From an uncultured Flavobacteriales bacterium (GTDB lineage: Bacteria > Bacteroidota > Bacteroidia > AKYH767-A > 2013-40CM-41-45), in NCBI GenBank assembly GCA_964595205.1, contig CAZQOQ010000015.1, positions 281,765-345,764 on the forward strand: a stretch of 64,000 bases of DNA, in the 5' to 3' direction. The position numbers were made by a program, and so were the translations under genes. Positions 1 through 64,000 of this stretch are shown here, piece after piece (within the stretch, counting starts at the first letter, position 1; each line of letters opens with the position of its first letter). Below the pieces are notes generated by a model. It was not told the origin of the DNA. It saw only the letters and a program-made list of their open reading frames with translations, and did no database searches.

Positions 1-7
1 TCAGAGT

Positions 8-364
8 TTGGTCGCTCAGTCGACGGGATTTTACCAGGTGATGACAGAAGACAATCATCATTGTTCCAATATCTCGGAGTCGATATTCTATTCTCCTACA
101 GGAATTGAAGAAGAATCGATTTCTGAAAAATTAACAGTCTATCCGAATCCCGCTAACAATAAGTTAAATGTAATTGTACCGGACAATTCAGAAGGAAGAC
201 TATTCCTTATAAACATGAAGGGACAGAAACTTATGGAAAGGGAAATCGTGAAGACCGACACAAAAGTAATCTTTAATCAACTGCAATACCCGGGTGGAAT
301 CTACAAGGTGCTGCTCGTTCAGGACTCAGGAAAAATCATACAACAAACAATAATTATCAATTAA
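8..364 (+). CDS. 3' end of a T9SS (Por secretion) type-A C-terminal sorting domain protein (partial, starts before window)
   Basis: The C-terminal ~75 aa 'LTVYPNPANNKLNVIVPD...GIYKVLLVQDSGKIIQQTIIIN' has the typical T9SS CTD pattern (YPNPA motif, beta-strand-rich tail). The ORF runs off the window start. Confidence 0.6.
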   Translation: MVAQSTGFYQVMTEDNHHCSNISESIFYSPTGIEEESISEKLTVYPNPANNKLNVIVPDNSEGRLFLINMKGQKLMEREIVKTDTKVIFNQLQYPGGIYKVLLVQDSGKIIQQTIIIN

Positions 365-483
365 CAATTAAAACAAAACACATGGTATACGTAATTTGTA
401 CTCTCTATCTTGCAGGATTTATTTTATTAGTAAGGGAAGACCTTAAGAGTAATCAACCTGAAGACAGAATGCCGGAGTAAGAG

Positions 484-1242
484 TTATTCTCTCCCGCTAA
501 TGATCCCGCCTAAGAGGCCGCCTATTCCCCTGCTCTCTTCCTTTCTTCCACCCCAGCCGGAAGCACTTACGATTCTGTCTGCAAGCCTGGAGAAAGGAAG
601 AGTCTGGAGATAGACCACTCCGGGACCGGTAAGTTGTGCATAGAACAATCCTTCCCCGCCGAAGAGAACATTCCTGACACCACCAATAAACTGGATGTCA
701 TAATCTACGGTTGGCTGGAAGGCGACAAGGCAACCGGTATCGACCCGTAGTCTCTCGCTGGTTTTTAATTCCTTCCGTATCACTGTACCGCCGGCATGAA
801 TAAACACCTTGCCGTCCCCGGAAAGTCGCTGGAGGATGAAACCTTCTCCTCCGAATAAACCGGCACCGATACGTTTGGTAAATTCCACGTTGATGTCGAT
901 TCCTTCGGCGGCGCACAGAAAGCCATCGCGCTGGCACAGGAAACTCCCGCCGATGTCTCGGAGATTGAGCGGAATTATTCTCCCCGGATAAGGCGCTGCA
1001 AAAGTGACCGTTGATTTGCCTGCTCCGGTATTCAGGAAACTGGTGATGAAAAAATTTTCACCGGAGATTATCCTCTTCAACCCGGAGAAAATTCCACCGC
1101 CGGTTGTAGTCTGCATCTGAATGCCGTCTTCCATGCACAGCATGGCGCCTACTTCTGCTCTCACTGCTTCCTGCGGATCCAGTTCGATTTCCACAGCCTG
1201 CATGTCGTCCCCTATTATTTTATAATCGATGTCGTGTGCCAT
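484..1242 (-). CDS. TIGR00266/AIM24-family protein (DUF124)
   Basis: 252 aa, Gly-rich, repeated 'GGEG' segments and 'FxGxGxVxLQ' strands typical of the AIM24/TIGR00266 family. Confidence 0.55.
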   Translation of the reverse strand: MAHDIDYKIIGDDMQAVEIELDPQEAVRAEVGAMLCMEDGIQMQTTTGGGIFSGLKRIISGENFFITSFLNTGAGKSTVTFAAPYPGRIIPLNLRDIGGSFLCQRDGFLCAAEGIDINVEFTKRIGAGLFGGEGFILQRLSGDGKVFIHAGGTVIRKELKTSERLRVDTGCLVAFQPTVDYDIQFIGGVRNVLFGGEGLFYAQLTGPGVVYLQTLPFSRLADRIVSASGWGGRKEESRGIGGLLGGIISGRE

Positions 1243-1245
1243 ATA

Positions 1246-2667
1246 TTAATTTTCGTTTAGAAGGGTTTTTTTCGCCTCATCAAGTATTCTGAACGCACCT
1301 TCCCTGGTTGACGACTCGGCATAGGTCCGTAAAACCGGTTCCGTGCCTGAGGCCCTGATGAGAAGCCATTCGTTGTCGTTATCGTCGAAGAAATATTTAT
1401 ATCCATCCATATCCTCCATTCGCTTCACTTTATAAGGACCGAAAGCATGGTACACATTGTTAGCCGTATTTTTCACGATCCGGGTTTTAACGCTTTCTTT
1501 TAGGTGCATATCGTTTCTCTCAAATGCGAATGGTCCAACGATATCATAAATTTCCCTGATCAGTTCGTCAATTTTTTTACCGCTCTTCGCCATGAATTCC
1601 CATATGATCAGACCCATCCATATTCCATCCCTCTCCGGAATATGTCCCTTGCTGATGGCAATACCGCCGCTTTCTTCCCCGCCGATGAGGACATCCTCGT
1701 TAAGCATGATCTCGCAGATGTATTTGAAACCGATTTTTACCGTATCGTATGGTAAGCCATAATGTTCACAAAGCTTGCCGATTTTAGGTGATGTACTGAA
1801 GGCTATGCATACTTTGCCTTTCAATCCCTTGTATTTTACCAGGTAATGAATAAGTAAAAGAATGATATGATGCGAATCGATAAAATTACCCTTGCCGTCG
1901 TACATACCGATCCGATCTGCATCTCCGTCAGTAACAAGTCCGCAATCGATGTTTCCTTTTTTTATGATCAGACGGCTGAATTCACCAAGGTTTTTATGAA
2001 TAGGTTCCGGAGCCTGGCCCATAAATCCGGGATTGTAATCGCAATGCAGCTTTGTTATTTCCGGGAAGAGTTTCTTAATGACGTTCTGGCCCGAACCATA
2101 CATTGCATCGTAGGCCAGGTTCAGTCCCGACTTCCGGATGGCATCGAGATCAAAATAATTTTCAACGTGTTTAATGTACATCGATTCGAGATCGACAAAT
2201 TCAACCAGTCCCCTGCTCTTAAGCTCATCGATGGTAATTGAATCTAAATCGACAGATGATTTTTCCGGAATGATGTCTTCGATTTCCTGCACGAGTGATG
2301 GCTTCAACGGCCCTCCGTAAGAGCCCTTTAATTTGAAACCATTATAGGAAGGAGGGTTGTGCGAAGCTGTAATTATGATTCCCACATCGCACTTGTAGTT
2401 CACTGCCCCAAGGGAAATCATCGGTGTAGACACGAATCCTTTTGCGAGAAAAGTCTTAATTCCCTTTGAACCCATTACGATGGCAATTGTATCTGTGAAG
2501 AGTTCCCCTGCGAACCGGCAATCGTGGCCGACAACGATGGATGGTTTTGGATTATTCTTTAACAGCCAGTTTGCTGTCGCTTCCGCAACCCGGGCAACAT
2601 TTTCAACGGTAAAATCTTTGGCTATAATGGCTCTCCAGCCATCTGTTCCAAACTTTATTTTTGTCAT
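1246..2667 (-). CDS. phosphoglucomutase/phosphomannomutase family (alpha-D-phosphohexomutase)
   Basis: Catalytic-Ser loop 'GIIITASHNPPSYNGFKLKG', metal-binding 'DGDADR', sugar-binding 'GEESGG'. 473 aa. Confidence 0.85.
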   Translation of the reverse strand: MTKIKFGTDGWRAIIAKDFTVENVARVAEATANWLLKNNPKPSIVVGHDCRFAGELFTDTIAIVMGSKGIKTFLAKGFVSTPMISLGAVNYKCDVGIIITASHNPPSYNGFKLKGSYGGPLKPSLVQEIEDIIPEKSSVDLDSITIDELKSRGLVEFVDLESMYIKHVENYFDLDAIRKSGLNLAYDAMYGSGQNVIKKLFPEITKLHCDYNPGFMGQAPEPIHKNLGEFSRLIIKKGNIDCGLVTDGDADRIGMYDGKGNFIDSHHIILLLIHYLVKYKGLKGKVCIAFSTSPKIGKLCEHYGLPYDTVKIGFKYICEIMLNEDVLIGGEESGGIAISKGHIPERDGIWMGLIIWEFMAKSGKKIDELIREIYDIVGPFAFERNDMHLKESVKTRIVKNTANNVYHAFGPYKVKRMEDMDGYKYFFDDNDNEWLLIRASGTEPVLRTYAESSTREGAFRILDEAKKTLLNEN

Positions 2668-2742
2668 TTGTTGAGAGTAATAATTACAGATGCGAAATTA
2701 AAATTTTAATTCATTGGGTTAACATGTTCATTAGCATAGAAA

Positions 2743-3921
2743 TCAGCTTCGAATGCCTCTACGATCGAGGGCCTTTTGGAATCGCCTTGCATTAATCATG
2801 TGTTGATCATAGGTCGATGCAAAAGCATGATACCCGGAAAAATCGTCCTTCGCGCAGAAAAACATATACTTATGAGGAATAAAATTCAATACCGCCGTGA
2901 GCGATGAACGTGTGGGAAGACATATTGGTCCGGGCGGGAGGCCATTATACATATAAGTGTTGTACGGCGAATCGATCTCTTTATAAATGCTTAGGACACG
3001 GGAAATTGAAAAATCACCTAATGCAAACACCAGCGTAGGATCGGCTTCCAGCTTCCAGTCCTTTTTAAGCCTGTTAATGTATACTCCGGCGATTATAGGC
3101 TTTTCATCTTCCTTATTAGATTCCATTTGTACGATCGATGCAAGAACAGAAACCTGTAATGGTGTATAGCCGATCTTCCTGGATTGTTCGAGCCGCTCGG
3201 GTGTCCAGTACCTGTCATATTCTTTTTTCATTCGCTGCAGAAATTTATCAGCCGAGGTATTCCAGTAAAATTCATAGGTGTCCGGGATAAACATGGAAAG
3301 AATATTGGCTGAGTTAAACCCCATTCTTCCAAGGTAATCGTTATCGTTCATGAGATTTATTAAAGCCTGCGACTTCGCCTCAATTTGTTCAGCAATCCTG
3401 GCAGCCAGTTGCTCCTTTGTACGGATGTTGTTGAATGTCACGTTCACAGGAACCTGTTTACCGGCACGGAGCATAGATATCAATTCCTTGTTATTCATCT
3501 TCGGCCTCAACAGGTATTTCCCCGGCTTAACACGCGTATCATATTTCATCTGTCTGGCTGTCCAGCGAAACGACTCTTCATTGATCAGCAATTTCTTTTC
3601 ATCAAGAATTCCCACCACATCGTCAAAGGTGGAGCCGGTAGGAATGTATAAAAACTCCTTTTCATTACCGGCTGCGGCAATATTATCAGTAAAGATCTGC
3701 CGGTAAATGATAATGCCCATCACGGTCACGATGATTCCGAGAACGGCCACTAAAATCCAGGCAAATCTTTTTACGGATTTTAATTTTGACATATCTGACG
3801 AAAATAGATTTGGATTTTCAATAACGCTCTGTCGAGGTTGATTATTTCTCAACAGTTTTTTTGATTTTTTCAATCGAAAACACCAACTGTATAGTCTGTT
3901 CAAAATTAACAATTTGTTCAT
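2743..3921 (-). CDS. mltG: endolytic murein transglycosylase MltG (YceG-like). Probable true start is the ATG at 3792 (MSKLKSVKRFAWIL...)
   Basis: N-terminal TM helix (FAWILVAVLGIIVTVMGIIIY) followed by a YceG-like domain. Typical length ~350 aa if the start is at 3792. Confidence 0.7.
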   Translation of the reverse strand: MNKLLILNRLYSWCFRLKKSKKLLRNNQPRQSVIENPNLFSSDMSKLKSVKRFAWILVAVLGIIVTVMGIIIYRQIFTDNIAAAGNEKEFLYIPTGSTFDDVVGILDEKKLLINEESFRWTARQMKYDTRVKPGKYLLRPKMNNKELISMLRAGKQVPVNVTFNNIRTKEQLAARIAEQIEAKSQALINLMNDNDYLGRMGFNSANILSMFIPDTYEFYWNTSADKFLQRMKKEYDRYWTPERLEQSRKIGYTPLQVSVLASIVQMESNKEDEKPIIAGVYINRLKKDWKLEADPTLVFALGDFSISRVLSIYKEIDSPYNTYMYNGLPPGPICLPTRSSLTAVLNFIPHKYMFFCAKDDFSGYHAFASTYDQHMINARRFQKALDRRGIRS

Positions 3922-3973
3922 TTTACAGTAATGTCATTTTTACACTACCGGCGTACTTTCGAAAGAAAATTGA

Positions 3974-4348
3974 ATGAAAAAGCAAGTAAAAGTACTTGTA
4001 GTTGATGACGAGCCGGATGTGGTGGAAATATTAAGATATAACCTGAAAAAGGAAAATTTCCAGGTATTAACGGCATATAACGGAAGAGACGCGATTGACC
4101 TGGCCAAAAACGACAAGCCTGATCTGATAATCATGGATATCAGGATGCCGGGCATTTCGGGCATAGAAACCTGCCGTGAAATCCGCACTACCCAGTCGCT
4201 TAAGAACATACCGGTTTTATTCCTCACGGCCGATTCTGATGAATATACGACGATGAGTGCATTTGATGCAGGCGCCAATCATTTTATTACAAAACCGATT
4301 CGACCGGTTATTTTGCTTGAAATGATTCATGAATTATTTAACAGATAA
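3974..4348 (+). CDS. stand-alone response-regulator receiver (REC) domain protein, canonical
   Basis: VLVVDDEPD (acidic pair), IIMDIRMPG (phospho-Asp), FLTAD (Thr), ITKPIR (Lys). 124 aa with no output domain; stop codon TAA at 4346-4348. Confidence 0.85.
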   Translation: MKKQVKVLVVDDEPDVVEILRYNLKKENFQVLTAYNGRDAIDLAKNDKPDLIIMDIRMPGISGIETCREIRTTQSLKNIPVLFLTADSDEYTTMSAFDAGANHFITKPIRPVILLEMIHELFNR

Positions 4349-4359
4349 AATCTCAAACT

Positions 4360-5028
4360 ATGTTTTGGTTCATAACCGAAAACCGAAGTGAGTTGGAAGC
4401 TTTAATTGATGAATTCGTGTCAAAGGGTAATCATACTCGTGAATTCACGAATGTCAGTGAAGCTTTGAAGTCATTAAAGGAAGAAATCCCAGAGGGTATT
4501 TTAATCGATGCAGACGGTTCGGAAATGCCTTGTCTCGAATTCTGTCATAAAATTAAGAGCCTCCCGGATTATAAAAAGATCATTCTAATTGTTGTTTCCT
4601 CGAGTAACTCCGAAGCGATCGAAGAAGCCATGTTTGATGCCGGAGCGGATGAATTTGTAACACGACCGATCAGGCACCTTGCACTATATAAACGCATTGC
4701 CGCCCGTCTGAGCGGTTCGAGTGCATCACAAAAAATGCTCTACAACAGGAATGGAAAAGCAGCCCTTCAAATCGACAGAGAGTCATTCACTGTTTATCTG
4801 AATCAAAAGCTTATACCCTTATCAAGGAAGGAATTCGAATTACTTCATTTAATGGCCAGCCATCCGGGAAAGGTCTTTACCCGTGAGGAAATTTTTACCA
4901 AGGTCTGGAACCGCTTGCATGTTTCGAAAGAAAGGACCATTGATGTTCATATTCTAAGGCTCAGAAAGAAAATTGGTGAAGAATTCATAACCACTCAAAA
5001 AGGAATCGGATACAGATTTTGTGCTTAA
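4360..5028 (+). CDS. atypical OmpR/PhoB-family regulator: degenerate receiver + winged-helix Trans_reg_C DNA-binding domain
   Basis: The C-terminus 'LSRKEFELLHLMASHPGKVFTREEIFTKVWN...TIDVHILRLRKKIG...GIGYRF' is an OmpR-type wHTH. The N-terminal half is paralogous to the REC of the upstream ORF but lacks the DD pair (FITENRSE) and has Lys->Arg (VTRPIR), so it is a pseudo-receiver. Confidence 0.75.
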   Translation: MFWFITENRSELEALIDEFVSKGNHTREFTNVSEALKSLKEEIPEGILIDADGSEMPCLEFCHKIKSLPDYKKIILIVVSSSNSEAIEEAMFDAGADEFVTRPIRHLALYKRIAARLSGSSASQKMLYNRNGKAALQIDRESFTVYLNQKLIPLSRKEFELLHLMASHPGKVFTREEIFTKVWNRLHVSKERTIDVHILRLRKKIGEEFITTQKGIGYRFCA

Positions 5029-5136
5029 AATCAATGAGAATTATGAATTCCTGTTCATACAGAATTTACTCTCCGTTTACATTTAACATTAACTTAATAT
5101 TAATCGAACAATCGCTTAACCCCGCCATATTTTCTT

Positions 5137-5154
5137 TGTTGCAAAATTGTAACA
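5137..5154 (+). promoter_or_regulatory. Pho-box-like 7-4-7 direct repeat (TGTTGCA-AAAT-TGTAACA) immediately upstream of the porin start
   Basis: Same architecture and near-identical half-sites as the repeat at 7517-7534 upstream of pstC. Sits 2 nt before the porin ATG, which is unusually close. Confidence 0.3.
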
Positions 5155-5155
5155 A

Positions 5156-6595
5156 ATGAAAATAAAAACTACCTCAATTATTTTGTGCTTATTTAACATT
5201 CTTACTTTTAATTCGATAGCCCAGGAGAATACGGGTGAAGATACGCTTACCTCCCACGTTGCGGGAATCCGGTCAGAACTGGATGTTTTGAAAAGAATCA
5301 AGATAAGCGGATACATGCATCCTGAATACCAGGTTACGGATTCTGCAGGCTCCCAGGGATACGCTGGGGGTAGTTTTGCACCTGGAGTTGACAAAAGGTT
5401 TCAGTTAAGAAGAGCGAGGGTTAAAGTTCAATATGAGTCTCCCGTTAATGATAAGGGTTGGTCAACTTCACTTTACGTTTTCCAGATAGATGCTACACAA
5501 GCAGGGTTTTCAATTAGAGATATGTATATGAAATTCACTGATCCCTGGGTCGGTTGGTTTTCATTGACTGCAGGAAACCATAATCGTCCGTTTGGATTTG
5601 AGATCGGTTATTCTTCCAGCCTCCGCGAATCTCCCGAGCGTGCACGCTTTAATCAGATTTTGATGCCTAATGAGCGAGACATGGGAGCGATGTTAACCAT
5701 ACAAGGACCCAAGATTTCGAATTGGAACTGGTTGAAACTTGAAATGGGTATGTTTAATGGAACCGGCGGACCAAGTGCAAATGGAAACACGAATGATTTT
5801 GATAAGTTCAAGGATTTTATCGGGCACATCGTAGTGAGTAAGTCAACTTTGTCAGAAACAGTTAAATGGGGTGCAGGTGCATCATATTATAATGGCGGAT
5901 ACAGACAGGATGTTGCTGATGACTATGTTTTCGGAACTGATCCAAATGGTGTTAAGGGATTTACAATTGAAAAGAAGAAGGCGGATATAAATACGAATAT
6001 TAACGCTCAGTCGGAAGTTAAAAGAATTTATTATGGAGTCGATGCGCAGGTCAGCTTTGACTGGAAGGCGGGAATCACAACATTACGAGCGGAATATATC
6101 CAGGGAAAACAACCGGGAACATCAGCCAGTTCTGTCAGTCCTATTGCTCTTCCAGCTAAGACTTCAACAACCTATTCTTCTGTTACAACGATAGATTCGA
6201 CAACAGGCTTAGCAAATACTGTTACAACTTCCACTACTACTGTAATTGCAAGTGATATTTATTCAAGAAATTTTAATGGAGCTTATTTCTACTTTGTACA
6301 AAACATTGGTCATTCTCCATGGCAAACTGTTATAAAGTATGACTGGTATGATCCAAACACAGATGTTAAGGGTGATGAGATCGGCAAAAGTGTTTCCTCT
6401 GGTTATAAGGCAACCAATGCAACCGATATTAAATATTCCACCTGGGGTTTTGGTTTATCATATAACTGGGATGCCAATGTAAAACTCACTGCTTATTACG
6501 ACAAAGTAATGAATGAAACATCATCGAATTTGTCAGGTTATACAAATGATGTAATGGATAATGTTTTCACATTACGGGCACAGATCAAATTCTAA
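5156..6595 (+). CDS. outer-membrane beta-barrel porin, probably phosphate-selective porin O/P-like, first gene of the pst cluster
   Basis: Signal peptide (MKIKTTSIILCLFNILTFNSIAQ), alternating amphipathic strands, C-terminal ...LRAQIKF (terminal Phe). Located directly upstream of pstS. Contains a Ser/Thr-rich low-complexity loop. Confidence 0.6.
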   Translation: MKIKTTSIILCLFNILTFNSIAQENTGEDTLTSHVAGIRSELDVLKRIKISGYMHPEYQVTDSAGSQGYAGGSFAPGVDKRFQLRRARVKVQYESPVNDKGWSTSLYVFQIDATQAGFSIRDMYMKFTDPWVGWFSLTAGNHNRPFGFEIGYSSSLRESPERARFNQILMPNERDMGAMLTIQGPKISNWNWLKLEMGMFNGTGGPSANGNTNDFDKFKDFIGHIVVSKSTLSETVKWGAGASYYNGGYRQDVADDYVFGTDPNGVKGFTIEKKKADINTNINAQSEVKRIYYGVDAQVSFDWKAGITTLRAEYIQGKQPGTSASSVSPIALPAKTSTTYSSVTTIDSTTGLANTVTTSTTTVIASDIYSRNFNGAYFYFVQNIGHSPWQTVIKYDWYDPNTDVKGDEIGKSVSSGYKATNATDIKYSTWGFGLSYNWDANVKLTAYYDKVMNETSSNLSGYTNDVMDNVFTLRAQIKF

Positions 6596-6631
6596 AAAAA
6601 ATAATAAACTCGAATAAAAAAATAAATCAAA

Positions 6632-7447
6632 ATGAAAAAAATAATAGTTTTAGCTGCATTATTTGGTTCGGTATTCATCAGCCAGGCGCAGAAAATAGTA
6701 ATTAAAGGAAGCGATACGGTTCTTCCGCTTTCTCAAAAAGAAGCAGAAATCTATATGAAGAAAAATATGGGTAAAAGCATTACCGTTATCGGCGGAGGCA
6801 GTGGTGTTGGCCTCGCAGCGTTGACGGATAATTCGACGGATATTGCCATGGCTTCACGTAAAATTAAAATGGATGAACGCATGAAAATGCAGGATGCAGG
6901 TCGTGCATTTAAAGAAGTGATCATCGCAAACGATGCATTGTCTGTAATCGTAAATCCCTCAAATAAAGTTTCCAAACTTACCCGCCAGCAGTTGGAGGGA
7001 ATTTTTACGGGAAAGATTAAAAACTGGAAAGAAGTTGGAGGTGATGATATGTTAATTGTCGTCTACTCCCGTGAAACAAGCTCCGGTACCTATGAGTTTT
7101 TCAAGGAGCATGTGATGAACAGGAAAAACTATGCTTCATCTGTGTTAAACATGCCTGCAACGGGTGCGATTATACAATCGGTGAGCCAGACGAAAGGCGC
7201 GATCGGTTATGTCGGACTTGCCTATATGACGAAAGAGGTAAAGGACATAGCTGTTTCATACGATGGAAAGACATTTGTAAATGCTTCAATCGAAGCGGCA
7301 AAAGATAAGACATACCCTGTTGTCCGGCCACTTTACTATTACTATCCTGTTTCAAAGGAGTCGCTGGTGAAACCATATATCGATTTTGTGTTATCGCCTG
7401 AAGGACAAAAGATCGTGGACGAAGTTGGTTACATTTCTCTTAAATAG
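6632..7447 (+). CDS. pstS: phosphate ABC transporter substrate-binding protein PstS
   Basis: Signal peptide plus PBP fold motifs (VIGGGSGVGLAAL, SRETSSGTYEFF). Followed by pstCAB-phoU. Confidence 0.85.
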   Translation: MKKIIVLAALFGSVFISQAQKIVIKGSDTVLPLSQKEAEIYMKKNMGKSITVIGGGSGVGLAALTDNSTDIAMASRKIKMDERMKMQDAGRAFKEVIIANDALSVIVNPSNKVSKLTRQQLEGIFTGKIKNWKEVGGDDMLIVVYSRETSSGTYEFFKEHVMNRKNYASSVLNMPATGAIIQSVSQTKGAIGYVGLAYMTKEVKDIAVSYDGKTFVNASIEAAKDKTYPVVRPLYYYYPVSKESLVKPYIDFVLSPEGQKIVDEVGYISLK

Positions 7448-7516
7448 ATTTCAATGGGTTTAGCAGATAACAGCGGTAGAATTTCTACCGCTGTTTTCCG
7501 GTTATTGATATGATTG

Positions 7517-7534
7517 TGTTACAAAATTGTTACA
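7517..7534 (+). promoter_or_regulatory. Pho-box-like perfect direct repeat TGTTACA-AAAT-TGTTACA upstream of pstCAB-phoU
   Basis: 7-nt half-sites with 4-nt A/T spacer (11-bp periodicity as in PhoB boxes), about 64 bp upstream of the pstC ATG at 7598. Confidence 0.4.
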
Positions 7535-7597
7535 AAAAATTTTTAATTGAAAAATAAGTTAAAGCGTTTTTTTGAAAAACTCATTGAAGGAGTTTTA

Positions 7598-8752
7598 ATG
7601 CTTAGCAGTTCGATTTCTGCTTTTACCGTTTTGCTTATTATTATTTTTCTTTTTCGCGAGGGATTTTCATTGTTTAATACTTCGCCACTCGAAAATCATA
7701 ACACGATTGTTGTGAACAGTGCAAATCCGGTAACAAAATTAAATGCATTACAGATTAAGGATATTTTTGATCAGCATATAACGAACTGGAAAGAAATTGG
7801 CGGGAAGAACGACAGCATTATTCTTTTAACGATAAACGATTTGTCGAACTATTTTTCAGACGAGGAGATCGGGGAGAATTTTGAGTATCTTCCCCGGAAG
7901 CTGGACTCTCTCGTTGCTGCCACTCCCCAGATGCTTGCCGTTTATCCGGAAAAATACCTGGTGAGTTCGCCGCAGGGAAAGATTGTACATGTAAATAAAA
8001 ACAACGTTCCGGATTTTATCCTGGGAAGACAATGGTTTCCTACGGCTGAGCCTGCTGTATTGCTGGGAGTACTGCCGTTGATACTTGGGACGCTGCTTGT
8101 CTCCTTCTTCGCTATTTTATTTGCACTTCCCATTGGACTGGCAACGGCTATTTACATGGCAGAAATTGCGGATGAGCGTTTGAGAAAGATTCTGAAGCCG
8201 GTGATAGAACTGCTTGCGGGAATACCCTCGGTAGTCTATGGCTTTTTCGGCCTCATTGTCATTGTTCCTTTGATTCACGATATATTCAAATTACCTGTTG
8301 GCGAAACGGCTCTGGCCGGAAGCATTGTGCTCGCAGTGATGGCTCTTCCGACCATAATTACGGTTTCGGAAGATGCGATACGTAATACGCCTCGAAGCAT
8401 GAAGGAGGCATCACTGGCTTTAGGGGCGAATCACTGGCAGACAATCAGCCGGGTGATCATCCCCTATTCCATTTCGGGAATATCAGCGGCAGCTATCCTG
8501 GGTATTGGCCGTGCGATTGGTGAGACGATGGCAGTACTTATGGTAACAGGTAATGCGGCTGTGATTCCTCATTCATTGCTGCAACCGGTTCGGACGATTC
8601 CAGCTACGATTGCTGCAGAACTTGGAGAGGCTCCTGCTGGCGGTGTTCATTATAAGGCGTTATTTGCCCTGGGTTGTATACTTTTTATTATAACTATGGC
8701 GATCAATCTCTGGGTTCAGTCGATCAGTAATAAACGCAAAATGAATAGCTGA
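7598..8752 (+). CDS. pstC: phosphate ABC transporter permease PstC (the ORF track starts at a TTG at 7547; an ATG at 7598 preceded by AAGGAG is more likely)
   Basis: ABC permease EAA-type motifs (ALGANHWQT..., multiple TM helices) and position between pstS and pstA. Carries a ~130-aa periplasmic loop insertion with a PstS-like segment. Confidence 0.85.
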   Translation: MLSSSISAFTVLLIIIFLFREGFSLFNTSPLENHNTIVVNSANPVTKLNALQIKDIFDQHITNWKEIGGKNDSIILLTINDLSNYFSDEEIGENFEYLPRKLDSLVAATPQMLAVYPEKYLVSSPQGKIVHVNKNNVPDFILGRQWFPTAEPAVLLGVLPLILGTLLVSFFAILFALPIGLATAIYMAEIADERLRKILKPVIELLAGIPSVVYGFFGLIVIVPLIHDIFKLPVGETALAGSIVLAVMALPTIITVSEDAIRNTPRSMKEASLALGANHWQTISRVIIPYSISGISAAAILGIGRAIGETMAVLMVTGNAAVIPHSLLQPVRTIPATIAAELGEAPAGGVHYKALFALGCILFIITMAINLWVQSISNKRKMNS

Positions 8753-8753
8753 T

Positions 8754-9608
8754 ATGTCGAAGCTGGTAAAAGAAAAAATTGCATTCTGGATATTCAGGCT
8801 TCTGAGCCTGCTTGTGCTGCTCATCTTGTTCTGGATACTGGAATTTATTTTCGTAAGAGGGTGGCATATGCTTAACCTGACGTTCCTCACTGCCATGCCG
8901 GAAGACGGAATGACGAAGGGAGGAATATACCCGGCGATCATTGGAACCATGTGCCTGGTGCTGGGGTCGATGATTGTTGCTTTCCCTCTTGGCGTGATGG
9001 CGGGAATTTACATTCATGAATACGAGCGTGACAGCTGGTACAAGCGATTTATCAAATTGATGACAAATAACCTGGCGGGCATTCCTTCGATCGTATTCGG
9101 GCTTTTTGGAATGGCCCTCTTTGTAAACACAATGGGGTTCGGAGATTCAATCATTGCTGGTTCACTTACGCTTGGATTACTTGCTCTGCCGGTCGTTATC
9201 CGTGTTACGGAAGAAGCCCTGATTGCAATCGACGATTCGTTTCGGCTCGGCAGTTATGCGCTTGGTGCCACCAAACTGCAGACGATCAGAAAGGTGATTT
9301 TACCCATCGCTTATCCGAATATCATTACAGGATTAATTTTATCGGTCGGCAGGGTTTCGGGCGAAACGGCTCCCATCCTCTTTACAGTTGCAGCGTATTT
9401 TTTACCTAAACTTCCTTCGAGTATCTTTGATCAGGTGATGGCGCTCCCCTATCATCTTTATGTAATTTCAACCTCCGGAACAAAAATACAGGAGTCGCGG
9501 GACATGGCTTATGGAACTGCGCTTGTATTGGTGTTGTTTGTATTAATTTTAAATCTGATTGCGAATGCACTGAGGAGATATTTCGGTAAAAAGGTTAAAA
9601 TGAATTAG
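8754..9608 (+). CDS. pstA: phosphate ABC transporter permease PstA
   Basis: 6-TM permease with '[18 protein letters not shown]' EAA loop. Gene order pstC-pstA-pstB. Confidence 0.85.
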
Positions 9609-9613
9609 GTTTT

Positions 9614-10369
9614 ATGAGTAAAATAGAAACGAAAAATGTCCATCTGTATTACGGTGCATTTCATGCGCTGAAAGGCATCAGCCTTACGATGGAACAGAAT
9701 ACGGTTACCGCACTCATCGGTCCCTCGGGATGCGGTAAGTCGACCTACCTGAGATTGTTTAACAGGATGAACGATCTGATCCCCGGAATCCGTATTGAGG
9801 GCGATGTGTTGTTCGATAATAAGGACATTTACAAGTCGAAGAGTTTACGGATTGATGAACTTAGAAAAAAAATCGGAATGGTATTTCAAAAGCCAAATCC
9901 GTTTCCAAAGAGCATATTTGAAAATGTTGCCTACGGTTTGAGAGTGAACGGGCTGAACCATTCGTCTTTCGTGGAAGAGCGGGTTGAGACCTCGTTGAGA
10001 CAGGCAGCATTATGGGAAGAGGTAAAAGATAAATTGAAAAAATCGGCGTTCGAACTTTCGGGCGGACAGCAGCAAAGGCTATGTATCGCGCGCGCGCTGG
10101 CGATTGAGCCATCAGTCATATTAATGGATGAGCCGGCTTCGGCCCTCGATCCGATTTCTACAGCCAAGATCGAAGAACTTATCTATGAATTGAAGAATAA
10201 GTATACAATTATCATAGTCACTCATAATATGCAGCAGGCGGCGAGGGTGAGCGACAAGACAGCTTTCTTTTACCTTGGCGAACTTATTGAATACGACGCA
10301 ACAGATATTATTTTTACGAATCCGACAGAATCAAAAACTCAAAGTTATGTTACGGGCAGGTTCGGATAG
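9614..10369 (+). CDS. pstB: phosphate ABC transporter ATP-binding protein PstB
   Basis: Walker [10 protein letters not shown], signature LSGGQQQRL, Walker [12 protein letters not shown]. PstB-specific N-terminus '[16 protein letters not shown]'. Confidence 0.9.
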
Positions 10370-10445
10370 GATGATCCTTTGTTACGCATTGAACTAAATA
10401 TAAAACAAAATCATTGATACATTTAAAAAAAGCAACAGGGCGGTC

Positions 10446-11108
10446 ATGACACATCTCGATATAGAAATTAAGCGGCTGAAAGGGGAAATCCTTGAAATGT
10501 TTAACATCATTCAGCTTCAGATGAAGAAGGCGAATGAGGCGGTTTTATTGATGGATAAGGAACTTGCACGTGAGGTTAATTTCAATGAGAAGCGCGTGAA
10601 CGCACTGGAGTTAAAGATTGACAAGGACTGTGAGAATATTTTTGCATTGTTTAATCCGGTTGCAATCGATCTTCGGTTTGTTTTAGCGGCATTGAAGATC
10701 AACTATAACCTGGAGAGGATCGGAGATATTGCAGATGGCATCAGCAGGTACGTGGTGGATGCAAATAATGCATTTGACAAGGAGCTCATTGCGGTATCGA
10801 ATCTGAATGAAATGTTTGGCATGTGCATACAGATGCTGGATGATGTGAGAAAAGCATTCGATTATGAGGATTCAAAAATTGCGCGTGGAATTTTTCAGAA
10901 AGATGATTTCCTGGATGAGAAGAATGCGCAGGCAAATTCGGTGATAGAAAGCTACATTAAGAAGTCGCCCGACAAGATCGGGCAATCGCTGCAAATTATT
11001 TCCACCATCAGGAAGCTGGAGCGTACCGGAGATCAGATTAAAAATATTGCAGAAGAAATCATTTTTTACATTGAGGCAAAGGTACTGAAGCACGGAACAC
11101 CGAAATGA
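10446..11108 (+). CDS. phoU: phosphate signalling complex protein PhoU
   Basis: Two PhoU repeats with 'ERIGDIADGI' and 'LERTGDQIKNIAEEI' motifs. Directly after pstB. Confidence 0.85.
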   Translation: MTHLDIEIKRLKGEILEMFNIIQLQMKKANEAVLLMDKELAREVNFNEKRVNALELKIDKDCENIFALFNPVAIDLRFVLAALKINYNLERIGDIADGISRYVVDANNAFDKELIAVSNLNEMFGMCIQMLDDVRKAFDYEDSKIARGIFQKDDFLDEKNAQANSVIESYIKKSPDKIGQSLQIISTIRKLERTGDQIKNIAEEIIFYIEAKVLKHGTPK

Positions 11109-11216
11109 ACGGGTGTTAATCGAAGAGGGTAAATTATTTCTGAAAAACCTGCTGTTTTCTGTTTTTATTTTATTCGATTTATTTTTTGAGGTGGCCTTTT
11201 TGACTTCTAACTTCTA

Positions 11217-11251
11217 TTTTTGATTTTTGATTTTTGATTTTTGATTTTTGA
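11217..11251. repeat. heptanucleotide microsatellite (TTTTTGA)x5 flanked by TTTGACTTC direct repeats
   Basis: Read directly at 11217-11251 in the convergent phoU/pyrD intergenic region. TTTGACTTC occurs at 11199-11207 and 11262-11270. Confidence 0.8.
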
Positions 11252-11254
11252 ACT

Positions 11255-12316
11255 TTAACCTTTGACTTCACGAAGTATTTTTTTTACAAGTCCCGGACCT
11301 TCATAGATAAAACCTGTATAGATCTGAACGAGATCCGCGCCGGCATTCAGTTTTTCGATGGCATCGGCGGGTGAATGAATTCCACCTACACCGATGATTG
11401 AGAATCGGCCTTTTGCTTTTCCGGAAATGTACCTGATCACTTCTGTGGAGCGGTCTGTAAGTGGTTTGCCGCTGAGTCCGCCGGCACCTGCAGCTTCAAT
11501 TTCATTTGCGGGAGTGATTAGATTTTCTCTTGACAGAGTCGTATTGGTTGCAATAATTCCGTCAATTCCGGATTCGATAACAGCATCAATGATTTCATCG
11601 AGTTGAGAATTTTCCAGGTCGGGAGCAATCTTCAGCAGAACAGGTTTGCGGGATTTATTTCCTGAAGTTGAATGGATGATGCTTAAATCTTTATTTATTT
11701 CCTGGAGTGCTGAAAGTATTTCAGTCAGTGGCCCCTTTTCCTGAAGTGAACGGAGACCCGGTGTATTGGGAGAGCTTACGTTGACGGCAAAGTAGTCGAC
11801 ATAATTATAGAGTTCACGAAAACACATTTCATAATCGGAAAGAGCCTGGTCGTTTGGCGTGATTTTATTTTTACCGATGTTTCCGCCGACGACGAGGTTT
11901 TCCGGGCGATCCCTGAGTCGTCCGGCGAGAGCTTTTACTCCTTCGTTATTGAAACCCATCCGGTTGATGATCGCTTCGTCCCTGACGAGCCTGACGAGCC
12001 GGGGTTTATCGTTGCCTGGCTGCGGGAGCGGAGTGACGGTACCGACTTCGATAAAACCGAAACCAAGGGCGGACAATTCATGAAGAAATTTTCCGTCTTT
12101 ATCGAAGCCAGCGGCCAGACCGACCGGGTTTGGAAAATCGATTCCGAAGACCGTTCTGCGCAGTGAAGGGTCGTGCACGGTATACAATCGCCGTGTCACT
12201 GATCCGGCAAATGGCAGACTGAGCAGGAATTTCAACCACTTAAACACGCGATAGTGAACCTTCTCAGGGTCAGATAAGAACAAAACCGGGCGGATCAGCG
12301 ATTTGTAAAAATTCAC
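11255..12316 (-). CDS. pyrD: dihydroorotate dehydrogenase (quinone), class 2
   Basis: [33 protein letters not shown]..., membrane-associated N-terminal helix. 353 aa. Confidence 0.9.
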
Positions 12317-12382
12317 GCGGCAAAAGTAAGCATCTGTTTATGCAATTGACAAACGGGTGTTGAAAAAATTTACCATTTATTT

Positions 12383-12419
12383 TTAGGATATCCTGAATTT
12401 AATTTTTAGGTTTGCCTAA
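12383..12419 (+). promoter_or_regulatory. two DtxR/MntR-type operator palindromes (TTAGGATATCCTGA and TTAGGTTTGCCTAA) upstream of mntR-mntH
   Basis: TTAGG-N4-CCTAA arms match the DtxR/IdeR/MntR consensus half-sites (TTAGGTTAGCCTAA). They sit 11-47 nt upstream of the mntR start. Confidence 0.55.
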
Positions 12420-12429
12420 ATTTTAATTC

Positions 12430-13098
12430 ATGTTTTTATCTTTCTCAGAAGAAAACTACCTGAAGGCTATCTATAAGTTGAAGGAGTCGGGCATCCACAA
12501 AGTGACAACGAATGGCATTTCATCTGCCGTCTCCACCTCCCCTGCTTCGGTAACCGATATGATTCAGAAGCTGGCCGAAAAGAAGCTGGTGAACTACGAA
12601 CCATACCAGGGAGTATCACTTACGCCTCAGGGAAAAAAATCGGCCATCGGTGTTATCCGGAAGCATCGTTTATGGGAATTGTTCCTGGTGGAGAAACTTG
12701 GATATAGCTGGGATGAGGTGCACGATATTGCAGAACAGCTTGAACATATTCAGTCGGAATCGCTTGTGAAGCGGCTCTATTCTTTTTTGGGTAAGCCTAA
12801 ATGGGATCCGCACGGGGATCCTATTCCGGATGAGAATGGAAATTTTCATTCAAGGAAAAACATCCCGTTGAATGTTGCCAACCTGAATGAGAAGCTCATC
12901 ATCAGCGGTGTGGTCGATCACCGGCCGGATTTTCTTCAATACCTGGATAAGAATGACCTCTCGCTTGGAAAGAAAATAATTATCAGGGAAGTGACAGCAT
13001 ACGATTCATCCATGACCATACAGGTGAACGGATCTAAAATTACAAGACACATCAGTGCCGAAGTGGCAAAAAATATTCTGGTTACTGCAGCCAAATGA
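12430..13098 (+). CDS. mntR: DtxR/MntR-family metal-dependent transcriptional repressor with C-terminal FeoA/SH3-like domain
   Basis: N-terminal wHTH 'EENYLKAIYKL...' plus the DtxR dimerisation/metal-binding region (HRLWELFLVEKLGYSWDEVHDIAEQLEH). Sits upstream of an Nramp transporter. Confidence 0.8.
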   Translation: MFLSFSEENYLKAIYKLKESGIHKVTTNGISSAVSTSPASVTDMIQKLAEKKLVNYEPYQGVSLTPQGKKSAIGVIRKHRLWELFLVEKLGYSWDEVHDIAEQLEHIQSESLVKRLYSFLGKPKWDPHGDPIPDENGNFHSRKNIPLNVANLNEKLIISGVVDHRPDFLQYLDKNDLSLGKKIIIREVTAYDSSMTIQVNGSKITRHISAEVAKNILVTAAK

Positions 13099-13129
13099 AA
13101 TATACGAATATTACAACTTTTTAAATCGA

Positions 13130-15010
13130 ATGAAGCAAAGTGAATTATCACTCCCGGAGGTGAATGCCTCTGTGGATACAACACATAAGAAATCAGGCAT
13201 TAAAAAATTCTTTGCATTTCTTGGTCCGGCCTACCTTGTAAGCGTAGGATATATGGATCCCGGAAACTGGGCTACAGACATTGCCGGCGGAAGTCAGTTT
13301 GGGTATACGCTGATCTGGGTGTTGCTGATGTCAAACATCATGGCCGTTCTCCTGCAGAGTTTTTGTGCAAGGCTGGGAATTGTGAGGGGACGCGATCTCG
13401 CGCAGGCATCGAGGGAATCATATTCGAAGCCTGTGAATATCTCTCTATACATCCTTGCCGAAATTGCCATTGCCGCCTGTGACCTTGCAGAGGTGCTTGG
13501 CATGGCGATCGGACTTCAGTTGTTATTCGGTATTCCTCTGCTGGTTGGAGTTTCCATTACCGTGCTGGATACCTTCCTCCTGCTGTTCCTCATAAACTTT
13601 GGGATACGTAAGATGGAGGCATTCATTTTAAGTATGATTGCAATCATTGGTCTTGCCTTTTTAGCAGAAATGATTTTTGCTCAGCCCGATTTGCATGAAG
13701 TGGTGAAGGGATTTGTACCGTCAATTCCAAATGAGACTGCGTTGTATATTGCAATAGGGATCATCGGCGCCACGGTGATGCCGCATAATCTATATCTTCA
13801 TTCGTCGCTTGTGCAGACGAGAAAGTTCAATCGCACATCGAAGGATATTCGCAAGGCGATCAGGTATAATATCATTGACTCGGTGATTGCACTCAATCTT
13901 GCATTCTTTGTGAATGCGGCGATCCTGGTACTTGCGGCGGCGACATTTTTCAACAAGGGCTTATATGATGTATCCGAAATTCAGGATGCGCATAAATTTC
14001 TTGCGCCTCTGCTTGGGACGGAATGGGCTTCGAAGTTTTTTGCCATTGCATTGATAGCAGCCGGGCAGAGTTCAACGATAACCGGAACTCTTGCCGGACA
14101 GATCGTCATGGAAGGTTATCTGAATTTCCGCATTGCTCCGTGGATACGAAGGCTGATCACCCGGTTGCTTGCCATCATTCCGGCACTGATAGTGATTTAT
14201 TATTTTGGTGAAAAGGCAACAGGGAAACTGCTGATTCTTTCACAGGTGATATTGAGTCTTCAACTGGGCTTTGCTATAATTCCTCTGATACATTTTGTGA
14301 GTGATAAAAACAAGATGAAGGAATTTGTAATCAATAACTATCTGAAAGTGGCGGCGTGGATATTTACGCTGATCATCGTAGGACTGAATGTGAGGCTTAT
14401 CTATGCACAGGTAAGTGAATGGATCAGCACAACTGAGAATCCGATATTCCTCTTGTTCTTTGTGTTGCCATTGATTCTGGCCGCGGGTGTTCTTTTGTTG
14501 TATATTACATTCAAGCCATTATTTTCCAGGGCAGCAAAGTTGTCGCGAGTACCACATGAGATGTATCAGCCGATTAAAAATCTTGAAGTGAATCCTTATA
14601 AGCGGATAGCAGTTGCGCTCGACTTCTCTAAACTAGATGGCGAGAATATAAGCAATGCATTGGCCCAGGGAGGCAAAAAGGCAGAGTACCTGCTGATTCA
14701 TGTAGTCGAGTCGGCGGGAGCATTGGTAATGAAAAATGAAATACGCGATTACGAATTTCATTCCGATCAGAAATATCTGCATGAATATGCGGAACAGTTG
14801 AATGCGTTGGGTTTTAATGTAGGCACTAAGATTGGTTATGGGAATCCTAAAAAAGCGATACCGTTGCTTGTTAAGGAATTCAGGGCAGATTTGCTGATCA
14901 TGGGTGCACATGGTCATAAGGGGTTTAAGGATTTCCTGTTTGGTGCAACGGTTGATGCAGTCAGGCACAGGGTTAAGATTCCCGTTCTTATCGTGAGGAA
15001 AAAGGAATAG
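13130..15010 (+). CDS. mntH: Nramp-family Mn2+/Fe2+ transporter MntH fused to a C-terminal universal stress protein (UspA) domain. Start chosen at the ATG at 13130 (the ORF track gives 13055, overlapping mntR)
   Basis: Nramp motifs 'GPAYLVSVGYMDPGNWATDIAGG', 'MPHNLYLHS' and 11-12 TM helices. The last ~140 aa 'KRIAVALDFS...LLIHVVES...DLLIMGAHGHKGFKDFLFGATVDAVRH...PVLIV' form a UspA fold. Confidence 0.85.
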   Translation: MKQSELSLPEVNASVDTTHKKSGIKKFFAFLGPAYLVSVGYMDPGNWATDIAGGSQFGYTLIWVLLMSNIMAVLLQSFCARLGIVRGRDLAQASRESYSKPVNISLYILAEIAIAACDLAEVLGMAIGLQLLFGIPLLVGVSITVLDTFLLLFLINFGIRKMEAFILSMIAIIGLAFLAEMIFAQPDLHEVVKGFVPSIPNETALYIAIGIIGATVMPHNLYLHSSLVQTRKFNRTSKDIRKAIRYNIIDSVIALNLAFFVNAAILVLAAATFFNKGLYDVSEIQDAHKFLAPLLGTEWASKFFAIALIAAGQSSTITGTLAGQIVMEGYLNFRIAPWIRRLITRLLAIIPALIVIYYFGEKATGKLLILSQVILSLQLGFAIIPLIHFVSDKNKMKEFVINNYLKVAAWIFTLIIVGLNVRLIYAQVSEWISTTENPIFLLFFVLPLILAAGVLLLYITFKPLFSRAAKLSRVPHEMYQPIKNLEVNPYKRIAVALDFSKLDGENISNALAQGGKKAEYLLIHVVESAGALVMKNEIRDYEFHSDQKYLHEYAEQLNALGFNVGTKIGYGNPKKAIPLLVKEFRADLLIMGAHGHKGFKDFLFGATVDAVRHRVKIPVLIVRKKE

Positions 15011-15321
15011 CGTTGAAGGAATATCAACGGATAGATGAAATTTATTTTAAATAAGGTAATAAGGTAAGTGTATTCGGTGCTGATTATTGTTACTAAGGTA
15101 ATAAGGTTTTCACCCGTCAGCGCTGTAAAACTCATCTTATCGCACAAAATAAACTTCTTTAAATAGGAAATAGTTAGATTATACTTCGATAAGTCAATTT
15201 TTGTGAATTGAATTTTCATTATTACCGCTTTATGCCCAAAATTAAATTCACAAAACCTGACCGCTAAGTATATAATTACCTTTCGCTTCCCGATTCAGAA
15301 TTGAAATAGGATATTTGCAGC

Positions 15322-15768
15322 ATGGTGAAGGAACAGCAGTTGACGATTAAGAATAAAAAGGCCTCGTTTGAGTATAACTTTCTTTCCACTTACAAGGCAG
15401 GAATCATGTTGACCGGAACAGAGATAAAATCCGTTCGAGAAGGGAAGGCGAGTTTAAATGATGCATTCTGTTTATTTGTGAATGATGAGCTCTGGATACG
15501 GAACATGCATATATCCGAATACAAGCAGGGCTCATATAACAATCACGAGCCGAAACGGCCGAGAAAATTACTCTTGAATAGAATCGAACTGAACAAGCTT
15601 CAGTCGAATTTAAAAGATAAAGGGACAACCATAATCCCCATTCAGCTTTTTTTCAATGAGCGGGGAATTGCAAAGGTTGAGATTGCGCTGGCGAGGGGAA
15701 AGAAGATGTTTGACAAGAGGGAGACGATAAAGAAGCGTGATGTTGAACGGGAGCTTAGCCGGGAGTAA
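15322..15768 (+). CDS. smpB: SsrA-binding protein SmpB
   Basis: 148 aa with 'KKASFEYNFLSTYKAGIMLTGTEIKS...LLLNRIELNKL' typical of SmpB. Confidence 0.85.
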   Translation: MVKEQQLTIKNKKASFEYNFLSTYKAGIMLTGTEIKSVREGKASLNDAFCLFVNDELWIRNMHISEYKQGSYNNHEPKRPRKLLLNRIELNKLQSNLKDKGTTIIPIQLFFNERGIAKVEIALARGKKMFDKRETIKKRDVERELSRE

Positions 15769-15783
15769 TTAGCCAATATTTCG

Positions 15784-15815
15784 ATTAGCCGATTAGCCAA
15801 TTAGCCAATTAGCCG
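15784..15815. repeat. octanucleotide tandem array (R)ATTAGCC x4 (GATTAGCC GATTAGCC AATTAGCC AATTAGCC) with further TTAGCC copies at 15769 and 15825
   Basis: Read directly in the sequence. Lies immediately after the smpB stop codon. Confidence 0.8.
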
Positions 15816-15850
15816 AATATGTATTAGCCGGCAAAATTACTAAATTAAAA

Positions 15851-15884
15851 AGCCGATCAACCACAAGGGTTAATCGGCTTTTTG
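15851..15884. terminator. rho-independent (bidirectional) terminator hairpin AGCCGAT-N15-ATCGGCT followed by TTTTT
   Basis: 7-bp perfect stem plus T-run between the convergent smpB (+) and OMP (-) genes. Confidence 0.55.
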
Positions 15885-15915
15885 GTTCCCGATAGTTTCG
15901 GGAGACTAATAATTT

Positions 15916-16752
15916 TTAGAAGTAGAAGCTGAGAACGATGCTGCCGCTTCCGCCTGAATTGATGATGTTTGGAGTAACAGTGTTTCCAACACCAACATTG
16001 AAGTCAGATGATTTGTCGCCTTTTGCAGACTTTGAGCTTACAACAGGAGTTCCGGATGGAGCTTCGACTTCAGTATAAGAAACTTCAGATTCGCCAACGC
16101 TGCTGATTCCGATACCCCATGTATATTCAGCGCTGAGAGACATTTTAGGAGCGAAGAAATATTCAACGCCGATAAAACCATTAACGCCAAAACCAAAGAT
16201 GCTTCCACCTTTGATTTCAGAAACCTGAACGCTTCCGATACCACTTGTTGTAGTAAGCGATTTTAGATAAGTGTAAGTTGTGTCAGTTTCGCTTCCGAAG
16301 CCGATCATTGCTTCAGCACCGTAGTACCCTTTGAGACGGCCTTTACCGCGCCATTTTTGAATACCGGCACCGAGGGTGATGTTCATCGAGCTTGTTTTTG
16401 CTTCACTTGGAGTGAAGAGACTGTCGAAACTGTTATAAAGAGCAGTTCCGTAGGTATCAGTATGAGAGCCAAAATTAATAGCGGCTTTAGCACGGTAAGC
16501 AGTGCTTTCATCTTTTACCATTTTACCAACGATCGTCATACCATTGTTACTTGGGTAACTCATGTTTAGCGTATTGTTGGCAGTGTTGTTAAACATATTT
16601 CCAAAATAGTTTAACAATGGGGTAGCATCAAATCCAATTGACCAGTCATTAGTTTCAGGAAGAATTGGAGTGCCATTTTTAGAAGTCATTGTTTGCGCAT
16701 TAGCAAAAGCGAAAGTAGAAGCTAAAGCAGCAGTCAATAGTAGTTTTCTCAT
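15916..16752 (-). CDS. outer-membrane beta-barrel (porin/OmpA-like beta-barrel family) protein
   Basis: Signal peptide MRKLLLTAALASTFAFANAQ, Gly/aromatic-rich alternating strands, C-terminal ...IVLSFYF. Confidence 0.65.
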   Translation of the reverse strand: MRKLLLTAALASTFAFANAQTMTSKNGTPILPETNDWSIGFDATPLLNYFGNMFNNTANNTLNMSYPSNNGMTIVGKMVKDESTAYRAKAAINFGSHTDTYGTALYNSFDSLFTPSEAKTSSMNITLGAGIQKWRGKGRLKGYYGAEAMIGFGSETDTTYTYLKSLTTTSGIGSVQVSEIKGGSIFGFGVNGFIGVEYFFAPKMSLSAEYTWGIGISSVGESEVSYTEVEAPSGTPVVSSKSAKGDKSSDFNVGVGNTVTPNIINSGGSGSIVLSFYF

Positions 16753-17130
16753 TTTTTAGTGTTTTTTGGGTTTAGTTTGTAATTATGGGCGCAAATTTAG
16801 CATTGCATGAAAACATCAGTCAAGTATTTCAATTTATTTTCCAACAGACAATGTTCATACTGCTTGTAATCAGAGGAATAATTACTGTTAAATTTTATTG
16901 TACAGAAATGTGAAAAAATGCACATTAACAAGGATTCTAAATGAATTTAAGAGAATGTGATTTATAAAATGTATGCATTAAATTTTTATTAACAGGTAAA
17001 ATAACATGAAAATGAAATATTTATAATAAAATGTTAAATTATTGGAAAAAATGATTTGTTAAGTATAATTTAAATTTTTATAAATTGACCGAAATTTCAT
17101 TTAAATTTTGTTTAACCAAAACCAAACTCT

Positions 17131-20100
17131 ATGAGAAAAGCATTTACACTATTTGCGTTTTTGTTTGCATTGCTGTGCACACAAATTTATGCGCAAGAAA
17201 GATCAATTTCTGGAAAGGTTATTTCTGCAAAGGATAATCTTGGTATTCCGGGTGTCAGTGTTGTTGTTGCGGGTACAACAGTTGGAACTGTGACTGACAT
17301 TGACGGAAATTATACATTGAAATTGCCGGCTGATGCGAAAACGATTAAATTTTCTTCAGTCGGAATGAAAACCCAGAACATTGAATTAGGTGCGAACAAT
17401 GTAATGGACGTAACTATGGAGGATGATGCATTAAAACTTGATGAGGTACAGGTAACAGCTTTAGGAATTTCCCGCGAGGCAAAATCAATCGGCTATTCTA
17501 CACAACAAGTAGAAGGAGCAGCTTTAAAGAGGTCAGGTGAGGTAAACATCGTAGAAGGCCTTGGTGCTAAAGCGGCCGGAGTTCAGGTTATTGGTTCAGG
17601 CGGAACACCTGGTGCATCAAGTAAAATAATCATAAGAGGAAATTCCACTTTTACAGGAGATAATCAACCGCTGATAGTTATCGATGGTGTTCCTATTGAT
17701 AACTCAACCAATGGATCGGTAGCAGGTGATTATCCTTTCAATGCAGGACTGAATGGAGTGAATAATTCTAACCGGGCGGTTGATATAAATCCTGATGACA
17801 TTGAATCAGTCAACGTACTTAAAGGACCCGCTGCTGCTTCGCTATATGGTGGACGTGGAGGAAAGGGAGCTATCATTATAACAACCAAGAAAGGAAAACC
17901 GGTAAGTGGTCGTCCTGTAGCTGTTACTTTTTCATCATCTTATGAAGCTGCACAAGTCAGCCGACTTCCCGAGCTTCAGGAAACCTATGCACAGGGAGCC
18001 GGAGGCGGTGGACTTGTCACCAATGGTGTACAGGCTCCTGCTACATATATTGTAGGTGATCCGGGACCTGATTATGTATATGGTACTGCCGACGATGTTA
18101 GTGATGGTACTTCTGGAAGCTGGGGACCGACAATTTCATCACTCGGATTAACAGCCCATGATCACATGGATGAATATTTTGAAACAGGAAATACCTTTGT
18201 AAATGATTTATCTGTTTCGGGAGGTACTGAAAAGACATCAATGCGTTTATCGATTGGTAACACAAATCAAACCGGAGTTGTTCCCAATACAGATCTTAAA
18301 AGAACCTCTGTTAGGTTAACAGCTGATACAAAGATCAGTGAAAAAATAAGTATTTCCGGTACTGCAAATTACATCCTGACTACCGGCACTAAAGCTCAAA
18401 ATGGAAGTAATCTTTCCGGAGTAATGTTGACCCTTACCCGTGCCCCGGCCAGCTATGATTTAAAAGGAACTGGCGATGCCGGATATTTATATCCTAATGG
18501 TTTGCAGAGTCAATATTTTTCAGCCTATGATAATCCATATTGGTCAGCATATAATAATCCTTTCAGTGACGATATAAATCGCTTCCTTGGAAATTTTGCT
18601 GTGACCTATACACCTCTTGATTTTCTTACCTTCACATACAGATTGGGTACAGATGTTTACACCGATCATCGTAAACAGGTTTTTGCAGTAGGTGCACATG
18701 ATACTCCGGAACCAACTGGTGAAATATGGGAAAATGATCAGAGAAACAGAGAAATATATCATGACTTGTTTGCAACTCTAAATCACAGATTTAATGATGA
18801 CATAATTGGTAACCTTACTCTGGGAGGTAATTTAAATGAAAGGGACTATGACGATTTGTTTTCACGTGGTCGCGATCTTGGTGTTCCAAATTTTTATAGC
18901 TTGTCAAATGCAACCAATCTATATGCCAGCCAGTCATCTCAGGTTATTCGTACATCAGCGTTTTTCTTTACAGCAGATGCTTCCTATAAAAGTCTGGTTT
19001 ATCTAAACGTTACCGGAAGAAACGAATGGTCATCTACCTATGGAACAAATGTTTCAAGTGTTTTTTATCCATCAGCTAGCGGTTCATTTGTCTTCACAGA
19101 GTTACTAAAGGAAAATAAAGTTTTATCCTTTGGTAAAGTGCGGTTATCTTATGCGCAATCCGGTATTGCTCCTCCCCCATATTCATCCAAAACATATTAC
19201 TTAACTCCAATATTCACTGATGGGTTCACAGATGGTGTAAGTTTTCCTTACCTGGGACAAAATGGATTTGGTAATACAGATTTAAATATTTTGGGAAATC
19301 CGGATTTAACTCCTGAAATTTTAACCGGTACTGAAGTAGGCGCAGACTTAAGATTTTTAAATGGAAGGATCAATCTTGATGTAACTTATTACAACCAAAA
19401 AACAACGGACATTCTTGTTACAAGGCCAATTCCAGCAAGTTCTGGTTATCATTATGTTTATCAGAATGCAGGTGAGATGGTTAATAAAGGTTGGGAGATT
19501 CGTTTATCCGGAGATGCTGTTAAACTGAAGGATTTTAACTGGAACATCGAAATAAACTGGTCTCGGAATAAAAATGAAGTACTTGCTTTAGCAGAAGGTG
19601 TTGATCAGATTGATCTTGAATCTGCTTTTGAAAGTATAGGATCATTTGCTATCGTAGGTGAACCTTATGGTGTGTTTTACGCAACAAAATGGAAAAGAAG
19701 TCCGGATGGTCAAATAATAGTCGGTTCTAATGGCAGACCAATTGTCGATGACCTGAAAGGAAATGTAGGTAATCCTTATCCTGATTGGATGGCCGGTATC
19801 GGCAACACTTTTACCTATAAAAATTTCAGTTTATATGCTTTGCTTGATATACGTGAAGGTGGTGATCTTTGGAATGGTACAATTGCCAGGTTACATCGTT
19901 TAGGAAGAACTGAGGAGTCAGCCGACAGATCACACAATTACATAGTTCCCGGTGTAGTTCAGAATCCTGATGGTACTTTTTCACCCAATACAACTGAAAT
20001 TTCTGCCTTTGACTATTATAACAGATATCTTGGTGATAATGGTGCTGCAACAGAGCAGGCAATTTATGATGGATCATGGGTAAGACTCAGAGAAGTTACC

Positions 20101-20313
20101 CTTAGCTACAAATTCAATATTAAGAACCCTAAATCTTTTATCCAGGGACTTGAATTATCAGCTACAGGAAGAAATCTCTGGTTGTCTACTGACTATCCAG
20201 GAGTGGATCCTGAAACAAGCTTAACCGGTGCTGGCTCAAATGTCGGCGGTTTTGATTATTTCAATATGCCTAGTACAAAATCATACATCTTTAGCCTAAG
20301 GGCAAGTTTCTAA
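17131..20313 (+). CDS. SusC/RagA-family TonB-dependent outer-membrane transporter
   Basis: 1060 aa. Signal peptide, N-terminal carboxypeptidase-regulatory-like domain (ISGKVISAKDNLGIPGVSVVVAGTTVGTVTDIDGNYTL), TonB plug, 22-strand barrel ending in ...SLRASF. Followed by a SusD gene. Confidence 0.9.
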   Translation: MRKAFTLFAFLFALLCTQIYAQERSISGKVISAKDNLGIPGVSVVVAGTTVGTVTDIDGNYTLKLPADAKTIKFSSVGMKTQNIELGANNVMDVTMEDDALKLDEVQVTALGISREAKSIGYSTQQVEGAALKRSGEVNIVEGLGAKAAGVQVIGSGGTPGASSKIIIRGNSTFTGDNQPLIVIDGVPIDNSTNGSVAGDYPFNAGLNGVNNSNRAVDINPDDIESVNVLKGPAAASLYGGRGGKGAIIITTKKGKPVSGRPVAVTFSSSYEAAQVSRLPELQETYAQGAGGGGLVTNGVQAPATYIVGDPGPDYVYGTADDVSDGTSGSWGPTISSLGLTAHDHMDEYFETGNTFVNDLSVSGGTEKTSMRLSIGNTNQTGVVPNTDLKRTSVRLTADTKISEKISISGTANYILTTGTKAQNGSNLSGVMLTLTRAPASYDLKGTGDAGYLYPNGLQSQYFSAYDNPYWSAYNNPFSDDINRFLGNFAVTYTPLDFLTFTYRLGTDVYTDHRKQVFAVGAHDTPEPTGEIWENDQRNREIYHDLFATLNHRFNDDIIGNLTLGGNLNERDYDDLFSRGRDLGVPNFYSLSNATNLYASQSSQVIRTSAFFFTADASYKSLVYLNVTGRNEWSSTYGTNVSSVFYPSASGSFVFTELLKENKVLSFGKVRLSYAQSGIAPPPYSSKTYYLTPIFTDGFTDGVSFPYLGQNGFGNTDLNILGNPDLTPEILTGTEVGADLRFLNGRINLDVTYYNQKTTDILVTRPIPASSGYHYVYQNAGEMVNKGWEIRLSGDAVKLKDFNWNIEINWSRNKNEVLALAEGVDQIDLESAFESIGSFAIVGEPYGVFYATKWKRSPDGQIIVGSNGRPIVDDLKGNVGNPYPDWMAGIGNTFTYKNFSLYALLDIREGGDLWNGTIARLHRLGRTEESADRSHNYIVPGVVQNPDGTFSPNTTEISAFDYYNRYLGDNGAATEQAIYDGSWVRLREVTLSYKFNIKNPKSFIQGLELSATGRNLWLSTDYPGVDPETSLTGAGSNVGGFDYFNMPSTKSYIFSLRASF

Positions 20314-20351
20314 ATATTGTTAAGGTGAATTTGTAAAAAAATTAAAATCCT

Positions 20352-21737
20352 ATGAAAAAAATAACCATCATAATTATATCAGCCGTATTTCTTGTAACGA
20401 GTGGTTGTAAGAAATATACAGAAGGGTATGATACATCACCCAATCAACCCGCCGAAGTAACAGCCCCATTGCTTTTATCTCATTGTGAGTTGGCAGTAAT
20501 GGTTCACTACACCGGACAATTGTCAAGAATACCTTCTATTCTTGTGCAACAAAGTGCAGGTACCGACTTTCAGTTTGTCGATATTGCAAATTACCTGATC
20601 CAGGAAGGCGATAATATCAACGAATGGAATTCTATTTATGCTTCCGGATTGTCATCCGATAAAACACTAATAGAACTTGCGGGAGATGTAAATCCGCATT
20701 ACCGCGGAATTGCTAAAGTACTAAGGGCTTTGGAATTGGGATTAGCTACAGATATCTGGGGTGATATTCCAAATTCTGAAGCTTTGAAGGCTGCGGAAGG
20801 TGAATCACACTATCATCCGCATTTTGATCCTCAGCAAAGTGTTATTGCTGATATTCAAGCAACATTATCCAGTGCAATTGCGGATCTGGACGCATCCAAA
20901 TCGAATTTAATTTATCCTGCTGGCGACGATTTCATTCATGGAGGAGATGCTAGTATGTGGATTAAAACTGCCTGGATGTTAAAGGCTCGTTACGCAAACC
21001 GTCTTAGTAAAAGGGATCCGTCAGGTTCTGCAACTGAAGCACTCAGCTATATTGCCTCCTCAGGAGTAACAAGTAGCGCAGATGATGCGAATTCAGTTTT
21101 TGGAACAAATGGTAATGAACTTAATCAATGGTATTCATTTAATAATACCCGTGTAAATTACATGAAGATGGGTAAATTTTTTATCGAGCTCTTAAAAACA
21201 ACCGGTGATCCTCGCCTGCCTTTCTTTGCATCAACTGATGATGATGGCGGTTATTCCGGTACCGCTCCTGATTCAATTAATACGAATACATCAAATCTTG
21301 GTGCTTATTATGGATCCGAAGATTCTCCAATGCCTTTAATTACTTATGCTGAAATGAAATTTATTGAAGCTGAAGCTAATTTCAGGTTAGGTAATCTGCA
21401 ACCGGCTGCTGACGCCCATAACGCTGCTGTAATTGCTTCAGTAGAAAAAGTGACCGGAGCTACAATTGATCCTGTGTTTTTAGCAGCACAGGCTTCTGAA
21501 ACAAGTGCAACCATTACGTTGGATAAGATTATGACCCAGAAATATATTGCTTTATTTACGCAGCCTGAAGTCTGGTCTGATTGGAGAAGAACCGGTTTGC
21601 CGGTATTGTCACCAAATCCAAATGCCGTAGTCAATGGTATTCCTAGAAGATTAGTAACGCCATTTGATGAGCGTATAAATAATCCTAATGCTACGGTAAT
21701 TTCAGATATTTTATTACCTGTATGGTGGGATCAATAA
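20352..21737 (+). CDS. SusD/RagB-family nutrient-binding outer-membrane lipoprotein
   Basis: Lipoprotein signal (MKKITIIIISAVFLVTSGC). 461 aa helical TPR-like SusD architecture. Immediately downstream of SusC. Confidence 0.85.
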   Translation: MKKITIIIISAVFLVTSGCKKYTEGYDTSPNQPAEVTAPLLLSHCELAVMVHYTGQLSRIPSILVQQSAGTDFQFVDIANYLIQEGDNINEWNSIYASGLSSDKTLIELAGDVNPHYRGIAKVLRALELGLATDIWGDIPNSEALKAAEGESHYHPHFDPQQSVIADIQATLSSAIADLDASKSNLIYPAGDDFIHGGDASMWIKTAWMLKARYANRLSKRDPSGSATEALSYIASSGVTSSADDANSVFGTNGNELNQWYSFNNTRVNYMKMGKFFIELLKTTGDPRLPFFASTDDDGGYSGTAPDSINTNTSNLGAYYGSEDSPMPLITYAEMKFIEAEANFRLGNLQPAADAHNAAVIASVEKVTGATIDPVFLAAQASETSATITLDKIMTQKYIALFTQPEVWSDWRRTGLPVLSPNPNAVVNGIPRRLVTPFDERINNPNATVISDILLPVWWDQ

Positions 21738-21759
21738 TCGACTTTAATTAGCTCAATAA

Positions 21760-21793
21760 AAAAAAGATCGTCTCTATAAGGCGATCTTTTTTA
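21760..21793. terminator. bidirectional rho-independent terminator (A-run, AAGATCG stem, loop, CGATCTT, T-run)
   Basis: Hairpin plus flanking A6/T6 runs between the convergent susD (+) and pcm (-). Confidence 0.55.
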
Positions 21794-21889
21794 TTGAAAT
21801 GTATTTGAGATTTTTTTTAATTAACTTATAAACGAATTATAAAATTAACTAATTACATTTTTCAATTTTCAATCTGCATTTTTCAATAT

Positions 21890-22558
21890 TCACTTCCCCC
21901 ACTCCCGGTTTTCAAGCATCGGAACAAAGCGGAATTCCTTTAGTTCTTCCTTTTCAATTTCTGTGTCTGATATCTTTCTGATCAATGTCATGATCTGCAC
22001 ATCTCCACGGCCAACCGGAATAACCATCCTCCCTCCCGTCTTCAGCTGATTTATGAGCTCTTCAGGTATGAAAGGCGCTCCGCAGGTGACGAGAATCTTA
22101 TCATACGGCGCATAGGCAGGAATGCCTTTATAGCCATCTCCGTAAAACATCTTTGGAACGTAACCCATCAGAGGCAATTTTTTTTGTGCGATGTCAAATA
22201 ACTCTTTCTGTCTCTCAATGGTGAATACTTTCGCGCCCATTTCCAGCAGTATACAGGTCTGGTAACCGCTTCCTGTTCCTATCTCCAGGATCTTATCTCC
22301 CTTCTTAATATCCAAAAGTGATGTCTGATATGCCACGGTATATGGCTGAGAAATTGTCTGCCCCGCACCTATCTGAAATGCATGATCAGAATAAGCCTGA
22401 TTGAGGAAAGCCTGGTCGAAGAAAAAATGGCGGGGAACTCTCATCATCGCAGATAGCACCGCTTCGTCACTGATGCCCTTAGACTTAATTCCGTCCAGCA
22501 GCTTTTTACGCATACCCTGATGCTTGAAATTATCCTCCGGTAAATTCACTGGTTTCAT
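21890..22558 (-). CDS. pcm: protein-L-isoaspartate O-methyltransferase (the ORF track extends to 22660; likely start is the ATG at 22558 or 22513)
   Basis: 'GAGQTISQPYTVAYQTSLLD', SAM motif 'ILEIGTGSGYQT', 'VTCGAPFIPEELINQL'. Alignable with E. coli Pcm from 'LLDGIKSKGI'. Confidence 0.85.
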   Translation of the reverse strand: MKPVNLPEDNFKHQGMRKKLLDGIKSKGISDEAVLSAMMRVPRHFFFDQAFLNQAYSDHAFQIGAGQTISQPYTVAYQTSLLDIKKGDKILEIGTGSGYQTCILLEMGAKVFTIERQKELFDIAQKKLPLMGYVPKMFYGDGYKGIPAYAPYDKILVTCGAPFIPEELINQLKTGGRMVIPVGRGDVQIMTLIRKISDTEIEKEELKEFRFVPMLENREWGK

Positions 22559-22802
22559 ATGATCTGGAAATACTGTTGAAATTAGTTTGTGATTGAATAG
22601 TTGGTAAAGAAACCATGACTTTTCTACAGATTCACTTTTTACTATTATAAATATCAACAAAAAACAGGTAAAAATAAAGGCGTTATACCGGCTAAAGGGT
22701 TTTCTGCCTTGTCATCACTCAAAATGATATGCAGGTGACACTCATTTCCCCAATATTCCCGATATTTTACTAATTTCGCGCGAGCACAGAAAAATCCTTA
22801 AG

Positions 22803-23789
22803 ATGTTGAAAATAGGAGTAATTGGAGCGGGACATTTGGGAAAAATACATCTCCGCCTTTTAAAGGAAATTGATTCTGCACGGCTCATCGGCTTTTACGA
22901 TCACGACATTGTTAAAGCGAAACAGGTTGAAGCTGAATATGGTATTCGCAGCTACGACAATGTAGATGCCCTCATCGACGATGCTGATGCCATCGACATC
23001 GTGACGCCCACCCTCTCACATTACGAATATGCTGTGAAGGTTGTAAGAAAATCCAGGCCCGTTTTTATCGAAAAGCCGGTTACTCACACCGTTGCCGAAG
23101 GGAAAAAACTTCTCTCGCTTATTTCCGAGGCAGGTGTTAAAGGCCAGGTCGGACATGTGGAACGTTTCAACCCGGCTTTCCTGGCTGCCCGCAATTTTCT
23201 GAATCAGCCTCTCTTTATCGAGACTCACAGGTTGGCCGAGTTTAACCCTCGCGGGACCGATGTACCGGTTGTTTTTGATCTGATGATTCACGACATCGAC
23301 ATCGTTTTGAGCGTTGTAAAATCAACCATTAAAAGAATCCATGCAAGCGGCGTCGCTGTCGTAAGTGACACTCCGGACATAGCAAATGCCAGGATCGAAT
23401 TCGATAATGGATGCGTTGCAAACCTTACAGCCAGCCGCATTTCACTGAAGAGCATGCGAAAGAGCAGGTTCTTTCAGCGCGATGCATACATCTCGGTGGA
23501 TTTCCTAAAGAAAAAAACAGAGGTTGTAAGGCTTAAGAACCTTGAAGGTGCTGCCGGTCCGCTGGATATAACTATCGACCTTGGAAACGACAAGGGATCG
23601 AAGATCATATATTTTGATCAGCCAAAAATTGAAGAGAGTAATGCGATTAAGACTGAACTGGAACAATTCATCGAAGCCATAGAAAAAGATCTTATACCTC
23701 CTGTTACGGTCGAGGAAGGTTTGCAGGCTTTGGTAGTTGCACACCAGATCATGGATAAGATAAACGTGTCATTAAATGTATTAGCCTGA
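22803..23789 (+). CDS. Gfo/Idh/MocA-family NAD(P)-dependent oxidoreductase
   Basis: N-terminal Rossmann 'MLKIGVIGAGHLGKIHL' and 'EKP' motif (FIEKPVTHTV). Confidence 0.8.
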   Translation: MLKIGVIGAGHLGKIHLRLLKEIDSARLIGFYDHDIVKAKQVEAEYGIRSYDNVDALIDDADAIDIVTPTLSHYEYAVKVVRKSRPVFIEKPVTHTVAEGKKLLSLISEAGVKGQVGHVERFNPAFLAARNFLNQPLFIETHRLAEFNPRGTDVPVVFDLMIHDIDIVLSVVKSTIKRIHASGVAVVSDTPDIANARIEFDNGCVANLTASRISLKSMRKSRFFQRDAYISVDFLKKKTEVVRLKNLEGAAGPLDITIDLGNDKGSKIIYFDQPKIEESNAIKTELEQFIEAIEKDLIPPVTVEEGLQALVVAHQIMDKINVSLNVLA

Positions 23790-24655
23790 TGATTTTCAAA
23801 AAGGGTTTTTACAATTCCGTTCTGCTGTTTTCTGTTATGTGTATTGCATTTTCGTGTTCTGTGTTTGAACCTTCTTCGCCGATTGCATCTTACATACACA
23901 TCGACAGTTTTTTGGTACAGACAACCTATGCGACGCAGGGAAGTAATTCCAGCAGGATTGTGGATGTGTGGGTCAATTACGACAATGAATACCTGGGGAC
24001 ATTCCCTTTGCCTGCAGACATACCGTTGATTGGCGATGGGGTTCATAACATTAAGGTTAAGGCCGGTATACTGGAAAACGGAATTTCAGGATCGAGATCT
24101 GCTTATGTGAAGTACACGACCTTCGACACGACGTTTACGCTTTCAACCACCAATAAAACGACATTCGTTCCAACGGTAACCTACGGCGGGGCAATTATTT
24201 TTCCCCAGATCGAGGACTTCGATGATGCAAGTCTTTCGCTGGTCACAACCACTTCGGGCAATGTGCCGTTGGTAATAACGTCGGGTTCGGATACGAATTC
24301 ATTTGAGGGAAATTCCGGTGTAGCAATCCTCGACGAGAACCACACCGTATTTGAGGTCGCCTCCTCTGCCCCATTTGCCTTGCCTCTGAGTGTTCCTTCC
24401 TATGTTGAACTTAACTACAAGGGTGACCAGGATTTTGAGGTGGGAGTATTTATTACTTCTTCAGGTGGCATCGTGAAATCTTCCCTTCTGTCAGTGCGGG
24501 CATCTGAAATATGGAAGAAAATTTATATCAACCTCAGCAATCTTGGTGGGGTCGTAACCGACGGCATCAACTACAAGATCTACCTGCGTGCAGTCAAAGC
24601 ATTGAACCTTACAAGTCCGAAGATATATTTTGACAATCTGAAAGTGGTATATTAG
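23789..24655 (+). CDS. hypothetical lipoprotein (signal peptide with lipobox ...AFSCS), Thr/Ser-rich beta protein
   Basis: N-terminal signal sequence and conserved Cys. No recognisable motif. Stop/start junctions link it to the upstream oxidoreductase and the downstream sugar transferase. Confidence 0.45.
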   Translation: MIFKKGFYNSVLLFSVMCIAFSCSVFEPSSPIASYIHIDSFLVQTTYATQGSNSSRIVDVWVNYDNEYLGTFPLPADIPLIGDGVHNIKVKAGILENGISGSRSAYVKYTTFDTTFTLSTTNKTTFVPTVTYGGAIIFPQIEDFDDASLSLVTTTSGNVPLVITSGSDTNSFEGNSGVAILDENHTVFEVASSAPFALPLSVPSYVELNYKGDQDFEVGVFITSSGGIVKSSLLSVRASEIWKKIYINLSNLGGVVTDGINYKIYLRAVKALNLTSPKIYFDNLKVVY

Positions 24656-24656
24656 A

Positions 24657-26069
24657 ATGACGAAACAATTACATACACTCAGGTTTATTGTTGCTGACTG
24701 GTTCGCGGCCGTCCTTGCGTGGGGATTGTTTTTCATTTACAGGAAGGAGTACATTGAACTCAGCGATCTTTCGGTGAGCGAGATCCTGAGCGACAAAAAA
24801 TTTATCTGGGGCATCATTGTAATTCCATTGTGCTGGGTTGCAGCATATGCTTTATTTGGGACCTACCAGAATGTTTACAGGAAGAGCCGGCTAAAGGAAT
24901 TCGGGCAGACGTTTTACATTTCGATCATTGGAGTATTGATCATTTTCTTTTCCCTGCTGCTGGATGATGCAGTGATTTCATACAAGACATACTACCACAC
25001 TTTTTTTACGCTTCTGTTTTTGCATTTTTTAATTACCGCGCTGTTCAGGTTTTTCCTCAGCACGAATATCATCAACAAGATCCGGAAAAGGATCATTCGG
25101 TTCAATACGGTGATTATCGGCAGTAATACGAATGCCGTGCAGTTGCTGCACCAGATGGAAAAAGAATTCCATGCAGAGGGAAATTCGTTCGTTGGATTTG
25201 TTCATGTGGATGGTAATAACGATCACCTGTTGTCACGGCACATGGCAAACCTTGGAGGCATTAAAAACCTGCGGGAGATCATCACCACACACAATGTGGA
25301 AGAAGCGATCATTGCGCTGGAGTCGTCAGAGCATTTATCAATCGGCAAGGTCATCAATGAACTGGAAGATTTGCCGGTGCTGATCAAGATTATTCCGGAC
25401 ATGTACGACATTCTATCGGGTTCGGTGAAGATGAATGCGATCTTCGGCGCTCCGCTCATCGAGATTTCGCCGAAACTGATGCCTGTGTGGCAGCGGTCCG
25501 TGAAGCGTTTGCTGGATATTTTCATTTCGATATTCGTGATGCTGCTGTTGTCGCCTTTGTATATTTTCGCATCGCTGGGTGTGAGATTTTCGTCGCGCGG
25601 ACCATTATTGTACAGCCATGAGCGGATCGGGCTGCACGGACAACCGTTTCGCATCTATAAATTCCGTTCGATGGTTGCCGATGCCGAAAAACATGGCCCG
25701 CAGTTGTCGAGCCAGCATGATCAGCGTGTGACAAAATTCGGGCGTTGGATGAGGAAGATTCGTCTTGATGAAATCCCCCAGTTTTACAATGTGCTGAAAG
25801 GAGACATGTCGATTGTGGGTCCGCGCCCGGAGCGTCAGTATTTCATCGACCAGATCATGGAATATGCGCCTCACTACAGACATTTGCACAAGGTGCGGCC
25901 CGGCATTACATCATGGGGGCAGGTGAAATTCGGCTATGCGGAAAACGTAAAGCAGATGGTAGAGCGGTTGAAATACGATTTGATTTATATTGAAAACATG
26001 TCGCTGGCTCTCGACTTTAAAATTATGATCTATACCCTGATGATAATTTTAAAACGAAAAGGGAAGTAA
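24657..26069 (+). CDS. polyprenyl-phosphate sugar phosphotransferase (WbaP/EpsL-type 'bacterial sugar transferase', polysaccharide biosynthesis priming enzyme)
   Basis: 4-5 N-terminal TM helices, a CoA-binding-like middle domain, and the C-terminal catalytic domain 'RLLDIFISIFVMLLLSPLYIFASLGVRFSSRGPLLYSHERIGLHGQPFRIYKFRSMVADAE...DEIPQFYNVLKGDMSIVGPRPER'. Confidence 0.85.
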   Translation: MTKQLHTLRFIVADWFAAVLAWGLFFIYRKEYIELSDLSVSEILSDKKFIWGIIVIPLCWVAAYALFGTYQNVYRKSRLKEFGQTFYISIIGVLIIFFSLLLDDAVISYKTYYHTFFTLLFLHFLITALFRFFLSTNIINKIRKRIIRFNTVIIGSNTNAVQLLHQMEKEFHAEGNSFVGFVHVDGNNDHLLSRHMANLGGIKNLREIITTHNVEEAIIALESSEHLSIGKVINELEDLPVLIKIIPDMYDILSGSVKMNAIFGAPLIEISPKLMPVWQRSVKRLLDIFISIFVMLLLSPLYIFASLGVRFSSRGPLLYSHERIGLHGQPFRIYKFRSMVADAEKHGPQLSSQHDQRVTKFGRWMRKIRLDEIPQFYNVLKGDMSIVGPRPERQYFIDQIMEYAPHYRHLHKVRPGITSWGQVKFGYAENVKQMVERLKYDLIYIENMSLALDFKIMIYTLMIILKRKGK

Positions 26070-26122
26070 ACAAAAAAACAAAAAAACATAAAAAACATTC
26101 TTTAACACCAAACGCCAAACGA

Positions 26123-27022
26123 ATGATGAAGATATCAGTCATAGGAGCCGGAACCATGGGAAATGGGATCGCCCACGTTTTTGCACAGAATGGTTTTTCC
26201 GTTAACCTTATCGATGTATCGCAGGAGGCGTTGAAGCGTGGAATGGAAACGATTTCGAAAAATCTCGACAGGATGGTTGCGAAGGAAAAGATCACGGCCG
26301 CCGAGAAGGATCAGACGATGATGAATATTAAATCCTTTACAGTGATGGCTGATGGCGTTAGCGGTTCAGACCTCGTCATTGAGGCTGCTACGGAAAATAC
26401 GGAACTTAAGTGTAAAATATTCCGTGATCTCGACCAGCTTTGCAATGCAGATACGATTCTTGCCACCAATACATCCTCTATTTCGATAACGAAAATCGCA
26501 GCCCAGACCAGGCGGGCAGATAAGGTAATTGGAATGCATTTCATGAATCCGGTTCCGGTGATGAGGCTGGTTGAGGTGATCAGGGGATATTCGACATCGG
26601 ACGAGGTTACGAAATTGATTTTGGATCTGTCCAGGAAGCTGGGCAAGATACCTGTGGAGGTAAATGATTTTCCGGGATTCATCGCAAACAGGATTTTAAT
26701 GCCGATGATCAACGAGGCGATTTATTCGCTTTACGAAGGCGTTGCCGGTGTGGAAGAGATTGACACGGTGATGAAATTGGGTATGGCTCACCCGATGGGC
26801 CCTTTGCAGCTTGCTGATTTCATAGGACTGGATGTATGTCTTTCGATATTGAGAGTCCTTTACGATGGATTTGGAAATCCGAAATATGCACCCTGCCCGT
26901 TGCTTGTAAATATGGTTACAGCAGGAAATCTCGGGGTAAAATCCGGTGAAGGTTTTTACCAGTATAAAAACGGGAATAAGGAATTGGTTGTTGCATCGAA
27001 GTTTATGGCGAGCGCTGTTTAA
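26123..27022 (+). CDS. hbd: 3-hydroxyacyl-CoA / 3-hydroxybutyryl-CoA dehydrogenase
   Basis: 'MKISVIGAGTMGNGIAHV' NAD-binding, 'MHFMNPVPVMRLVEVIRG', 'GFIANRILMPMINEA'. Confidence 0.85.
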   Translation: MMKISVIGAGTMGNGIAHVFAQNGFSVNLIDVSQEALKRGMETISKNLDRMVAKEKITAAEKDQTMMNIKSFTVMADGVSGSDLVIEAATENTELKCKIFRDLDQLCNADTILATNTSSISITKIAAQTRRADKVIGMHFMNPVPVMRLVEVIRGYSTSDEVTKLILDLSRKLGKIPVEVNDFPGFIANRILMPMINEAIYSLYEGVAGVEEIDTVMKLGMAHPMGPLQLADFIGLDVCLSILRVLYDGFGNPKYAPCPLLVNMVTAGNLGVKSGEGFYQYKNGNKELVVASKFMASAV

Positions 27023-27044
27023 CATTATCTTTTGAGAATCGATT

Positions 27045-27482
27045 ATGATTCACGATGAAAATTTCCGTCATTCCACCCGTGTTCAAATACGTTTCAACGA
27101 CATGGACGCATTTGGTCATATCAACAATGCAACTTTTCTCACATATCTTGAAGAAGCGCGGATAAAATTTTTAGATGAAATCATTCGCTGGGACTATGAG
27201 AAATCGAAAAATGCAATCATCATGGCACGCGCTGAAATCGATTTCAGGGTGCCGGGACATTTTAAAGACGACGTGGAAATACTGACGCATTGTTCACACA
27301 TCGGGACAAAGAGTTTCACTCTGGAGTATGAAGTTGTAAAGAATGATCCCGGAGGCAGAATCACCCTGGCAACGGGAAAGACCGTTGTCGTGATGTTTAA
27401 TTATGAGAAGAACGAGAGTATTCCGGTGCCTGATGACTGGAGGCGTGCTTTGAGCACAGGGATGAACGCCGGAAAGCAATAA
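27045..27482 (+). CDS. acyl-CoA thioesterase, hotdog fold (4HBT family)
   Basis: 145 aa, 'RFNDMDAFGHINNATFLTYLEEAR' matches the YbgC/4HBT-type N-terminal motif. Confidence 0.7.
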   Translation: MIHDENFRHSTRVQIRFNDMDAFGHINNATFLTYLEEARIKFLDEIIRWDYEKSKNAIIMARAEIDFRVPGHFKDDVEILTHCSHIGTKSFTLEYEVVKNDPGGRITLATGKTVVVMFNYEKNESIPVPDDWRRALSTGMNAGKQ

Positions 27483-27509
27483 TTGTAATTTCAGATCCGC
27501 CTCTGCAAA

Positions 27510-28091
27510 TTACCCATGGATCGTTTCTTTATTCCCGTATTTTTTGATGATGTCGTTTTCGTATTCGAGGAACTCCTGCCATCGCTTATCTACATCAATA
27601 CCGTTTGAATATTTTCTGGCCAGCCTGATGAACATAGTATAATGATTGGCCTCGCTTACCATGAGGTTACGATAGAAATCCCTCAGAGTCGCATCGCTGA
27701 TGTTTTCGGAAAGGACCTTAAACCGTTCGCAGCTGCGGGCTTCCACAAGTGCGGAGAAGAGCAGCTTGTCGACTAAAACATAATGGCGTTGATGGCCTTT
27801 GCGAATGAAATTATTCAATTCGAAAACATATTCATCGCGTCTTTCGCGTCCCAATTCATATCCTCTTTCCCTGATTTTTTCAAAGACCTGTTGAAAGTGT
27901 TCGAGTTCTTCTTTGGCCAGGTCGAGCATCGATTCAACGAGGTCGGTGCATTCGGGGAAATGGACAATCAGGTTAATGGCGTTGGTGGCCGCCTTTTGTT
28001 CACAATAGGCATGATCGGTAAGAATCTCCTGTATATTTTTTTCGACAATATTAACCCAGCGAGGGTCAGTAGGTAACTTTAATCCAAGCAT
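27510..28091 (-). CDS. miaE: tRNA-(ms2io6A37)-hydroxylase MiaE (ferritin-like diiron). The ORF track extends to 28157; the ATG at 28091 (MLGLKLPTDPRW) is more plausible
   Basis: 'HAYCEQKAATNAINLI', 'LDLAKEELEHFQQVFE', 'LVEARSCERFKVL' correspond to Salmonella MiaE diiron-ligand helices (IEARSCERF). Confidence 0.7.
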   Translation of the reverse strand: MLGLKLPTDPRWVNIVEKNIQEILTDHAYCEQKAATNAINLIVHFPECTDLVESMLDLAKEELEHFQQVFEKIRERGYELGRERRDEYVFELNNFIRKGHQRHYVLVDKLLFSALVEARSCERFKVLSENISDATLRDFYRNLMVSEANHYTMFIRLARKYSNGIDVDKRWQEFLEYENDIIKKYGNKETIHG

Positions 28092-28201
28092 ATATTTAAA
28101 TAGGAAAAAGGGATGTACAAGATAATAATAAAATGTAAGAATGTAAATAATCTTCACATGATGGAAAGAAACATTTTGAATCGTACATTTGTATTACAGT
28201 T

Positions 28202-28678
28202 ATGGCACCCTTAGTATTTTATGGCGATAAACTTAGCATCAAGGTTACTCGCGAGTTCAGGCAACTCGTGAATATCTCTATTGCGGCCGGGAAGTTCATA
28301 TTAATTCATCCTCATTATGAATTGATTAAAGAAGCCATGCGTCTTGATATGTTTGCCGATGATATGCTGGAAGATTTTGAGGTTCATAACTGGCAGTATG
28401 AAATCGGAGAGGTAATAACTTATGATTTCGAAGAATTACTCTTTTTCTATTCATTACTCGAGTTGAGCTGCAGGATCTTCCTTTGCAATATCGGTGATGA
28501 TTTGAAAGCCATGGCCATAGAAAGCGGAGAAACCAATGCCGAAGAGTTCGTGAGAGTGAGGAGCTTTTACCTGCGTCAGGCACAGGAATTTCTTATCAGG
28601 ATTCGTCAGTCGTTTAGCAACAATCCCGAGTTTATGGAACTCCAGGAAAAGATTGAGCAGTTGAACGTTCTCGCATAG
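28202..28678 (+). CDS. hypothetical protein (158 aa, acidic, helical)
   Basis: Clean ORF with no overlap. No recognisable motif. Confidence 0.35.
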   Translation: MAPLVFYGDKLSIKVTREFRQLVNISIAAGKFILIHPHYELIKEAMRLDMFADDMLEDFEVHNWQYEIGEVITYDFEELLFFYSLLELSCRIFLCNIGDDLKAMAIESGETNAEEFVRVRSFYLRQAQEFLIRIRQSFSNNPEFMELQEKIEQLNVLA

Positions 28679-28695
28679 AGAAAAAAATCACCTTT

Positions 28696-30639
28696 TTACC
28701 GGATGATGTCGTCGTTTTCCTCTTCAGGGATTGTATCGGAAGGCAGCACCATTTCCCTGGCAGGACCCACGAGTGTAACATGAGGTTGTAAATTGTCGTG
28801 CTCTTCCTGTGTAATCAGACTCTTCTTTAGCATGAAATCGGACACGATGCGATAATAATCAGAGATGTATGGTTTTAAATTTCCCAACGTATCGAAGCTG
28901 TACTTAAACCATTTCGGATGCGGCAGCAGGCTTGCCAGGAAGATGGATTCAGGCAGGTTTAAGTCAGAGGGTCGTTTTTTAAAATAAAAATCCGAAGCCT
29001 CACCTATCCCGTACACATCGGGTCCTAATTCAATGATGTTCATGTACACCTCAAGCATTCTGTCTTTTGAATATAGCCGGTTACTCTCGATGAGCCATAC
29101 GAGCAGTGCCTCTTCGGCCTTGCGTGCCACTGTCTTCTTCCTGTTCAGGAAGACATTTTTAACCAGTTGCATGCTAATGGTGCTCCCTCCTCTGACGAAC
29201 TTGCCGGCTTTGAAATTCGTGATGATGGATTTTCGAAAGGCGTCTTCGTTGAAGCCATTGTGAAAATAAAAGTTGCCATCTTCCGAAGTCATAACTGCAT
29301 TTACAAAATACGGAGAGATATTGGCAAGGGGCGTGTAATAGACATTCGCCGGGCCCACAAAAAACGATCTCACCAGGCGGTCACGCTCGAAAACAAAATG
29401 AACGAACTCATCATTCATTTTCATGAGATCAGAAGTGCCGTAATTCCTGATTCTGAATTTTTCTTTTTTCATCGACGACTGAAAAATAAGGCTGTCGGGT
29501 TCCGAGGTGTTGATTTTAAAGTTGAGTGAATACTGCAGTGTGCCGCTGGCTTTAATATCTCTCACTTCATCGAACATTCCAGCAGGCAGCGATGAAAAAA
29601 AGTCGTTCGCATTCGTTGTGCCTGTTATAATTCGCAATGAAAATTCTTTTTGGTCAGCATTATCCTTCGAATACCGGAGGTATGGATTGATGACAATATT
29701 TGTGAGTGAAGCCTTCGAGCTGCTGTCGATTTCCATGAATGTGCTGCCTGCATTGAAGGCAATTTCGAAAGATGCACTCTTCACCCGGACCGTATCTTCA
29801 GAAATTTTCTTATGATATGCTCTGAGATTATTGATGCGGAAATCTCCCAATGCCTTTAGGTTTCCATGCGTCCATTTATAGCCATTCAAAGAGAGATGTA
29901 TGGTATCGAATCCGAGAGTCAAGCCGGTGAGTTCCGCAAGGAGCGGAATGGCGGCAGTGCCCCCGGAAAGTGGAAATACATTTAACTGTAGTGAATGCCT
30001 CACCTGGGAAAATTTACCTTCCCATTCCCAGGTTGTTTTCTTTTTTACATCTTCGGCAAAACCTTTCAGTGAATTTTCATCCGAATGGAATTCGCTCATA
30101 TAAATACTTCGTTCGAGTGTATCATTCCGGTATGTCAGATAAACATCATGAATATTAGCCCTTTGAGGCGCCAGGTTAAATGCTTTGTCAAGCACCCTGC
30201 GAAACATAACAGCATAGTTCGTTCCCTTTCCCGGCCTGATATTTCCGGCTGTGGATTTCGCTGAAATAAATCCCGAATAATTACAAACATTGTCGCGGCA
30301 GGAGATGGTGCAAAAAACGCGGGACGAAAAAATTTCATTTATTCTGACAGTGCCAACCAATAAGGGCCATAGGGAAATGGTTATGTTTACCGAGTCGGCC
30401 CTGATCAGAGTATCACCGGCCGACGGAAGCAGGATCAAATCTTTCATGGTCACGGTTGATATGCCTTTAAAAGAAGATTCTCCAATCGTAAGAACGGCAC
30501 CTGTGCGTTGCTTTAATACCTGCGAAGTCTTCTTTATTCCCCAATGCAACAAAGGATTTCTGACGATAAAGAAAAGTGCGAGTAAACTAAAGAAGACGAT
30601 CAGCAGACGGGAAAGTACCTTTTTATGGACTGGCTTCAT
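28696..30639 (-). CDS. membrane-anchored protein with large N-terminal domain of unknown function and C-terminal GT51 peptidoglycan glycosyltransferase domain (MtgA-like)
   Basis: N-terminal TM (LSRLLIVFFSLLALFFIV). The C-terminal 190 aa carry GT51 motifs 'AVMTSEDGNFYFHNGF', 'GGSTISMQLVKNVF', 'RKAEEALLVWLIESN...SKDRMLEVYMN'. No transpeptidase domain. Confidence 0.7.
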   Translation of the reverse strand: MKPVHKKVLSRLLIVFFSLLALFFIVRNPLLHWGIKKTSQVLKQRTGAVLTIGESSFKGISTVTMKDLILLPSAGDTLIRADSVNITISLWPLLVGTVRINEIFSSRVFCTISCRDNVCNYSGFISAKSTAGNIRPGKGTNYAVMFRRVLDKAFNLAPQRANIHDVYLTYRNDTLERSIYMSEFHSDENSLKGFAEDVKKKTTWEWEGKFSQVRHSLQLNVFPLSGGTAAIPLLAELTGLTLGFDTIHLSLNGYKWTHGNLKALGDFRINNLRAYHKKISEDTVRVKSASFEIAFNAGSTFMEIDSSSKASLTNIVINPYLRYSKDNADQKEFSLRIITGTTNANDFFSSLPAGMFDEVRDIKASGTLQYSLNFKINTSEPDSLIFQSSMKKEKFRIRNYGTSDLMKMNDEFVHFVFERDRLVRSFFVGPANVYYTPLANISPYFVNAVMTSEDGNFYFHNGFNEDAFRKSIITNFKAGKFVRGGSTISMQLVKNVFLNRKKTVARKAEEALLVWLIESNRLYSKDRMLEVYMNIIELGPDVYGIGEASDFYFKKRPSDLNLPESIFLASLLPHPKWFKYSFDTLGNLKPYISDYYRIVSDFMLKKSLITQEEHDNLQPHVTLVGPAREMVLPSDTIPEEENDDIIR

Positions 30640-30780
30640 GGGAAAATTTCAAGCCCAATTTGCTTAATCTTTCCTTACCTATCAAATTCTATTTCATACA
30701 CATTGAATCGTTGATAATTATGATGATTCGGGCATTGGTTTAAAAACGAACTTATGTAATTTGCATTACATTCCCATAAA

Positions 30781-32022
30781 ATGATATTAATTGTGAAGGG
30801 TAAAGGACTGATAATCTTTTTTTTGCTGGTGCTGATTGCAGGACTTGAAAAGAGCACATTGGCGCAGGAACATAAAATTCCCCTTAGCAAACCGGAGAAC
30901 CTGGAGATCATGGAAAATATCCGAAGCAGGACAAATGACCTGGTAGGAAAAAACATGAACAGGTTTGCATACGAGAAACTGGTACGATATAACCATACGC
31001 TGGATTCTCTTTACAGGATTGAGAAGGGAGATTCATTGAAGCGAATTGAAGCAATTTATCTTGCAAAGACCGCAGCTTTAAGGTCGCAGCTCGATTCATT
31101 GAACAGGCAGATAAATGAAAATTCAGGCAGGAAAGCAGAACTCGATACAAGGTATTGGGGACTTGTGAAAAAGGCCGTATTGTCATTTGCCTTGTGGCTG
31201 ATCATTATAATTATTTTGCTTCAGATCAGGAAGAGAAAACTGAAGCAGGCGAAGTCGCGGTTCGAGACCACTAAGATTCAATTGGAATCACTTGAAAAAT
31301 CCGCTTCCTATTCCGATGTTCTGGTTGAGCATTTCAAAAATATCCGGGAGCCCATCAGTGGTTTGAGCAAGGAAGTATCCAAAGTCAATGATATAATTTC
31401 AGACAAGGATAAAAACCCGGTCGTCTCTCCGGAATGGGCTGAGACCGTAAAGAAATCAGAGCAGCTGAAAAAGTCTGTTCAACTTGAAGAGAATATTGTT
31501 GAGGATGTAATTGCACAGATTGAGGGACCCGGCGAAGAAAAAGTGAGCACTAACATCAACGATCTGTGTGAGCAGTATGTGGAAATTGCAAGACGAGGTT
31601 TCTGCACCGATGTAGAATTCAATTGTCAGATCACTAAAGATTTTGAAAAACGCCTTCCGGAACTGAAAATCAATCCTGCTGCCATTGGCTCTTTATTATT
31701 GAATATACTGACGAATGCATTGCAGTCGGTAAATGATCAAAACAGTAAGGGACAAAAAGGTTATCAGCCCAAAGTTGCAATCAGTACGCGCATCCTGCCA
31801 AGATTTTTACAGATCAGGATCAGGGACAACGGGACAGGGATGAATGAGCAGATTCTCTCGCAAGCAACGAATGAATTTTTTTCCACAAGGCCATTAAGTG
31901 ATGGCACCGGACTGGGATTATTTTTTGCCAATGGAATCATAAACGAAATGCATAAGGGCGAGATTAAAATAGAAAGTGAACAGGGAGCCAGTACGGATGT
32001 ATATATCAAATTCTTTATTTAA
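30781..32022 (+). CDS. sensor histidine kinase (signal peptide/extracytoplasmic helical domain, TM, coiled coil, HATPase_c)
   Basis: H-box-like 'HFKNIREPISGL', N-box 'LLNILTNALQSV', G1 'IRDNGTGM', G2 'DGTGLGLFFANGI'. TM 'AVLSFALWLIIIIILL'. Confidence 0.75.
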   Translation: MILIVKGKGLIIFFLLVLIAGLEKSTLAQEHKIPLSKPENLEIMENIRSRTNDLVGKNMNRFAYEKLVRYNHTLDSLYRIEKGDSLKRIEAIYLAKTAALRSQLDSLNRQINENSGRKAELDTRYWGLVKKAVLSFALWLIIIIILLQIRKRKLKQAKSRFETTKIQLESLEKSASYSDVLVEHFKNIREPISGLSKEVSKVNDIISDKDKNPVVSPEWAETVKKSEQLKKSVQLEENIVEDVIAQIEGPGEEKVSTNINDLCEQYVEIARRGFCTDVEFNCQITKDFEKRLPELKINPAAIGSLLLNILTNALQSVNDQNSKGQKGYQPKVAISTRILPRFLQIRIRDNGTGMNEQILSQATNEFFSTRPLSDGTGLGLFFANGIINEMHKGEIKIESEQGASTDVYIKFFI

Positions 32023-32807
32023 TGAAAGGAATACTTGCAACAGTCTTTTTCGGGTTCGTTTACTGCATCGCTTTTTCCCAGAGCAACGATGAGTTGATGT
32101 CCATTAACAGAAAGGCAAAGGTGATTTTTGTAAAGCCGGAAACGCTTGATAAATTACTGATCGACCTTCGGAAATTTGAAGACCCCATCAATCACAGCCA
32201 GGATTCATTGATTCTTGATACGTATGATGCGATTGCTACGGGATATATGGCAAACAATCACTTCAAGAGAGCTTATGAAATTTATAACAAGCTGCTGACA
32301 AGAAAAGAAGAGATGCTTTCTGAAGACAGGATTGTTTCTATTAAGGCTGCAAATAATACCTATGAAAGCAGGCAACAGGTAGATGAAAAAAGGGTAATGG
32401 AATTGCAGGACAGCTTAAATACAATTACGAGCGACAACGAGAGCCTGTTAAGCGGTCGAGAGTCTTTTAAGAGAAATTTTTCTTTTCTATTGATTTTTCT
32501 AACCGCTATTTTTGCCGTAATGCTTGTTACCGCGGGCATACAGATGATGAACATACGATCTGCGCTTCAGAAAAACAGGGAAAGGATTAAAAGCATTCAC
32601 AGGGTTTCACTAATAGGAAAATATGGTAATGGCTTAATGGTTTCGCTGACGTCTTCATTAATGAGAATAAGTGAACTGATTAAGGACCTTCAGCAGCAAC
32701 TGAAAAAACATGATCAGGGAATTGCTTCAGTGAAACAGGCTAACCAGTCATTGACAGCGGCAGACAAGTATTTAAAGGAAACAATGATTAAATCAGAATC
32801 AAAATAA
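32022..32807 (+). CDS. kinase-less paralogue of the sensor module of the upstream histidine kinase (signal peptide, ~150-aa extracytoplasmic helical domain, TM, coiled-coil tail)
   Basis: Same architecture up to the TM (NFSFLLIFLTAIFAVMLVTAG) and a coiled-coil region, but the ORF ends before any HisKA/HATPase. ATG overlaps the stop of the kinase. Confidence 0.45.
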   Translation: MKGILATVFFGFVYCIAFSQSNDELMSINRKAKVIFVKPETLDKLLIDLRKFEDPINHSQDSLILDTYDAIATGYMANNHFKRAYEIYNKLLTRKEEMLSEDRIVSIKAANNTYESRQQVDEKRVMELQDSLNTITSDNESLLSGRESFKRNFSFLLIFLTAIFAVMLVTAGIQMMNIRSALQKNRERIKSIHRVSLIGKYGNGLMVSLTSSLMRISELIKDLQQQLKKHDQGIASVKQANQSLTAADKYLKETMIKSESK

Positions 32808-32809
32808 TT

Positions 32810-33448
32810 ATGAGGAAAATTTTAATATGTATGTTACTGACGACGGGTACATTGTTATTTGTTTCCGGAATTGAGACGAACTCACCCGGGGTGCAAACAG
32901 AATATCCGATTCATAAGTCAAAGAGATCATTCATAAAAAAAGCCGGGCGAAAGTACCTGAAGAATCAACCGGGTCAGAGCAACATAGATCCGGTTTCAAA
33001 CAAGGATGCAGAAAATTTAATGCGATCCGGGATTCAAAAGGATTCTTCGGGTGATTATAAGGGCGCGATCATGGATTTCAACAATGCATTGAAACTATAT
33101 CAGAATAGTCCGGAGGCATCTTATTACATCGGGCTAATGAAATTCCAGATGGAAGATTATGCCAATTCTGTTATCGATTTTGACAGGGCTATTTCCGGTG
33201 ATTCGCAGAGTGTCGAATTGTTTTTTGTAAGAGGTAATGCTTATTACGAATTAAAGGAATTTAAAAATGCCATCGGAGATTACACCAGGGCGCTCGCTTT
33301 GAATCCGGAAGATAAGGACGTTTATTACAACCGTGCGCTTGCTAATTTTTATTCAGGCAATACTGATGCAGCCTGTAAGGACATGGAGATGGCGCTGAAG
33401 TACAGGGATACGGATGCGCCTGTGTTTTGGGGGGAAAGATGCAGGTAA
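32810..33448 (+). CDS. tetratricopeptide-repeat (TPR) protein with signal peptide
   Basis: Three or four TPR units (AIMDFNNALKLYQNSPEASYYIGL..., FFVRGNAYYELKEFKNAIGDYTRALALNPED, VYYNRALANFYSGNTDAACKDMEMAL). Confidence 0.7.
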   Translation: MRKILICMLLTTGTLLFVSGIETNSPGVQTEYPIHKSKRSFIKKAGRKYLKNQPGQSNIDPVSNKDAENLMRSGIQKDSSGDYKGAIMDFNNALKLYQNSPEASYYIGLMKFQMEDYANSVIDFDRAISGDSQSVELFFVRGNAYYELKEFKNAIGDYTRALALNPEDKDVYYNRALANFYSGNTDAACKDMEMALKYRDTDAPVFWGERCR

Positions 33449-33468
33449 AGTTGATTGCGGAATGAATT

Positions 33469-34698
33469 TCAATATTCCGAAATAGTTTTTTTAATTATTC
33501 CGATGCATTCTCTCAATTGAGATTCGCTGATGATCAATGGCGGCGCAAAACGTATGATGTCGCCATGAGTGGGTTTCGCTAAAAGTCCGTTTTCCTTGAG
33601 GGCCAGGCAAACGTCCCATGCATCCTTTCCGTTTTTAGGCTTTATCACCATTGCACAGAAAAGTCCTTTACCCCTGACGAGCGAAATATGATCGTGTTTT
33701 ATGCTCTTTAATTCCGAAAGCAAAATTTTTCCCAGCTGATAAGCATTTTCAGAAAGTCTTTCATCAACGATTACACTCAATGCGGCTATAGCCACCCTTG
33801 CAGCAAGCGGATTTCCGCCATAGGTGCTGCCGTGTTGCCCGGGTTTAATGTAAAGCATGATTTCGTCGCTGGCAAGAACCGCTGAGACAGGAAGGAGTCC
33901 GCCGGATAAAGCTTTTCCAAGTATGAGAATGTCTGCATGAACGTTTTCATGATCGCAGGCAAGCATTTTTCCGGTACGTCCGAGACCGGACTGAATTTCA
34001 TCGGCGATAAAGAGCACATTATTCTTACGGCAGAGTTCAAAAGCGGCGGATAAATATCCATCATCGGGAACGATTACGCCGGCTTCACCCTGTATGGGTT
34101 CGACTAAAAATCCGGCGACGAGTTCATCGCTGAGAGCCTTTTCGAGAGCGGGTAAATTATTATAGGGAATTTTTATGAAACCAGGTGTGAAGGGACCGAA
34201 GCGGCCATAGGAATCAGGATCCGTGGACGCAGAGATAACGGTGATGGTTCTGCCATGAAAATTGCCTTCACATACAATAATCTTTGCCTGGTTGTCAGGA
34301 ATCCCTTTTTTCTCATAGGCCCATCTGCGGGCAAGTTTAATGGCGGTCTCCACTCCTTCCGCACCTGTATTCATCGGCAGCACTTTATCGTATCCGAAAA
34401 TAGCTGTAATGAATTTTTCATATTCACCCAGACAATTATTATAAAAAGCGCGTGAGGTCAGAGACAGTTTTTTTACCTGGTCAATGAGAGCTTCTATAAT
34501 TTTCGGGTGATTATGTCCCTGGTTTAATGCGGAATATGCGGAGAGAAAATCGAAATATTTTTTGCCTTCAACATCCCATACAAAAACACCTTCTCCCCTT
34601 TCGATGACGACAGGAATGGGGTGATAATTGTGAGCACCATACTGATTTTCCAGGTCGATGGCGGCATCGGTAAGTGATTTGATGGTAGTGGATTTCAT
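33469..34698 (-). CDS. rocD: ornithine aminotransferase (class III PLP aminotransferase)
   Basis: '[48 protein letters not shown]' is near-identical in pattern to the eukaryotic/bacterial OAT signature. PLP-Lys region 'ILGKALSGG'. Confidence 0.85.
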
Positions 34699-34858
34699 AG
34701 CGGGTAAAGGTAGGGAATTAAGTCAGAAGTGAAAAGGCAAATCCGGTAGAGAAAATGCTGAAGACAATTGTGTGAAGCTGCAGGTAATGATACGATTGTT
34801 AGTATTGTTGAATTCAGCCTGTCAAGATTTAAGGTAACAAATCAGTACATTCGCACTT

Positions 34859-36256
34859 ATGGTACAGAAGGGAATCACATTAGAGAATATTGCGGTTACG
34901 GGTATTGGTACAGAGGGAAAGGCAGTCGGGCGCCACGACAATTTCGTGATTTTTATTGAAGATGCAGTTCCCGGCGATGTGGCTGATGTTTTCATTCATC
35001 GTAAAAAGAAGAATTTTGCAGAGGGCAGGGTAATTAATTTAAAAGAACGATCGAAGCACAGAGTCGATCCTTTTTGTAATCATTTCGGAATTTGCGGCGG
35101 ATGCAAATGGCAGCATCTTAGCTATGAAAAGCAGCTTGAATTTAAACAGAATGTCGTCAGGGATGCACTTGAGAGGATTGGCAGACTCGAACTCCCTGAG
35201 ATCTTTCCAATCCTGGCTTCTGCCAAAACGAAGTTTTACAGGAATAAGATGGAATACACTTTTTCAAACAGGCGATGGCTCGAGAAGACGGAATTCAACG
35301 GAGGAGAGAAAACCGATTTTCCGGCATTGGGCTTTCATGTGCCCATGCGTTTCGATAAGATCCTGGATATACAGAAATGTTACCTGCAGGATGATGTGGG
35401 AAACAACATTCGTCTTGAGACGAGAAACTTCTGCATTGAAAACAACATGCCCTTCTTCGATCTGCAATCCCAGGAAGGTTTAATGAGGAACCTGATCATT
35501 CGCAATTCTTCAATTGGCGAATGGATGGTGATTGCGGTATTTTTCAGGGATGACATCGAATCAATAAACAAGTTATTGAATCACCTGAAGTCGGAATTTC
35601 CGTTTATCACTTCCCTGCTTTACATAGTCAACAGCAAGAAAAATGATACGATTTATGATCAGGATGTAAGAGTTTTTCACGGGCGGGAATTCATCGTTGA
35701 AAAGATGGAAGGATTATCGTACAGGATCAGTGCTAAGTCATTTTACCAGACGAATTCTTACCAGGCCCATGAACTCTACAGGATTGCAAGGGAATTTGCC
35801 GGGCTCACGGGCACTGAAATCGTTTATGATTTATATACCGGGACCGGGACCATTGCTTCATTTATTTCCGCTCATGCCCGACAGGTGATTGGCATCGATT
35901 ATATTGAAGACGCCATCCTTGATGCGAGACAGAATGCAATCGACAATAATATCAGGAATGTTTTTTTCCACGCGGGCGACATCAGGGATACGCTGAGCGA
36001 AGAATTCATAAATAAAAATGGCAGTCCCGACGTTATTATCACCGATCCGCCGCGGGCAGGAATGCATGAAGATGTGGTACGGTCAATAGTAAAGGCCGGG
36101 CCGGGCCGGATCGTTTATGTGAGCTGCAATCCTTCGACACAGGCACGTGACCTGCAACTTCTGAGCGATGATTATCGTATTGAAAAAATACAGCCGGTAG
36201 ATATGTTCCCTCACACTTCACATGTTGAAAACGTGGTTTTACTGGTTAAAAAATAA
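34859..36256 (+). CDS. rlmD: 23S rRNA (uracil-C5)-methyltransferase RlmD/RumA (TRAM + Fe-S + SAM MTase)
   Basis: TRAM N-terminus, Cys cluster 'CNHFGICGGCKWQHL', MTase motifs 'DLYTGTGTIASF', 'ITDPPRAGM', 'YVSCNP'. Confidence 0.85.
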   Translation: MVQKGITLENIAVTGIGTEGKAVGRHDNFVIFIEDAVPGDVADVFIHRKKKNFAEGRVINLKERSKHRVDPFCNHFGICGGCKWQHLSYEKQLEFKQNVVRDALERIGRLELPEIFPILASAKTKFYRNKMEYTFSNRRWLEKTEFNGGEKTDFPALGFHVPMRFDKILDIQKCYLQDDVGNNIRLETRNFCIENNMPFFDLQSQEGLMRNLIIRNSSIGEWMVIAVFFRDDIESINKLLNHLKSEFPFITSLLYIVNSKKNDTIYDQDVRVFHGREFIVEKMEGLSYRISAKSFYQTNSYQAHELYRIAREFAGLTGTEIVYDLYTGTGTIASFISAHARQVIGIDYIEDAILDARQNAIDNNIRNVFFHAGDIRDTLSEEFINKNGSPDVIITDPPRAGMHEDVVRSIVKAGPGRIVYVSCNPSTQARDLQLLSDDYRIEKIQPVDMFPHTSHVENVVLLVKK

Positions 36257-36805
36257 ATGAAAATGAGAAAGTCGAATTTTCTTTTCTTTATTTCTTTAGT
36301 CATCTTCCTGAATATAAAATGCCTGGGCCGCGGCACCGACACTCTTTCGGAGAGCGCCTCCGCAGATCCGGCACAGGAACAACTGCAATTGTGTTTTATC
36401 TACTCCAACCTTCTTGGCTTCAACATCGATCATGTTGATAATCCCCGATTGTACGAAGGTGTGAATGAGTGGCTCGGTACTCCATACAGGTACAGCGGCA
36501 ACACAAGGAAGGGCGTGGATTGTTCGGGGCTGGTGTGTGAATTGTACAAGGACTGCTACGGGAAGGTATTGACCGGATGTGCGAGTGACATGTATAAGAA
36601 TTCCGAACAGATCAGCCGGTCGGAGCTTCGGGAGGGCGACCTGGTATTTTTTAAAATCAGGAAAAAACGTATTTCACATGTAGGCGTCTATCTCGGTCAA
36701 AACAGATTTGTTCATGCAAGTTTGCAAAACGGCGTAATAGTGAGTAACCTTGACGATCCTTATTATGAAAAGTATTTTTACAGGGCAGGGAGAATTAAGC
36801 CCTGA
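36257..36805 (+). CDS. NlpC/P60 (C40) cell-wall peptidase
   Basis: Signal peptide plus catalytic 'GVDCSGLVCELYK' (Cys) and 'SHVGVYLG' (His). Confidence 0.8.
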   Translation: MKMRKSNFLFFISLVIFLNIKCLGRGTDTLSESASADPAQEQLQLCFIYSNLLGFNIDHVDNPRLYEGVNEWLGTPYRYSGNTRKGVDCSGLVCELYKDCYGKVLTGCASDMYKNSEQISRSELREGDLVFFKIRKKRISHVGVYLGQNRFVHASLQNGVIVSNLDDPYYEKYFYRAGRIKP

Positions 36806-36817
36806 ACCATTCAACTC

Positions 36818-37324
36818 ATGGAAGATTCACGTACACTATTATTGGACGAAAAGCAGGTGATGCGCCGCATCGACCGTTTGGCTTACCAGATCTATGAGGA
36901 TAATTCTTCGGTGAAAGAAATAATCCTTGCCGGAATCATGAAAAGCGGTTTTCAGCTATGCGAAAAAATTGCAGAGAGCCTTCGGAAAATTTCTCCACTG
37001 AAAGTCATCACTGCCGAGGTTCACATAAACAAACACAGCCAGTTGTCGAACGACATATCGCTTTCAATCAGGGAAGATCAATTGCAGGGAAAGGTTGTTA
37101 TTCTGATCGACGATGTGTTGAATTCCGGAAAGACGCTGATGTATGCATTGAAGCCATTTCTTGCTTCGGATATTAAAAAGATACGGACGGTGGTATTGAT
37201 TGACAGGAATCATAAGCGCTTCCCGGTTGCGGCTGACTTCACCGGAATCTCCCTCGCGACCACGCTCAAAGAACATGTATCGGTTGAGTTTGCAAAGGAC
37301 GGTGTTTCTGCTTGGCTAAGCTGA
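36818..37324 (+). CDS. pyrR: PyrR-like phosphoribosyltransferase (pyr operon regulator / uracil PRTase family)
   Basis: 'LLDEKQVMRRIDRLAYQI...' aligns to PyrR 'ILDEQAIRRALTRIAHEI'. PRPP motif 'VVILIDDVLNSGKT', 'RFPVAADFTG'. Confidence 0.7.
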   Translation: MEDSRTLLLDEKQVMRRIDRLAYQIYEDNSSVKEIILAGIMKSGFQLCEKIAESLRKISPLKVITAEVHINKHSQLSNDISLSIREDQLQGKVVILIDDVLNSGKTLMYALKPFLASDIKKIRTVVLIDRNHKRFPVAADFTGISLATTLKEHVSVEFAKDGVSAWLS

Positions 37325-37837
37325 TCAGCCTTTACTGAAAGCCCTGATCTTTTCTGCCAGTGATTTTGGATTCAGGCTGGCAGCATTTACGGTAATCATT
37401 GCCTTTCGGTAAACAGGAATTCTTACTGCGAGATGCCCGGTGATCTGCTCCACCAGTTCGATATCGTTCAGCTTTTCGATCAGCGGACGTCCTGCCCGGG
37501 ATGTTGCGAGACGGTGAAAGAGTAATCCTGCATTTGCCTCGAGGTAAACCGTCACACCATTTTCATTCATCCAATCCATATTGTCAAAATAACAGGGAGT
37601 TCCTCCGCCGGTGGCGACAATGATATTTTCCGATTTGGCAGTTGAACGCAAGACATCTTTTTCGATATCCCTGAAAAATTCCTGACCCTCGATTTCAAAG
37701 ACAGAGGATATTGTCTTGCCTGTTTTGTCAACGACAAGTTTATCGGTATCGGCAATTTTATAATTGAAAATTTTAGCCAGGGCCTCGGCAGTTTTGGTCT
37801 TGCCACTCCCCATATATCCTACCAGGTAGATTCTCAT
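37325..37837 (-). CDS. aroK: shikimate kinase
   Basis: 'MRIYLVGYMGSGKT' P-loop, 'IVATGGGTPCY', 170 aa. Confidence 0.85.
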   Translation of the reverse strand: MRIYLVGYMGSGKTKTAEALAKIFNYKIADTDKLVVDKTGKTISSVFEIEGQEFFRDIEKDVLRSTAKSENIIVATGGGTPCYFDNMDWMNENGVTVYLEANAGLLFHRLATSRAGRPLIEKLNDIELVEQITGHLAVRIPVYRKAMITVNAASLNPKSLAEKIRAFSKG

Positions 37838-37852
37838 AAATTTTTTGAAAAA

Positions 37853-38674
37853 TTATTCCGGCAACCTGGTATGAATAATTAACAGATTACACGGTAAATT
37901 TTTTAGAATCGATTCAATTCCATTATTGTTTGAGATCCTGTCGAATATCAGCAGATGATGATCGGAAGAATGAGTGATGATCAGGTCCATGTCGTTCTTA
38001 AAAGCATATTCGGAAATCGATGCACAGTTTTCCTTTTCGAGAGAAAAATACCTGGCGGCAGTCTTTTTCTCGTTGATGGTTGGATTGGGGTGAATGGAAT
38101 CTTCACTTTCCGGTGTATGAAAATCGTTCGAAAGTTCTTCGGACTGATCGGGCTGGTAGCCAGAGACAAACAGTACCTGCGCATTTTCTTTTTCGGCAAA
38201 ATAAAACGCAGACCGCAAAGTTGTTTCGGATTTTTTATGATCGTTGCTATTGACGACAATTTTTTTATTTGCGGCGGCTGAAGCATTTCTGATGATGAGC
38301 ACGGAACACTTTGCTTTTGTGGCGAGACCTGTAGCGATCAGACCTGCAGGCAGATTAAAATTTTCATTTTGTGATGCGCCGGCGATCAGCAAATCTGCCA
38401 CTTCATTTTTACAGACTTTAAGGATGCTGTTTACGATGTCGCCCTGTTCCCAATAGATTCTTGAATTGCCATCGTGGAAGCCGTTAGCATTGAGAATACC
38501 GGCAAGCTCTCTTTGTTTCTCGCTCGTCTTTTTGCCGACATGTATGAAAACTGTAAGGGCATTATGGAGAAGGCTCTGCCGGCGGGTTTCTGAAATCAGA
38601 AAAGGTAATCCCGGCGAGAATTCCACGGCCAATGCAATCGTTTCAAATGGTATCGGAGGCTTGCCTTTTATCAT
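37853..38674 (-). CDS. universal stress protein (tandem UspA domains)
   Basis: Two Usp-like halves ('ETIALAVEFSP...', 'DLLIAGAS...' and '...DLIITHSSDHHLL'). 273 aa. Confidence 0.65.
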   Translation of the reverse strand: MIKGKPPIPFETIALAVEFSPGLPFLISETRRQSLLHNALTVFIHVGKKTSEKQRELAGILNANGFHDGNSRIYWEQGDIVNSILKVCKNEVADLLIAGASQNENFNLPAGLIATGLATKAKCSVLIIRNASAAANKKIVVNSNDHKKSETTLRSAFYFAEKENAQVLFVSGYQPDQSEELSNDFHTPESEDSIHPNPTINEKKTAARYFSLEKENCASISEYAFKNDMDLIITHSSDHHLLIFDRISNNNGIESILKNLPCNLLIIHTRLPE

Positions 38675-38743
38675 ATGACCAAACTACGATATATCCCCCA
38701 TTAATGCAAAAATCCGCCACCCACAGGAGCAGAAAAAGGACTG

Positions 38744-39466
38744 TTAATTCGATTTATGCTGGACTTTTCTCAGCCTGATATTCAGTAATTCCACGATGAG
38801 CGAAAAAGCCATACCGAAATACACGTAGTTCTTTTCGATGTGAATGTGCATTCCTTCTAACACAAGTAATACACCGATTGCGACCAGGAAGACGAGGGCA
38901 AGCATTTTAATGGTTGGATACCTTCCGATAAATTCACTCACATACGGAGCAAAGAGCAGCATGACGAACATGGAGATGACAACCGCTGAAATCATAACAG
39001 GCAAATCCCTGCTTAAGCCAACGGCAGTTAATATTGAATCGAAAGAAAAAATGATATCGATAAAAGTTATCTGAATGATAGCCTGCGTCACGGTGATGCT
39101 GCGGTTTTTGGATATTTGTCCGGGTTCATGTCCTTTAACCTTATGATAAATCTCAACGATCGTTTTGTAGAGCAGGAAGACGCCTCCTGCAAAAAGTATG
39201 AGATCTCTCCCGCTAACTCCGAGGCTTGTGATATAGAATAAAGGCTTGACAAGCCGGACGAGGTAGGAAATTCCCAGCAATAAAAATATCCGGAAAACCA
39301 TGGCCAGCATCAATCCGATAGCCCGTGCTCTTTTCTGTTCTGCTTTCGGAAGATTGGCGCAGATTAAGGCAATGAAAATGATATTATCGATGCCGAGAAT
39401 GATTTCAAGAAAGACCAGTGTCGTCAGGCTGATAATTCCTTCAGTCGAAAAAATGTCTAACAACAT
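38744..39466 (-). CDS. TerC-family integral membrane protein
   Basis: 'LVFLEIILGIDNIIFIAL' and a second 'DSILTAVG' repeat are TerC/Alx hallmarks. 7 TM helices. Confidence 0.75.
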   Translation of the reverse strand: MLLDIFSTEGIISLTTLVFLEIILGIDNIIFIALICANLPKAEQKRARAIGLMLAMVFRIFLLLGISYLVRLVKPLFYITSLGVSGRDLILFAGGVFLLYKTIVEIYHKVKGHEPGQISKNRSITVTQAIIQITFIDIIFSFDSILTAVGLSRDLPVMISAVVISMFVMLLFAPYVSEFIGRYPTIKMLALVFLVAIGVLLVLEGMHIHIEKNYVYFGMAFSLIVELLNIRLRKVQHKSN

Positions 39467-39552
39467 ATATCGGCAATTAAAAGAGTGGTAATCATTAGGT
39501 TAACACTGCCTGCGTTGAATCTAAACAGGCAAGGTCGCGCAAATTTATCACT

Positions 39553-41223
39553 TTATTTATAAACCTTAAGAACTCTTGCAGATGGTTCCTGGATATTTCC
39601 GGACCAATTTGGTAACCAGTAATGTGGGATCACATTCCATTTATCACCGAAGTATTCTCTGAACTTTTTCATGTAATAAAAAGCTTCTTTGGTCGGAGGT
39701 GTGATTAATGGATGAAATTTATTTTTATCTCTTTCGAATTCTTTATCGGTGACTTTCTGGTTGAGATATTCCTGAACCCATTCGAACCATGATTTCTCTT
39801 TTCCGGAAACACCATCAGAGAAGGCCTCCTTCTTTCGCCAGATCACATCCTCAGGCAATACAGGTTTGTTTTTATAGACGTCGGTGAATGCTTTCCTGAT
39901 GAAATATTTTTCCATCTGATTCGGTGTAGGCAATTTCCAGGCAGTAGGAATACCGCGGAAATAATCGACAACTTCCCGGTCGAGAAAAGGAACCCGTGCT
40001 TCCAGTCCATGACAGGAAATCGCGCGATCTACACGCAGGCCGTCAAAGAGGTGGATTTCATCGAGCAACCGGTAATGATCGTTTCGTGCTTCTTCGGCAC
40101 CAGGATTCATGTAGAAATAGAGGTAACCCATTTGCCCTTCGTCAGCACCATCACCGTTGAGAATAACTTTTATATCCGTATTGCCGCTGATGTATTTCCC
40201 GAGAAGGAATTGTCCAACGCTTGCACGAATGGTTGTGATGTCGAATGTCTCGGTAGCGCGAATCACATCGTCGATCACGCTCAGACCTTCCTGCGGAGTG
40301 AAATAGATTACATGATGTTCGATGTTACCATAAAGCTCGTTTACATGTGCTGCAACTTTTCTTGCAAAGACGATGTCTGTTCCTTCTTTCATTCCAATGC
40401 TGAACGAATGAAGTTTTTTTCCGGGGTAATCTTCGGCGAGAATTTTTGCGGCAATGGAACACACAAGACTTGAGTCGAGTCCGCCGGAAAGCAAACATCC
40501 CACAGGCCTGTCGGATATCAGACGCCGACGCACGGCCTTTTCCAAGATACTAACAACTTCGACAGAATCTTTTTCAACGGGAACATCGCTGGTTTTGGTA
40601 GAGATGATTTTTTCCCAATAGGTAGTTGTCTCGGGAGATTGTCCCGGAAGCCATTTCAGAATAGTCTTCTGATCGATTCTTTTCACTTCATCAAACAGGT
40701 TACTGAGTCCGGACAAAAGGCTGCTGAATCCGAAGCTCAGATTATCGGCCGACACAGCATAAAATAACGGCCTAACGCTAAGAGGGTCGGTATTCAGATG
40801 AATGGAAATGAAACGGTCATTTTCAAATTCGATAATTCCAAAGCTGTATTCACCTATCAGTTCCCTGTTCAGTTTTTTTATGTCGTAATTAAATAGTTTA
40901 TAAAGTGGAAGTATGACTGCGCAATCGGAACCGGTTTTACTTACGTTCAGTTTATATTTATCGATGAGTTCGCGGAAGTTGTAAATTTCTCCATTGCAAA
41001 CGAGATAATATGTTTTGTTACCGCTGATGAGATGAAACGGCTGGTCGCCATCGATATCGAGACCGATAATGGCAAGTCTGTGGAAGCCAATAAAACACTT
41101 TCGGTTAAATACGATCAGGCTTCTGTCGGGACCCCGTGATTTAAGCGTTTGAAATGATCCAAAAATATCTGCAGGTGATTTACTTTCCGTTATTTCTCCC
41201 AGCAATCCATATATGCCGCACAT
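39553..41223 (-). CDS. asnB: asparagine synthase (glutamine-hydrolysing)
   Basis: N-terminal nucleophile 'MCGIYG', PP-loop 'SGGLDSS', 556 aa. Confidence 0.9.
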   Translation of the reverse strand: MCGIYGLLGEITESKSPADIFGSFQTLKSRGPDRSLIVFNRKCFIGFHRLAIIGLDIDGDQPFHLISGNKTYYLVCNGEIYNFRELIDKYKLNVSKTGSDCAVILPLYKLFNYDIKKLNRELIGEYSFGIIEFENDRFISIHLNTDPLSVRPLFYAVSADNLSFGFSSLLSGLSNLFDEVKRIDQKTILKWLPGQSPETTTYWEKIISTKTSDVPVEKDSVEVVSILEKAVRRRLISDRPVGCLLSGGLDSSLVCSIAAKILAEDYPGKKLHSFSIGMKEGTDIVFARKVAAHVNELYGNIEHHVIYFTPQEGLSVIDDVIRATETFDITTIRASVGQFLLGKYISGNTDIKVILNGDGADEGQMGYLYFYMNPGAEEARNDHYRLLDEIHLFDGLRVDRAISCHGLEARVPFLDREVVDYFRGIPTAWKLPTPNQMEKYFIRKAFTDVYKNKPVLPEDVIWRKKEAFSDGVSGKEKSWFEWVQEYLNQKVTDKEFERDKNKFHPLITPPTKEAFYYMKKFREYFGDKWNVIPHYWLPNWSGNIQEPSARVLKVYK

Positions 41224-41313
41224 AAATTAATATTAATGAAGGTTAAAATGAATTTTAAAGAATAGTGAATATAGGTTATAAATTTATTTTGTCAAGTATT
41301 AGTTTCGATAAAG

Positions 41314-41387
41314 TCGGGGTGGCCGGATTCGAACCGACGACCTCCAGCACCCCATGCTGGCGCGCTACCAGGCTACGCTACACCCCG
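41314..41387 (-). tRNA. tRNA-Pro (anticodon GGG)
   Basis: The reverse complement folds as a cloverleaf: acceptor CGGGGTG/CACCCCG, D-arm GCGT/GCGC, anticodon stem CCAGC/GCTGG with loop ATGGGGT (anticodon GGG), T-arm GTCGG-TTCGAAT-CCGGC, discriminator A. No encoded CCA. Confidence 0.9.
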
Positions 41388-41769
41388 TAAACTTTATTTT
41401 TAGCAGATAGTTACCCGTCCATCCGTAAAATGGCCGGCTAAGATATAATTTTTAGCTTTTTTAAAAGGGATTTTAAGTGTAAAGTATCGCTGAATAAATT
41501 TATTTCTGGCTTCACAATTCCGGTGATGATGCATCCCCGGGAATTTCTTACGTCAGGTTAAAATTTTTTGAATGGGGAGTATGTGCATTATTGGTGTTTT
41601 TTAATATGATTTCATGATTTTTTTGAGACAGATCATAGCATCATTTAATCAATTCTTACAAATGGACCTGATTGCATGAATTACCCCCCTGCCCTCTTGC
41701 TCCGGATATATTTTAGTGTGTTCAGTAATAGCTCTGGTCATCAACAGGAGTTATTCGAAAAACACAAGT

Positions 41770-44700
41770 ATGAAACACTTTATAACAGGGAAATGGATTT
41801 TTGCCATCGTGTTGGTCGCCGGGTTGATAGTTACGGGCAAAACCTTTGCAAGCCATACGATGGGAGCCGATCTCACGTATGAAAACCTGGGTGGCAATAC
41901 CTATAAGATTACAGTTTCTTTTTATCGCGATTGTATTGGAATTCCGGCGCCGGCAAATCCGTTCGTCACCATCAACTCTTCGTCCTGTGGACAGAGTATG
42001 GGTGTTACCTGTTATCCGCGTCCCGGAACAGGACAGGAAGTGACACCGAGCTGTTCAAGTTCGGTTACTACATGTAATGGTGGTTCATTTACCGGAATCC
42101 AGGAATGGATTTATGACGGTATCGTAACACTTCCGGCCCAGTGCACTGACTGGATCTTTGGTTATTCATTGTGTTGCAGGAATGCAGCGATTACAACCAT
42201 TCATAATCCGAGTACAAACACATTCTATATATATGCCACATTAAATAATACGATCAGCCCGCAGAATTCATCACCGACGTTTTCAAACAAGCCGGTGCCG
42301 TTTCTTTGTCTCGGACAGCAGTTTTGCTTTAATCATGGTGCATATGATGCTGATGGAGATTCATTGGTATATTCTCTCATTACTCCGAAACAGACGATTT
42401 CCACGGATGTGAATTACAGACCGGGTTACAGTGCCTCAAACCCGTTGATCTCATCTCCTGCGACATCATTTAATACTTCCACGGGAGATATCTGCCTCAC
42501 ACCGCAGGCCCTCGAAGTAACGGTAATGGCAGTGTTGGTAAGCGAATACAGAAATGGTGTATTGATTGGAAGCGTTGAAAGAGATTTGCAGTTGACGGTG
42601 ATGAATTGTGCAAACAATCTTCCGTCACTCACCGGAATAAACGGCACAAATAATTTCAGCGTGACAGTTTGTGCAAATCAACAGACCTGCTTTGATATAT
42701 TTTCAAACGATCCGGATGGCGGCCAGCAACTGGAAGTTGATTGGAACTATGGAATTGCCGGCGGTAATTTCACCACTTCTTCAGCGTCGCACCCGGTTGG
42801 TACATTCTGCTGGACTCCATCATCCTCCGACATTGGCAATTCGTATACGTTCACGGCAACTGTAACAGATGATGCCTGTCCGTATAACGGAAGCCAGACT
42901 TACGCTTATACCGTGAATGTAATCGGCATGGATGTAGATGCCGGACCAGACCAGGCAATCGCCTGCAGCGACCTGGCAACAATTACCGCGGTGGCGTCTG
43001 GAGGGTCGGGTACATATACTTATTTATGGAATACGGGCTCAACCATGCAATCAATAACAGTTGGAGCCGGAACTTATGTTGTCACCGCGAGTGATGGTAC
43101 CTGTACAGCCACGGACACCGTAGTTATATCGATGCCATTCATACCGGTTGCAGCATTTACGAACAGCGCACCGGATTGCATTAACTCCCCGATCAGTTTT
43201 ACCGATCAATCGACCACGCCGGGAGGAAGTCTCAATTATTGGTTTTGGTTGTTTGATGATGGGGATTCTTCAAATCTTCAGAATCCTGTTCATCAGTTTC
43301 CGGGACCCGGCACATATAACGTTACACTGATTATTGAGAATACACTCGGATGTCGGGACACGGTGGTAAATCCGCTGGTCATACTGGCATACCCTTCGGC
43401 GGATTTTAACTGGGGACTGACCTGTCAGAACATAGGTGTCACATTCACAGACCAGACAGCACCATCGCCTGCATATTGGACATGGTCATTTGGCGATAGT
43501 ACATTTTCAAATCAACAGTATCCGACACACACTTATGCAGACACAGGTACGTATACTGTTACGTTAATTGCCGGGAACAGTATTGGATGTTATGACACGA
43601 TCAGTTACGACATCGTTATACTTCCATTACCGGTTATCAGTGCAAGTGCAGATCAGACTATTTGCGAAGGTGATTCGGTAACTCTCACTGCAACGGGAGG
43701 AATAAATTATTCATGGACGCCGGGAGGTTATTTTTCCCAGACAATTACAATTGCACCGACCGGTACCACGACTTTAATTGTGACAGGAATGGATGGAGTG
43801 GGTTGTTATACAACTGACACAGTTGATGTGATTGTAAAACCATTACCTCTTGTGAATGCCGGTGCGGACCAGGGGATTTGTTCCGGGAATTCTGCAACAC
43901 TTACCGCAACAGGAGCGATTTCTTATACATGGACGCCTGGAGGTTCAATTTCATCTTCCATTTCCGTGAATCCGGCAACCGCTGCCACTTATACGGTAAC
44001 AGGAACCGGAGCCAATGGTTGCACGGCCTCCGATGAAATAAACATTACCGTCAATCCGATGCCGGTAGCCGATGCTGGTCCGGATCTAATTGCCTGCAAT
44101 GCATCAAATACAATTCTTACTGCATCAGGCGGTACCAGTTATTTGTGGCTGCCGGGCGGCATGACAGGTTCTTCCATTACAGTAAACCCCGCGTCTACCC
44201 AGACTTATGAAGTAACCGTAACGGACGGTAATGGTTGTTCGGCCACTGATTCAGTTACGGTGACGATCAATCAGCGACCGACGGTTTCACTGCAATCATT
44301 CTTCCTCTGTGCAGGTTCAACCGCCACACTGGATGCCGGCAATGCGGGTTCAGATTTCTTATGGAGTAATGGGGACACTACGCAGGTAATCCAGATAAAT
44401 TCAGGCGGCGCCTATTCAGTAACAGTTACAAATAGTTTGGGATGTTCATCTACTGCTTCCTGTACTGTTACCTATGCAGCTACGATAACCATTAATCTTG
44501 GCAATGTGGCATTCTGCCAGGGAGACTCCGTATTGTTGGATGCCGGATATTCCGGAATGACCTATGCATGGACACCTGGTGGTGAGACATCCCAGACGAT
44601 ATACATTAAGAACACAGGATCCTATGGCGTAACGGTTACAGATACTTTGGGCTGCAGCGGGTCAATCAATATTTCAGCTGTTGTTAATCCGCTTCCGGTG

Positions 44701-47700
44701 CCCGATTTCAGTTCGGTTCCGACCTGCCAGGGAAACCAGATGAGTTTTACGGATGGTTCATCCGTATCGTCCGGTACAATCAGCGCATGGTCATGGAATT
44801 TTGGTGATGGAGGAACATCGACCGTGAGAAATCCGAATCACCTCTTTCCTTCAACCGGAAATTATAATGTAACGTTAACTTCCACTACCAATGCAGGATG
44901 TACGTCAACGGTTTCTCACCAGGCAACGGTAAATCCATTACCGGTTGCAGCATTTAATTTCAGCAACAGTTGTCTTGGGAATGCGGTTAATTTCACCGAT
45001 CAGTCGACAGTTTCATCAGGGAACATTGTAGATTACAACTGGAGTTTTGGAGATGCCTCTACTTCTACCCAACAGAACCCTTCGCATTTGTATGCTTCTC
45101 CGGGGAACTATTCAGTGAATCTGACAGTGACGACTGCCGGCGGATGTACACAAACGGTTAATCATACCGTTACTATTCATCCAAAGCCATCGGCTAATTT
45201 TTCGGTTCCTCAGGTTTGTCATGGTAACGCTTCTGTTTTCACCAACAGTTCCTCCATAACTACAGGAAGCATATCCGGAATTTCATGGGACTTCAACGAC
45301 ACGTACACATCAACCCAGAATTCTCCATCGCATACTTATGCTTCATCCGGCACTTACTCAGTGCGGCTGATTGTGACTTCTTCATTCGGATGTTCGGATA
45401 CGATTACAAAATCCGCTGATGTGAATGCTCGTCCGGTCGCAAATGCGGGCGCGAATACATCACTCTGTTCAGGAAACTCTGTTACTCTCTCCGCAACAGG
45501 TGGCGGCACATACAGCTGGACACCGGGCGGTGCAGTTACACAATCCATTTCCGTGTCGCCGGTTTCGAATGCGACTTATACAGTTACCGTCACAAACGCC
45601 AGTGGCTGTACATCGACAGATGATGTGGCGATAGTAGTTAACCCGATTCCGAATGCACAAGCGGGAGCTGACAGGTCGATTTGCAATGGAAGTTCTGTCG
45701 GACTTACCGGAGCGGGCGGCATTAGCTATCTATGGTCGCCGGGAGGAATGACAACAAGCGCCGTTACCGTTAATCCAAATTCGACAACCAGTTATATACT
45801 TACGGTAACGGATGCGAATGGCTGTACGGATAAGGATACGGTCGCCGTTACGGTTTATAATCTGCCGGTGGTTACGGCAACGCCGGACAACAGTATTTGC
45901 AATGGTTCAACGACATCGCTTGTTGCATCAGGAGCTACTTCCTATGTCTGGAGTCCTGTCGGTCTCACAACATCTTCCATACTCGTCACTCCATCTGTAA
46001 CATCAACATATACAGTGGTAGGAACAGGACCGGGTGGTTGTACCTCTTCCGATGTGGTTACGATCACGGTGAATACAGCTCCGGTCGTAAACATTCCTAC
46101 TGCATTTCTGTGTGATGGATTTTCGGTTACCCTGGATGCAGGAAATGCCGGCAGTACATTCGACTGGTCAACCGGCGAAACGACACAAACGATTTCTGTG
46201 ACAGATTCCGGAACTTATTCTGTGATTGTTACAGGTTCTAATGGTTGTCCGGCAATGGGAAATGTTTCGGTTCTGACGGTAGGGACATTTAATACGACAC
46301 CGGTAAATGCTTCAGTCTGCAGCGGGCAGAGTGTGAACCTGGACGCAGGAAATACCGGCAGCACGTATGCATGGTCGACCGGACAAACCACGCAGGTTAT
46401 TTCTGTGAATGCGGCCGGAAATTATACCGTTACGATCACCGACATTTATGGATGCACAGGAACCTTACAGAATTTCGTGAGCCTGGATCCATTACCCGTA
46501 ACCGACTTTACACTCAATTCAGTCTGCCTGGGACTCCCGGTAAGTTTCAATAACACTTCCTCGATCAGCAGCGGTTCCATTTCAAGTGTATTGTGGAATT
46601 TCGGTGATGGTGGCAGCTCAACGAATTCAAACATTCCGTATGTATATGCTTCTTATGGAAACTACACGGTCACTCTAACGGCGACGAGCGACAGGGGCTG
46701 TACTTCAACTGCCACAAAACAGGCTACAGTAAACCCACTGCCGGTTGCAGACTTCAGCACCAGCGTGACCTGTGAAAACGTTGCGGCAGCATTTACAAAC
46801 CAATCGACAATACCTGCGGGTACAATAACTCAATGGGACTGGGATTTTGGCGACGGAACTTTTTCCTCGTCGACAACGCCAACACATGATTATCCGTCTG
46901 CAGGAACATTTACAACATCACTCATTGCAACGAGCAATTTCGGTTGTACGGATACGATAAGCAGGAGTGTGACCATACTTGGACTTCCGGTTGCGTCGTT
47001 TTCGGCGGCAAATGGCTGTGCACAGAGTAATATCAGCCTTGCGAATACTTCGAGTCCGAATGGCACAACGATTTCATCGTATCAATGGAATTTCGGAAAT
47101 GGCAATACATCTACGGCAGCTCAGCCTGTGGTTCAATTCAGTAATCCGGGCACCTTCCAGGTAAGTTTAGTGGCCATATCAACTTCAGGATGCAGGGATA
47201 CAGTCGTTGCTCCGGTCACGGTTTATCCTCTGCCAGTTGCGGCATTCTCTGCTACACCGGTTTGTGTGAACACCTCTGCATCTTACCTGAATAATTCCTC
47301 CATCTCCAGTGGCTCCATTCAAAATTACTACTGGTTGCTTGGCGACAATTCGACTTCTTCGCTCACAAATCCGAATCATACTTATTCGGCAGACGGGAAT
47401 TTCACTGTGAGTCTGATAGCCACGTCTTCCTTTGGGTGCATTGATACGTCTGTTCAGAGCCTGACAATTTATCCGCAGCCGCAGGTGAATGTGACAGGTA
47501 CCGATGTTTGTTATGGGAACAATACAAGCTTTGCGAATAACTCGACAATAGCAAACGGAAGCATTGCGTCCTGGTTATGGATTTTCAACGATGGCAGCAT
47601 TTCAAATCAAAACACGCCTGTCCACCAGTTTGGTTCAACAGGTTCGTATAACGTAAGCGTAACGGCAATATCCGATCACGGATGCCAGTCGAACGGAAGC

Positions 47701-49476
47701 ACGAATGTTAATGTATTCCCTAACCCTGTTGCTGCCTTTGTCACCGCCAATGTTTGCTTCGGAAGCAACACACAGTTGGTAAATCAGTCGTCAGTTACGG
47801 GTGGAGGAAGTCTTTCCAGTTACTGGACATTCAGCGACGGAGGAAGTTCGACAAGCAGCAATCCCGTTCACCTGTTTCCGTCAGCAGGAAATCATAATAT
47901 CACTCTCCAGGTAGTATCACAAAACGGCTGTACGGGCCAGGTTACGAAAGGTCTTGACGTCTATCATTTGCCTGTGGCGAGATTCTCGGCGCCTGATAAT
48001 TGCTCCGGCACCCCGGTCTCATTCACCAATCAGTCCACTTCACAGGACGGACACATCACATCATTCCTTTGGGGATTCGGTGATGGTACGTTTTCATTCG
48101 ACGAGAATCCCGTACATCAATATCCAGATTCGGGTCAGTACAACGTAGATCTCATCACGATAACTTCTTACGGCTGCGCGGGTGAATACAACGATTCAGT
48201 TTCCGTATTCCCGAACCCTGTTGCAAGAATTCAGGCAAACAGCGCTTGCGTGGGTTCGCCGATTTCCTTTGTGGGAACAACTAACCTCAACGGTGGAGTA
48301 AGTTATGCCTGGACCATCAGTAATTCATTTACGACCAGTCAGCCTTCGTTCAGTTATACTTTTAATGCTCCGGGAAACTATAATATTTCACTTGTAGCCA
48401 CTACATCTAACGGCTGCAGCGGAACGCAGTCAGACATGGTTAGCGTTTATCCAAACCCAGTACCTTCGTTCTCGAGTGACGAAGTATGTTACGCCTCACG
48501 CACGACATTCAGCAACCTATCTACGATTCCATCGGGTACAGTGAGCAGCTACTCCTGGAATTTCGGTGATAACCAGCAATCGTCACAAAGTAATCCAACG
48601 CACCTGTATGCTTCGGCAGGAACATATAATGCGGTATTGGCCGTTACTTCCGACAGGGGTTGCACATCCAATATTACCAGGCAGGTTGTAGTACATCCTC
48701 CGCCTGTAGTTAATTTCTCATCAGGAGCTCAGGGCTGTAAACCAGTAAGTGCGACGTTTACAGAAAATTCTTCCATCTCATCAGGAACCATTACGGGCAG
48801 GTTATGGAATTTTGGAGATGGAGATGTATCAACAGATCTGAATCCGACACATGTTTATGATCAAAGCGGTAGTTATGATGTCACGCTCACGGTCGTATCC
48901 GATTTCGGTTGCCAGGCTTCCGCACATCAGTCGGGTATCATCAGGGTGTTCCCGGATCCGGTAGCAGACTTCAGCGCAGACCCAACGGTTGTTGACATAG
49001 AAATGCCGGTCGTGCATTTCCAAAATGAATCGAGCGGATACTCTACCTACCAGTGGGTCTTTGGAGATGGCACTTTTACAACCAGCGAATTAAATCCTAC
49101 ACATACGTTTTCAGATACCGGTACATACCAGGCATTGCTCATCACGATGAATAATTTCGGATGCATGGATTCTATCCTTAAGACGATCGAGGTCAGGCTT
49201 CATTCAACATTGTTCATTGCCAATTGTTTTACACCTAATGGCGATGGTAACAACGACGACTTCAGGCCTTATTATACCAACATGAAAGAAATTAAAGTAT
49301 GGATTTTTGACCGCTGGGGAAAACTGCTTACCTCATGGGATAGCCTGGAAGGATCATGGGATGGTTTCTACCAGGGCAGAAAGTGTCAGTCCGATACCTA
49401 TGTTTATAAAATTGCCGGAACAGGCCTTGACGGTAAACAATCCGAATGGGTCGGGCATGTAAGCATTGTCTACTAA
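41770..49476 (+). CDS. giant (~2570 aa) secreted repeat protein: N-terminal Cys-rich unique domain, ~11 Cys-bracketed Ig-like repeats, ~20 PKD repeats, C-terminal T9SS type-B sorting domain (gliding-motility-associated CTD). Putative adhesin/SprB-like surface protein
   Basis: Signal peptide MKHFITGKWIFAIVLVAGLIVTGKTFA (ATG at 41770; ORF track start is 41716). PKD signatures 'WxFGDG..S...NPxHxY...G.Y.V.L' repeated. Ig-like units 'C.G.S.TL.A.GG..Y.W.PGG...TYTVT.TD.NGC...D.V.V'. The C-terminal 'CFTPNGDGNNDDFRPYY...YVYKI' is the TIGR04131-type CTD. Confidence 0.85.
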   Translation: MKHFITGKWIFAIVLVAGLIVTGKTFASHTMGADLTYENLGGNTYKITVSFYRDCIGIPAPANPFVTINSSSCGQSMGVTCYPRPGTGQEVTPSCSSSVTTCNGGSFTGIQEWIYDGIVTLPAQCTDWIFGYSLCCRNAAITTIHNPSTNTFYIYATLNNTISPQNSSPTFSNKPVPFLCLGQQFCFNHGAYDADGDSLVYSLITPKQTISTDVNYRPGYSASNPLISSPATSFNTSTGDICLTPQALEVTVMAVLVSEYRNGVLIGSVERDLQLTVMNCANNLPSLTGINGTNNFSVTVCANQQTCFDIFSNDPDGGQQLEVDWNYGIAGGNFTTSSASHPVGTFCWTPSSSDIGNSYTFTATVTDDACPYNGSQTYAYTVNVIGMDVDAGPDQAIACSDLATITAVASGGSGTYTYLWNTGSTMQSITVGAGTYVVTASDGTCTATDTVVISMPFIPVAAFTNSAPDCINSPISFTDQSTTPGGSLNYWFWLFDDGDSSNLQNPVHQFPGPGTYNVTLIIENTLGCRDTVVNPLVILAYPSADFNWGLTCQNIGVTFTDQTAPSPAYWTWSFGDSTFSNQQYPTHTYADTGTYTVTLIAGNSIGCYDTISYDIVILPLPVISASADQTICEGDSVTLTATGGINYSWTPGGYFSQTITIAPTGTTTLIVTGMDGVGCYTTDTVDVIVKPLPLVNAGADQGICSGNSATLTATGAISYTWTPGGSISSSISVNPATAATYTVTGTGANGCTASDEINITVNPMPVADAGPDLIACNASNTILTASGGTSYLWLPGGMTGSSITVNPASTQTYEVTVTDGNGCSATDSVTVTINQRPTVSLQSFFLCAGSTATLDAGNAGSDFLWSNGDTTQVIQINSGGAYSVTVTNSLGCSSTASCTVTYAATITINLGNVAFCQGDSVLLDAGYSGMTYAWTPGGETSQTIYIKNTGSYGVTVTDTLGCSGSINISAVVNPLPVPDFSSVPTCQGNQMSFTDGSSVSSGTISAWSWNFGDGGTSTVRNPNHLFPSTGNYNVTLTSTTNAGCTSTVSHQATVNPLPVAAFNFSNSCLGNAVNFTDQSTVSSGNIVDYNWSFGDASTSTQQNPSHLYASPGNYSVNLTVTTAGGCTQTVNHTVTIHPKPSANFSVPQVCHGNASVFTNSSSITTGSISGISWDFNDTYTSTQNSPSHTYASSGTYSVRLIVTSSFGCSDTITKSADVNARPVANAGANTSLCSGNSVTLSATGGGTYSWTPGGAVTQSISVSPVSNATYTVTVTNASGCTSTDDVAIVVNPIPNAQAGADRSICNGSSVGLTGAGGISYLWSPGGMTTSAVTVNPNSTTSYILTVTDANGCTDKDTVAVTVYNLPVVTATPDNSICNGSTTSLVASGATSYVWSPVGLTTSSILVTPSVTSTYTVVGTGPGGCTSSDVVTITVNTAPVVNIPTAFLCDGFSVTLDAGNAGSTFDWSTGETTQTISVTDSGTYSVIVTGSNGCPAMGNVSVLTVGTFNTTPVNASVCSGQSVNLDAGNTGSTYAWSTGQTTQVISVNAAGNYTVTITDIYGCTGTLQNFVSLDPLPVTDFTLNSVCLGLPVSFNNTSSISSGSISSVLWNFGDGGSSTNSNIPYVYASYGNYTVTLTATSDRGCTSTATKQATVNPLPVADFSTSVTCENVAAAFTNQSTIPAGTITQWDWDFGDGTFSSSTTPTHDYPSAGTFTTSLIATSNFGCTDTISRSVTILGLPVASFSAANGCAQSNISLANTSSPNGTTISSYQWNFGNGNTSTAAQPVVQFSNPGTFQVSLVAISTSGCRDTVVAPVTVYPLPVAAFSATPVCVNTSASYLNNSSISSGSIQNYYWLLGDNSTSSLTNPNHTYSADGNFTVSLIATSSFGCIDTSVQSLTIYPQPQVNVTGTDVCYGNNTSFANNSTIANGSIASWLWIFNDGSISNQNTPVHQFGSTGSYNVSVTAISDHGCQSNGSTNVNVFPNPVAAFVTANVCFGSNTQLVNQSSVTGGGSLSSYWTFSDGGSSTSSNPVHLFPSAGNHNITLQVVSQNGCTGQVTKGLDVYHLPVARFSAPDNCSGTPVSFTNQSTSQDGHITSFLWGFGDGTFSFDENPVHQYPDSGQYNVDLITITSYGCAGEYNDSVSVFPNPVARIQANSACVGSPISFVGTTNLNGGVSYAWTISNSFTTSQPSFSYTFNAPGNYNISLVATTSNGCSGTQSDMVSVYPNPVPSFSSDEVCYASRTTFSNLSTIPSGTVSSYSWNFGDNQQSSQSNPTHLYASAGTYNAVLAVTSDRGCTSNITRQVVVHPPPVVNFSSGAQGCKPVSATFTENSSISSGTITGRLWNFGDGDVSTDLNPTHVYDQSGSYDVTLTVVSDFGCQASAHQSGIIRVFPDPVADFSADPTVVDIEMPVVHFQNESSGYSTYQWVFGDGTFTTSELNPTHTFSDTGTYQALLITMNNFGCMDSILKTIEVRLHSTLFIANCFTPNGDGNNDDFRPYYTNMKEIKVWIFDRWGKLLTSWDSLEGSWDGFYQGRKCQSDTYVYKIAGTGLDGKQSEWVGHVSIVY

Positions 49477-49512
49477 AGAAAGTGCGTTTGGCTTTTCATG
49501 GTGCGCAAAGAG

Positions 49513-49550
49513 CCTCCGGTAATTCATTTCACCGGGGGTTCTTTATTTTA
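49513..49550 (+). terminator. probable rho-independent terminator of the giant gene (CCTCCGGT-N10-ACCGGGGG followed by TTCTTTATTTTA)
   Basis: 8-bp stem (one G·U) plus U-rich tail, 37 nt after the stop codon. Confidence 0.45.
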
Positions 49551-49560
49551 AGCAATAGTA

Positions 49561-49767
49561 CTAATTTGAAACAATTTGTTTTTTATTATTCCAGTCAGGA
49601 GGATATACCGTTCGTGTATAAGGCCGCGTTCTCAATAACGACCGCAGGTAAGTGATCTGGTTTGGCTGACCAAATACGGCACGCAGCTTTTTGAAGTTTT
49701 CAAGTAACGTAAGCTGGTTTTCATTCTTTGGAAAGTAATCGGTATAAAAGGAAATTTCCTGCTCCAT
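49561..49767 (-). CDS. small hypothetical ORF (68 aa), doubtful
   Basis: Only non-overlapping ORF in a 940-bp intergenic gap. No motif. Confidence 0.2.
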   Translation of the reverse strand: MEQEISFYTDYFPKNENQLTLLENFKKLRAVFGQPNQITYLRSLLRTRPYTRTVYPPDWNNKKQIVSN

Positions 49768-50031
49768 TTTTGGTTTTAGTATTTGACGATTTTTAATTCA
49801 ATACTTTCCTGAATGGAAAAAGGTTTTATAAAATGATAAATTTTTATCGCGAGAATTATTTTCAGCGGTAAAGTCTGTAGTTAGATTATCCTGCATAACA
49901 CATTTAGAATGATTGATTAATTAAATTCTGCCGACACTTATGTTTACAATAGAAAAGCGTTGCGACCGGAGTCACAACGCTAAACCAAATACCTAAACAT
50001 AACCTGAAAACAATTTCTTTAGCAGGGAAAA

Positions 50032-50089
50032 GGTAACAGCTGCATAAAAATAAGTTGGAAACACTAAAACTTATGTAGCAGCTGTTACC
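50032..50089. repeat. long imperfect inverted repeat / stable hairpin (12-bp stem GGTAACAGCTGC, internal loop, 7-bp stem ATAAGTT, 11-nt loop)
   Basis: Read directly from the sequence. Not followed by a T-run. Lies ~320 bp upstream of the prolyl oligopeptidase gene in an AT-rich 940-bp non-coding stretch. Confidence 0.6.
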
Positions 50090-50412
50090 GAAAAATTCCT
50101 GGGTTAGAGTTGAGGGGATTTACGGAAACCCATTGCCTGCAATATCAGCGAACTGATATTTTGTATTACTAAATTAAGAACGAGATAATGGGTCAAATGT
50201 ATGTTCATTGATATACTCAGAATGTCATTTTTTGTGAAATAATCATTTTATAAGGTGAATCAATCAAATTTCGTTGTGAAACAGCCGTCGTATAGAGCAT
50301 AGCGCCGAAAACGAATATTAATCCGTTTATTTGCAATTATATAAGAAAATCAACTTTAATACTTTTTAACAATACTAAAAAGTAGTTTAGCGATTCACTC
50401 AAGATTATAATT

Positions 50413-52542
50413 ATGAACATTAAATTATTTGCATGTAGTTTATTATTCGTCACTGCTCAGCTGAATGCACAGCCGCTGAATTATCCGGTTACAAAAAAGA
50501 CCGGCCAGACTGATACATATTTTGGCACGGAGGTAAAGGATCCTTACCGGTGGCTGGAAGATGATCGTTCTGCAGAAACTGCAAACTGGGTGAAGGAACA
50601 AAATGCCGTAACTGAAAATTATCTTTCCGGGATACCGTTCAGGTCAAAGGTAAAGGACCGGATGACACAACTGTGGAATTTTCCCAAGTCCTCCACCCCG
50701 TTTAAAGCCGGCAACAATTATTTCATCTATTCAAATAACGGATTGCAAAACCAGTTTGTATTAAATATTCTACGAGGAAATTTTAATGCTAAACCCGAAG
50801 TCTTCATCGACCCCAATACACTTTCTGCTGATGGTACCATTAACCTGGGGACAGTTTCGGCATCGCACGACGGAAAATATGTTGCTTATGCTTTGTCTAA
50901 GTCGGGCAGCGACTGGCAGGAAATTTATATTAAGAGCGTTGAAGGAAAACAACTGGATGATAAAATTGAGTGGGTGAAATTTTCCGGTATCTCATGGAGA
51001 GGAGATGGATTTTATTATTCTAGGTATGACGAACCTGAATCCTCACAGGTGCTGAAAGGGAAAAACGAATTTCATAAGATTTATTATCACCGGCTGGGTG
51101 ACAATCAGAAAAAAGACAAGCTGGTATATGATGATAAGCAATACCCCCTCAGAAATTTCTACGCAGCAGTTACGGAAGATGAGGATTACCTGATTGTTTA
51201 CGCTTCAGAGGCTTCTCCGGGAAACAGCCTGATGGTTCAGAATCTGAAAAAGCCAGATAGCCCTTTCATCAATCTCGTGGAGTCATTCGATGATAAATAT
51301 GATGTGATCGACAACGAGGGTTCCCAATTTTTCGTTCTTACAAATAAAGGCGCATCCAACTACCGTTTGGTGATGATGGATGCAGACAAGCCGAAGGAAG
51401 CATGGAAGGACATCATTCCCGAGAGCAGTGATGTATTGCTTGAAGTCGTGGCGGGAAACAACCTGTTTGTTGCAAGGTATATGAAGGACGCCGTAAGTGT
51501 TCTTAAAGTCTATTCCCGCACAGGTACTTTTATAGGAGATATTAAAACTGAAAGTATCGGGACCGTCGACCAGCTTTCTTCCGGGAAAAAGGATGAGGAC
51601 CTTTTCTATGCGCTTTCGAATTTCACATTGCCTTCCGTGATTTATCATTATAACCTGCGTACCAAATTACAGGAAGTATATTTCCAGCCGAAGATTGATT
51701 TTCCTGCCGATGAATACGAGACGAAGGAGATTTTTTACAACAGTAAAGACGGCACGAAGATTCCCATGTTCATCGTTCATAAAAAAGGATTGGCAATGGA
51801 TGGAAATAATCCGACTCTTCTGTTTAGTTACGGAGGATTTAATATCCCGATGATTCCCATCTTTAAGATCGAACGGCTGGTATTCCTCGAAAACGGAGGC
51901 GTCTTTGCCATGCCATGCATTCGTGGCGGCGGCGAATATGGTGAGAAATGGCATATGGATGGTACCGGTTTGAAGAAACAGAACGTCTTTGATGATTTCA
52001 TAGCAGCTGCCGAATCTTTAGTCAGAGAAAAATATACACGTCCGTCCAAATTAGCTATCAATGGCCGCTCGAATGGCGGCTTGCTGGTCGGCGCCGTCAT
52101 GACCCAGCGCCCCGATCTCTTCAAAGTTGCAATACCAACCGTAGGTGTTATGGACATGTTGCGATATCACACCTTCACGATCGGATGGAGATGGAAAACC
52201 GACTATGGCTCCAGCGAGGATGAGGTTAATTTCAAAAACCTCCTCTCCTATTCTCCATTGCACAATATCAGGGAGAACACTGAGTATCCTGCAACGCTTG
52301 TTACCACAGGCGATCATGACGACCGCGTGGTTCCGGCACATTCATTCAAATTCATTGCAACGCTGCAGGAGAAAAGCTTAAAAAAGAATCCTGCGCTCAT
52401 ACGTATAGATATCAATTCCGGTCATGCCGGGAATACTGTTCTCGGATCCAGCAAGCCCGTTTCAAAACAGATCGAGGAACAAACGGACATCTTCACCTTT
52501 ATGATGTATAACCTGGGAATGACCCTGAAGGCCAGACCCTAG
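50413..52542 (+). CDS. prolyl oligopeptidase (S9A prolyl endopeptidase)
   Basis: Signal peptide, N-terminal 'YPVTKKTGQTDTYFGTEVKDPYRWLEDD' POP N-terminus, beta-propeller, catalytic 'INGRSNGGLLVGAV' (GxSxGG), C-terminal Asp/His region. 709 aa. Confidence 0.9.
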   Translation: MNIKLFACSLLFVTAQLNAQPLNYPVTKKTGQTDTYFGTEVKDPYRWLEDDRSAETANWVKEQNAVTENYLSGIPFRSKVKDRMTQLWNFPKSSTPFKAGNNYFIYSNNGLQNQFVLNILRGNFNAKPEVFIDPNTLSADGTINLGTVSASHDGKYVAYALSKSGSDWQEIYIKSVEGKQLDDKIEWVKFSGISWRGDGFYYSRYDEPESSQVLKGKNEFHKIYYHRLGDNQKKDKLVYDDKQYPLRNFYAAVTEDEDYLIVYASEASPGNSLMVQNLKKPDSPFINLVESFDDKYDVIDNEGSQFFVLTNKGASNYRLVMMDADKPKEAWKDIIPESSDVLLEVVAGNNLFVARYMKDAVSVLKVYSRTGTFIGDIKTESIGTVDQLSSGKKDEDLFYALSNFTLPSVIYHYNLRTKLQEVYFQPKIDFPADEYETKEIFYNSKDGTKIPMFIVHKKGLAMDGNNPTLLFSYGGFNIPMIPIFKIERLVFLENGGVFAMPCIRGGGEYGEKWHMDGTGLKKQNVFDDFIAAAESLVREKYTRPSKLAINGRSNGGLLVGAVMTQRPDLFKVAIPTVGVMDMLRYHTFTIGWRWKTDYGSSEDEVNFKNLLSYSPLHNIRENTEYPATLVTTGDHDDRVVPAHSFKFIATLQEKSLKKNPALIRIDINSGHAGNTVLGSSKPVSKQIEEQTDIFTFMMYNLGMTLKARP

Positions 52543-52650
52543 GTTTATGGTGCCGGATCATTGTGAACATTTTTGTTTGAAAAGTAAATGATTCAAATAA
52601 TCGCTGCAGTTTTGAATTGTTTAACTTTGTGAAATAGCCTTTTAACTCAT

Positions 52651-55356
52651 ATGAAATTAAAGATTGGAATCATATTCGGGGGATTCTCACGCGAACGTGA
52701 AATTTCGTTTGCCGGAGGAAGAACCGTTTATGATAACCTGAATAAGACACTCTTCGAAGCAATACCTGTTTTTGTCGATAGCTTCGGGAATTTCATTCTG
52801 CTCGACTGGCAATTCATCTACAAGGGAAGTATTCGTGATTTCTATCCTCCGGTATCTTCAATTCCGCCTTCAAAAGGAAATTACCAGGTGTATGCCGAAT
52901 CGCTTGGGGATCTTTCAATGAAGGAACAGGAAGCGTTGATCCGAAGTATCGGTCGTGTGATTCTGCCGGCAGAACTCAACCAGTGTTTTGATTTCGCCTT
53001 TCTGTGTCTTCATGGTCCTTTCGGTGAGGATGGCAGAATCCAGGGCATGCTCGAATATTATGGAATCCCCTATTCCGGCTCAGGCATACTTTCTTCAGCG
53101 ATCGGCATCAACAAATCGGTGCAGAAGAAACTGATGAGAAATTCCGGTTTCGACGGACCGGAATATTTATCGCTGAAAAAGAAAAACTGGAATGAATCGG
53201 ACAGGAAAATAATTTTCAAAAACATCAGGGAAGATATCGGCTTCCCGTGTGTAATAAAGCCGGCTCACCAGGGTTCATCCATCGGCGTGAGTGTGGTGGT
53301 AAAAGATGATGAGGTCGAAATCGGAAGAGCCATCAATCATGCATTCTTTATCAGGGAGATTCAAATAAGCGAATGGAATTCGCTGAACGAAAACATGAGA
53401 CTGTCGCTGATCCGTTCGGTCTCAGATATACGCGAGGGACTTGGTTTGCCGCTGATGATGACGGTTTCCGGCCGATCCGAAAGAATATTTCATCCCGATG
53501 CATTGTCAGGGAGAATAGATTCCGCCTTCAGTAACGGGAATAAATCAATACACCTTGAGGCATGCGATGGCGAGAGTGAAATACTCATTGAGCAGTTCAT
53601 CGAGGGAAAGGAATTTTCCTGCATCGTAATACGGAATGAAGATGATCGTCCCGTTGCTTTGCCTCCCACCGAAATCAGGAAAGGAAAGGAACTCTTCGAT
53701 TATCGTTCCAAATATCTCCCCGGATTATCGAGGAAGATCACTCCTATTGAATTATCTTATGAACAGATCCAGCTGATCAGGCAGGAATGTGAGCGACTGT
53801 TTCTCGAGTTGAACTTTAACGTGTATGCTCGTATTGATGGTTTTGTAACGAACGACAACCGGATTTTCCTGAATGATCCGAACACGACCTCGGGGATGAT
53901 GCCTTCTTCTTTCTTCTTTCACCAGGCCGCTGAGATCGGACTCAATCCCTCTCAGTTTCTTACCTATATCATCCGTACTTCCTTTACTGAGCGCATGCAT
54001 GACATGCCGGGCAAATCAGGACTCGGAGAGTTACTGAAGAAACTCGATGAAGAAATCATTTCGATGAGAAATAATCCCGGGCAGAAGACGAGAGTTGCAG
54101 TTATTCTTGGCGGCTATTCGTCCGAGAGACATATTTCCGTCGAGAGTGGCAGAAACGTCTACGAAAAGCTTTCTTCCTCGGATAAATATGCGCCTGTTCC
54201 GGTTTTTCTGACGGGTTCTGACGGCAATCACCGGCTTTTCCAGATACCGGTTAATCTCATGCTGAAGGATAATGCCGACGACATCAGGGAGAAAATCATG
54301 CATTTTTCCGTTCACGAAGTGGTGAAGGAAATCATGATGCTCTGCGAAAAGATCACCGATAAATATACTTCCGCACAGGATGTACTGCAGCCAAAGGAAA
54401 TTTTCTACGAAACCCTCTCTGAAATTGCAGATGTCGCTTTCATAGCCTTGCATGGCAGGCCCGGCGAAGACGGAGAAGTTCAGCGGCAGCTTGAAAAGGC
54501 CGGCATTCCTTATAATGGCTCTGGTGTTGATTCATCCAGGATAACTATAAATAAATTTGAGACAAACGAGATCCTCCGGAATCATGTTTTCAAGGTAGCC
54601 TCGCACAGGCTTGTGAGTTACAGCGACTGGAAAGGAAAGAAAGATGTGATCGTAACTGAAATCAAAAGAGACTTTAAGTTCCCGTTAATTGCAAAGCCCG
54701 TAGATGACGGTTGCAGCAGCGCAGTTAAGAAGATTAAAAACATGGAAGAACTGTCGGCCTTCGCAGATGCGATATTCCGGCAGTCAGAAGAACTCTCTCC
54801 GAAAGAAGCAGCCATTCTCAATTTAAAGCCGAAGGAAGAATTTCCGCAAAAGGTAATGTTTCTTATCGAAGAACTCATCGAACCGGAGGGTGCTGCACAT
54901 TTTCTGGAAATCACAGGCGGTCTGCTCACCAAAATGGATGAACAGGGAAACATACGATATGAAGTTTTCGAAGCCTCCGAGGCTCTGTCCGGCGGAGACG
55001 TGCTGTCGCTTGAGGAGAAATTTCTCGCCGGCGAGGGGCAGAATATCACTCCTGCCCGGTATGCGGCCGATGCCGCTGAGAGGCAAAGAATATCCGAAAT
55101 CGTAAAGGATGAATTCAAACGTGCTGCCATGCTTTTGAATGTGGAAGGTTATGCGAGAATTGATGCCTTTGTGAGAGTATTCGGTGACGGCAGAGTCGAG
55201 ACAATTTTCATAGAGGTAAATTCGTTACCGGGAATGACGCCGGCAACATGCATTTTCCACCAGACTGCAATTGCCGGTTACAAGCCGTATGATTTCATCG
55301 ACCGGATTTTAAAATATGGAATTCAGAAAATGAAACGGCCTGTTAAAATACATTAG
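52651..55356 (+). CDS. tandem-duplicated D-alanine--D-alanine ligase-family (ATP-grasp) protein: two complete Ddl-like modules fused in one 901-aa polypeptide
   Basis: Each half (aa ~1-470 and ~480-901) has the Ddl N-domain (IGIIFGGFSREREISFAGGR / VAVILGGYSSERHISVESGR), 'LHGxxGEDGxxQ..LE..GIPY.GSG', the ATP-grasp 'PxIxKPxxxGSS' and the C-terminal 'ARIDxFV....E.N..PGMT..S'. Neighbours are a PASTA protein and rluD. Confidence 0.7.
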   Translation: MKLKIGIIFGGFSREREISFAGGRTVYDNLNKTLFEAIPVFVDSFGNFILLDWQFIYKGSIRDFYPPVSSIPPSKGNYQVYAESLGDLSMKEQEALIRSIGRVILPAELNQCFDFAFLCLHGPFGEDGRIQGMLEYYGIPYSGSGILSSAIGINKSVQKKLMRNSGFDGPEYLSLKKKNWNESDRKIIFKNIREDIGFPCVIKPAHQGSSIGVSVVVKDDEVEIGRAINHAFFIREIQISEWNSLNENMRLSLIRSVSDIREGLGLPLMMTVSGRSERIFHPDALSGRIDSAFSNGNKSIHLEACDGESEILIEQFIEGKEFSCIVIRNEDDRPVALPPTEIRKGKELFDYRSKYLPGLSRKITPIELSYEQIQLIRQECERLFLELNFNVYARIDGFVTNDNRIFLNDPNTTSGMMPSSFFFHQAAEIGLNPSQFLTYIIRTSFTERMHDMPGKSGLGELLKKLDEEIISMRNNPGQKTRVAVILGGYSSERHISVESGRNVYEKLSSSDKYAPVPVFLTGSDGNHRLFQIPVNLMLKDNADDIREKIMHFSVHEVVKEIMMLCEKITDKYTSAQDVLQPKEIFYETLSEIADVAFIALHGRPGEDGEVQRQLEKAGIPYNGSGVDSSRITINKFETNEILRNHVFKVASHRLVSYSDWKGKKDVIVTEIKRDFKFPLIAKPVDDGCSSAVKKIKNMEELSAFADAIFRQSEELSPKEAAILNLKPKEEFPQKVMFLIEELIEPEGAAHFLEITGGLLTKMDEQGNIRYEVFEASEALSGGDVLSLEEKFLAGEGQNITPARYAADAAERQRISEIVKDEFKRAAMLLNVEGYARIDAFVRVFGDGRVETIFIEVNSLPGMTPATCIFHQTAIAGYKPYDFIDRILKYGIQKMKRPVKIH

Positions 55357-55360
55357 AAAT

Positions 55361-56122
55361 ATGTCGTCTAAACTGTTTGAATTTTTGACCAGCCGTGTAT
55401 TCTTCAGGAATGTTGCCATTCTTATAATTGCAATGATCATCGGTTTCTTCTCTCTGAATGCCATGCTCAATAACTACACGCACCATGGGGAAAGCATTTC
55501 TGTGCCTGATCTGACCGGACTGGAGATTTCGAAACTCGACAGCATTTTAGTTACTCATGGCTTCCTGTACAAAGTAATTGATTCATTGTATGACGGAGAG
55601 AGGATTCCCGGAACGGTCATCGACCAGGATCCGGCGCCGAAGAGTAAAGTAAAAGAGAACCGTACCATTTACCTTACGATTAATGCGGTCAATCCACCTG
55701 ATGTTAAGATGCCGGATCTTGTTGATGTGTCTTTCAGGCAGGCACAGGCTATGCTGCAGTCATACGGACTGGTTACCGGTGATGTGGTTTATCGTTCAGA
55801 TCTAGCCAAAAATGCAGTGCTCGAACAACTATATAAAAACCGCACCATCAAGCCCGGAACAATGATTCCAAAAGGCGCCGTCATCGATCTCGTTTTAGGC
55901 GACGGCCTCGGAGACATTGAAGTCGAAGTTCCGGATCTGACCGGTATGACACTTGAAGAAGCAAAGACCAAACTCGTACATTCATCACTGGCATTGGGTA
56001 TCGTAGAATACGAGGATGAATCGGATGAGAAATCCTCTGCACGGGTTTACAGGCAGAATCCTGATGCGGGCAGTGGTATTACGCTCAAACAGGGTTCGGG
56101 TGTGGATGTATTCCTGCGTTGA
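55361..56122 (+). CDS. PASTA domain-containing membrane protein (TM + 3 PASTA repeats, no kinase/PBP domain)
   Basis: TM 'VAILIIAMIIGFFSL', then three ~65-aa units ('SVPDLTGLEISKLDSIL...', 'KMPDLVDVSFRQAQAMLQSYGL...', 'EVPDLTGMTLEEAKTKLVHSSL...'). Confidence 0.75.
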   Translation: MSSKLFEFLTSRVFFRNVAILIIAMIIGFFSLNAMLNNYTHHGESISVPDLTGLEISKLDSILVTHGFLYKVIDSLYDGERIPGTVIDQDPAPKSKVKENRTIYLTINAVNPPDVKMPDLVDVSFRQAQAMLQSYGLVTGDVVYRSDLAKNAVLEQLYKNRTIKPGTMIPKGAVIDLVLGDGLGDIEVEVPDLTGMTLEEAKTKLVHSSLALGIVEYEDESDEKSSARVYRQNPDAGSGITLKQGSGVDVFLR

Positions 56123-56171
56123 GATTCCCGTTTATATGCCGGCCAATATTCGTACTTTTGCCCTCCCTCCT

Positions 56172-58025
56172 ATGAAGACAAGCAAAATTCTCTTTCTGAT
56201 TTTAGTACTGACGGTTTCTTTTTCGGACATAAAAAGCCAGGAGACGATTATTCCCCTGAATAACAATCCCGCGCTCATGAATAAAGCGAAGTCGAAGAAG
56301 ATGATGAGAATGATGTCTGCGGTTGACGATACGATTCCCATTCCTTTCCGTGATGATTTTTCACGCCCGGGTGTTTATCCTGACGAGACTTTGTGGCTGG
56401 ACAGCGGTGTTTTTATAAACAATAATTATCCTGATTTCCCGGTTACGATCGGAGTTGCAACCTTTGACGGTTTGAATTACATGGGATGCCCCTATCAGCC
56501 GGCATCAACACAGGATTCGGTTGCGGATGTCCTCACTTCGCATTGTATCGATCTGGCACTTGCATCAACGGATACTTCCGTATGGTTTAGTTTTTTCTAT
56601 CAGCCGCAGGGTATGGGCGATGCGCCTGAATCAGGCGACTCGCTTGTACTTCAGTTTAAGGACTCAGGCGGGACATGGAAAAATGTCTGGGCAGTGGATG
56701 GCCGGGAAGATTCGGCTTTTCAAAGAGTGAATATCAGAGTTACCGGAGCTGAATATCTGTTCAAAGGATTTCAATTCAGATTTTACAACATTGCAACCGT
56801 AAACGGAAACCGTGATCACTGGCATCTCGATTATGTTTGGCTTGACAAGAACAGATTCGAGAACGACGGCCTCGAAGATTTTTCACTGATCAAACCAATT
56901 GGATCATTGCTTACAGAATTTACTGCAATGCCCTATTCGCATTATAAGGCCCTGGGTACGCCTCCGGTTGCAGGAACATTGGTGCCCGATATGTCCGATT
57001 CCGTTTACGTCTTGAATTATGGTCCCGCCAGCTTCACGCAGTTCATAGACATTATACAAGTCGGCCAGCCGGTACCGGACTACCATGTTTCCACCGGAAT
57101 ATTCAACGGCAATCCTCTTTCGTATGTAAACAATACACTTCCGCTGAATTATTATTTCCCGGCATTGCCCGGCGACAGTGTCGATTACCTTGTTAAGTCA
57201 TTTCTTGATGATCCGGTAGCTCGATTGAATAAATACAACGATACGAGTTATTACTATCAGCATTTTTATAATTATTATTCTTATGACGATGGCAGCGCTG
57301 AAGTCGGGTATGGAATTACAGGAAACGTGGATGTGTCGATGGCTTATTTATTCAATGTGAAAGTCGCCGATACGCTGAGAGGGGTACAGATTTATTTTAA
57401 TCCCACCGGACTGGATGTTACGAATAAACTATTTCAACTTACGGTCTGGAGCGATATCAATCTGACTACGAATCAATCCATCGAAATGTACAGGATGATC
57501 AACCAGAAACCCGGCGAATGCGACAGCCTGAACGGGTTCAAGACATATTTGTTTGACACAACACTAGTGGTGGGGCCGGGAAATATATGGGTTGGAATGA
57601 TACAGAACGAGCCCCAGGCACTCTATGGTGTGGGACTCGACAGGAATACGGACTCCCGCACGAAGATGTATTATCACATCGATGGTATATGGAGCGGCTC
57701 GAGTATTTTTGGTTCATGGATGATTCGTCCGCTGTTTGGAAAGAAAATTCCTGTTGTTTCTGTTGAGGAAAATGAAAACCTGGTATCAGATTTTTCTGTT
57801 TTTCCAAACCCGGCAAACGATCATGCACACATACGGTTCAACAATCGTGGTGACAGAAACTACACCTGCCAGATTTTCGATTGCATAGGTTCGCTTTTGC
57901 GTGAAGAATTGTTATCACCGGATGGAAATATTGATATTTCAGCATTGAGCAAGGGCATTTATATTGTCAGAATATATGCTCCAGGCGACCGTACCGGGAA
58001 AGTACAGAAGCTGATCATTCAATAG
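56172..58025 (+). CDS. secreted protein of unknown function with T9SS type-A C-terminal sorting domain. Start chosen at the ATG at 56172; the ORF track's 56016 overlaps the PASTA gene
   Basis: Signal peptide MKTSKILFLILVLTVSFSDIKSQ. CTD 'FSVFPNPANDHAHIRF...GIYIVRIYAPGDRTGKVQKLIIQ'. Confidence 0.65.
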   Translation: MKTSKILFLILVLTVSFSDIKSQETIIPLNNNPALMNKAKSKKMMRMMSAVDDTIPIPFRDDFSRPGVYPDETLWLDSGVFINNNYPDFPVTIGVATFDGLNYMGCPYQPASTQDSVADVLTSHCIDLALASTDTSVWFSFFYQPQGMGDAPESGDSLVLQFKDSGGTWKNVWAVDGREDSAFQRVNIRVTGAEYLFKGFQFRFYNIATVNGNRDHWHLDYVWLDKNRFENDGLEDFSLIKPIGSLLTEFTAMPYSHYKALGTPPVAGTLVPDMSDSVYVLNYGPASFTQFIDIIQVGQPVPDYHVSTGIFNGNPLSYVNNTLPLNYYFPALPGDSVDYLVKSFLDDPVARLNKYNDTSYYYQHFYNYYSYDDGSAEVGYGITGNVDVSMAYLFNVKVADTLRGVQIYFNPTGLDVTNKLFQLTVWSDINLTTNQSIEMYRMINQKPGECDSLNGFKTYLFDTTLVVGPGNIWVGMIQNEPQALYGVGLDRNTDSRTKMYYHIDGIWSGSSIFGSWMIRPLFGKKIPVVSVEENENLVSDFSVFPNPANDHAHIRFNNRGDRNYTCQIFDCIGSLLREELLSPDGNIDISALSKGIYIVRIYAPGDRTGKVQKLIIQ

Positions 58026-58087
58026 AAGTTTTTTACATTGGAAATAGTTTTACCGTCAGCTTAAATTTCAACAGGAATATTGTAACG

Positions 58088-59122
58088 ATGAATACCGATG
58101 AGTTAGAAGCATCCGAACAGGACGAGTTGTATGAGCATCACCGGTTCATCATCGAAAACGGCGTGACTCCCATAAGGATCGACAAGTTTTTAATTAACCG
58201 GATGCCGAATGTGAGCCGAAACAGGTTGCAGAATGCCTGCGAAGCCGGCAATATACTTGTCAACGGAAAAGAAGTTAAGTCGAGCTATAAGGTAAAGCCA
58301 AAGGATCAGATTCAGATCGTATTGCCTGAACCGGTGCGTGAAAAGGAATTGATCCCACAGGATATTCCGCTCGATATTGTGTACGAAGATGATGACATTA
58401 TTATCGTCAACAAACCGGCGGGTTTGGTGGTGCATCCGGCATTTGGAAATTATTCCGGCACACTCATGAATGGCCTGCTCTATCACTTTCAGAAGTTACC
58501 GGTTAGTAAGGGAAACATGGATCGCCCGGGACTTGTTCACAGGATTGACAAGAACACATCCGGTTTGCTGGTGATTGCGAGGACAGACATTGCAATGGTG
58601 CACCTGGCGAAGGAATTTTTCAACCGAACGATCGACAGGAAGTATGTGGCACTCGTGTGGGGCGATTTTAAGGAAGACGAAGGAACGATTACCGGTCATG
58701 TCGGAAGAAATCTCAAGGACAGGAAGATCATGGATGTTTTTCCGGGCGGCGAACATGGTAAACACGCTGTGACACATTATAAAGTTCTTGAGCGATTCGG
58801 TTATGTCACGCTAATTGAATGTAAACTTGAGACGGGTCGTACACACCAGATCCGTGTTCATATGAAGTATGCGGGCCATCCGCTGTTCAACGATGAGACC
58901 TATGGGGGAAATAAAATTCTGAAAGGCACAACGTTTACCAAATACAGGCAGTTTATTGAAAATTGTTTTGAAATTTTTCCACGGCATGCGCTTCATGCGA
59001 AGACGCTGGGATTCATTCATCCTGTTACGGGTAAGAAAGTATTTTTCGAGTCGCCGCTTCCTGAGGATTTTACCAGGCTGTTGGAAAAATGGCGCAGCTA
59101 TGCGAAAAATAAGGAAGCGTGA
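58088..59122 (+). CDS. rluD: 23S rRNA pseudouridine synthase RluD (RluA family)
   Basis: S4 domain 'IRIDKFLINRMPNVSRNRLQ', catalytic 'HRIDKNTSGLLVIA', 'RTHQIRVH'. Confidence 0.85.
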   Translation: MNTDELEASEQDELYEHHRFIIENGVTPIRIDKFLINRMPNVSRNRLQNACEAGNILVNGKEVKSSYKVKPKDQIQIVLPEPVREKELIPQDIPLDIVYEDDDIIIVNKPAGLVVHPAFGNYSGTLMNGLLYHFQKLPVSKGNMDRPGLVHRIDKNTSGLLVIARTDIAMVHLAKEFFNRTIDRKYVALVWGDFKEDEGTITGHVGRNLKDRKIMDVFPGGEHGKHAVTHYKVLERFGYVTLIECKLETGRTHQIRVHMKYAGHPLFNDETYGGNKILKGTTFTKYRQFIENCFEIFPRHALHAKTLGFIHPVTGKKVFFESPLPEDFTRLLEKWRSYAKNKEA

Positions 59123-59137
59123 AGTCGGTCCTTTAAC

Positions 59138-61000
59138 CTAGTCCTTCTTCTGTAAAATCAACGGAATGTTTCTTACCACCTGGCCGGACTTTTTGTCGAC
59201 TACTTTCAAATGATAAAAGCCGCTAGCATATTCATTCATTGCAAGGTTTAAGTCAGCTGCAGTCACCGGAACAGATATAACTTCTTTTCCAAGCTGATCA
59301 TTCAATTCCACCAGGAAATTTTCTGTCGAAAGATTATCATTAAAATGAATAGAGACAATCGACTCTACGGGATTCGGGTAAGCATTTATTAATGTAACGT
59401 ACCGGTTCTCTTCAATGCCATTCACGGAAAGTGAAACATCAAACGTATCGCACAGATTGCAGCCGTTTTGATCCGAAATGCAAAGACTGTAGTTGCCGAC
59501 CGGAATATTAAACCGGTCTTCTGAATTATAACCGTCCATCCACGAAAAAGTATAAGGAGAAGTTCCGCCTGTAATGCTAAGATTTATTGCGCCGTCGTTG
59601 CATCCGATGCAACTGACATTATTGATGATGGCAGTGTCTATGCTTATGTCGCAGTTTATTTTATTGTAGCGAACGATAAATGCATCATACATTAAGGAGC
59701 CGTTTACATTGACGCCATCGAAGTCGATATGATCCCAAAATTCCCCGCTGAAGAATAAATTGCCATAGGCATCAGATCCTGATCCGTGTCCGCGATCATG
59801 ATCGGGTCCCCCGAATGCTTTTATAAAGCGGAAATTACCGGAAGAGTCATAACTTGAAAAAAATGCATCTTCCTCACCATTGGAAGAAACTATTACTGTA
59901 TCGAATGTTGCATCATCCATGAAAGTTCCGCCGACGAATACATTTCCAAATAAGTCTGCAGTGATCCTGTTTCCGAAATCGATATTGTTTCCTCCTCCAC
60001 TCCTCACCCAGAGATTATTTCCGTTGTCGTCATAGGCTGCTACGAACATATCGGAACTGCCGTCTGAACTTACGGAATTAGATCCAAAAGAAGCATGACC
60101 TCTGAATTCACCGGTGCAGACAATTCTGCCGTTTGAGTTGATTGCAACATCCTGGCCGATGTCATCGCCCGAGCCTCCGCCGGAAACAGCCCATTGCAAT
60201 GATCCAAGCGTATCATATTTAGCCAGGAAGAAATCCTTGTCGCCGTCTGAATCAAGGGTAACAGAAGAATTAAAACGCGCCGAACCTTCGAAGCTTCCCG
60301 TCAGGTACACATACTCTCCCAGAACTGCCAGGCCAAATCCCTCATCAGAATCGGAGCCACCGATCTGTTTGTGCCACATTTTATCGCCATCCGGATTGAA
60401 CTTGATGAGAATGATATCCTCAGAGCCTCGCGAAGTAAAAAGTGTTGATCCGTTATAATATGCCTTTGCACGTGTTGTTCCTGCCGCATACACATTTCCA
60501 TTTGCATCACATGCGAGTGCATAACCGATGGTGCTTCCGGAATTTGTGCCGATGGATTTCACCCATAAAGAATGACCGGTAGAATCATATTTTGCAATGA
60601 ACATGTTGTTGGAACCCTGAGCGGTTTTTGATATACCTCCGAAGTCAGAAACCGTCTCGAACTCACCTGTAATGAAAACACTGCCTTCGTGGTCGACGTC
60701 TATCGAATAACCAATGTCGCCGTCAGTACCGCCGGCATGTTTTGCCCAGATCAGATTTCCGAGGGAATCATAGCGGGCAAGAAAAATATCATGACTTCCG
60801 TTGGAGGAAAGATGATATCCATCGAAGGATGCGGTATATTCTATCTGACCGGTTGTATAAAAATCGCCGGAGGGCTTGATCAGCAGGTCGTGGCAATCAT
60901 CATAGCCATCACTGATGATGGTATTGATGCGGGTTGGCGCCTGTCCTTTGAAATCTAAAAATGAAAAAACTAAAATGAGTGTGAGTAGTGTTCTGATCAT
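59138..61000 (-). CDS. secreted beta-propeller (SBBP-repeat) protein with T9SS type-A C-terminal sorting domain
   Basis: Signal peptide, >8 'G..DD.G..I..D..GN.Y..G.F' propeller blades, CTD 'LINAYPNPVESIVSIHFND...GFYHLKVVDKKSGQVVRNIPLILQ'. Confidence 0.7.
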   Translation of the reverse strand: MIRTLLTLILVFSFLDFKGQAPTRINTIISDGYDDCHDLLIKPSGDFYTTGQIEYTASFDGYHLSSNGSHDIFLARYDSLGNLIWAKHAGGTDGDIGYSIDVDHEGSVFITGEFETVSDFGGISKTAQGSNNMFIAKYDSTGHSLWVKSIGTNSGSTIGYALACDANGNVYAAGTTRAKAYYNGSTLFTSRGSEDIILIKFNPDGDKMWHKQIGGSDSDEGFGLAVLGEYVYLTGSFEGSARFNSSVTLDSDGDKDFFLAKYDTLGSLQWAVSGGGSGDDIGQDVAINSNGRIVCTGEFRGHASFGSNSVSSDGSSDMFVAAYDDNGNNLWVRSGGGNNIDFGNRITADLFGNVFVGGTFMDDATFDTVIVSSNGEEDAFFSSYDSSGNFRFIKAFGGPDHDRGHGSGSDAYGNLFFSGEFWDHIDFDGVNVNGSLMYDAFIVRYNKINCDISIDTAIINNVSCIGCNDGAINLSITGGTSPYTFSWMDGYNSEDRFNIPVGNYSLCISDQNGCNLCDTFDVSLSVNGIEENRYVTLINAYPNPVESIVSIHFNDNLSTENFLVELNDQLGKEVISVPVTAADLNLAMNEYASGFYHLKVVDKKSGQVVRNIPLILQKKD

Positions 61001-61121
61001 GCGCTATTATTGAAGTTTCAGCGATTGAAAGGTATGAAAATTTTTGAAAATGCTTTCGATTCCGGTCACACAAAATGAGCATTGGTGCACCTTTAAGGGG
61101 TAAGTGTCCGGTTTCTCCCGG

Positions 61122-62240
61122 CTAAACCGGATTGTACAGCGTATCTCTCTCAACAGCAATTCTTCCCGTACGCTCAATGAGTTCCACAAGCTGAGCGGAC
61201 GTAAGTACCGGGTTCTGTTCCTCGGCTCCTGCCATTGAATAAATTTTGGTGCTGTCGTCGATGGTGCCGTCGAGATCGTCAACACCAAACGACTGCGACA
61301 ATTGTGCGGTTGCACGTCCGATCATCGGCCAATAAGCTTTTACATGATTAAAATTGTCAAGATATATCCTTGATACGGCATAGTTTTTCAGATCTTCAAT
61401 AATGCTTTTCTCAGGTACACCCGACATTTCATTTCCCTGGTTACGAAACTTGAGCGGTATAAACGTATTGAATCCACCCGTGCGATCCTGCAACTGACGG
61501 AGTCTTTCCATATGATCGATCCGGTGATTATAATTTTCGATATGGCCGTAAAGCATGGTGGCATTGCTGTGCATGCCAATCCTGTGTGCAGTCTCGTGAA
61601 TTTCCAGCCATTCATCTGAGGTGCATTTATCGTTGCAGATCTTTGAACGGATCTCTTCGTGGAAGATTTCCGCCCCGCCGCCGGGAAGAGAATCCAGGCC
61701 GGCTGCATGTAAAAATCTCAGGCCTTCTTCGAATGACATTTTCGCTTTGCGGATCATGTATTCGAGTTCCACTGCCGTGAAGGCTTTGATGTGTAAATCC
61801 GGTCTGTGCGCTTTGATTTGTTTCAGGATGCCGGCAAAATAGAAAAGATCCATTTTCGGATGCACGCCGCCAACGATATGTACTTCGGTGACATCCCTAC
61901 CATCATAAGATCTGACCTTTTCAAGAATTTGTTCTGCACTCAACTCCCAGCCTTCTTCCCTGTTTTTAAGTGTTCGTGAATACGAACAAAAATTACAGGA
62001 AAACACACAAATGTTAGTAGGCTCGATATGAAAATTGCGGTTGAAAAAGGTTTTATTTCCATTCTTCTTTTCCCTCACATAATTGGCTAATGTGCCCAGG
62101 AAACCCGGCTCGCCTTCCTGGTATAACTTCAGGCCCTCTGCGGGCGTTATGCGCTGACTGGAAACCACTTTATCTGCAATCGACTGTAACTGACGGTCGG
62201 CTGAAATGTTTTTTATATAGTCAACAGATGATGAATTCAT
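61122..62240 (-). CDS. radical SAM enzyme of the MqnC/MqnE (futalosine-pathway menaquinone biosynthesis) / CofH family
   Basis: 'NRNFHIEPTNICVFSCNFCSYSR' (CxxxCxxC radical SAM cluster in the MqnC/E context), ~370 aa, TIM-barrel-like remainder. Confidence 0.6.
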   Translation of the reverse strand: MNSSSVDYIKNISADRQLQSIADKVVSSQRITPAEGLKLYQEGEPGFLGTLANYVREKKNGNKTFFNRNFHIEPTNICVFSCNFCSYSRTLKNREEGWELSAEQILEKVRSYDGRDVTEVHIVGGVHPKMDLFYFAGILKQIKAHRPDLHIKAFTAVELEYMIRKAKMSFEEGLRFLHAAGLDSLPGGGAEIFHEEIRSKICNDKCTSDEWLEIHETAHRIGMHSNATMLYGHIENYNHRIDHMERLRQLQDRTGGFNTFIPLKFRNQGNEMSGVPEKSIIEDLKNYAVSRIYLDNFNHVKAYWPMIGRATAQLSQSFGVDDLDGTIDDSTKIYSMAGAEEQNPVLTSAQLVELIERTGRIAVERDTLYNPV

Positions 62241-62492
62241 AGAGACTGCAAAAGTAAGGTTTTACAGGTAAAGACTTCATCTAAGCAGAAGATAATTCCA
62301 TGCAGATTCGTTTTCATTTTAAAACTGTAGTTTTAACGATTGGAAAAATGTGACTGTACAAATGCTCTTTCAAATGTGACTTTTCCCTGACACAATTGCC
62401 CCGAAGGATTTCAATATTTAAGTCATAAATCAAAAGCATTTTTCATCTATTTTTGAAATACCGTCAAATCTGAATTTCTAACATCTGACTAT

Positions 62493-63188
62493 ATGATAAG
62501 AATATTGCTAGTTGAAGACGAAGAGCATCTCCAGGAAGCCATCAAACTCAATCTTGAACTGGAGGGATACAAAGTGGTTGCAGTAGGAAACGGAATCGAG
62601 GCAGTAAAGGTATTTAAGCAGGAACGTTTCAACCTTGTTGTGCTGGACGTGATGCTTCCCGAACTCGACGGTTTCGGTGTATGCGAGGCCATACGCCTGC
62701 ATAATTCAAAGGTGCCGATCCTGTTCCTCTCGGCCAAGAATGCCAATGAGGACAAGATACTCGGATTGAAGCGGGGTGCAGATGATTACATGACAAAGCC
62801 GTTTAACCTGGAAGAATTTCTGCTGCGCGTGCATGCACTCCTGAAGCGTGGTATGAACAGCGACGAGAAAAAGGAAATGCATGATACATTCCGTTTCGAA
62901 GGAAATGAGGTAAACTTTCTCACTTTCGAAATAGTCGGCAAGGATAAAAAACCGATTCGTCTCACGAAAAAAGAAATTGCCCTCCTCAAACTATTAATCG
63001 AAAGAAGAAATGAAGTCGTATCACGCGAGCATATATTAGAATCCGTATGGGGCTACGACATCTATCCTTCCACCAGAACCGTTGATAATTTCATTCTGGC
63101 ATTCAGAAAGTATTTCGAAAAAGATCCGAAAGATCCGAAGTACTTTTTCTCGATTCGCGGTGTAGGTTATAAGTTCGTTTACAAATGA
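62493..63188 (+). CDS. OmpR-family two-component response regulator (REC + winged helix), no adjacent kinase
   Basis: 'ILLVEDEEH', 'LVVLDVMLPELDGFGV', 'LFLSAKN', 'YMTKPF', C-terminal 'LTKKEIALLKLLIERRNEVVSREHILESVWG...TVDNFILAFRKYF...IRGVGYKF'. Confidence 0.85.
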   Translation: MIRILLVEDEEHLQEAIKLNLELEGYKVVAVGNGIEAVKVFKQERFNLVVLDVMLPELDGFGVCEAIRLHNSKVPILFLSAKNANEDKILGLKRGADDYMTKPFNLEEFLLRVHALLKRGMNSDEKKEMHDTFRFEGNEVNFLTFEIVGKDKKPIRLTKKEIALLKLLIERRNEVVSREHILESVWGYDIYPSTRTVDNFILAFRKYFEKDPKDPKYFFSIRGVGYKFVYK

Positions 63189-63212
63189 TATTACTGTGGG
63201 TTTTTAAAAATG

Positions 63213-63246
63213 AAAAGTCGCCAGGTAGTTTCTGGCGACTTTTTTA
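63213..63246. terminator. bidirectional rho-independent terminator (12-bp stem AAAAGTCGCCAG / CTGGCGACTTTT, loop GTAGTTT, T-run)
   Basis: Perfect hairpin between the convergent response regulator (+) and the TonB-C protein (-). Confidence 0.7.
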
Positions 63247-63296
63247 TATGTAGATATGTGGTTTTTTATTTCACTCCAGGAAATTTTGAAGATACA

Positions 63297-63725
63297 TTAT
63301 TCTTTATTCATCGGAGGAGGAGTAATAAAATCGATCGGTAAAATATACTGAACATCTACGGGAGTACCGCCGGCGGTTCCCGGTTTCCAGTCAGGCATTA
63401 TTCCTACCACACGCAAGGCCTCATTATCGAGTTCATCCGAAGCGCTGCTGAGTATTCTTGGCTTCACTATTTTGCCATTCCTGTCTACCATAAAGCCAAC
63501 ATACACACGACCCTGGATGTGATTGATCTTTGCATTTTCAGGATAAGTGAGATTATTTTTTAAAAAGCTTTCCAGACTATCGGGGCCTCCGGGAAATTCC
63601 GGCTGAACCTGTGTTACGGTGACACCAAAGCCGGCTTTTACGCTTTTCTTTTCAGTGGATTTGGAATCCTGCCCAAAACCAACTGAAACAATCAATAGAA
63701 AACCTAAAAAAAGTAGTTTTTTCAT
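63297..63725 (-). CDS. periplasmic TonB C-terminal-domain protein (energy-transducer TonB family)
   Basis: Signal peptide MKKLLFLGFLLIVSVGFGQ. 'PEFPGGPDSLESFLKNNLTYPENA...GRVYVGFMVDRNGKIVKPRIL' is the TonB_C fold. Confidence 0.65.
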   Translation of the reverse strand: MKKLLFLGFLLIVSVGFGQDSKSTEKKSVKAGFGVTVTQVQPEFPGGPDSLESFLKNNLTYPENAKINHIQGRVYVGFMVDRNGKIVKPRILSSASDELDNEALRVVGIMPDWKPGTAGGTPVDVQYILPIDFITPPPMNKE

Positions 63726-64000
63726 ATCTGGTTATTCTAATTTCAAACCTAAGAGATTCTTCGGAGAAAAACAAATATTCACGGGTAATTTAAGACCGCC
63801 GATCGATGCTAAAATACCGCGCATATGCATGAAAAATCACGATTTTGACTTTTCCAATGCTGCATCTTTTGCTGTAAGGTTTTTCTTTTTCTGACTGATG
63901 ATTATCTCATGCATTCGCTCGACCACATTTAAAGTTATCGGGCAATATTCAATATTCTGAATATGGGTGCCGCTTATGTACAGTTTAAAGTCCCTGTATT

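Follow-up and report, generated by a model that had tools for sequence, protein, structure and literature searches.

How is a DNA-binding regulator controlled when its own receiver domain has a degraded phosphorylation site and no cognate kinase lies nearby? The question arises at the head of a phosphate-uptake cluster in an uncultured Flavobacteriales bacterium, in a window of 64 kb (the whole stretch of DNA that was analyzed), where a gene for a stand-alone receiver is followed by a gene for an OmpR/PhoB-family DNA-binding protein. What turns bacterial pseudo-receivers on or off is acknowledged to be an open question (PMC12632262), and this locus presents a candidate mechanism, in that a pseudo-receiver transcription factor shares a transcript with a live receiver of common ancestry. 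The initial annotation had proposed a non-canonical Pho-type regulator here, and we find a conserved pair as opposed to a pseudogene: relatives keep both open reading frames (ORFs), and the catalytic residues of the second receiver are incomplete on alignment, where a full set had been named as grounds for rejecting the idea.

Both ORFs are present on the same strand with 11 nt between them, as first described, together with the two peptide strings quoted from them, and they lie in different frames (Table 1). Of the porin-pstS-pstCAB-phoU cluster read downstream, PstS, PstC, PstA, PstB and PhoU were identified, but the label "porin" finds no family to rest on, the 479-aa protein having no Pfam or NCBIfam match even at E=10. 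The synteny of its gene is kept in nearly all loci compared, and the protein is presumed to be an outer-membrane channel.

Table 1. Features of the receiver-regulator locus and the adjoining pst cluster, in window coordinates.
Feature	Position	Strand	Basis or detail
Four 11-bp-phased half-sites, TTAACAA tttg TTCATTT taca GTAATGT catt TTTACAC	3906..3945	+	15/20 on phased TTNACA
Candidate -7 promoter element, TACTTTCG	3954..3961	+	12 nt 5' of receiver ATG
Stand-alone PhoB-type receiver (REC-only, 124 aa)	3974..4348	+	ORF, Pfam Response_reg
Atypical OmpR/PhoB-family regulator (222 aa)	4360..5028	+	Pfam, alignment, AF2 model, Foldseek
Pseudo-receiver, residues 1-119	4360-4716	+	Pfam, alignment, AF2
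PhoB-type winged helix, residues about 133-222	4756-5025	+	Disordered linker before
Four 11-bp-phased half-sites, TTAACAT taac TTAATAT taat CGAACAA tcgc TTAACCC	5083..5122	+	16/20
Repeat TGTTGCAaaatTGTAACA	5137..5154	+	Resembles pstC-upstream repeat; this genome only
479-aa secreted protein, signal peptide, C-terminal Phe	5156..6595	+	First gene of pst cluster
pstS, phosphate-binding protein	6632..7447	+	TIGR02136, 250.6 bits vs cut-off 206.6
Hairpin ACAGCGGTAG-aattt-CTACCGCTGT, then TTTT	7470..7494	+	3' of pstS, read from sequence
Direct repeat TGTTACA aaat TGTTACA	7517..7534	+	13 nt 5' of pstC start, 14/14
pstC	7547-8752	+	ORF; Pfam families of identical genes on L001
pstA	8754-9608	+	ORF; Pfam families of identical genes on L001
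pstB	9614-10369	+	ORF; Pfam families of identical genes on L001
phoU	10446-11108	+	ORF; PhoU Pfam E=2.3e-35

The 124-aa protein is a receiver and nothing else, as the initial annotation had it: Response_reg matches over its full length (Pfam E=1.9e-33, profile positions 1-110 of 111, residues 7-118), the Pfam search revealed no output domain, and all five phosphorylation residues (D11, D12, D55, T85 and K107) are intact, which places it among the single-domain response regulators. The quintet is invariant across 21 diverse aligned members of a family comprising more than 120 clusters at 63-100% identity. The receiver is 43-50% identical to canonical Bacteroidia PhoB receivers and 29-31% identical to other OmpR-family receivers, and its α1 helix matches canonical PhoB at 10 of 17 aligned positions, compared with 2 of 17 for the pseudo-receiver. 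These residues predict a protein fully competent to accept phosphate, with a PhoB-like α1 and no DNA-binding domain.

The 222-aa protein belongs to the OmpR/PhoB family, with an N-terminal receiver fold and a C-terminal Trans_reg_C winged helix (Pfam E=1.6e-23, 83 bits, residues 151-220). Its Response_reg match is weak (36.9 bits against a cut-off of 30.2, starting from profile position 13), and the AF2 model (pLDDT 87.7) has a (βα)5 fold with the receiver topology E2-5...H106-119 followed by the winged helix; the top Foldseek matches are full-length OmpR/PhoB regulators. Alignment with PhoB gives the signature T-E-D-S-R, in which the DD pair has become TE and the Lys has become Arg. The phospho-acceptor D50 aligns with PhoB D53, and a Ser occupies the Thr position. 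With the quintet incomplete, the protein is an atypical response regulator with a pseudo-receiver under the definition by which any one of the five residues is missing (PMC12632262), and with D50 present it falls outside the aspartate-less receiver (ALR) subclass.

Loss of both the DD pair and the Lys, as originally described, is only partly borne out. None of the roughly 60 members of the pseudo-receiver family has the first acidic residue, but this protein has Glu at the second position, where D or E is found in ~65% of the family and a non-acidic residue (N, Q, H, K, P, S or G) in ~35%, and its Lys-to-Arg change is not general, since ~75% of the family keep Lys and ~25% have R, M, F or S. 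Only P0044 and P0017 have lost the Asp, which the other 58 of 60 retain, and most members have Ser at the Thr position. The α4-β5-α5 residues D100, D/E101 and R115 are likewise kept in the pseudo-receiver; the stand-alone receiver has N/D/S, H and M at these positions. The receiver half of the regulator diverges at about twice the rate of its DNA-binding half (48% vs 78% identity in P0015).

Sequence comparison shows that both proteins descend from the Bacteroidota PhoB lineage. Using as comparators canonical PhoB proteins from the gene cluster that matches the Flavobacterium johnsoniae phoBR cluster (PMC8115612), we found the DNA-binding domain of the regulator to be 54-56% identical to canonical Bacteroidia PhoB. 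Neighbor-joining trees group the stand-alone receivers as the sister of canonical PhoB receivers and place the pseudo-receiver, with its long branch, close to the PhoB group. The PhoB models TIGR02154 and NF053854 are the best or near-best NCBIfam models for both proteins, which score below the equivalog cut-offs (regulator, 113.7 vs 296.2 for TIGR02154 and 117.3 vs 270 for NF053854; receiver, 108.7 vs 296.2 for TIGR02154). The statement that the two receivers are clearly paralogous does not hold at the level of direct comparison: they are 22% identical, and each is 20-26% identical to unrelated OmpR-family receivers.

Of about 38 species-level genomes from a single uncultured Bacteroidia lineage, at least 24 encode receiver and regulator as separate ORFs (receiver identity 54-79%), and none of the loci compared carries them as a single intact ORF, the arrangement that would have marked a disrupted phoB. 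The spacing between them ranges from -11 to +28 nt and includes six 4-nt overlaps; the genes are co-transcribed, and translationally coupled in several species. The pair is also found together away from pst, at the P0044 locus and in L091-L093. In 13 species the receiver stands at the pst operon with no adjacent DNA-binding gene, a distribution that suggests at least three independent losses or relocations of that gene. Elsewhere the same receiver family occurs beside canonical PhoB plus PhoU (L118/L119 lineage), and in L120 and L177/178 beside a bare PhoB winged helix of 98-125 aa, overlapping it by 4 nt within pst operons; this bare winged-helix family comprises 52 clusters. The "fission" of PhoB originally put forward is too simple, as the stand-alone receiver family arose before its partner's receiver decayed and also occurs with full-length PhoB or a bare domain.

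Candidate operators accompany both transcription units. Upstream of the receiver lies a Pho-box-like putative operator array, which would imply autoregulation; in most orthologous loci it takes the form TTAACAn-TTCACnT-nTAATnn-TTyACAy, ~70-80 nt 5' of the receiver ATG. The core of the second array, TTAACAT-n4-TTAAyAT, recurs ~73-78 nt 5' of the outer-membrane-protein ATG across relatives, including those that lack the DNA-binding gene. A clade-wide scan of 568 kb gave 134 matches to such phased arrays, where shuffled sequence gave 22-29; the matches are concentrated 5' of the receiver gene (34 matches), the pst cluster (23 matches) and neighboring phosphorus-acquisition genes. An exact 18-mer search of the window returned two overlapping matches where 3.75 were expected, which is not significant; the significance of the arrays comes instead from cross-species conservation and enrichment. 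Of the two Pho-box-like repeats first reported, the one upstream of pstC is conserved in relatives and co-varies with the DNA-binding gene, scoring 11-14/14 in 8 of the 10 loci that carry it and 8-10/14, the background level, in all 11 that do not. The repeat at 5137-5154, by contrast, is absent at the equivalent position in all loci compared.

The same promoter position in relatives is occupied by TACTTTCG, TAATTTTG, TATTTTCG or TACTTTTG, and the copy in this genome is presumably a Bacteroidota -7 element (consensus TAnnTTTG). Downstream of pstS, the hairpin stem AACAGCGG...CCGCTGTT is kept in many relatives. A sigma-70 promoter and terminator scan was set aside as uninformative for Bacteroidota.

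The absence of a PhoR-like kinase from the window, asserted from the outset, was upheld by ORF searches. Its only HATPase_c protein (30781-32022) is not PhoR-like, scoring 30 bits on the PhoR model (cut-off 334) and having no clear H-box. Searches with phmmer using two kinase queries, together with H-box/G1/G2 motif scans of all ORFs, found no linked kinase in the ~10 kb around about 38 genome loci and further metagenome loci. The linked PhoR expected of a functional PhoB is thus missing both from about 10 kb around the loci and from the 64-kb window. The window also encodes a second OmpR-family regulator, a canonical orphan (62493-63188).

Literature searches agreed with the original impression that the configuration lacks a described precedent: they returned conceptual relatives only. 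The pair is new as a variant, of kinds already known. Both halves are nearest PhoB, as represented by F. johnsoniae Fjoh_0544/0543 (PMC8115612) and E. coli PhoB; RTIDVHILRLRK, the recognition helix of the regulator, resembles PhoB's RTVDVHIRRLRK, and the putative targets are likewise 7-bp direct repeats with 11-bp spacing, lying 5' of pst genes and in the regulator's own promoter. Unlike PhoB/PhoR, the receiver and DNA-binding functions sit on two polypeptides, the DNA binder has a pseudo-receiver, no PhoR is linked, and the NCBIfam PhoB cut-offs are missed widely (114-117 vs 270-296 bits). In the CmrRST system of Clostridioides difficile, too, one operon encodes a protein with a competent receiver alongside an OmpR-family pseudo-receiver protein, CmrR being canonical, CmrT a pseudo-receiver protein and CmrS a kinase; heterodimers have been detected, and autoregulation via a direct repeat reported (PMC12548384). 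There, however, both proteins have DNA-binding domains and the operon includes the kinase, and here the competent partner has no DNA-binding domain and no kinase is linked.

A degenerate receiver joined to a conserved winged helix is shared with GlnR of actinomycetes, ChxR of Chlamydia, HP1043 of Helicobacter and CosR of Campylobacter, all of which are among the Foldseek matches of the 222-aa protein; GlnR, like it, retains the Asp and has lost other active-site residues. These proteins differ in being orphans with no dedicated co-transcribed live receiver, and at 21-26% identity they show no sequence-level orthology to it. In Streptomyces BldM-WhiI (PMC4125116) an atypical regulator functions solely when heterodimerized with another protein that contains a receiver, but this pair is of the NarL/FixJ family, both partners bind DNA and the genes are not co-operonic. 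The 124-aa protein resembles CheY, DivK, Spo0F and MrrA as a receiver with complete catalytic residues and no output domain; in contrast to them it is an offshoot of the PhoB receiver found in pst/phoU operons beside PhoB-type DNA binders.

We tentatively favor, at somewhat less than even chances, a model in which the pair is a subfunctionalized PhoB, one protein taking the phospho-input and the other binding DNA. An unlinked PhoR-type kinase would phosphorylate the stand-alone receiver under phosphate limitation. Like GlnR, ChxR and HP1043, the winged-helix protein would bind its phased repeats as a dimer or oligomer that forms independently of phosphorylation. [quoted passage not shown] Pseudo-receivers are often constitutive dimers or heterodimer partners (PMC12632262, PMC12548384). 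The complementary decay of receiver and pseudo-receiver counts in favor, as do the joint relocation of the pair away from pst, the shared PhoB origin, the coupling of the same receiver family to a bare winged helix, the phased arrays together with the co-varying pstC-upstream repeat, and the confident receiver fold of the pseudo-receiver. Against the model stand the 13 partnerless species and the receiver found beside canonical PhoB plus PhoU, an arrangement indicating that the receiver has a role without a dead partner. Partnerless receivers exhibit neither relaxation nor a surface switch (mean column entropy 0.95 vs 0.91) and hence lend no support to an exclusive receiver-regulator interaction. 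The α4-β5-α5 face of the receiver also lacks the residues that would be expected to touch the pseudo-receiver in a canonical OmpR-type dimer.

A more general form of control in trans, possible if on balance unlikely, would have the live receiver act on any PhoB-type DNA binder, whether canonical, pseudo-receiver-winged-helix or bare, in several Bacteroidia lineages. PhoB would in that case have been taken apart, with the receiver, always encoded with pst/phoU, serving as the phosphorylated signaling module, a picture to which we give the same doubtful standing. The stand-alone receiver may then sense the state of Pst/PhoU with no PhoR linked to it.

There are documented single-domain receivers that serve as sinks or, in feedback loops, inhibit kinases (PMC9430884, PMC5964349), and the receiver might be such a Pho-induced element, a phosphate sink or kinase competitor in a conventional PhoR-PhoB pathway encoded elsewhere, with the 222-aa protein independent of it. 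We consider this unlikely, and equally so its corollary that the 222-aa protein is constitutively active or controlled by its level and not by the receiver. The receiver gene does have its own Pho-box-like array, its PhoB-like α1 helix could allow docking on PhoR, and it coexists with canonical PhoB and PhoU in L118/L119. It is moreover unchanged in the 13 species without an adjacent DNA-binding gene, where the arrays are kept and where another PhoB-type DNA binder must therefore exist. However, operons whose sole local DNA binder is a pseudo-receiver protein or a bare winged helix with no receiver of its own (L177, L120) leave a sink with no local phospho-acceptor to compete with. Tight, often overlapping coupling and joint relocation would be unexpected for unrelated functions, and feedback leaves unexplained the decay of the partner's phospho-site, seen in this analysis only in lineages carrying the receiver.

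The pseudo-receiver's Asp, Ser and usual Lys could still permit direct phosphorylation, and the 222-aa protein might be an ordinary PhoB of low efficiency, phosphorylated on the retained Asp by an unlinked kinase, a small-molecule donor or relay from the receiver. The near-universal Asp, the frequent acid at the second position and the retained α4-β5-α5 residues, which are used after phosphorylation, all fit this idea, but we judge it quite improbable: no family member has the first acidic residue, the variation at the second and at the Lys indicates relaxed selection on catalysis, and the receiver half evolves faster than the DNA-binding half. The α1 helix of canonical regulators carries kinase-specificity residues, and that of the 222-aa protein is unrelated to PhoB. 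Retention of the Asp is itself shared with GlnR, which is non-phosphorylated (cited in PMC12632262).

There is practically no chance that an error of sequencing or assembly produced the pair, or that it is a single phoB decaying into a pseudogene, for although the ORFs are adjacent on one strand in different frames and one long-read assembly (L038) has the second gene split in two, both ORFs are found intact across dozens of independent assemblies (regulator 48-100% and receiver 54-100% identity) and each encodes a complete receiver fold, making three domains together in place of two.

At the pst locus of a Bacteroidota lineage widespread in freshwater, soil and wastewater, then, the textbook PhoR-PhoB arrangement fails, which bears on the prediction of phosphate-starvation regulons from metagenomes. 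The clade is uncultured, but the proteins are small and the candidate operators defined, making in vitro tests feasible, and the sister architectures (canonical PhoB with PhoU and receiver, and bare winged helix with receiver) supply natural controls. The locus is a natural test case for the control of "dead" receiver domains, and if control in trans is real, these architectures would form a natural series for the origin of a pseudo-receiver and its regulation by a paralogous live receiver.

Two adjacent same-strand genes head the pst cluster, and we found both the 11-nt spacing and the two peptide strings quoted for them in the initial annotation. The first does encode a receiver with no output domain, matching Response_reg alone (Pfam, E=1.9e-33, profile positions 1-110 of 111). 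The second, hereafter the regulator, combines a winged helix with a strong Trans_reg_C match (Pfam, E=1.6e-23) and a receiver half whose Response_reg match is weak (36.9 bits, cut-off 30.2) and starts only at profile position 13. In NCBIfam both proteins match PhoB models best or nearly best, at scores far under cut-off. Downstream lie a 479-aa secreted-protein gene with no family match in Pfam or NCBIfam, pstS, pstC, pstA, pstB and phoU, and upstream of the receiver gene is a divergent YceG/MltG gene. The genome is Bacteroidota-like, with SusC/D genes and type IX secretion tails in the window; one window protein of 2586 aa combines a CHU_C signal for type IX secretion with 16 PKD repeats. A further ORF, of 901 aa, has two D-Ala-D-Ala ligase N-terminal domains and several C-terminal matches, which suggests a tandem-duplicated Ddl fusion; a PASTA-domain protein follows it.

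Coordinates of features in the window and at compared loci (L handles) in relatives and metagenomes
Feature	Position	Strand	Description
Array 5' of receiver gene	3906-3945		TTAACAA tttg TTCATTT taca GTAATGT catt TTTACAC
Stand-alone receiver ORF	3974-4348	+	124 aa
Regulator ORF	4360-5028	+	222 aa
Array 5' of 479-aa gene	5083-5122		TTAACAT taac TTAATAT taat CGAACAA tcgc TTAACCC
Upstream Pho-box-like repeat	5137-5154
479-aa gene	5156-6595	+	secreted protein
Hairpin	7470-7494		ACAGCGGTAG/CTACCGCTGT + T run, between pstS and pstC
Downstream repeat	7517-7534		TGTTACA aaat TGTTACA, after conserved hairpin
Repressor and Nramp fusion	12430-15010
HATPase_c gene	30781-32022		413 aa
HATPase_c, 261-aa and TPR genes	30781-33448
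PKD-repeat protein	41716-49476		2586 aa
Ddl-like ORF	52651-55356		901 aa
Second OmpR-family regulator	62493-63188		231 aa
Regulator, PhoU, receiver operon	L118:629-2408
Regulator, PhoU, receiver operon	L119:3833-5696
Bare winged helix	L120:1195-1491		98 aa
Bare winged helix	L177:8001-8378
Bare winged helix	L180:8001-8309
Bare winged helix, arsenic-like context	L179:7653-9392
Solo regulator and ppk1-ppx	L007:6335-10702
Broken regulator gene	L038:10371-11066
Fragmented pst genes	L027:12899-15729
Glycosyltransferase after pstB	L094:12428-14475

By sequence comparison the two genes are both of PhoB ancestry, conserved, co-oriented and often overlapping. The stand-alone receiver is 43-50% identical to canonical Bacteroidia PhoB-like receivers and 29-31% to other OmpR-family receivers, and in neighbor-joining trees (no support values) its family forms one clade, sister to canonical Bacteroidia PhoB receivers. 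The regulator's winged helix is 54-56% identical to canonical PhoB-like proteins and 35% to E. coli PhoB, and the window's two receivers share 22% identity with each other. The canonical comparators themselves have PhoB models as best NCBIfam match, and they lie among genes for a TonB-dependent receptor, a beta-helix lipoprotein, a MauG-like protein, a kinase and GT28, a neighbourhood matching the F. johnsoniae phoBR cluster, which is Pi-induced (PMC8115612).

We aligned the regulator's receiver with canonical Bacteroidia PhoB-like proteins and with E. coli PhoB. PhoB E9/D10 correspond to T/E, T83 to S and K105 to R, and the phospho-acceptor D53 is kept as D50. The earlier claim that the acidic pair and the Lys were lost thus holds for the first acidic residue and the Lys, but the second acidic residue survives as E. 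The best 120 homologues of the regulator divide cleanly into 57 canonical proteins (DDDTK) and about 60 of the window type. Among the latter no member has the first acidic residue (S/G/T/A/C/N instead), the second position is D/E in about 65% (otherwise N/Q/H/K/P/S/G), the Asp is retained in 58 of 60, the Thr position is Ser with a few G or A, and the Lys persists in about 75% (otherwise R/M/F/S). Judged by alignment, the receiver half is a pseudo-receiver as defined in PMC12632262, where lack of any one of the five catalytic residues suffices, but it is not aspartate-less. The AF2 model is confident (pLDDT 87.7): residues 1-119 adopt a (beta-alpha)5 fold, and a disordered linker joins them to the winged helix. 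Foldseek matched the model to full-length OmpR/PhoB regulators, the atypical CosR, GlnR, HP1043 and RitR among them.

In the regulator the pseudo-receiver half changes at about twice the rate of the winged helix (48% versus 78% identity in protein cluster P0015), and conservation is higher in the stand-alone receiver than in either of these halves. The alpha1 segment, where work by Skerker and Capra reportedly places the kinase-specificity residues, agrees with canonical PhoB at 10 of 17 positions in the stand-alone receiver and 2 of 17 in the pseudo-receiver. On the alpha4-beta5-alpha5 face the pseudo-receiver keeps D100, D/E101 and R115; in the stand-alone receiver these positions are N/D/S, His (invariant) and Met. 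Each protein therefore retains what the other has lost, and these alignments show a complementary division: phospho-chemistry and the kinase-docking helix in the receiver, DNA-binding and dimer-face residues in the regulator.

A frameshifted phoB is ruled out, since the exact regulator protein recurs on independent assemblies and the gene order (AIM24, PGM, YceG; receiver, regulator, 479-aa gene, pstSCAB, phoU; DHODH, MntR-like, Nramp) is kept in relatives at 59% and 52% identity. In the window the gene for the MntR/DtxR-like repressor runs into the start of the Nramp gene, whose 651-aa product fuses the transporter to a universal-stress-protein domain; relatives conserve this arrangement beside the pst cluster. 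Scanning one genome per species and annotating the loci by script, we found the receiver family in about 38 MAGs, all uncultured Bacteroidota, at 54-79% identity, after which matches fall sharply to 45%; among the carriers is Ca. Pollutiaquabacter aromativorans, whose genome is complete and which belongs to a candidate order of Bacteroidia. The receiver is followed by regulator, 479-aa gene and pst (layout A), by the same with an inserted extra pstS, type-IX-secreted protein and TonB-dependent receptor (layout B), or directly by the 479-aa gene and pst (layout C). The regulator adjoins the receiver in at least 24 species, with gaps of -11 to +28 nt and a 4-nt overlap in six, and is absent there in 13; a PGM tree makes adjacency ancestral and its absence a state that arose at least three times. 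Broken ORFs at two loci (the regulator in two pieces at L038, pst genes fragmented at L027) are probably long-read or assembly frameshifts rather than biology, and a close relative (L094, regulator 64% identical) has a glycosyltransferase gene after pstB where phoU is expected.

A metagenome scan with the receiver family revealed further layouts. The operon at L118 and L119 encodes a fully canonical PhoB-type regulator followed by PhoU and then the stand-alone receiver, linking the receiver family to PhoU and showing that it coexists with intact PhoB. L120 encodes pstS, a bare PhoB-type winged helix, the receiver (4-nt overlap) and pstC. Such bare winged helices are a real family (52 clusters, P0241-P0292; 88-125 aa, Trans_reg_C only, Bacteroidota/Bacteroidia), whose genes lie between pstS and pstC, sometimes beside a receiver gene and sometimes not: L177/178 have a 459-aa gene, pstS, winged helix, receiver, pstCAB and phoU, and L180/181 the same order minus the receiver. 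In neighbor-joining trees lacking support values, a single Bacteroidia PhoB group takes in all three kinds of winged helix. At L179 a bare winged-helix gene lies outside any pst context, between an ArsR-type HTH and LMWPc (ArsC-like) and MIP channel genes, resembling arsenic resistance. The regulator alone (P0039, 44% identical) occurs at L007, divergent from ppk1-ppx (polyphosphate kinase and exopolyphosphatase), and regulator and receiver occur together away from pst at the P0044 locus and at L091-93.

Comparing intergenic regions across loci, we found conserved direct repeats with an 11-bp period. Both window arrays lie about 73-80 nt 5' of the ATG and are followed by a TAnnTTTG-like element. 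A pattern of four TTNACA half-sites has 134 matches in 568 kb of clade loci versus 22-29 in shuffles; 57 are upstream of the receiver or 479-aa gene, and many others precede the genes for the secreted protein and the TonB receptor in layout B. The same phased arrays also stand upstream of the pst clusters of L180 (17/20) and L120 (18/20) and of the solo regulator of L007 (16/20). TTnACAT arrays persist in genomes without the regulator, so a PhoB-type DNA binder must be encoded elsewhere in those genomes. Of the two Pho-box-like repeats proposed initially, the upstream one is not conserved and the downstream one is. The latter scores 11-14 of 14 in 8 of 10 loci with the regulator and 8-10 of 14 in all 11 loci without it; this hints at regulator binding, in a comparison partly confounded by phylogeny. 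The preceding hairpin, retained in many relatives including those without the repeat, probably acts as an attenuator by which PstS is made in excess.

Every large ORF was scanned against Pfam, and the outcome agrees that the 64 kb hold no PhoR-like kinase: the lone HATPase_c protein, a membrane protein with no clear H-box, scores 30 bits on PhoR (cut-off 334). Its gene overlaps at the stop with the start of the next, which encodes a 261-aa family-less membrane protein and is followed by a gene for a TPR protein; the three may form an atypical sensor module. A second OmpR-family regulator is canonical, with all catalytic residues and no kinase beside it, and does not resemble PhoB; its DNA-binding domain shares 28% identity with the regulator's. 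To say that the window has no two-component genes would, given these two proteins, be wrong. At none of the annotated receiver loci did we find a kinase within about 10 kb.

We tentatively prefer a reading, at somewhat below even chances, in which an unlinked PhoR-type kinase would phosphorylate the stand-alone receiver, whose phospho-state would be relayed by protein contact to the pseudo-receiver protein, which would bind DNA at the phased repeats independently of its own phosphorylation. Indirect support comes from the isolated PhoB effector domain, which binds DNA constitutively and is silenced by the unphosphorylated receiver (Ellison and McCleary, as summarised in PMC4415409), and from the reported receiver/pseudo-receiver heterodimers CmrR/CmrT and BldM/WhiI. 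Against it count the equal constraint on the receiver in the 13 species without an adjacent regulator, its presence alongside canonical PhoB at L118/119, and an alpha4-beta5-alpha5 face without obvious complementarity. Layout C and L118/119 agree instead with the main rival, in which a conventional pathway is encoded elsewhere and the receiver, induced by Pho, serves in it as a sink or competes for the kinase; we consider this rather unlikely, and it misfits operons in which the sole local DNA binder lacks a live receiver. That the regulator is phosphorylated directly on its retained Asp is improbable given the variable second acidic residue and Lys.

The components are of known kinds, a single-domain receiver and an atypical OmpR/PhoB-family regulator with a pseudo-receiver. 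In the literature searched we found no description of a pst operon in which a receiver-only protein derived from PhoB is paired with a pseudo-receiver or bare winged helix of the same descent. The closest described system, C. difficile CmrRST, differs in having a kinase in its operon and DNA-binding domains on both regulators. While all functional steps are ones we infer, the comparative series of layouts makes the control of pseudo-receivers directly testable.

Follow-up and report, generated by a model that had tools for sequence, protein, structure and literature searches.

The locus most probably encodes a cell-surface filament, an adhesin, that is vertically inherited and core to the lineage of an uncultured Bacteroidota bacterium. 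Within the window, the whole stretch of 64,000 nt that was analysed, the gene is a single intact open reading frame with a maximum extent of 41716-49476 on the forward strand; the CDS at 41770-49476 encodes 2568 aa, close to the approximately 2570 aa of the original prediction. The ATG at 41770 is supported both by an identical Logan contig, on which the gene was called independently, and by alignment of the start region of six orthologues. The product is composed of a signal peptide, an N-terminal head, 11 Ig_7/SprB-type and 16 PKD repeats interleaved in the order 1-2-5-3-5-11, and a type B C-terminal sorting domain (CTD; Table 1). Hence it is probably a giant surface protein, secreted as a T9SS type B substrate and made of two interleaved families of beta-sandwich repeats, acting as an adhesin.

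Table 1. Features of the giant gene and its immediate flanks, with positions in the window
Feature	Position	Strand	Basis or remarks
tRNA-Pro(GGG)	41313..41387	-	ARAGORN; Rfam RF00005, 60.9 bits
Upstream intergenic region (promoter/leader), 382 nt	41388..41769	+	Between tRNA and ATG
Sec signal peptide, aa 1-27	41770..41850	+	Predicted cleavage between TFA and SH; read from the sequence by inspection
Head module, aa 28-385 (358 aa), 16 Cys, DxDGD-type motifs	41851..42924	+	Without Pfam or NCBIfam model
Ig repeat 1, aa 386-455, SprB/Ig_7-type, Cys-bracketed	42925..43134	+	Pfam SprB PF13573, 28.7 bits (cut-off 28)
PKD repeats 1-2, aa 456-620	43135..43629	+	Pfam PKD_4 and PKD
Ig_7-type repeats 2-6, aa 621-975	43630..44694	+	PF19081, 40.5 bits (cut-off 27.3), 4 stretches
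PKD repeats 3-5, aa 976-1220	44695..45429	+	Pfam PKD_4 and PKD
Ig_7-type repeats 7-11, aa 1221-1575	45430..46494	+	Pfam Ig_7, 46.3 bits (cut-off 27.3), 5 stretches
PKD repeats 6-16, aa 1576-2477	46495..49200	+	Pfam PKD_4 and PKD
T9SS type B C-terminal sorting domain, aa 2478-2568, and stop codon	49201..49476	+	PF13585, TIGR04131
Intrinsic-terminator-like hairpin, then U-rich tail	49507..49544	+	14-bp stem; RNA folding

The original reading of a T9SS surface protein with two interleaved repeat families is backed by curated domain models, PKD, Ig_7, CHU_C and TIGR04131 all scoring above their cut-offs. Tandem PKD domains (PF18911/PF00801) were detected above cut-off in 16 stretches, with scores of 697 bits for PKD_4 and 371 bits for PKD. 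The 11 repeats that are not of PKD type are bracketed by cysteines; the first alone reaches the SprB model, and that narrowly, whilst the other ten match Ig_7, the score of which exceeds the gathering score in both five-repeat blocks. The block boundaries that had been proposed (Ig x1, PKD x2, Ig x5, PKD x3, Ig x5, PKD x11) were right to around 15 nt. At the C terminus, CHU_C (PF13585) scores 45 bits against a cut-off of 27 over aa 2483-2560 of 2568, and TIGR04131 scores 56.6 bits against a cut-off of 35 over aa 2484-2551, in agreement with the gliding-motility-type T9SS domain first suggested. Five conserved motifs of such CTDs, A to E, have been defined in F. johnsoniae as necessary for secretion (PMC12618676). 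Two further proteins encoded in the same window, at 56016-58025 (+) and 59138-61000 (-), carry type A CTDs (PF18962), which indirectly supports the use of T9SS by the host. The N terminus, MKHFITGKWIFAIVLVAGLIVTGKTFA followed by SH, is signal-peptide-like by inspection, as had been predicted: a positively charged n-region precedes a hydrophobic core of 16 residues, with a cleavage site between T-F-A and S; all the orthologues have an equivalent hydrophobic N terminus and small-x-small site, despite 31% identity across the signal peptide. Overall, 48% of residues are S, T, G, A or P, and the proportions of S+T (27%) and K+E+R (2.8%) are typical of extracellular beta-sandwich stalks.

The gene is found at the same junction, between asnB and a prolyl oligopeptidase gene, in all five of the closest species representatives (L004 to L008), which come from different projects. 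The shared gene order is trmA-nlpC-prt-aroK-usp-terC-asnB-[tRNA]-GIANT-prolyl oligopeptidase, in which GIANT is the gene described here, and the architecture H-i-P2-i5-P3-i5-P11-B is identical in all five genomes. Including that of the window, the six orthologous products are 2567-2569 aa long, with just two one-residue indels over 2569 alignment columns. The dN/dS ratio is 0.074 between L006 and L007, and ranges from 0.014 to 0.116 in every block; the gene is under strong purifying selection. Conservation follows a gradient, with identities of 75-87% for the head, 77-79% for Ig repeat 1 and 78% for the CTD (70-84% across the orthologues), against 53-62% for the stalk, where the last two PKD repeats (59-65%) are better conserved than those in the middle (45-53%). 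Ig repeat 1 is thus conserved together with the head. Judged by these comparisons, the gene belongs to the ordinary core of its lineage and has been inherited vertically. Repeat number is usually assumed to vary among giant repeat adhesins; here a filament of 2568 aa and 27 repeats stays colinear, to within two residues, between species that differ by 23-32% in their housekeeping enzymes. Two more distant homologues (L002 and L003) are not syntenic, and presumed frameshift errors in their assemblies have broken the genes up into many ORFs; as these homologues may be paralogues, they are uninformative on the question of whether the gene lies on an island.

The repeats themselves are old. Paralogous repeats share a mean protein identity of 37-39%, with a peak of 58%, and the best internal repeat at the DNA level is 72% identical over 98 nt; direct-repeat and TRF scans of 41300-50500 returned nothing beyond one trivial 8-nt array and matches that were short and weak. 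The most similar pairs are Ig03 and Ig07 (58%), Ig04 and Ig08 (56%), PKD03 and PKD06 (55%) and Ig05 and Ig10 (48%), and the block of Ig repeats 7-11 is an ancient duplicate of that formed by repeats 2-6. One relative, P0121, is without one i5/P3 block. The 'internal near-repeats' of the original prediction are therefore strongly diverged, and the recombination hot spot that they were expected to constitute is contradicted by a repeat number and order that are identical in six species. That the repeat count is instead an artefact, with repeats collapsed or expanded during assembly, is exceedingly improbable, even with 27 tandem repeats in a window apparently taken from a metagenome-assembled genome: the divergence of the repeats at the DNA level, with no tandem arrays, leaves nothing for assemblers to collapse, an identical 2568-aa product is present in the Logan assembly of run SRR13076506, and the five other species give near-identical lengths, one of them from a 658-kb 'tig' contig, the name of which suggests a long-read assembly. 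The diverged repeats, the fixed orthologue lengths and a dN/dS of 0.07 together argue against both a recombination hot spot and an assembly artefact.

Placement next to tRNA-Pro had originally been taken as a hint of horizontal acquisition, but that the gene is an adhesin island integrated beside this tRNA is very unlikely. The gene does physically adjoin tRNA-Pro(GGG), has a bulk GC content of 0.472 against about 0.43 in the flanks, and is followed by an AT-rich spacer of 936 nt (GC 0.34); furthermore, more distant head-bearing homologues are found in unrelated contexts in other genomes. However, the tRNA, which the gene was said to lie downstream of, is on the opposite strand, the two genes being divergent, and its 3' end, the usual target of integration, faces asnB and points away from the giant gene. 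No second copy of either half of the tRNA (with up to 3 mismatches) was found downstream of the gene or elsewhere in the 64-kb window, in which a short-word BLAST search with the tRNA and its flanks produced no match above chance save the tRNA itself. Nor is there an integrase, transposase or phage gene among the window's scanned ORFs (minimum length 150 aa in 1-28 kb and 120 aa in 28-64 kb, nested overlapping ones excepted), in line with the earlier failure to find an integrase or a flanking direct repeat. L006 and L007 have the tRNA at this site too; L004, L005 and L008 are without it and nevertheless keep the gene at its junction. The tRNA is a divergent neighbour with no functional tie to the giant gene.

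The codon composition had also been described as GC-richer than that of the neighbouring genes. Bulk GC is indeed raised, relative to values of 0.38-0.46, but the whole of the excess falls at codon position 2 (0.536 against 0.30-0.40 in the flanks), whilst GC3, at 0.441, is inside the flank range of 0.42-0.54, and the synonymous-codon distance to the pooled flanks, 0.092 (0.119 when subsampled), compares with 0.07-0.196 for housekeeping neighbours. Hence the excess stems from the amino acid make-up of the protein, with its high content of S, T, G, A and P, rather than from codon usage. With a synonymous composition like that of the flanks and syntenic orthologues in five of the five closest species, the island reading is, on comparative grounds, already refuted for the time since the six species diverged. 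This is a clean negative: a tRNA neighbour and the bump in bulk GC produced by an S/T/G/A/P-rich repeat protein can mimic a genomic island, and GC by codon position, together with synteny in five related species, settles the question.

The Cys-rich, unique N-terminal domain, initially put at around 380 aa, is a module of 358 aa that matches no family in Pfam or NCBIfam at E<=10. An AF2 model of this head (pLDDT 91.4, pTM 0.84) is all-beta and consists of three packed beta-sandwich domains; searched as a whole against the PDB with Foldseek, it matches tandem Ig and protocadherin EC domains with E values of about 5e-8, at a low TM (about 0.2). The first of the three domains (N1), taken alone, has no significant match among solved structures, the best E value being 0.027. 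A sequence-profile search of the PDB with the head alignment returned only type A CTDs, which were discounted as they derive from extra columns contributed by homologues and not from the head. Also rejected was an LPMO-like 'histidine brace', for which the candidate was a near-invariant A-S-H after the signal peptide: by the -3/-1 rule cleavage falls before the Ser in most orthologues, which makes the His residue 2 and not the first residue, and an oxidase-like fold was not found either.

The head occurs in 9262 representative clusters (at 50% identity) in the Bacteroidota, always at the N terminus and directly after the signal peptide. The proteins bearing it extend from 426 to 4813 aa and pair it with type A or type B T9SS sorting domains; there are also proteins of around 475-495 aa in which a type A CTD is joined straight to the head. 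Between the orthologues it is more conserved (79-84%) than asnB (68-77%), which, alongside a stalk length fixed within one residue in six species, suggests that a specific conserved ligand may be held at a defined distance from the cell, the stalk serving as a spacer or ruler and not as a freely expandable array. We tentatively raise the possibility that the head (aa 28-385), with the adjoining Ig repeat, is an undescribed and very widespread tip-adhesin module of the Bacteroidota. As a very large domain family that is unmodelled in Pfam and NCBIfam, it merits both a domain model and a binding study, since it is probably the working tip of T9SS-secreted surface filaments that number in the thousands, in habitats such as activated sludge and stream biofilms.

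The 382-nt intergenic stretch separating the tRNA from the ATG corresponds to the 380-bp leader of the original prediction. Within it lies a conserved element, TTCTTACAAA(TG) at 41653-41664, approximately 105 nt before the ATG, which is invariant in all six orthologous loci and is not a general motif of the window. Searching the whole window with Rfam revealed only the tRNA, and no leader RNA or riboswitch; a scan for sigma-70 promoters and terminators gave matches no commoner than in shuffled sequence. The terminator scan missed the hairpin that follows the gene, owing to a loop of more than 8 nt, and direct folding recovered it (-22.3 kcal/mol, z = -4.07, with none of 200 shuffles folding as well). 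Downstream of the gene are thus found this hairpin, a convergent 68-aa ORF, the AT-rich spacer and the prolyl oligopeptidase gene. A decayed porP or sprF in the spacer was considered and rejected, the 68-aa ORF being the only one there, with no long ORF.

No porP/sprF-like gene adjoins the giant gene downstream, lies in the 936-nt spacer or is found among the scanned ORFs of the window. An adjacent gene of this kind is common but not obligatory, and its absence defines the 'orphan' type B substrates (PMC12618676); since none is adjacent here, the protein appears to join this known class as an 'orphan' type B T9SS adhesin. Judging from its domains and from published type B substrates, it would leave the cytoplasm by the Sec route, by virtue of its signal peptide, and would then be passed on to a PorP/SprF-like outer-membrane shuttle, whose gene would lie elsewhere in the genome and which would keep the protein at the cell surface. 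The 27 tandem beta-sandwich repeats would form a stalk of the order of 100 nm, if each domain is assumed to span about 4 nm, and would present the disulfide-rich, three-domain Ig/cadherin-like head, along with Ig repeat 1, at the distal N-terminal tip, where ligand binding would take place.

Such a filament might be static or be carried by a gliding machinery; since the orphan type B substrates of F. johnsoniae end up on the gliding track, analogy slightly favours a mobile one. One form of this, a sub-case of the surface adhesin rather than exclusive of it, is a true SprB-type gliding-motility adhesin: a mobile filament driven along a helical track by the gliding motor, and needed for surface movement. 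This is possible, but we consider it doubtful. The type B CTD is as in SprB, one repeat reaches the SprB Pfam model, and neither a PorE-like nor a SprF-like gene is adjacent; orphan type B substrates lacking a PorE-like neighbour were sent to the gliding machinery in F. johnsoniae (PMC12618676). However, the single SprB repeat is marginal (28.7 against 28 bits) in a stalk composed mostly of PKD and Ig_7 repeats, the locus has no operon of the sprC/sprD/sprF type, its neighbours being asnB and tRNA-Pro upstream and prolyl oligopeptidase downstream, and the ORFs scanned in the 64-kb window include no gld or spr genes. The original label of 'SprB-like' can therefore be retained only loosely, for the one marginal repeat match and not for any sprF or sprCD context. 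SprB, moreover, is around 6,500 aa long, and the protein described here has approximately 40% of that length. A more distant alternative, which we regard as improbable, is a secreted enzyme degrading polysaccharide or protein, or a carbohydrate-binding scaffold, with the repeats as linkers and the N terminus as a catalytic or CBM module. Secreted glycosidases and proteases commonly carry PKD and ChitinaseA_N-like Ig domains, and here there is a weak, sub-threshold ChitinaseA_N stretch, whilst the N1 model weakly resembles CBM21 and purple acid phosphatase N-terminal domains (E 0.03-0.15, TMq <=0.47). Yet these CBM-like matches are not significant, Pfam and NCBIfam profile searches across all 2568 aa detected no catalytic domain at any threshold, the three beta-sandwiches of the head include no active-site-like fold, and the head-bearing relatives sampled have only repeats and CTDs, with no enzymes. 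A carbohydrate-binding role for the tip would be compatible with the adhesin.

Several described systems resemble this surface adhesin. The F. johnsoniae orphans Fjoh_1123 and Fjoh_1720 as well as Fjoh_4934 (PMC12618676) are likewise large putative adhesins with a TIGR04131-type CTD and a Sec signal peptide, and likewise have no adjoining porP/sprF-like or porE-like gene, the shuttle being expected elsewhere in the genome; the likeness rests on CTD, signal peptide and gene context, the host here belonging to an uncultured, deeply divergent Bacteroidota lineage. SprB of the same species is also a giant repetitive beta-sandwich filament secreted by T9SS via a type B CTD, which is bound by SprF (PMC9143113), and the Ig_7 repeats share their Cys-bracketed form with the one repeat that reaches the SprB-repeat model. 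However, SprB is far longer, consists predominantly of SprB repeats and comes from an spr operon in which sprF follows, whereas in the giant protein, whose gene has no sprF downstream, 16 of the 27 repeats are PKD and the head is a separate family. With PG1035 of Porphyromonas gingivalis, which is described as the only type B substrate of an organism that does not glide and is anchored through PorP-PorE (PMC9143113), the likeness is in the CTD and the expected anchoring, by binding of a PorP-like beta-barrel and not by A-LPS linkage. Finally, the CHU_C 'large proteins' of Cytophaga hutchinsonii and the proteins generically annotated by NCBI as 'gliding motility-associated C-terminal domain' or PKD-domain proteins follow the same grammar of signal peptide, variable beta-sandwich repeats (PKD, Ig_7, SprB) and CHU_C, Ig_7 itself being described by Pfam as 'CHU_C associated'; the subfamily to which the giant protein belongs is set apart from these by its specific 358-aa N-terminal head.

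The region contains a single long open reading frame, with a maximal extent of 41716-49476 (+). The GTG at 41716 is merely the earliest possible start, and the sequence preceding the ATG at 41770 is not conserved; this ATG aligned with an ATG in all five orthologues from the closest species genomes, and an independent gene call on the identical contig (Logan assembly of run SRR13076506) produced the same 2568 aa protein. By inspection, the N terminus is a typical Sec signal peptide, MKHFITGKWIFAIVLVAGLIVTGKTFA, with SH following the predicted cleavage site. Pfam detected 16 PKD domains (PKD_4, 697 bits; PKD, 371 bits) and a C terminal CHU_C domain (45 bits, cut-off 27), whilst NCBIfam matched TIGR04131, the T9SS type B sorting domain (56.6 bits, cut-off 35). 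The repeat layout was derived from cysteine spacing and small HMMs made from the repeat units. The Cys-bracketed non-PKD repeats of the original prediction proved to be real, with its nucleotide boundaries for the repeat blocks correct to within about 15 nt: both five-repeat blocks matched Ig_7, the Pfam 'Ig-like domain CHU_C associated' (40.5 and 46.3 bits, cut-off 27.3), and the isolated first repeat barely reached the SprB-repeat model (28.7, cut-off 28). A hairpin detected by RNA folding looks like the terminator of the gene.

Features of the giant gene, its product and the surrounding window
Feature	Position	Strand	Detail
Signal peptide	aa 1-27
Head	aa 28-385
Order after head			Ig x1, PKD x2, Ig x5, PKD x3, Ig x5, PKD x11, CTD
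Hairpin with U-tail	49507-49544		14-bp stem; -22.3 kcal/mol, z = -4.07
tRNA-Pro(GGG)	41313-41387	minus
Upstream flank genes (housekeeping)			pst operon, SusC/D pair, trmA, nlpC/P60, phosphoribosyltransferase, aroK, usp, terC, asnB
Downstream flank genes (housekeeping)			prolyl oligopeptidase, double Ddl, PASTA protein
Element TTCTTACAAA(TG)	41653-41664	+	about 105 nt upstream of the start codon
ORF, 68 aa (MEQEISFYTDYFPKNENQLTLLENFKKLRAVFGQ...)	49561-49767	-	convergent with the giant gene
Spacer	49477-50412		936 nt, GC 0.34
ORF, 901 aa	52651-55356	+	Dala_Dala_lig_N x2 stretches, Dala_Dala_lig_C x4 stretches
T9SS substrate	56016-58025	+	type A CTD (PF18962), no other recognisable domain
T9SS substrate	59138-61000	-	SBBP beta-propeller repeats, SprB repeat, type A CTD (PF18962)
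Five ORFs, 158-479 aa	5156-6595, 15916-16752, 23789-24655, 32022-32807, 28202-28678		no Pfam match at the thresholds used

The position beside a tRNA had hinted at horizontal acquisition, and the codon composition had looked GC-richer. Bulk GC is indeed higher in the giant gene (0.472, against 0.38-0.46 in 19 neighbouring genes), but this reflects amino acid content rather than codon usage: the excess is at the second codon position (GC2 0.536, against 0.30-0.40), with GC3 (0.441) inside the neighbours' range of 0.42-0.54. Accordingly, S, T, G, A and P make up 48% of the protein (29% in neighbours) and K, E and R just 2.8% (17.5% in neighbours), whilst the synonymous-codon distance to the pooled flanks, 0.092 (0.119 +/- 0.013 when subsampled to 550 codons), compares with 0.07 to 0.196 for the housekeeping neighbours. 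Nor does the gene lie downstream of the tRNA, as had been supposed, since the two are divergent and the tRNA 3' end, the usual target of integrases, faces asnB. The reported absence of an integrase or flanking direct repeat was borne out: no integrase, transposase or phage-like gene was present in any scanned ORF of the 64 kb window (the scan took in every ORF down to 150 aa in 1-28 kb and down to 120 aa in 28-64 kb, excluding nested overlapping ones), and no repeats of tRNA fragments were found anywhere in the window.

Synteny, which proved decisive, was assessed using AsnB as a query against one genome per GTDB species. Close matches (68-77% identity) were limited to five genomes, all uncultured Bacteroidota MAGs, beyond which identity falls to 38%. 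All five have the order trmA-nlpC-prt-aroK-usp-terC-asnB-giant gene-prolyl oligopeptidase, yet tRNA-Pro(GGG) separates asnB from the giant gene in only two (L006 and L007); L004, L005 and L008 retain the gene and lack the tRNA, with no masked bases able to hide one. Counting the window itself, then, three of six genomes have the tRNA at this junction and three lack it, the flanking genes being unchanged, and the variable element is the tRNA, not the giant gene. GC3 and synonymous codon usage in line with the flanks, coupled with synteny in all five close relatives, are the combination that the original prediction had itself named as refuting an island; they therefore overturn the proposal of acquisition at the tRNA for the period since the six species separated, and the gene fails every test for belonging to a tRNA-associated island.

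The internal repeats had also been described as near-repeats, and hence a recombination hot spot. However, paralogous units share a mean protein identity of only 39% (Ig) or 37% (PKD), with a maximum of 58%; at the DNA level the best repeat reaches only 72% over 98 nt, and no array emerged from Tandem Repeats Finder. The alignment of the six orthologues, all 2567-2569 aa long, needs just two one-residue indels in 2569 columns, and all six share the domain string H-i-P2-i5-P3-i5-P11-B (H, head; i, Ig repeat; P, PKD repeat; B, type B CTD). For most units, orthologous repeats are closer to each other than are paralogous repeats inside one protein, and so there is no sign of concerted evolution. 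Such strict conservation of length and colinearity is noteworthy in a 27-repeat protein. Collapse of repeats during assembly is very unlikely, given the divergence of the repeats and the agreement of six assemblies from different projects. Stalks in the wider family vary enormously, examples being H-i24-P2-B and H-i-P49-B; repeats therefore turn over across long timescales, but not inside the six-orthologue clade. The best-matching paralogue pairs (Ig03~07, Ig04~08, Ig05~10 and PKD03~06), along with the H-i-P2-i5-P11-B string of a relative, P0121, indicate that an [Ig x5 + PKD] block was duplicated in the distant past.

Between L006 and L007, the only unsaturated pair (dS 0.39), dN/dS was 0.074 overall and 0.014 to 0.116 in individual blocks. 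Conservation between orthologues is graded: 75-87% in the head, 77% in the first Ig repeat, 78% in the CTD and 53-62% in the stalk blocks. Conservation is higher in the final pair of PKD units (59-65%) than in those mid-stalk, which fits the published observation that type B secretion signals can start as far as about 235 aa before the C terminus (PMC12618676). In the close genomes the head is more conserved than AsnB (79-84% versus 68-77%).

Neither Pfam nor NCBIfam matches the head (residues 28-385), even at E = 10, and it has no sequence relatives in the PDB. AlphaFold2, using a 30-sequence alignment, gave a confident all-beta model of three beta-sandwiches (pLDDT 91.4, pTM 0.84), whose structural neighbours in a Foldseek search of the PDB were tandem Ig and cadherin ectodomains (Dscam Ig7-9, titin I67-69 and protocadherins; E about 5e-8 to 1e-6); TM was merely about 0.2, so the folds are alike and the domain arrangement different. 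Domains 2 and 3 have DxDGD-type motifs (DADGDSLVY and SNDPDGG), which we take to be of the kind found in Ca2+-binding cadherin-like domains. Domain 1 modelled alone (pLDDT 86) had no significant solved neighbour (best E 0.027). In an exhaustive phmmer search, 9262 representative clusters contained the head, 2059 of them at E<=1e-30, a noteworthy size for an unmodelled family. Its place is always residues ~25-390, right after the signal peptide, and the proteins that carry it range from 426 to 4813 aa. Of the 42 carriers sampled, 16 have a type A CTD at their end and 13 have CHU_C, whilst 22 have SprB repeats and 13 PKD; many proteins of ~475-495 aa consist simply of the head and a type A CTD. 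Thus the head is a widespread, self-contained N terminal module that, on sequence evidence, can sit on a stalk of any length and be exported by either T9SS signal, a pattern that would be expected of a ligand-binding tip.

At the signal peptide junction (41845-41856; aa 26-29), an A-S-H tripeptide is nearly invariant, being present in at least 90% of 42 diverse head-bearing proteins (alignment A3); by the predicted cleavage, its conserved His would be residue 2 of the mature protein, and may serve as a metal site, in processing or structurally. More distant head-bearing homologues at L002 10001-17750 (GCA_016719685) and L003 10001-15028 (GCA_016721305) are each split into seven consecutive same-strand ORFs, most likely through assembly frameshift errors rather than as real pseudogenes. 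Public annotations in the family are therefore often fragments, such as a 456 aa 'SprB repeat-containing protein'.

Upstream of the gene, TTCTTACAAA(TG) is invariant at all six orthologous loci amid otherwise unalignable intergenic DNA, and shows no enrichment elsewhere in the window (11 matches at up to one mismatch, for 7.9 expected). This candidate site for a promoter or regulator has no obvious fit to the Bacteroidota TAnnTTTG -7 consensus. The 68 aa ORF, also predicted as a gene on the Logan contig, has no Pfam match; a conserved counterpart occupies its position in L005 and L008 (54-57% identity, E about 1e-19) and is absent from L004, L006 and L007. The AT-rich spacer, which has no Rfam match, contains strong hairpins at 49956-49981 (minus strand) and in an inverted repeat near 50027-50090. 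Two stretches, 49990-50040 and 50113-50265, show 68-80% conservation with L004-L007, and may be regulatory or small RNA sequence upstream of the prolyl oligopeptidase gene. The 901 aa ORF comprises two tandem D-Ala-D-Ala ligase units and is a predicted fused double Ddl, with a PASTA-domain protein after it.

The host probably uses the T9SS, given that the window encodes two proteins with type A CTDs. Type B substrates do not use PorV. A cognate PorP/SprF-like outer membrane protein extracts them from the SprA/Sov translocon and stays bound to them at the surface (PMC9143113; PMC12618676). Its gene is usually found immediately downstream of that for the substrate. The giant protein would likewise be pulled from the translocon by a PorP/SprF-like protein and then held at the surface. 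No porP/sprF-like gene lies directly downstream of it, where the terminator, convergent ORF and spacer are followed by the prolyl oligopeptidase gene; the protein thus counts among the 'orphan' type B substrates. The three such substrates of F. johnsoniae are served by a single orphan shuttle and directed to the gliding machinery, and static anchoring is seen instead for substrates that have PorE-like and SprF-like genes alongside (PMC12618676); by analogy, the giant filament may be mobile. As Pfam and NCBIfam reveal no catalytic domain, the best-supported function is a long surface filament presenting a conserved binding head, which would mediate attachment to surfaces, particles or other cells. 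The label 'SprB-like' fits it only loosely, as with one marginal SprB repeat and no spr operon it falls short of SprB proper. Its type B CTD, PKD and Ig_7 domains do pass the tests for their families: judged by its domains, it is a T9SS type B giant repeat adhesin, of the CHU_C/SprB/'gliding motility-associated C-terminal domain' protein type.

Follow-up and report, generated by a model that had tools for sequence, protein, structure and literature searches.

The window that we have analysed is a stretch of 64,000 nucleotides from an uncultured Flavobacteriales bacterium. [quoted passage not shown] The original prediction, a single ORF with two Ddl-like modules in tandem, is confirmed by the ORF listing, Pfam, NCBIfam and the PDB. 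Pfam finds Dala_Dala_lig_N twice and Dala_Dala_lig_C in each half: the N-half scores 85 bits with PF01820 and 128 bits with PF07478, the C-half 80 and 68 bits, all of them above the gathering scores. No Mur_ligase domain is found by Pfam in this protein. With NCBIfam TIGR01205 (cut-off 245.65) the whole protein reaches 377.5 bits; the halves alone give 240.0 bits (N, just below the cut-off) and 144.0 bits (C, well below it). The two halves have 25–26% identity with each other (E=2e-36). All sequence matches in the PDB are D-Ala-D-Ala or D-Ala-D-Lac ligases, and in the HMM comparison Ddl families are the best match of both halves, so that neither half comes from another ATP-grasp family. A fold search of the PDB returned solved Ddl structures with a target TM of about 0.8. 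They are single-module chains only and no tandem structure was found; the structure of the tandem is therefore unsolved. The AF2 model has a pLDDT of 86 and a pTM of 0.86, with disorder limited to the two omega-loops, which fits a fixed assembly of the two modules. Current annotations call such proteins 'D-alanine--D-alanine ligase', 'hypothetical protein' or, in error, 'UDP-N-acetylmuramate--alanine ligase'. The gene itself is real and, as judged from its sequence, codes for a cell-wall D-alanine ligase made of two unequal copies of the enzyme.

The modules are joined by a linker (aa 451-477, 54001..54081, + strand) with a variable sequence (conservation 0.47). It is predicted to be helical, with high-confidence AF2 helices in this region at 433-451 and 458-474. 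An uninterrupted ORF of 850–1000 aa is present in 74 of 80 related genome loci. A stop codon between the modules is found neither here nor in any of these 74 complete ORFs from other species, which come from species-representative genomes and include cultured isolates and closed genomes. There is practically no chance that an assembly or frameshift artefact has joined two adjacent paralogous genes: the identical protein (P0001) is present on two independent assemblies, at least 120 clusters with 61–100% identity all have about 900 aa, and the confidently helical linker also speaks against it. Identity in two assemblies, homologue lengths and ORF continuity refute this reading, and the double Ddl is a genuine fusion, as had been proposed.

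The N-module (aa 1-450, 52651..54000, + strand) has a Ddl N-domain and an ATP-grasp domain, as defined by alignment with E. coli DdlB and by conservation in homologues. Its key residues in this alignment are E15, H121, K155, K203, S209 (=S150), S210, E314, K354, Y355 (=Y216), R394, D396, D409 (E270 changed to Asp), N411, S420 (=S281) and F421 (L282 changed to Phe). The D-Ala triad E15/S150/Y216 is kept together with S281, and Asp is found at E270 in every intact member examined. The set for ATP, Mg2+ and phosphoryl transfer is all kept but E270, where Asp409 is a conservative change. The key positions show no variation across 120 close homologues. With its canonical D-Ala/D-Ala substrate residues, this module would be the likeliest site for the formation of D-Ala-D-Ala. 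Its one peculiarity is the replacement by Asp of Glu270, the second Mg2+ ligand. Asp at this place is unusual for an ATP-grasp enzyme and could lower the activity, in which case each module could have the role of the other.

A 60–90-aa insertion had been announced for the central domain of each half. Mapping against DdlB finds it in the N-module, as 73 aa in the lid (aa 234-306, 53350..53568, + strand); the central domain of the C-module has inserts of about 20 and 9 aa only. AF2 predicts that the 73-aa insertion folds as a helix/strand subdomain (pLDDT about 88–94). It is absent from relatives with about 800 aa and from plant DDL, which have compact N-modules. Both modules also have insertions of about 45–48 aa in their N-terminal domain, at residues 47-94 and 525-574. 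The omega-loop of the N-module, located by the DdlB alignment (aa 345-362, 53683..53736, + strand), has the sequence ...ELFDYRSKYLPG... and contains K354-Y355. It is the sole low-confidence stretch of this module in the AF2 model, as expected of a mobile lid loop.

The C-module (aa 478-901, 54082..55353, + strand), defined in the same way, also has a Ddl N-domain and an ATP-grasp domain and forms a distinct subfamily. Its key residues with respect to DdlB are E492, H601, K635, K682, C688 (S150 changed to Cys), S689, A691 (G153 changed to Ala), E740, K790, F791 (Y216 changed to Phe), R836, D838, E855, N857, T866 (S281 changed to Thr) and C867 (L282 changed to Cys). It retains the complete set for ATP, Mg2+ and phosphoryl transfer: K97, K144, E180, K215, R255, D257, E270 and N272. 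In the substrate set E15-S150-Y216/S281 only E492 is kept; C688, F791 and T866 replace the rest. These three deviations are fixed across the 120 close homologues. The full motif set that had been claimed for both halves is thus only approximate. The motif of the N-half reads ...FLNDPNTTSGMM, with Asp for E270 and SGMM for PGMT, and the C-half has KPVDDGCS (Cys for S150), EEKF (Phe for Y216) and Thr for S281. When each half is aligned with E. coli DdlB, the N-half lacks only E270 of the catalytic residues that had been listed for comparison, and the C-half lacks S150, Y216 and S281. A divergence of the two active sites had been suspected, and it is borne out by these fixed differences, conserved in the 120 homologues and in distant representatives.

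The omega-loop of the C-module (aa 776-800, 54976..55050, + strand) has the family-diagnostic motif SEALSGGDVLSLEEKFLAGEGQNIT and is the best conserved 25-aa block of the whole protein (conservation 0.96). In close homologues the conservation of the C-module is 0.76 vs 0.72 for the N-module. A C-module conserved at least as well as the N-module, with its omega-loop highest of all, indicates purifying selection on the lid of the active site. Among 1.84 billion representatives the nearest relatives of the C-module are nearly all C-terminal modules of tandem proteins. This module keeps every residue for nucleotide, Mg2+ and phosphoryl transfer as well as the Glu which binds the first amino acid; it has lost the hydroxyls of Ser150 and Tyr216 (Cys, Phe) and has an altered subsite for the second substrate (Thr281, Cys/Val282). 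Since the catalytic residues and that Glu are kept, the C-module too is probably active as a ligase, and its kinetics or preferred nucleophile would differ.

A survey of species genomes with the family motif [VI]LS[LV]EEKF[LQ] found relatives of the 901-aa protein in at least 579 genomes, including the cultured Pontibacter and Hymenobacter. The signatures of both modules hold in about 100 of 113 representatives with 30–50% identity. Relatives from CPR, Proteobacteria and Verrucomicrobia have them too, and so does the DDL of a plant (Vanilla); the CPR members are labelled Peregrinibacteria and Kaiserbacteria. In Bacteria we find a class of about 900 aa in Bacteroidota and another of about 800 aa in CPR, Proteobacteria and Verrucomicrobia. 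There are also relatives of about 1100–1285 aa, in which the tandem Ddl is fused in frame through a TM helix to PASTA. A distant relative, P0240, combines the tandem Ddl with MurF (323 bits with murF TIGR01143, cut-off 288.6). Other relatives are degenerate: P0169, P0172, P0186, P0189, P0199, P0205, P0206, P0221 and P0229 have lost the catalytic residues from both modules and are fused to TM and PASTA. No mur operon was found around two distant members, one on a Peregrinibacteria contig and the other on a 6.1-Mb contig. In the tree all N-modules form one clade (bootstrap 84/100) and all C-modules another (85/100), with parallel topologies over Bacteroidota, CPR, Alphaproteobacteria, Verrucomicrobia and one plant. 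These separate clades point to one ancient duplication and fusion. A local internal duplication, as first supposed, does not agree with two separate ancient clades common to several phyla.

Nor is the architecture without precedent. The plant DDL of Arabidopsis, Physcomitrella and rice is described in print as 'a fusion of two putative DDL enzymes' (PMC9954125); the named proteins are AtDDL (Arabidopsis), PpDDL BAE45860 (Physcomitrium) and OsDDL BAF22630 (rice). The two-module architecture is thus already known and, by its sequence signatures, its bacterial form is widespread. We have compared it with the DDL of Vanilla planifolia (HPP92_013424, P0475), which also has two complete Ddl modules in the same order in one polypeptide, with the same signatures. 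Its N-module has GSSIG, RRKY, TDIN and ...TSF (S150/Y216/S281, Asp270, Phe282) and its C-module DGCSTG, LSLEEKF, IEVN and PSTV (Cys150/Phe216/Thr281, Glu270). The omega-loop motif of the plant C-module is ILSLEEKFQGGTGINLTPP, and its long N-domain insert is present. Both the tree and HMMs pair its modules as orthologues, N with N and C with C: the C region of P0475 reaches 141 bits with the C-module HMM and about 77 with that of the N-module, and the N region about 114 bits with the N-module HMM and about 48 with that of the C-module. There are also differences. The plant protein has an N-terminal extension of about 85 aa, similar to a transit peptide, its compact N-module is without the 73-aa insert, its C-module has only about 29% identity with that of the 901-aa protein, and the PASTA partner is absent in plants. 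It clusters with the bacterial class of about 800 aa and not with the Bacteroidota class of about 900 aa; this grouping supports a non-cyanobacterial origin of plant DDL.

According to the literature, plant DDL supplies the D-Ala-D-Ala of (plastid) peptidoglycan (PMC9954125, PMC9434261). A need in vivo for this supply is reported for the two-domain DDL of moss (PMC9954125, PMC7432710): the ddl knockout loses D-Ala dimerisation and has macrochloroplasts (PMC9954125). The precursors of moss carry D-Ala-D-Ala at their end, and the closest homologues of moss Ddl are in the Fibrobacteres-Chlorobi-Bacteroidetes group (PMC9434261). Our literature searches did not find any discussion of the bacterial tandem Ddl, and the signature peptides gave no full-text match. 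They found no enzymology of bacterial members or of separate halves of the plant protein, and no report from bacteria of an in vivo need of a two-module DDL for D-Ala-D-Ala supply.

The neighbours that had been named, PASTA and rluD, are both present. The PASTA gene (55361..56122, + strand) starts 4 nt after the stop of the two-module gene. It codes for a membrane-anchored protein of 253 aa with three PASTA repeats (109 bits, Pfam): about 17 cytoplasmic residues, a single TM helix at aa 18-36 (from hydropathy) and the PASTA repeats beyond it. A terminator scan gave no terminator-like site between the two genes; with a gap of only 4 nt, they are probably co-transcribed. Scans for sigma-70 promoters and terminators otherwise gave background level only. 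PASTA lies directly downstream in 47 of the 80 related loci and is missing there in a substantial minority, so that the coupling is not obligatory. The rluD-type pseudouridine synthase (58088..59122, + strand; S4 and PseudoU_synth_2) belongs to the context only; as a conserved neighbour, a gene of this type lies some 2.7 kb downstream at 18 of the 80 loci. Presumably the canonical ddl of other Bacteroidota sits likewise beside PASTA and rluD. Within ±10 kb the neighbourhood consists of a PKD adhesin, peptidase S9, PASTA, T9SS proteins, RluD, a radical SAM enzyme, a response regulator and TonB_C. A link with the synthesis of peptidoglycan precursors is supported by the PASTA operon and by the MurF and TM-PASTA fusions of relatives, which suggest that the two-module enzyme is tied to precursor supply. 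Its reaction would be the ATP-dependent formation of D-Ala-D-Ala, for which the support is indirect, from moss genetics (PMC9954125) and the MurF fusion.

The best overall explanation, with a probability of about 0.68, is that the two-domain ('plant-type') DDL family has here a member from Bacteria. It would be a single cytoplasmic polypeptide, in which two ATP-grasp D-Ala-D-Ala-ligase modules derive from one ancient duplication and fusion. Through the fusion, the dimer that Ddl normally forms is probably fixed as a covalent heterodimer, a pseudo-dimer. In this lineage, co-expression with the membrane-anchored periplasmic PASTA protein would probably tether or couple the making of precursors to wall sites or wall states.

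It is rather unlikely that the protein is instead an accessory paralogue, used in D-Ala detoxification, envelope remodelling or stress, while a canonical ddl of about 320 aa elsewhere does the housekeeping. Many bacteria have two ddl genes (DdlA, DdlB), and the degenerate paralogues of some lineages imply another Ddl in those genomes. We inspected the 64 kb of the window and, at related loci, ±10 kb; a second ddl was found neither in the window, by tblastn with DdlB and both modules, nor within ±10 kb at the 80 loci. The position beside PASTA and rluD and the MurF fusion of a relative argue against an accessory role. CPR bacteria have very small genomes, and redundancy is unlikely in the Peregrinibacteria and Kaiserbacteria members of the family. 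In moss the loss of the two-domain DDL blocks D-Ala dimerisation (PMC9954125). We consider still less probable that one module, most likely C, is catalytically silent, either a structural or allosteric pseudo-enzyme half or a docking site for PASTA. In the C-module the canonical Glu-Ser-Tyr triad is no longer intact, the C-half alone is far under the Ddl cut-offs, and the relatives with both modules degenerate and still fused to TM and PASTA indicate that the scaffold can be non-catalytic. However K97, K144, E180, K215, R255, D257, E270, N272 and E15 of the C-module are invariant in the window protein and in about 100 diverse relatives, which a non-catalytic domain is not expected to retain. 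In Arabidopsis T-DNA lines a transcript with only the C-module persists together with labelling by a D-Ala-D-Ala probe, which suggests to its authors that the C-terminal module may be functional (PMC9954125). The earlier idea of one catalytic and one regulatory module is thus disfavoured, because the C-module keeps its residues for ATP, Mg2+ and phosphoryl transfer and no block of the protein is better conserved than its omega-loop.

A different specificity of one module (D-Lac or D-Ser) had also been suggested, and its residues make this possible. In its full form, a bifunctional protein in which the N-module makes D-Ala-D-Ala and the C-module D-Ala-D-lactate, D-Ala-D-Ser or another D-aminoacyl product, we find it unlikely. 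Phe at Tyr216 and the loss of the Ser150 hydroxyl, both invariant in the C-module, resemble changes that relax nucleophile selectivity and enable depsipeptide formation. The DdlB mutants Y216F and S150A, studied by Park, Lin and Walsh in 1996 and by Park and Walsh in 1997, reportedly gain D-Ala-D-lactate synthetase activity, and the D-Ala-D-Lac ligase of Leuconostoc also has Phe at this position. The smaller residue at 282 (Cys, Val or Ala) could widen the second subsite, the strongly conserved and remodelled omega-loop argues for a specific function, and the DdlB Y216F structure (1IOW) is among the PDB fold matches. Against this, the whole protein is far from the Van-type cut-offs (VanG 258/495, D_ala_D_lac 212/550, D_ala_D_ser 203/520, VanA 168/775), and its halves score even lower. 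No vanH dehydrogenase, vanX dipeptidase or vanT racemase is present within ±10 kb; the neighbours are peptidase S9, PASTA, a T9SS protein and RluD. The hydroxyl of Thr281 (for the carboxylate of the second substrate) and Glu15 are kept, a site compatible with D-Ala plus D-Ala. Moss, with the same C-signature family, accumulates ordinary precursors ended in D-Ala-D-Ala (PMC9434261). The likeness of the C-module to the Leuconostoc D-Ala-D-lactate ligase LmDdl2 (PDB 1EHI) and to DdlB Y216F lies in the Phe of the omega-loop and in the missing Ser150 hydroxyl. The remainder of its omega-loop, VLSLEEKFLAGEGQNITP, resembles neither of them, there is no resistance-gene context, and the match of 1EHI (E=1.7e-19) is confined to the N-module region, with no specific sequence affinity.

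Returning to the two-domain family, each module has the three-domain fold and the Pfam domains of E. coli DdlB (PDB 2DLN/1IOV) and of DdlA-type enzymes (PDB 3I12), together with the ATP-grasp catalytic set; the N-module also keeps the E15-S150-Y216 triad, K215, R255 and S281. Canonical enzymes are homodimers of identical sites. Here one chain unites two modules, which have about 29% identity with DdlB and extra inserts: in the N-module Glu270 is replaced by Asp and Leu282 by Phe, and the C-module has Cys150, Phe216, Thr281 and Cys282. This fixed asymmetry (Ser/Tyr/Ser with Asp270 vs Cys/Phe/Thr with Glu270) gives a precise hypothesis on the division of labour. Which half of Arabidopsis DDL does what has been posed as a question (PMC9954125), and the bacterial family provides a link to this poorly understood plant protein, retained even by angiosperms which lack most Mur genes. 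A bolder idea, to which we give little credit, is that from Bacteroidota and CPR to land plants the C-module would be a distinct second ligase, for a depsipeptide, D-Ala-D-X or a different regulation, and that in Bacteroidota the whole enzyme would be coupled by PASTA to the periplasmic state of the wall. If this were true, cytoplasmic precursor supply would be sensed and positioned from outside the membrane, and the catalytically dead tandem-Ddl-PASTA proteins would be derivatives of it with a sensor or scaffold role only.

The fused relatives resemble the membrane sensors with PASTA domains (PknB/StkP-type kinases, PBP2x) in joining a cytoplasmic enzyme, by a single TM helix, to extracytoplasmic PASTA, and the partner protein has the same TM and PASTA part; but the enzyme is a precursor ligase and not a kinase or transpeptidase. 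In the window ligase and PASTA are separate genes. Precursor enzymes are also fused in Mur-pathway chimeras, such as MurC-Ddl of Chlamydia and MurE-MurF, and relatives of the 901-aa protein are fused to MurF. The protein itself is a homotypic Ddl-Ddl fusion without a Mur-ligase domain, a type which is not listed in a survey of Mur chimeras (PMC10214165). Fusions with PASTA and with MurF suggest a possible connection of D-Ala-D-Ala synthesis both with wall sensing and with the next step of the pathway.

We will start with the gene itself, a single ORF on the forward strand (52651..55356) which codes for 901 amino acids. By Pfam, the protein has two Ddl N-terminal domains, and each half has the ATP-grasp C-terminal domain of Ddl. 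The NCBIfam model TIGR01205 (D-alanine--D-alanine ligase) gives 377.5 bits for the entire protein, and its sequence matches in the PDB are all D-Ala-D-Ala or D-Ala-D-Lac ligases of 300–390 aa. Aligned with one another, the two halves (aa 1–475 and 476–901) share 26% identity (E=2e-36). Four nt past the stop codon starts a gene for a PASTA protein of 253 aa (55361..56122), with one N-terminal transmembrane helix ahead of three PASTA repeats; an RluD-type pseudouridine synthase is found at 58088..59122. All these data agree with the original prediction of a tandem Ddl next to a PASTA gene and rluD. Between these two neighbours there is a mechanical ORF for a T9SS-sorted protein (56016..58025, forward strand). 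Its overlap with the PASTA gene is 107 nt, or 17 nt in the public gene call, which begins at ~56106. The gene in between appears conserved, as rluD again lies ~2.7 kb beyond the tandem ddl in 18 of the 80 related loci. The intergenic region upstream of the tandem ddl has 108 nt and contains a candidate −7 promoter element, TAACTTTG (52622..52629, forward strand), 22 nt upstream of the ATG. It matches TAnnTTTG, the consensus of this element in Bacteroidota.

An assembly or frameshift artefact was rejected: the identical 901-aa protein is present on two independent assemblies and the ORFs of its relatives are unbroken. The protein database contains at least 120 clusters at 61–100% identity, all of them 892–932 aa long. 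Scanning one genome per species with two C-module peptide motifs, we detected a relative in at least 579 genomes; the carriers include closed MAG genomes and cultured Cytophagales (Pontibacter, Hymenobacter, Rufibacter, Solirubrum, Rhodocytophaga, Sporocytophaga). The closest genomes among the matches listed are Bacteroidota MAGs, with a C-module identity up to 73%. In every one of the best 80 loci the N-module is directly upstream of the C-module: 74 of the ORFs are complete, uninterrupted and 850–1000 aa long, the other six reach contig ends. An exhaustive HMMER search with the C-half only, against 1.84 billion representatives, gave 266 proteins at E<1e-30. Nearly all of the best 150 of them have two modules, with the match at the C-terminal one.

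The two halves were aligned to an E. coli DdlB sequence whose numbering reproduces the published catalytic positions. Both halves deviate from DdlB, so that the claim of a full motif set in each half is only approximately correct. The N-half has Asp at the position of Glu270 (FLNDPN) and SGMM in place of PGMT. The C-half has five changes: Ser150 to Cys, Gly153 to Ala, Tyr216 to Phe, Ser281 to Thr and Leu282 to Cys. A central-domain insert of 60–90 aa had also been proposed for each half: the N-module has it (73 aa, residues 234–306), whereas its counterpart in the C-module has only about 20 + 9 aa. The N-terminal domain of both modules has an insert of about 45–48 aa.

All catalytic positions, deviations included, are invariant in an alignment of 120 close homologues. 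They are E15, H121, K155, K203, S209, S210, E314, K354, Y355, R394, D396, D409, N411, S420 and F421 in the N-module; E492, H601, K635, K682, C688, S689, A691, E740, K790, F791, R836, D838, E855, N857, T866 and C867 in the C-module. The conservation in this alignment is slightly higher in the C-module (0.76 vs 0.72), which also contains the best-conserved stretch of the protein, the omega-loop block at residues 776–800 (SEALSGGDVLSLEEKFLAGEGQNIT, 0.96). In two-module representatives with 30–50% identity to the query, the N signature E-H-K-K/R-S-S-E-K-Y-R-D-D-N-S-F and the C signature E-H-K-K-C-S-x-K-F-R-D-E-N-T-(C/V/A/I) are both kept in about 100 of 113 cases. Both Ddl modules, in a single chain, are under strong purifying selection at each active site. 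The N- and C-modules are fixed, distinct subfamilies.

The tandem architecture is not new, since plant DDL has it, and databases already list the bacterial proteins with generic names. Moss Ddl has its closest homologues in the Fibrobacteres-Chlorobi-Bacteroidetes group (PMC9434261), and moss ddl knockouts lose D-alanine dimerisation and form macrochloroplasts (PMC9954125). A divergent family member led us to a plant DDL among its relatives, that of Vanilla planifolia (P0475, 956 aa, on a 43.9-Mb contig). Its N-module is compact and its C-module long, and it has an extension that resembles a transit peptide. Both signatures are exactly reproduced, in the N-module motifs AKPTRAGSSIG, NYRRKYL and FARIDG...TDINLISGMEQTSF and in the C-module motifs KPARDGCSTG, ILSLEEKFQGGTGINLTPPP and FSRIDA...IEVNTVPGMTPSTV. 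The plant enzyme has the same two-module layout and active-site signatures as the window protein; the two proteins are orthologous, module by module. We built a neighbour-joining tree, rooted with DdlB, from the separated modules of 23 tandem proteins. The C-modules form one clade (85/100 bootstraps) and the N-modules another (84/100); their internal topologies are parallel, and the Vanilla sequence is placed with the bacterial class of ~800 aa. Duplication and fusion therefore took place a single time, in the distant past, and not locally in the window genome.

The relatives differ in length and in additional domains. The window protein belongs to a class of ~860–930 aa with a long N-module followed by the C-module. 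Other classes have two compact modules (~700–750 aa) or a compact N-module and a long C-module (~780–850 aa). The members of the ~800-aa class that have a name belong to Candidatus Peregrinibacteria, Kaiserbacteria and other Patescibacteria and to MAGs of Alphaproteobacteria, Dadabacteria and Verrucomicrobia. Tandem proteins of ~990 aa also have a GNAT domain, as in P0213 (987 aa), where this acetyltransferase domain (PF00583) is N-terminal to the tandem core. In P0466 (891 aa) the precomputed Pfam list shows N-terminal HTH domains (PF01381/PF13443) on the core. A protein of 1262 aa (P0240) has a tandem Ddl with intact signatures and a full MurF at its C-terminus (TIGR01143, 323 bits; cut-off 288.6).

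Fusions of ~1100–1285 aa join the tandem Ddl to one transmembrane helix and PASTA repeats. Three of the 12 representatives are catalytically intact (P0123, P0124, P0129). The other nine (P0169, P0172, P0186, P0189, P0199, P0205, P0206, P0221, P0229) have about 1100–1240 aa, and most catalytic residues are gone from both Ddl modules: in P0186 the 15 key positions read DPRRAGEQQKDDDAF and DLRMYPQQYRENQQC. They look like pseudo-enzyme derivatives that act as sensors or scaffolds. The fused forms and the separate PASTA partner in the window have a common motif directly ahead of the membrane helix (FFRN / FLRN / FLKN / FWKN), so the fusions unite orthologues of the adjacent tandem ddl and PASTA genes. 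The partner has only about 17 cytoplasmic residues. In the simplest reading it is a membrane tether for the ligase or reports the state of the wall to it. A PASTA gene is directly downstream of the tandem ddl in 47 of the 80 loci; in others unrelated genes clearly take its place: the link is frequent, not obligatory. Fusion or adjacency to MurF and PASTA is a recurrent feature.

An AlphaFold2 model of the window protein, calculated from 54 aligned sequences of the 900- and 800-aa classes, has a mean pLDDT of 86.4 and a pTM of 0.86. Disorder is confined to the two omega-loops (345–362 and 781–795), as expected for the lids of apo ATP-grasp enzymes. The predicted linker is helical, and the inserts are modelled with a fold of helices and strands. 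The high pTM implies a defined mutual arrangement of the modules in the model, which may be packed like a Ddl homodimer. The Foldseek matches in the PDB are all Ddl chains with a single module (target TM about 0.8, query TM about 0.3); the structure of a tandem Ddl has therefore not yet been solved.

As to function, the tandem protein would make D-Ala-D-Ala for MurF. The N-module, with an intact Glu-Ser-Tyr triad and Ser281, would be the canonical D-Ala + D-Ala site; its Asp, where DdlB has Glu270, is probably still a Mg2+ ligand. In the C-module all nucleotide, metal and transition-state residues are kept together with Glu15, while both triad hydroxyls are gone (Cys, Phe) and the second subsite is altered, with Thr281 and, at 282, a smaller residue. 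We take this as a sign of a site that is active, not dead, and that differs in its preference, or its pH or kinetic profile, for the incoming nucleophile. The fixed, conserved signatures of each module bear out the idea that the two active sites could have diverged.

The original prediction named a different specificity as one option. This is kept alive by the mutations Y216F and S150A, which allow DdlB to synthesize D-Ala-D-lactate. Against it, the Van-family models are all far below cut-off for the window protein and the window locus has no vanH/vanX-type neighbours. Moss precursors are also canonical: Dowson et al. found that UDP-MurNAc-pentapeptide ends there in ordinary D-Ala-D-Ala (PMC9434261).

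A canonical ddl is absent from the 64-kb window and from the ±10 kb around the 80 related loci. Two points speak for the tandem enzyme as a possible sole Ddl: moss has a single gene, and the family is present in CPR bacteria with small genomes. Our literature searches gave no article on the bacterial tandem Ddl and no enzymology on either half of any member of the family. A survey of natural Mur-pathway chimeras includes MurC-Ddl and is without Ddl-Ddl, Ddl-MurF or Ddl-PASTA fusions (PMC10214165). Our analysis adds three points: each module has a conserved signature of its own, the bacterial family is broad and orthologous to plant DDL, and there are fusions to MurF and to PASTA, some of them catalytically dead derivatives.

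Some minor features are also found. Many relatives are called UDP-N-acetylmuramate--alanine ligase in JGI annotation, a name apparently carried over from MurC-Ddl fusions, or hypothetical protein in that of NCBI, plant and CPR members included. Two loci with a typical Bacteroidota-type tandem ddl (L025 and L068) have records labelled Candidatus Saccharibacteria bacterium and Synechococcus sp. UW140, probably due to bin contamination or mislabelling. Four proteins (P0175, with 402 aa and a Met start, P0168, P0171 and P0173) are apparent stand-alone C-module types, in which the Cys150/Phe216 signature is present; each may be a true single-module form, a fragment or part of a split gene. At locus L084, on the 6.1-Mb contig with a member of the ~800-aa class (P0346), the tandem ddl is followed, after about 2 kb, by a FemAB-family gene (peptidoglycan interpeptide bridge; 12460–13551). 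The window also contains a giant ORF with PKD-type repeats (41716..49476, forward strand, 2586 aa), whose C-terminal region is typical of gliding-motility/type IX secretion cargo. Other Por_Secre_tail proteins are found downstream of it, at ~56106..58025 and 59138..61000; these genes fit a Bacteroidota origin.
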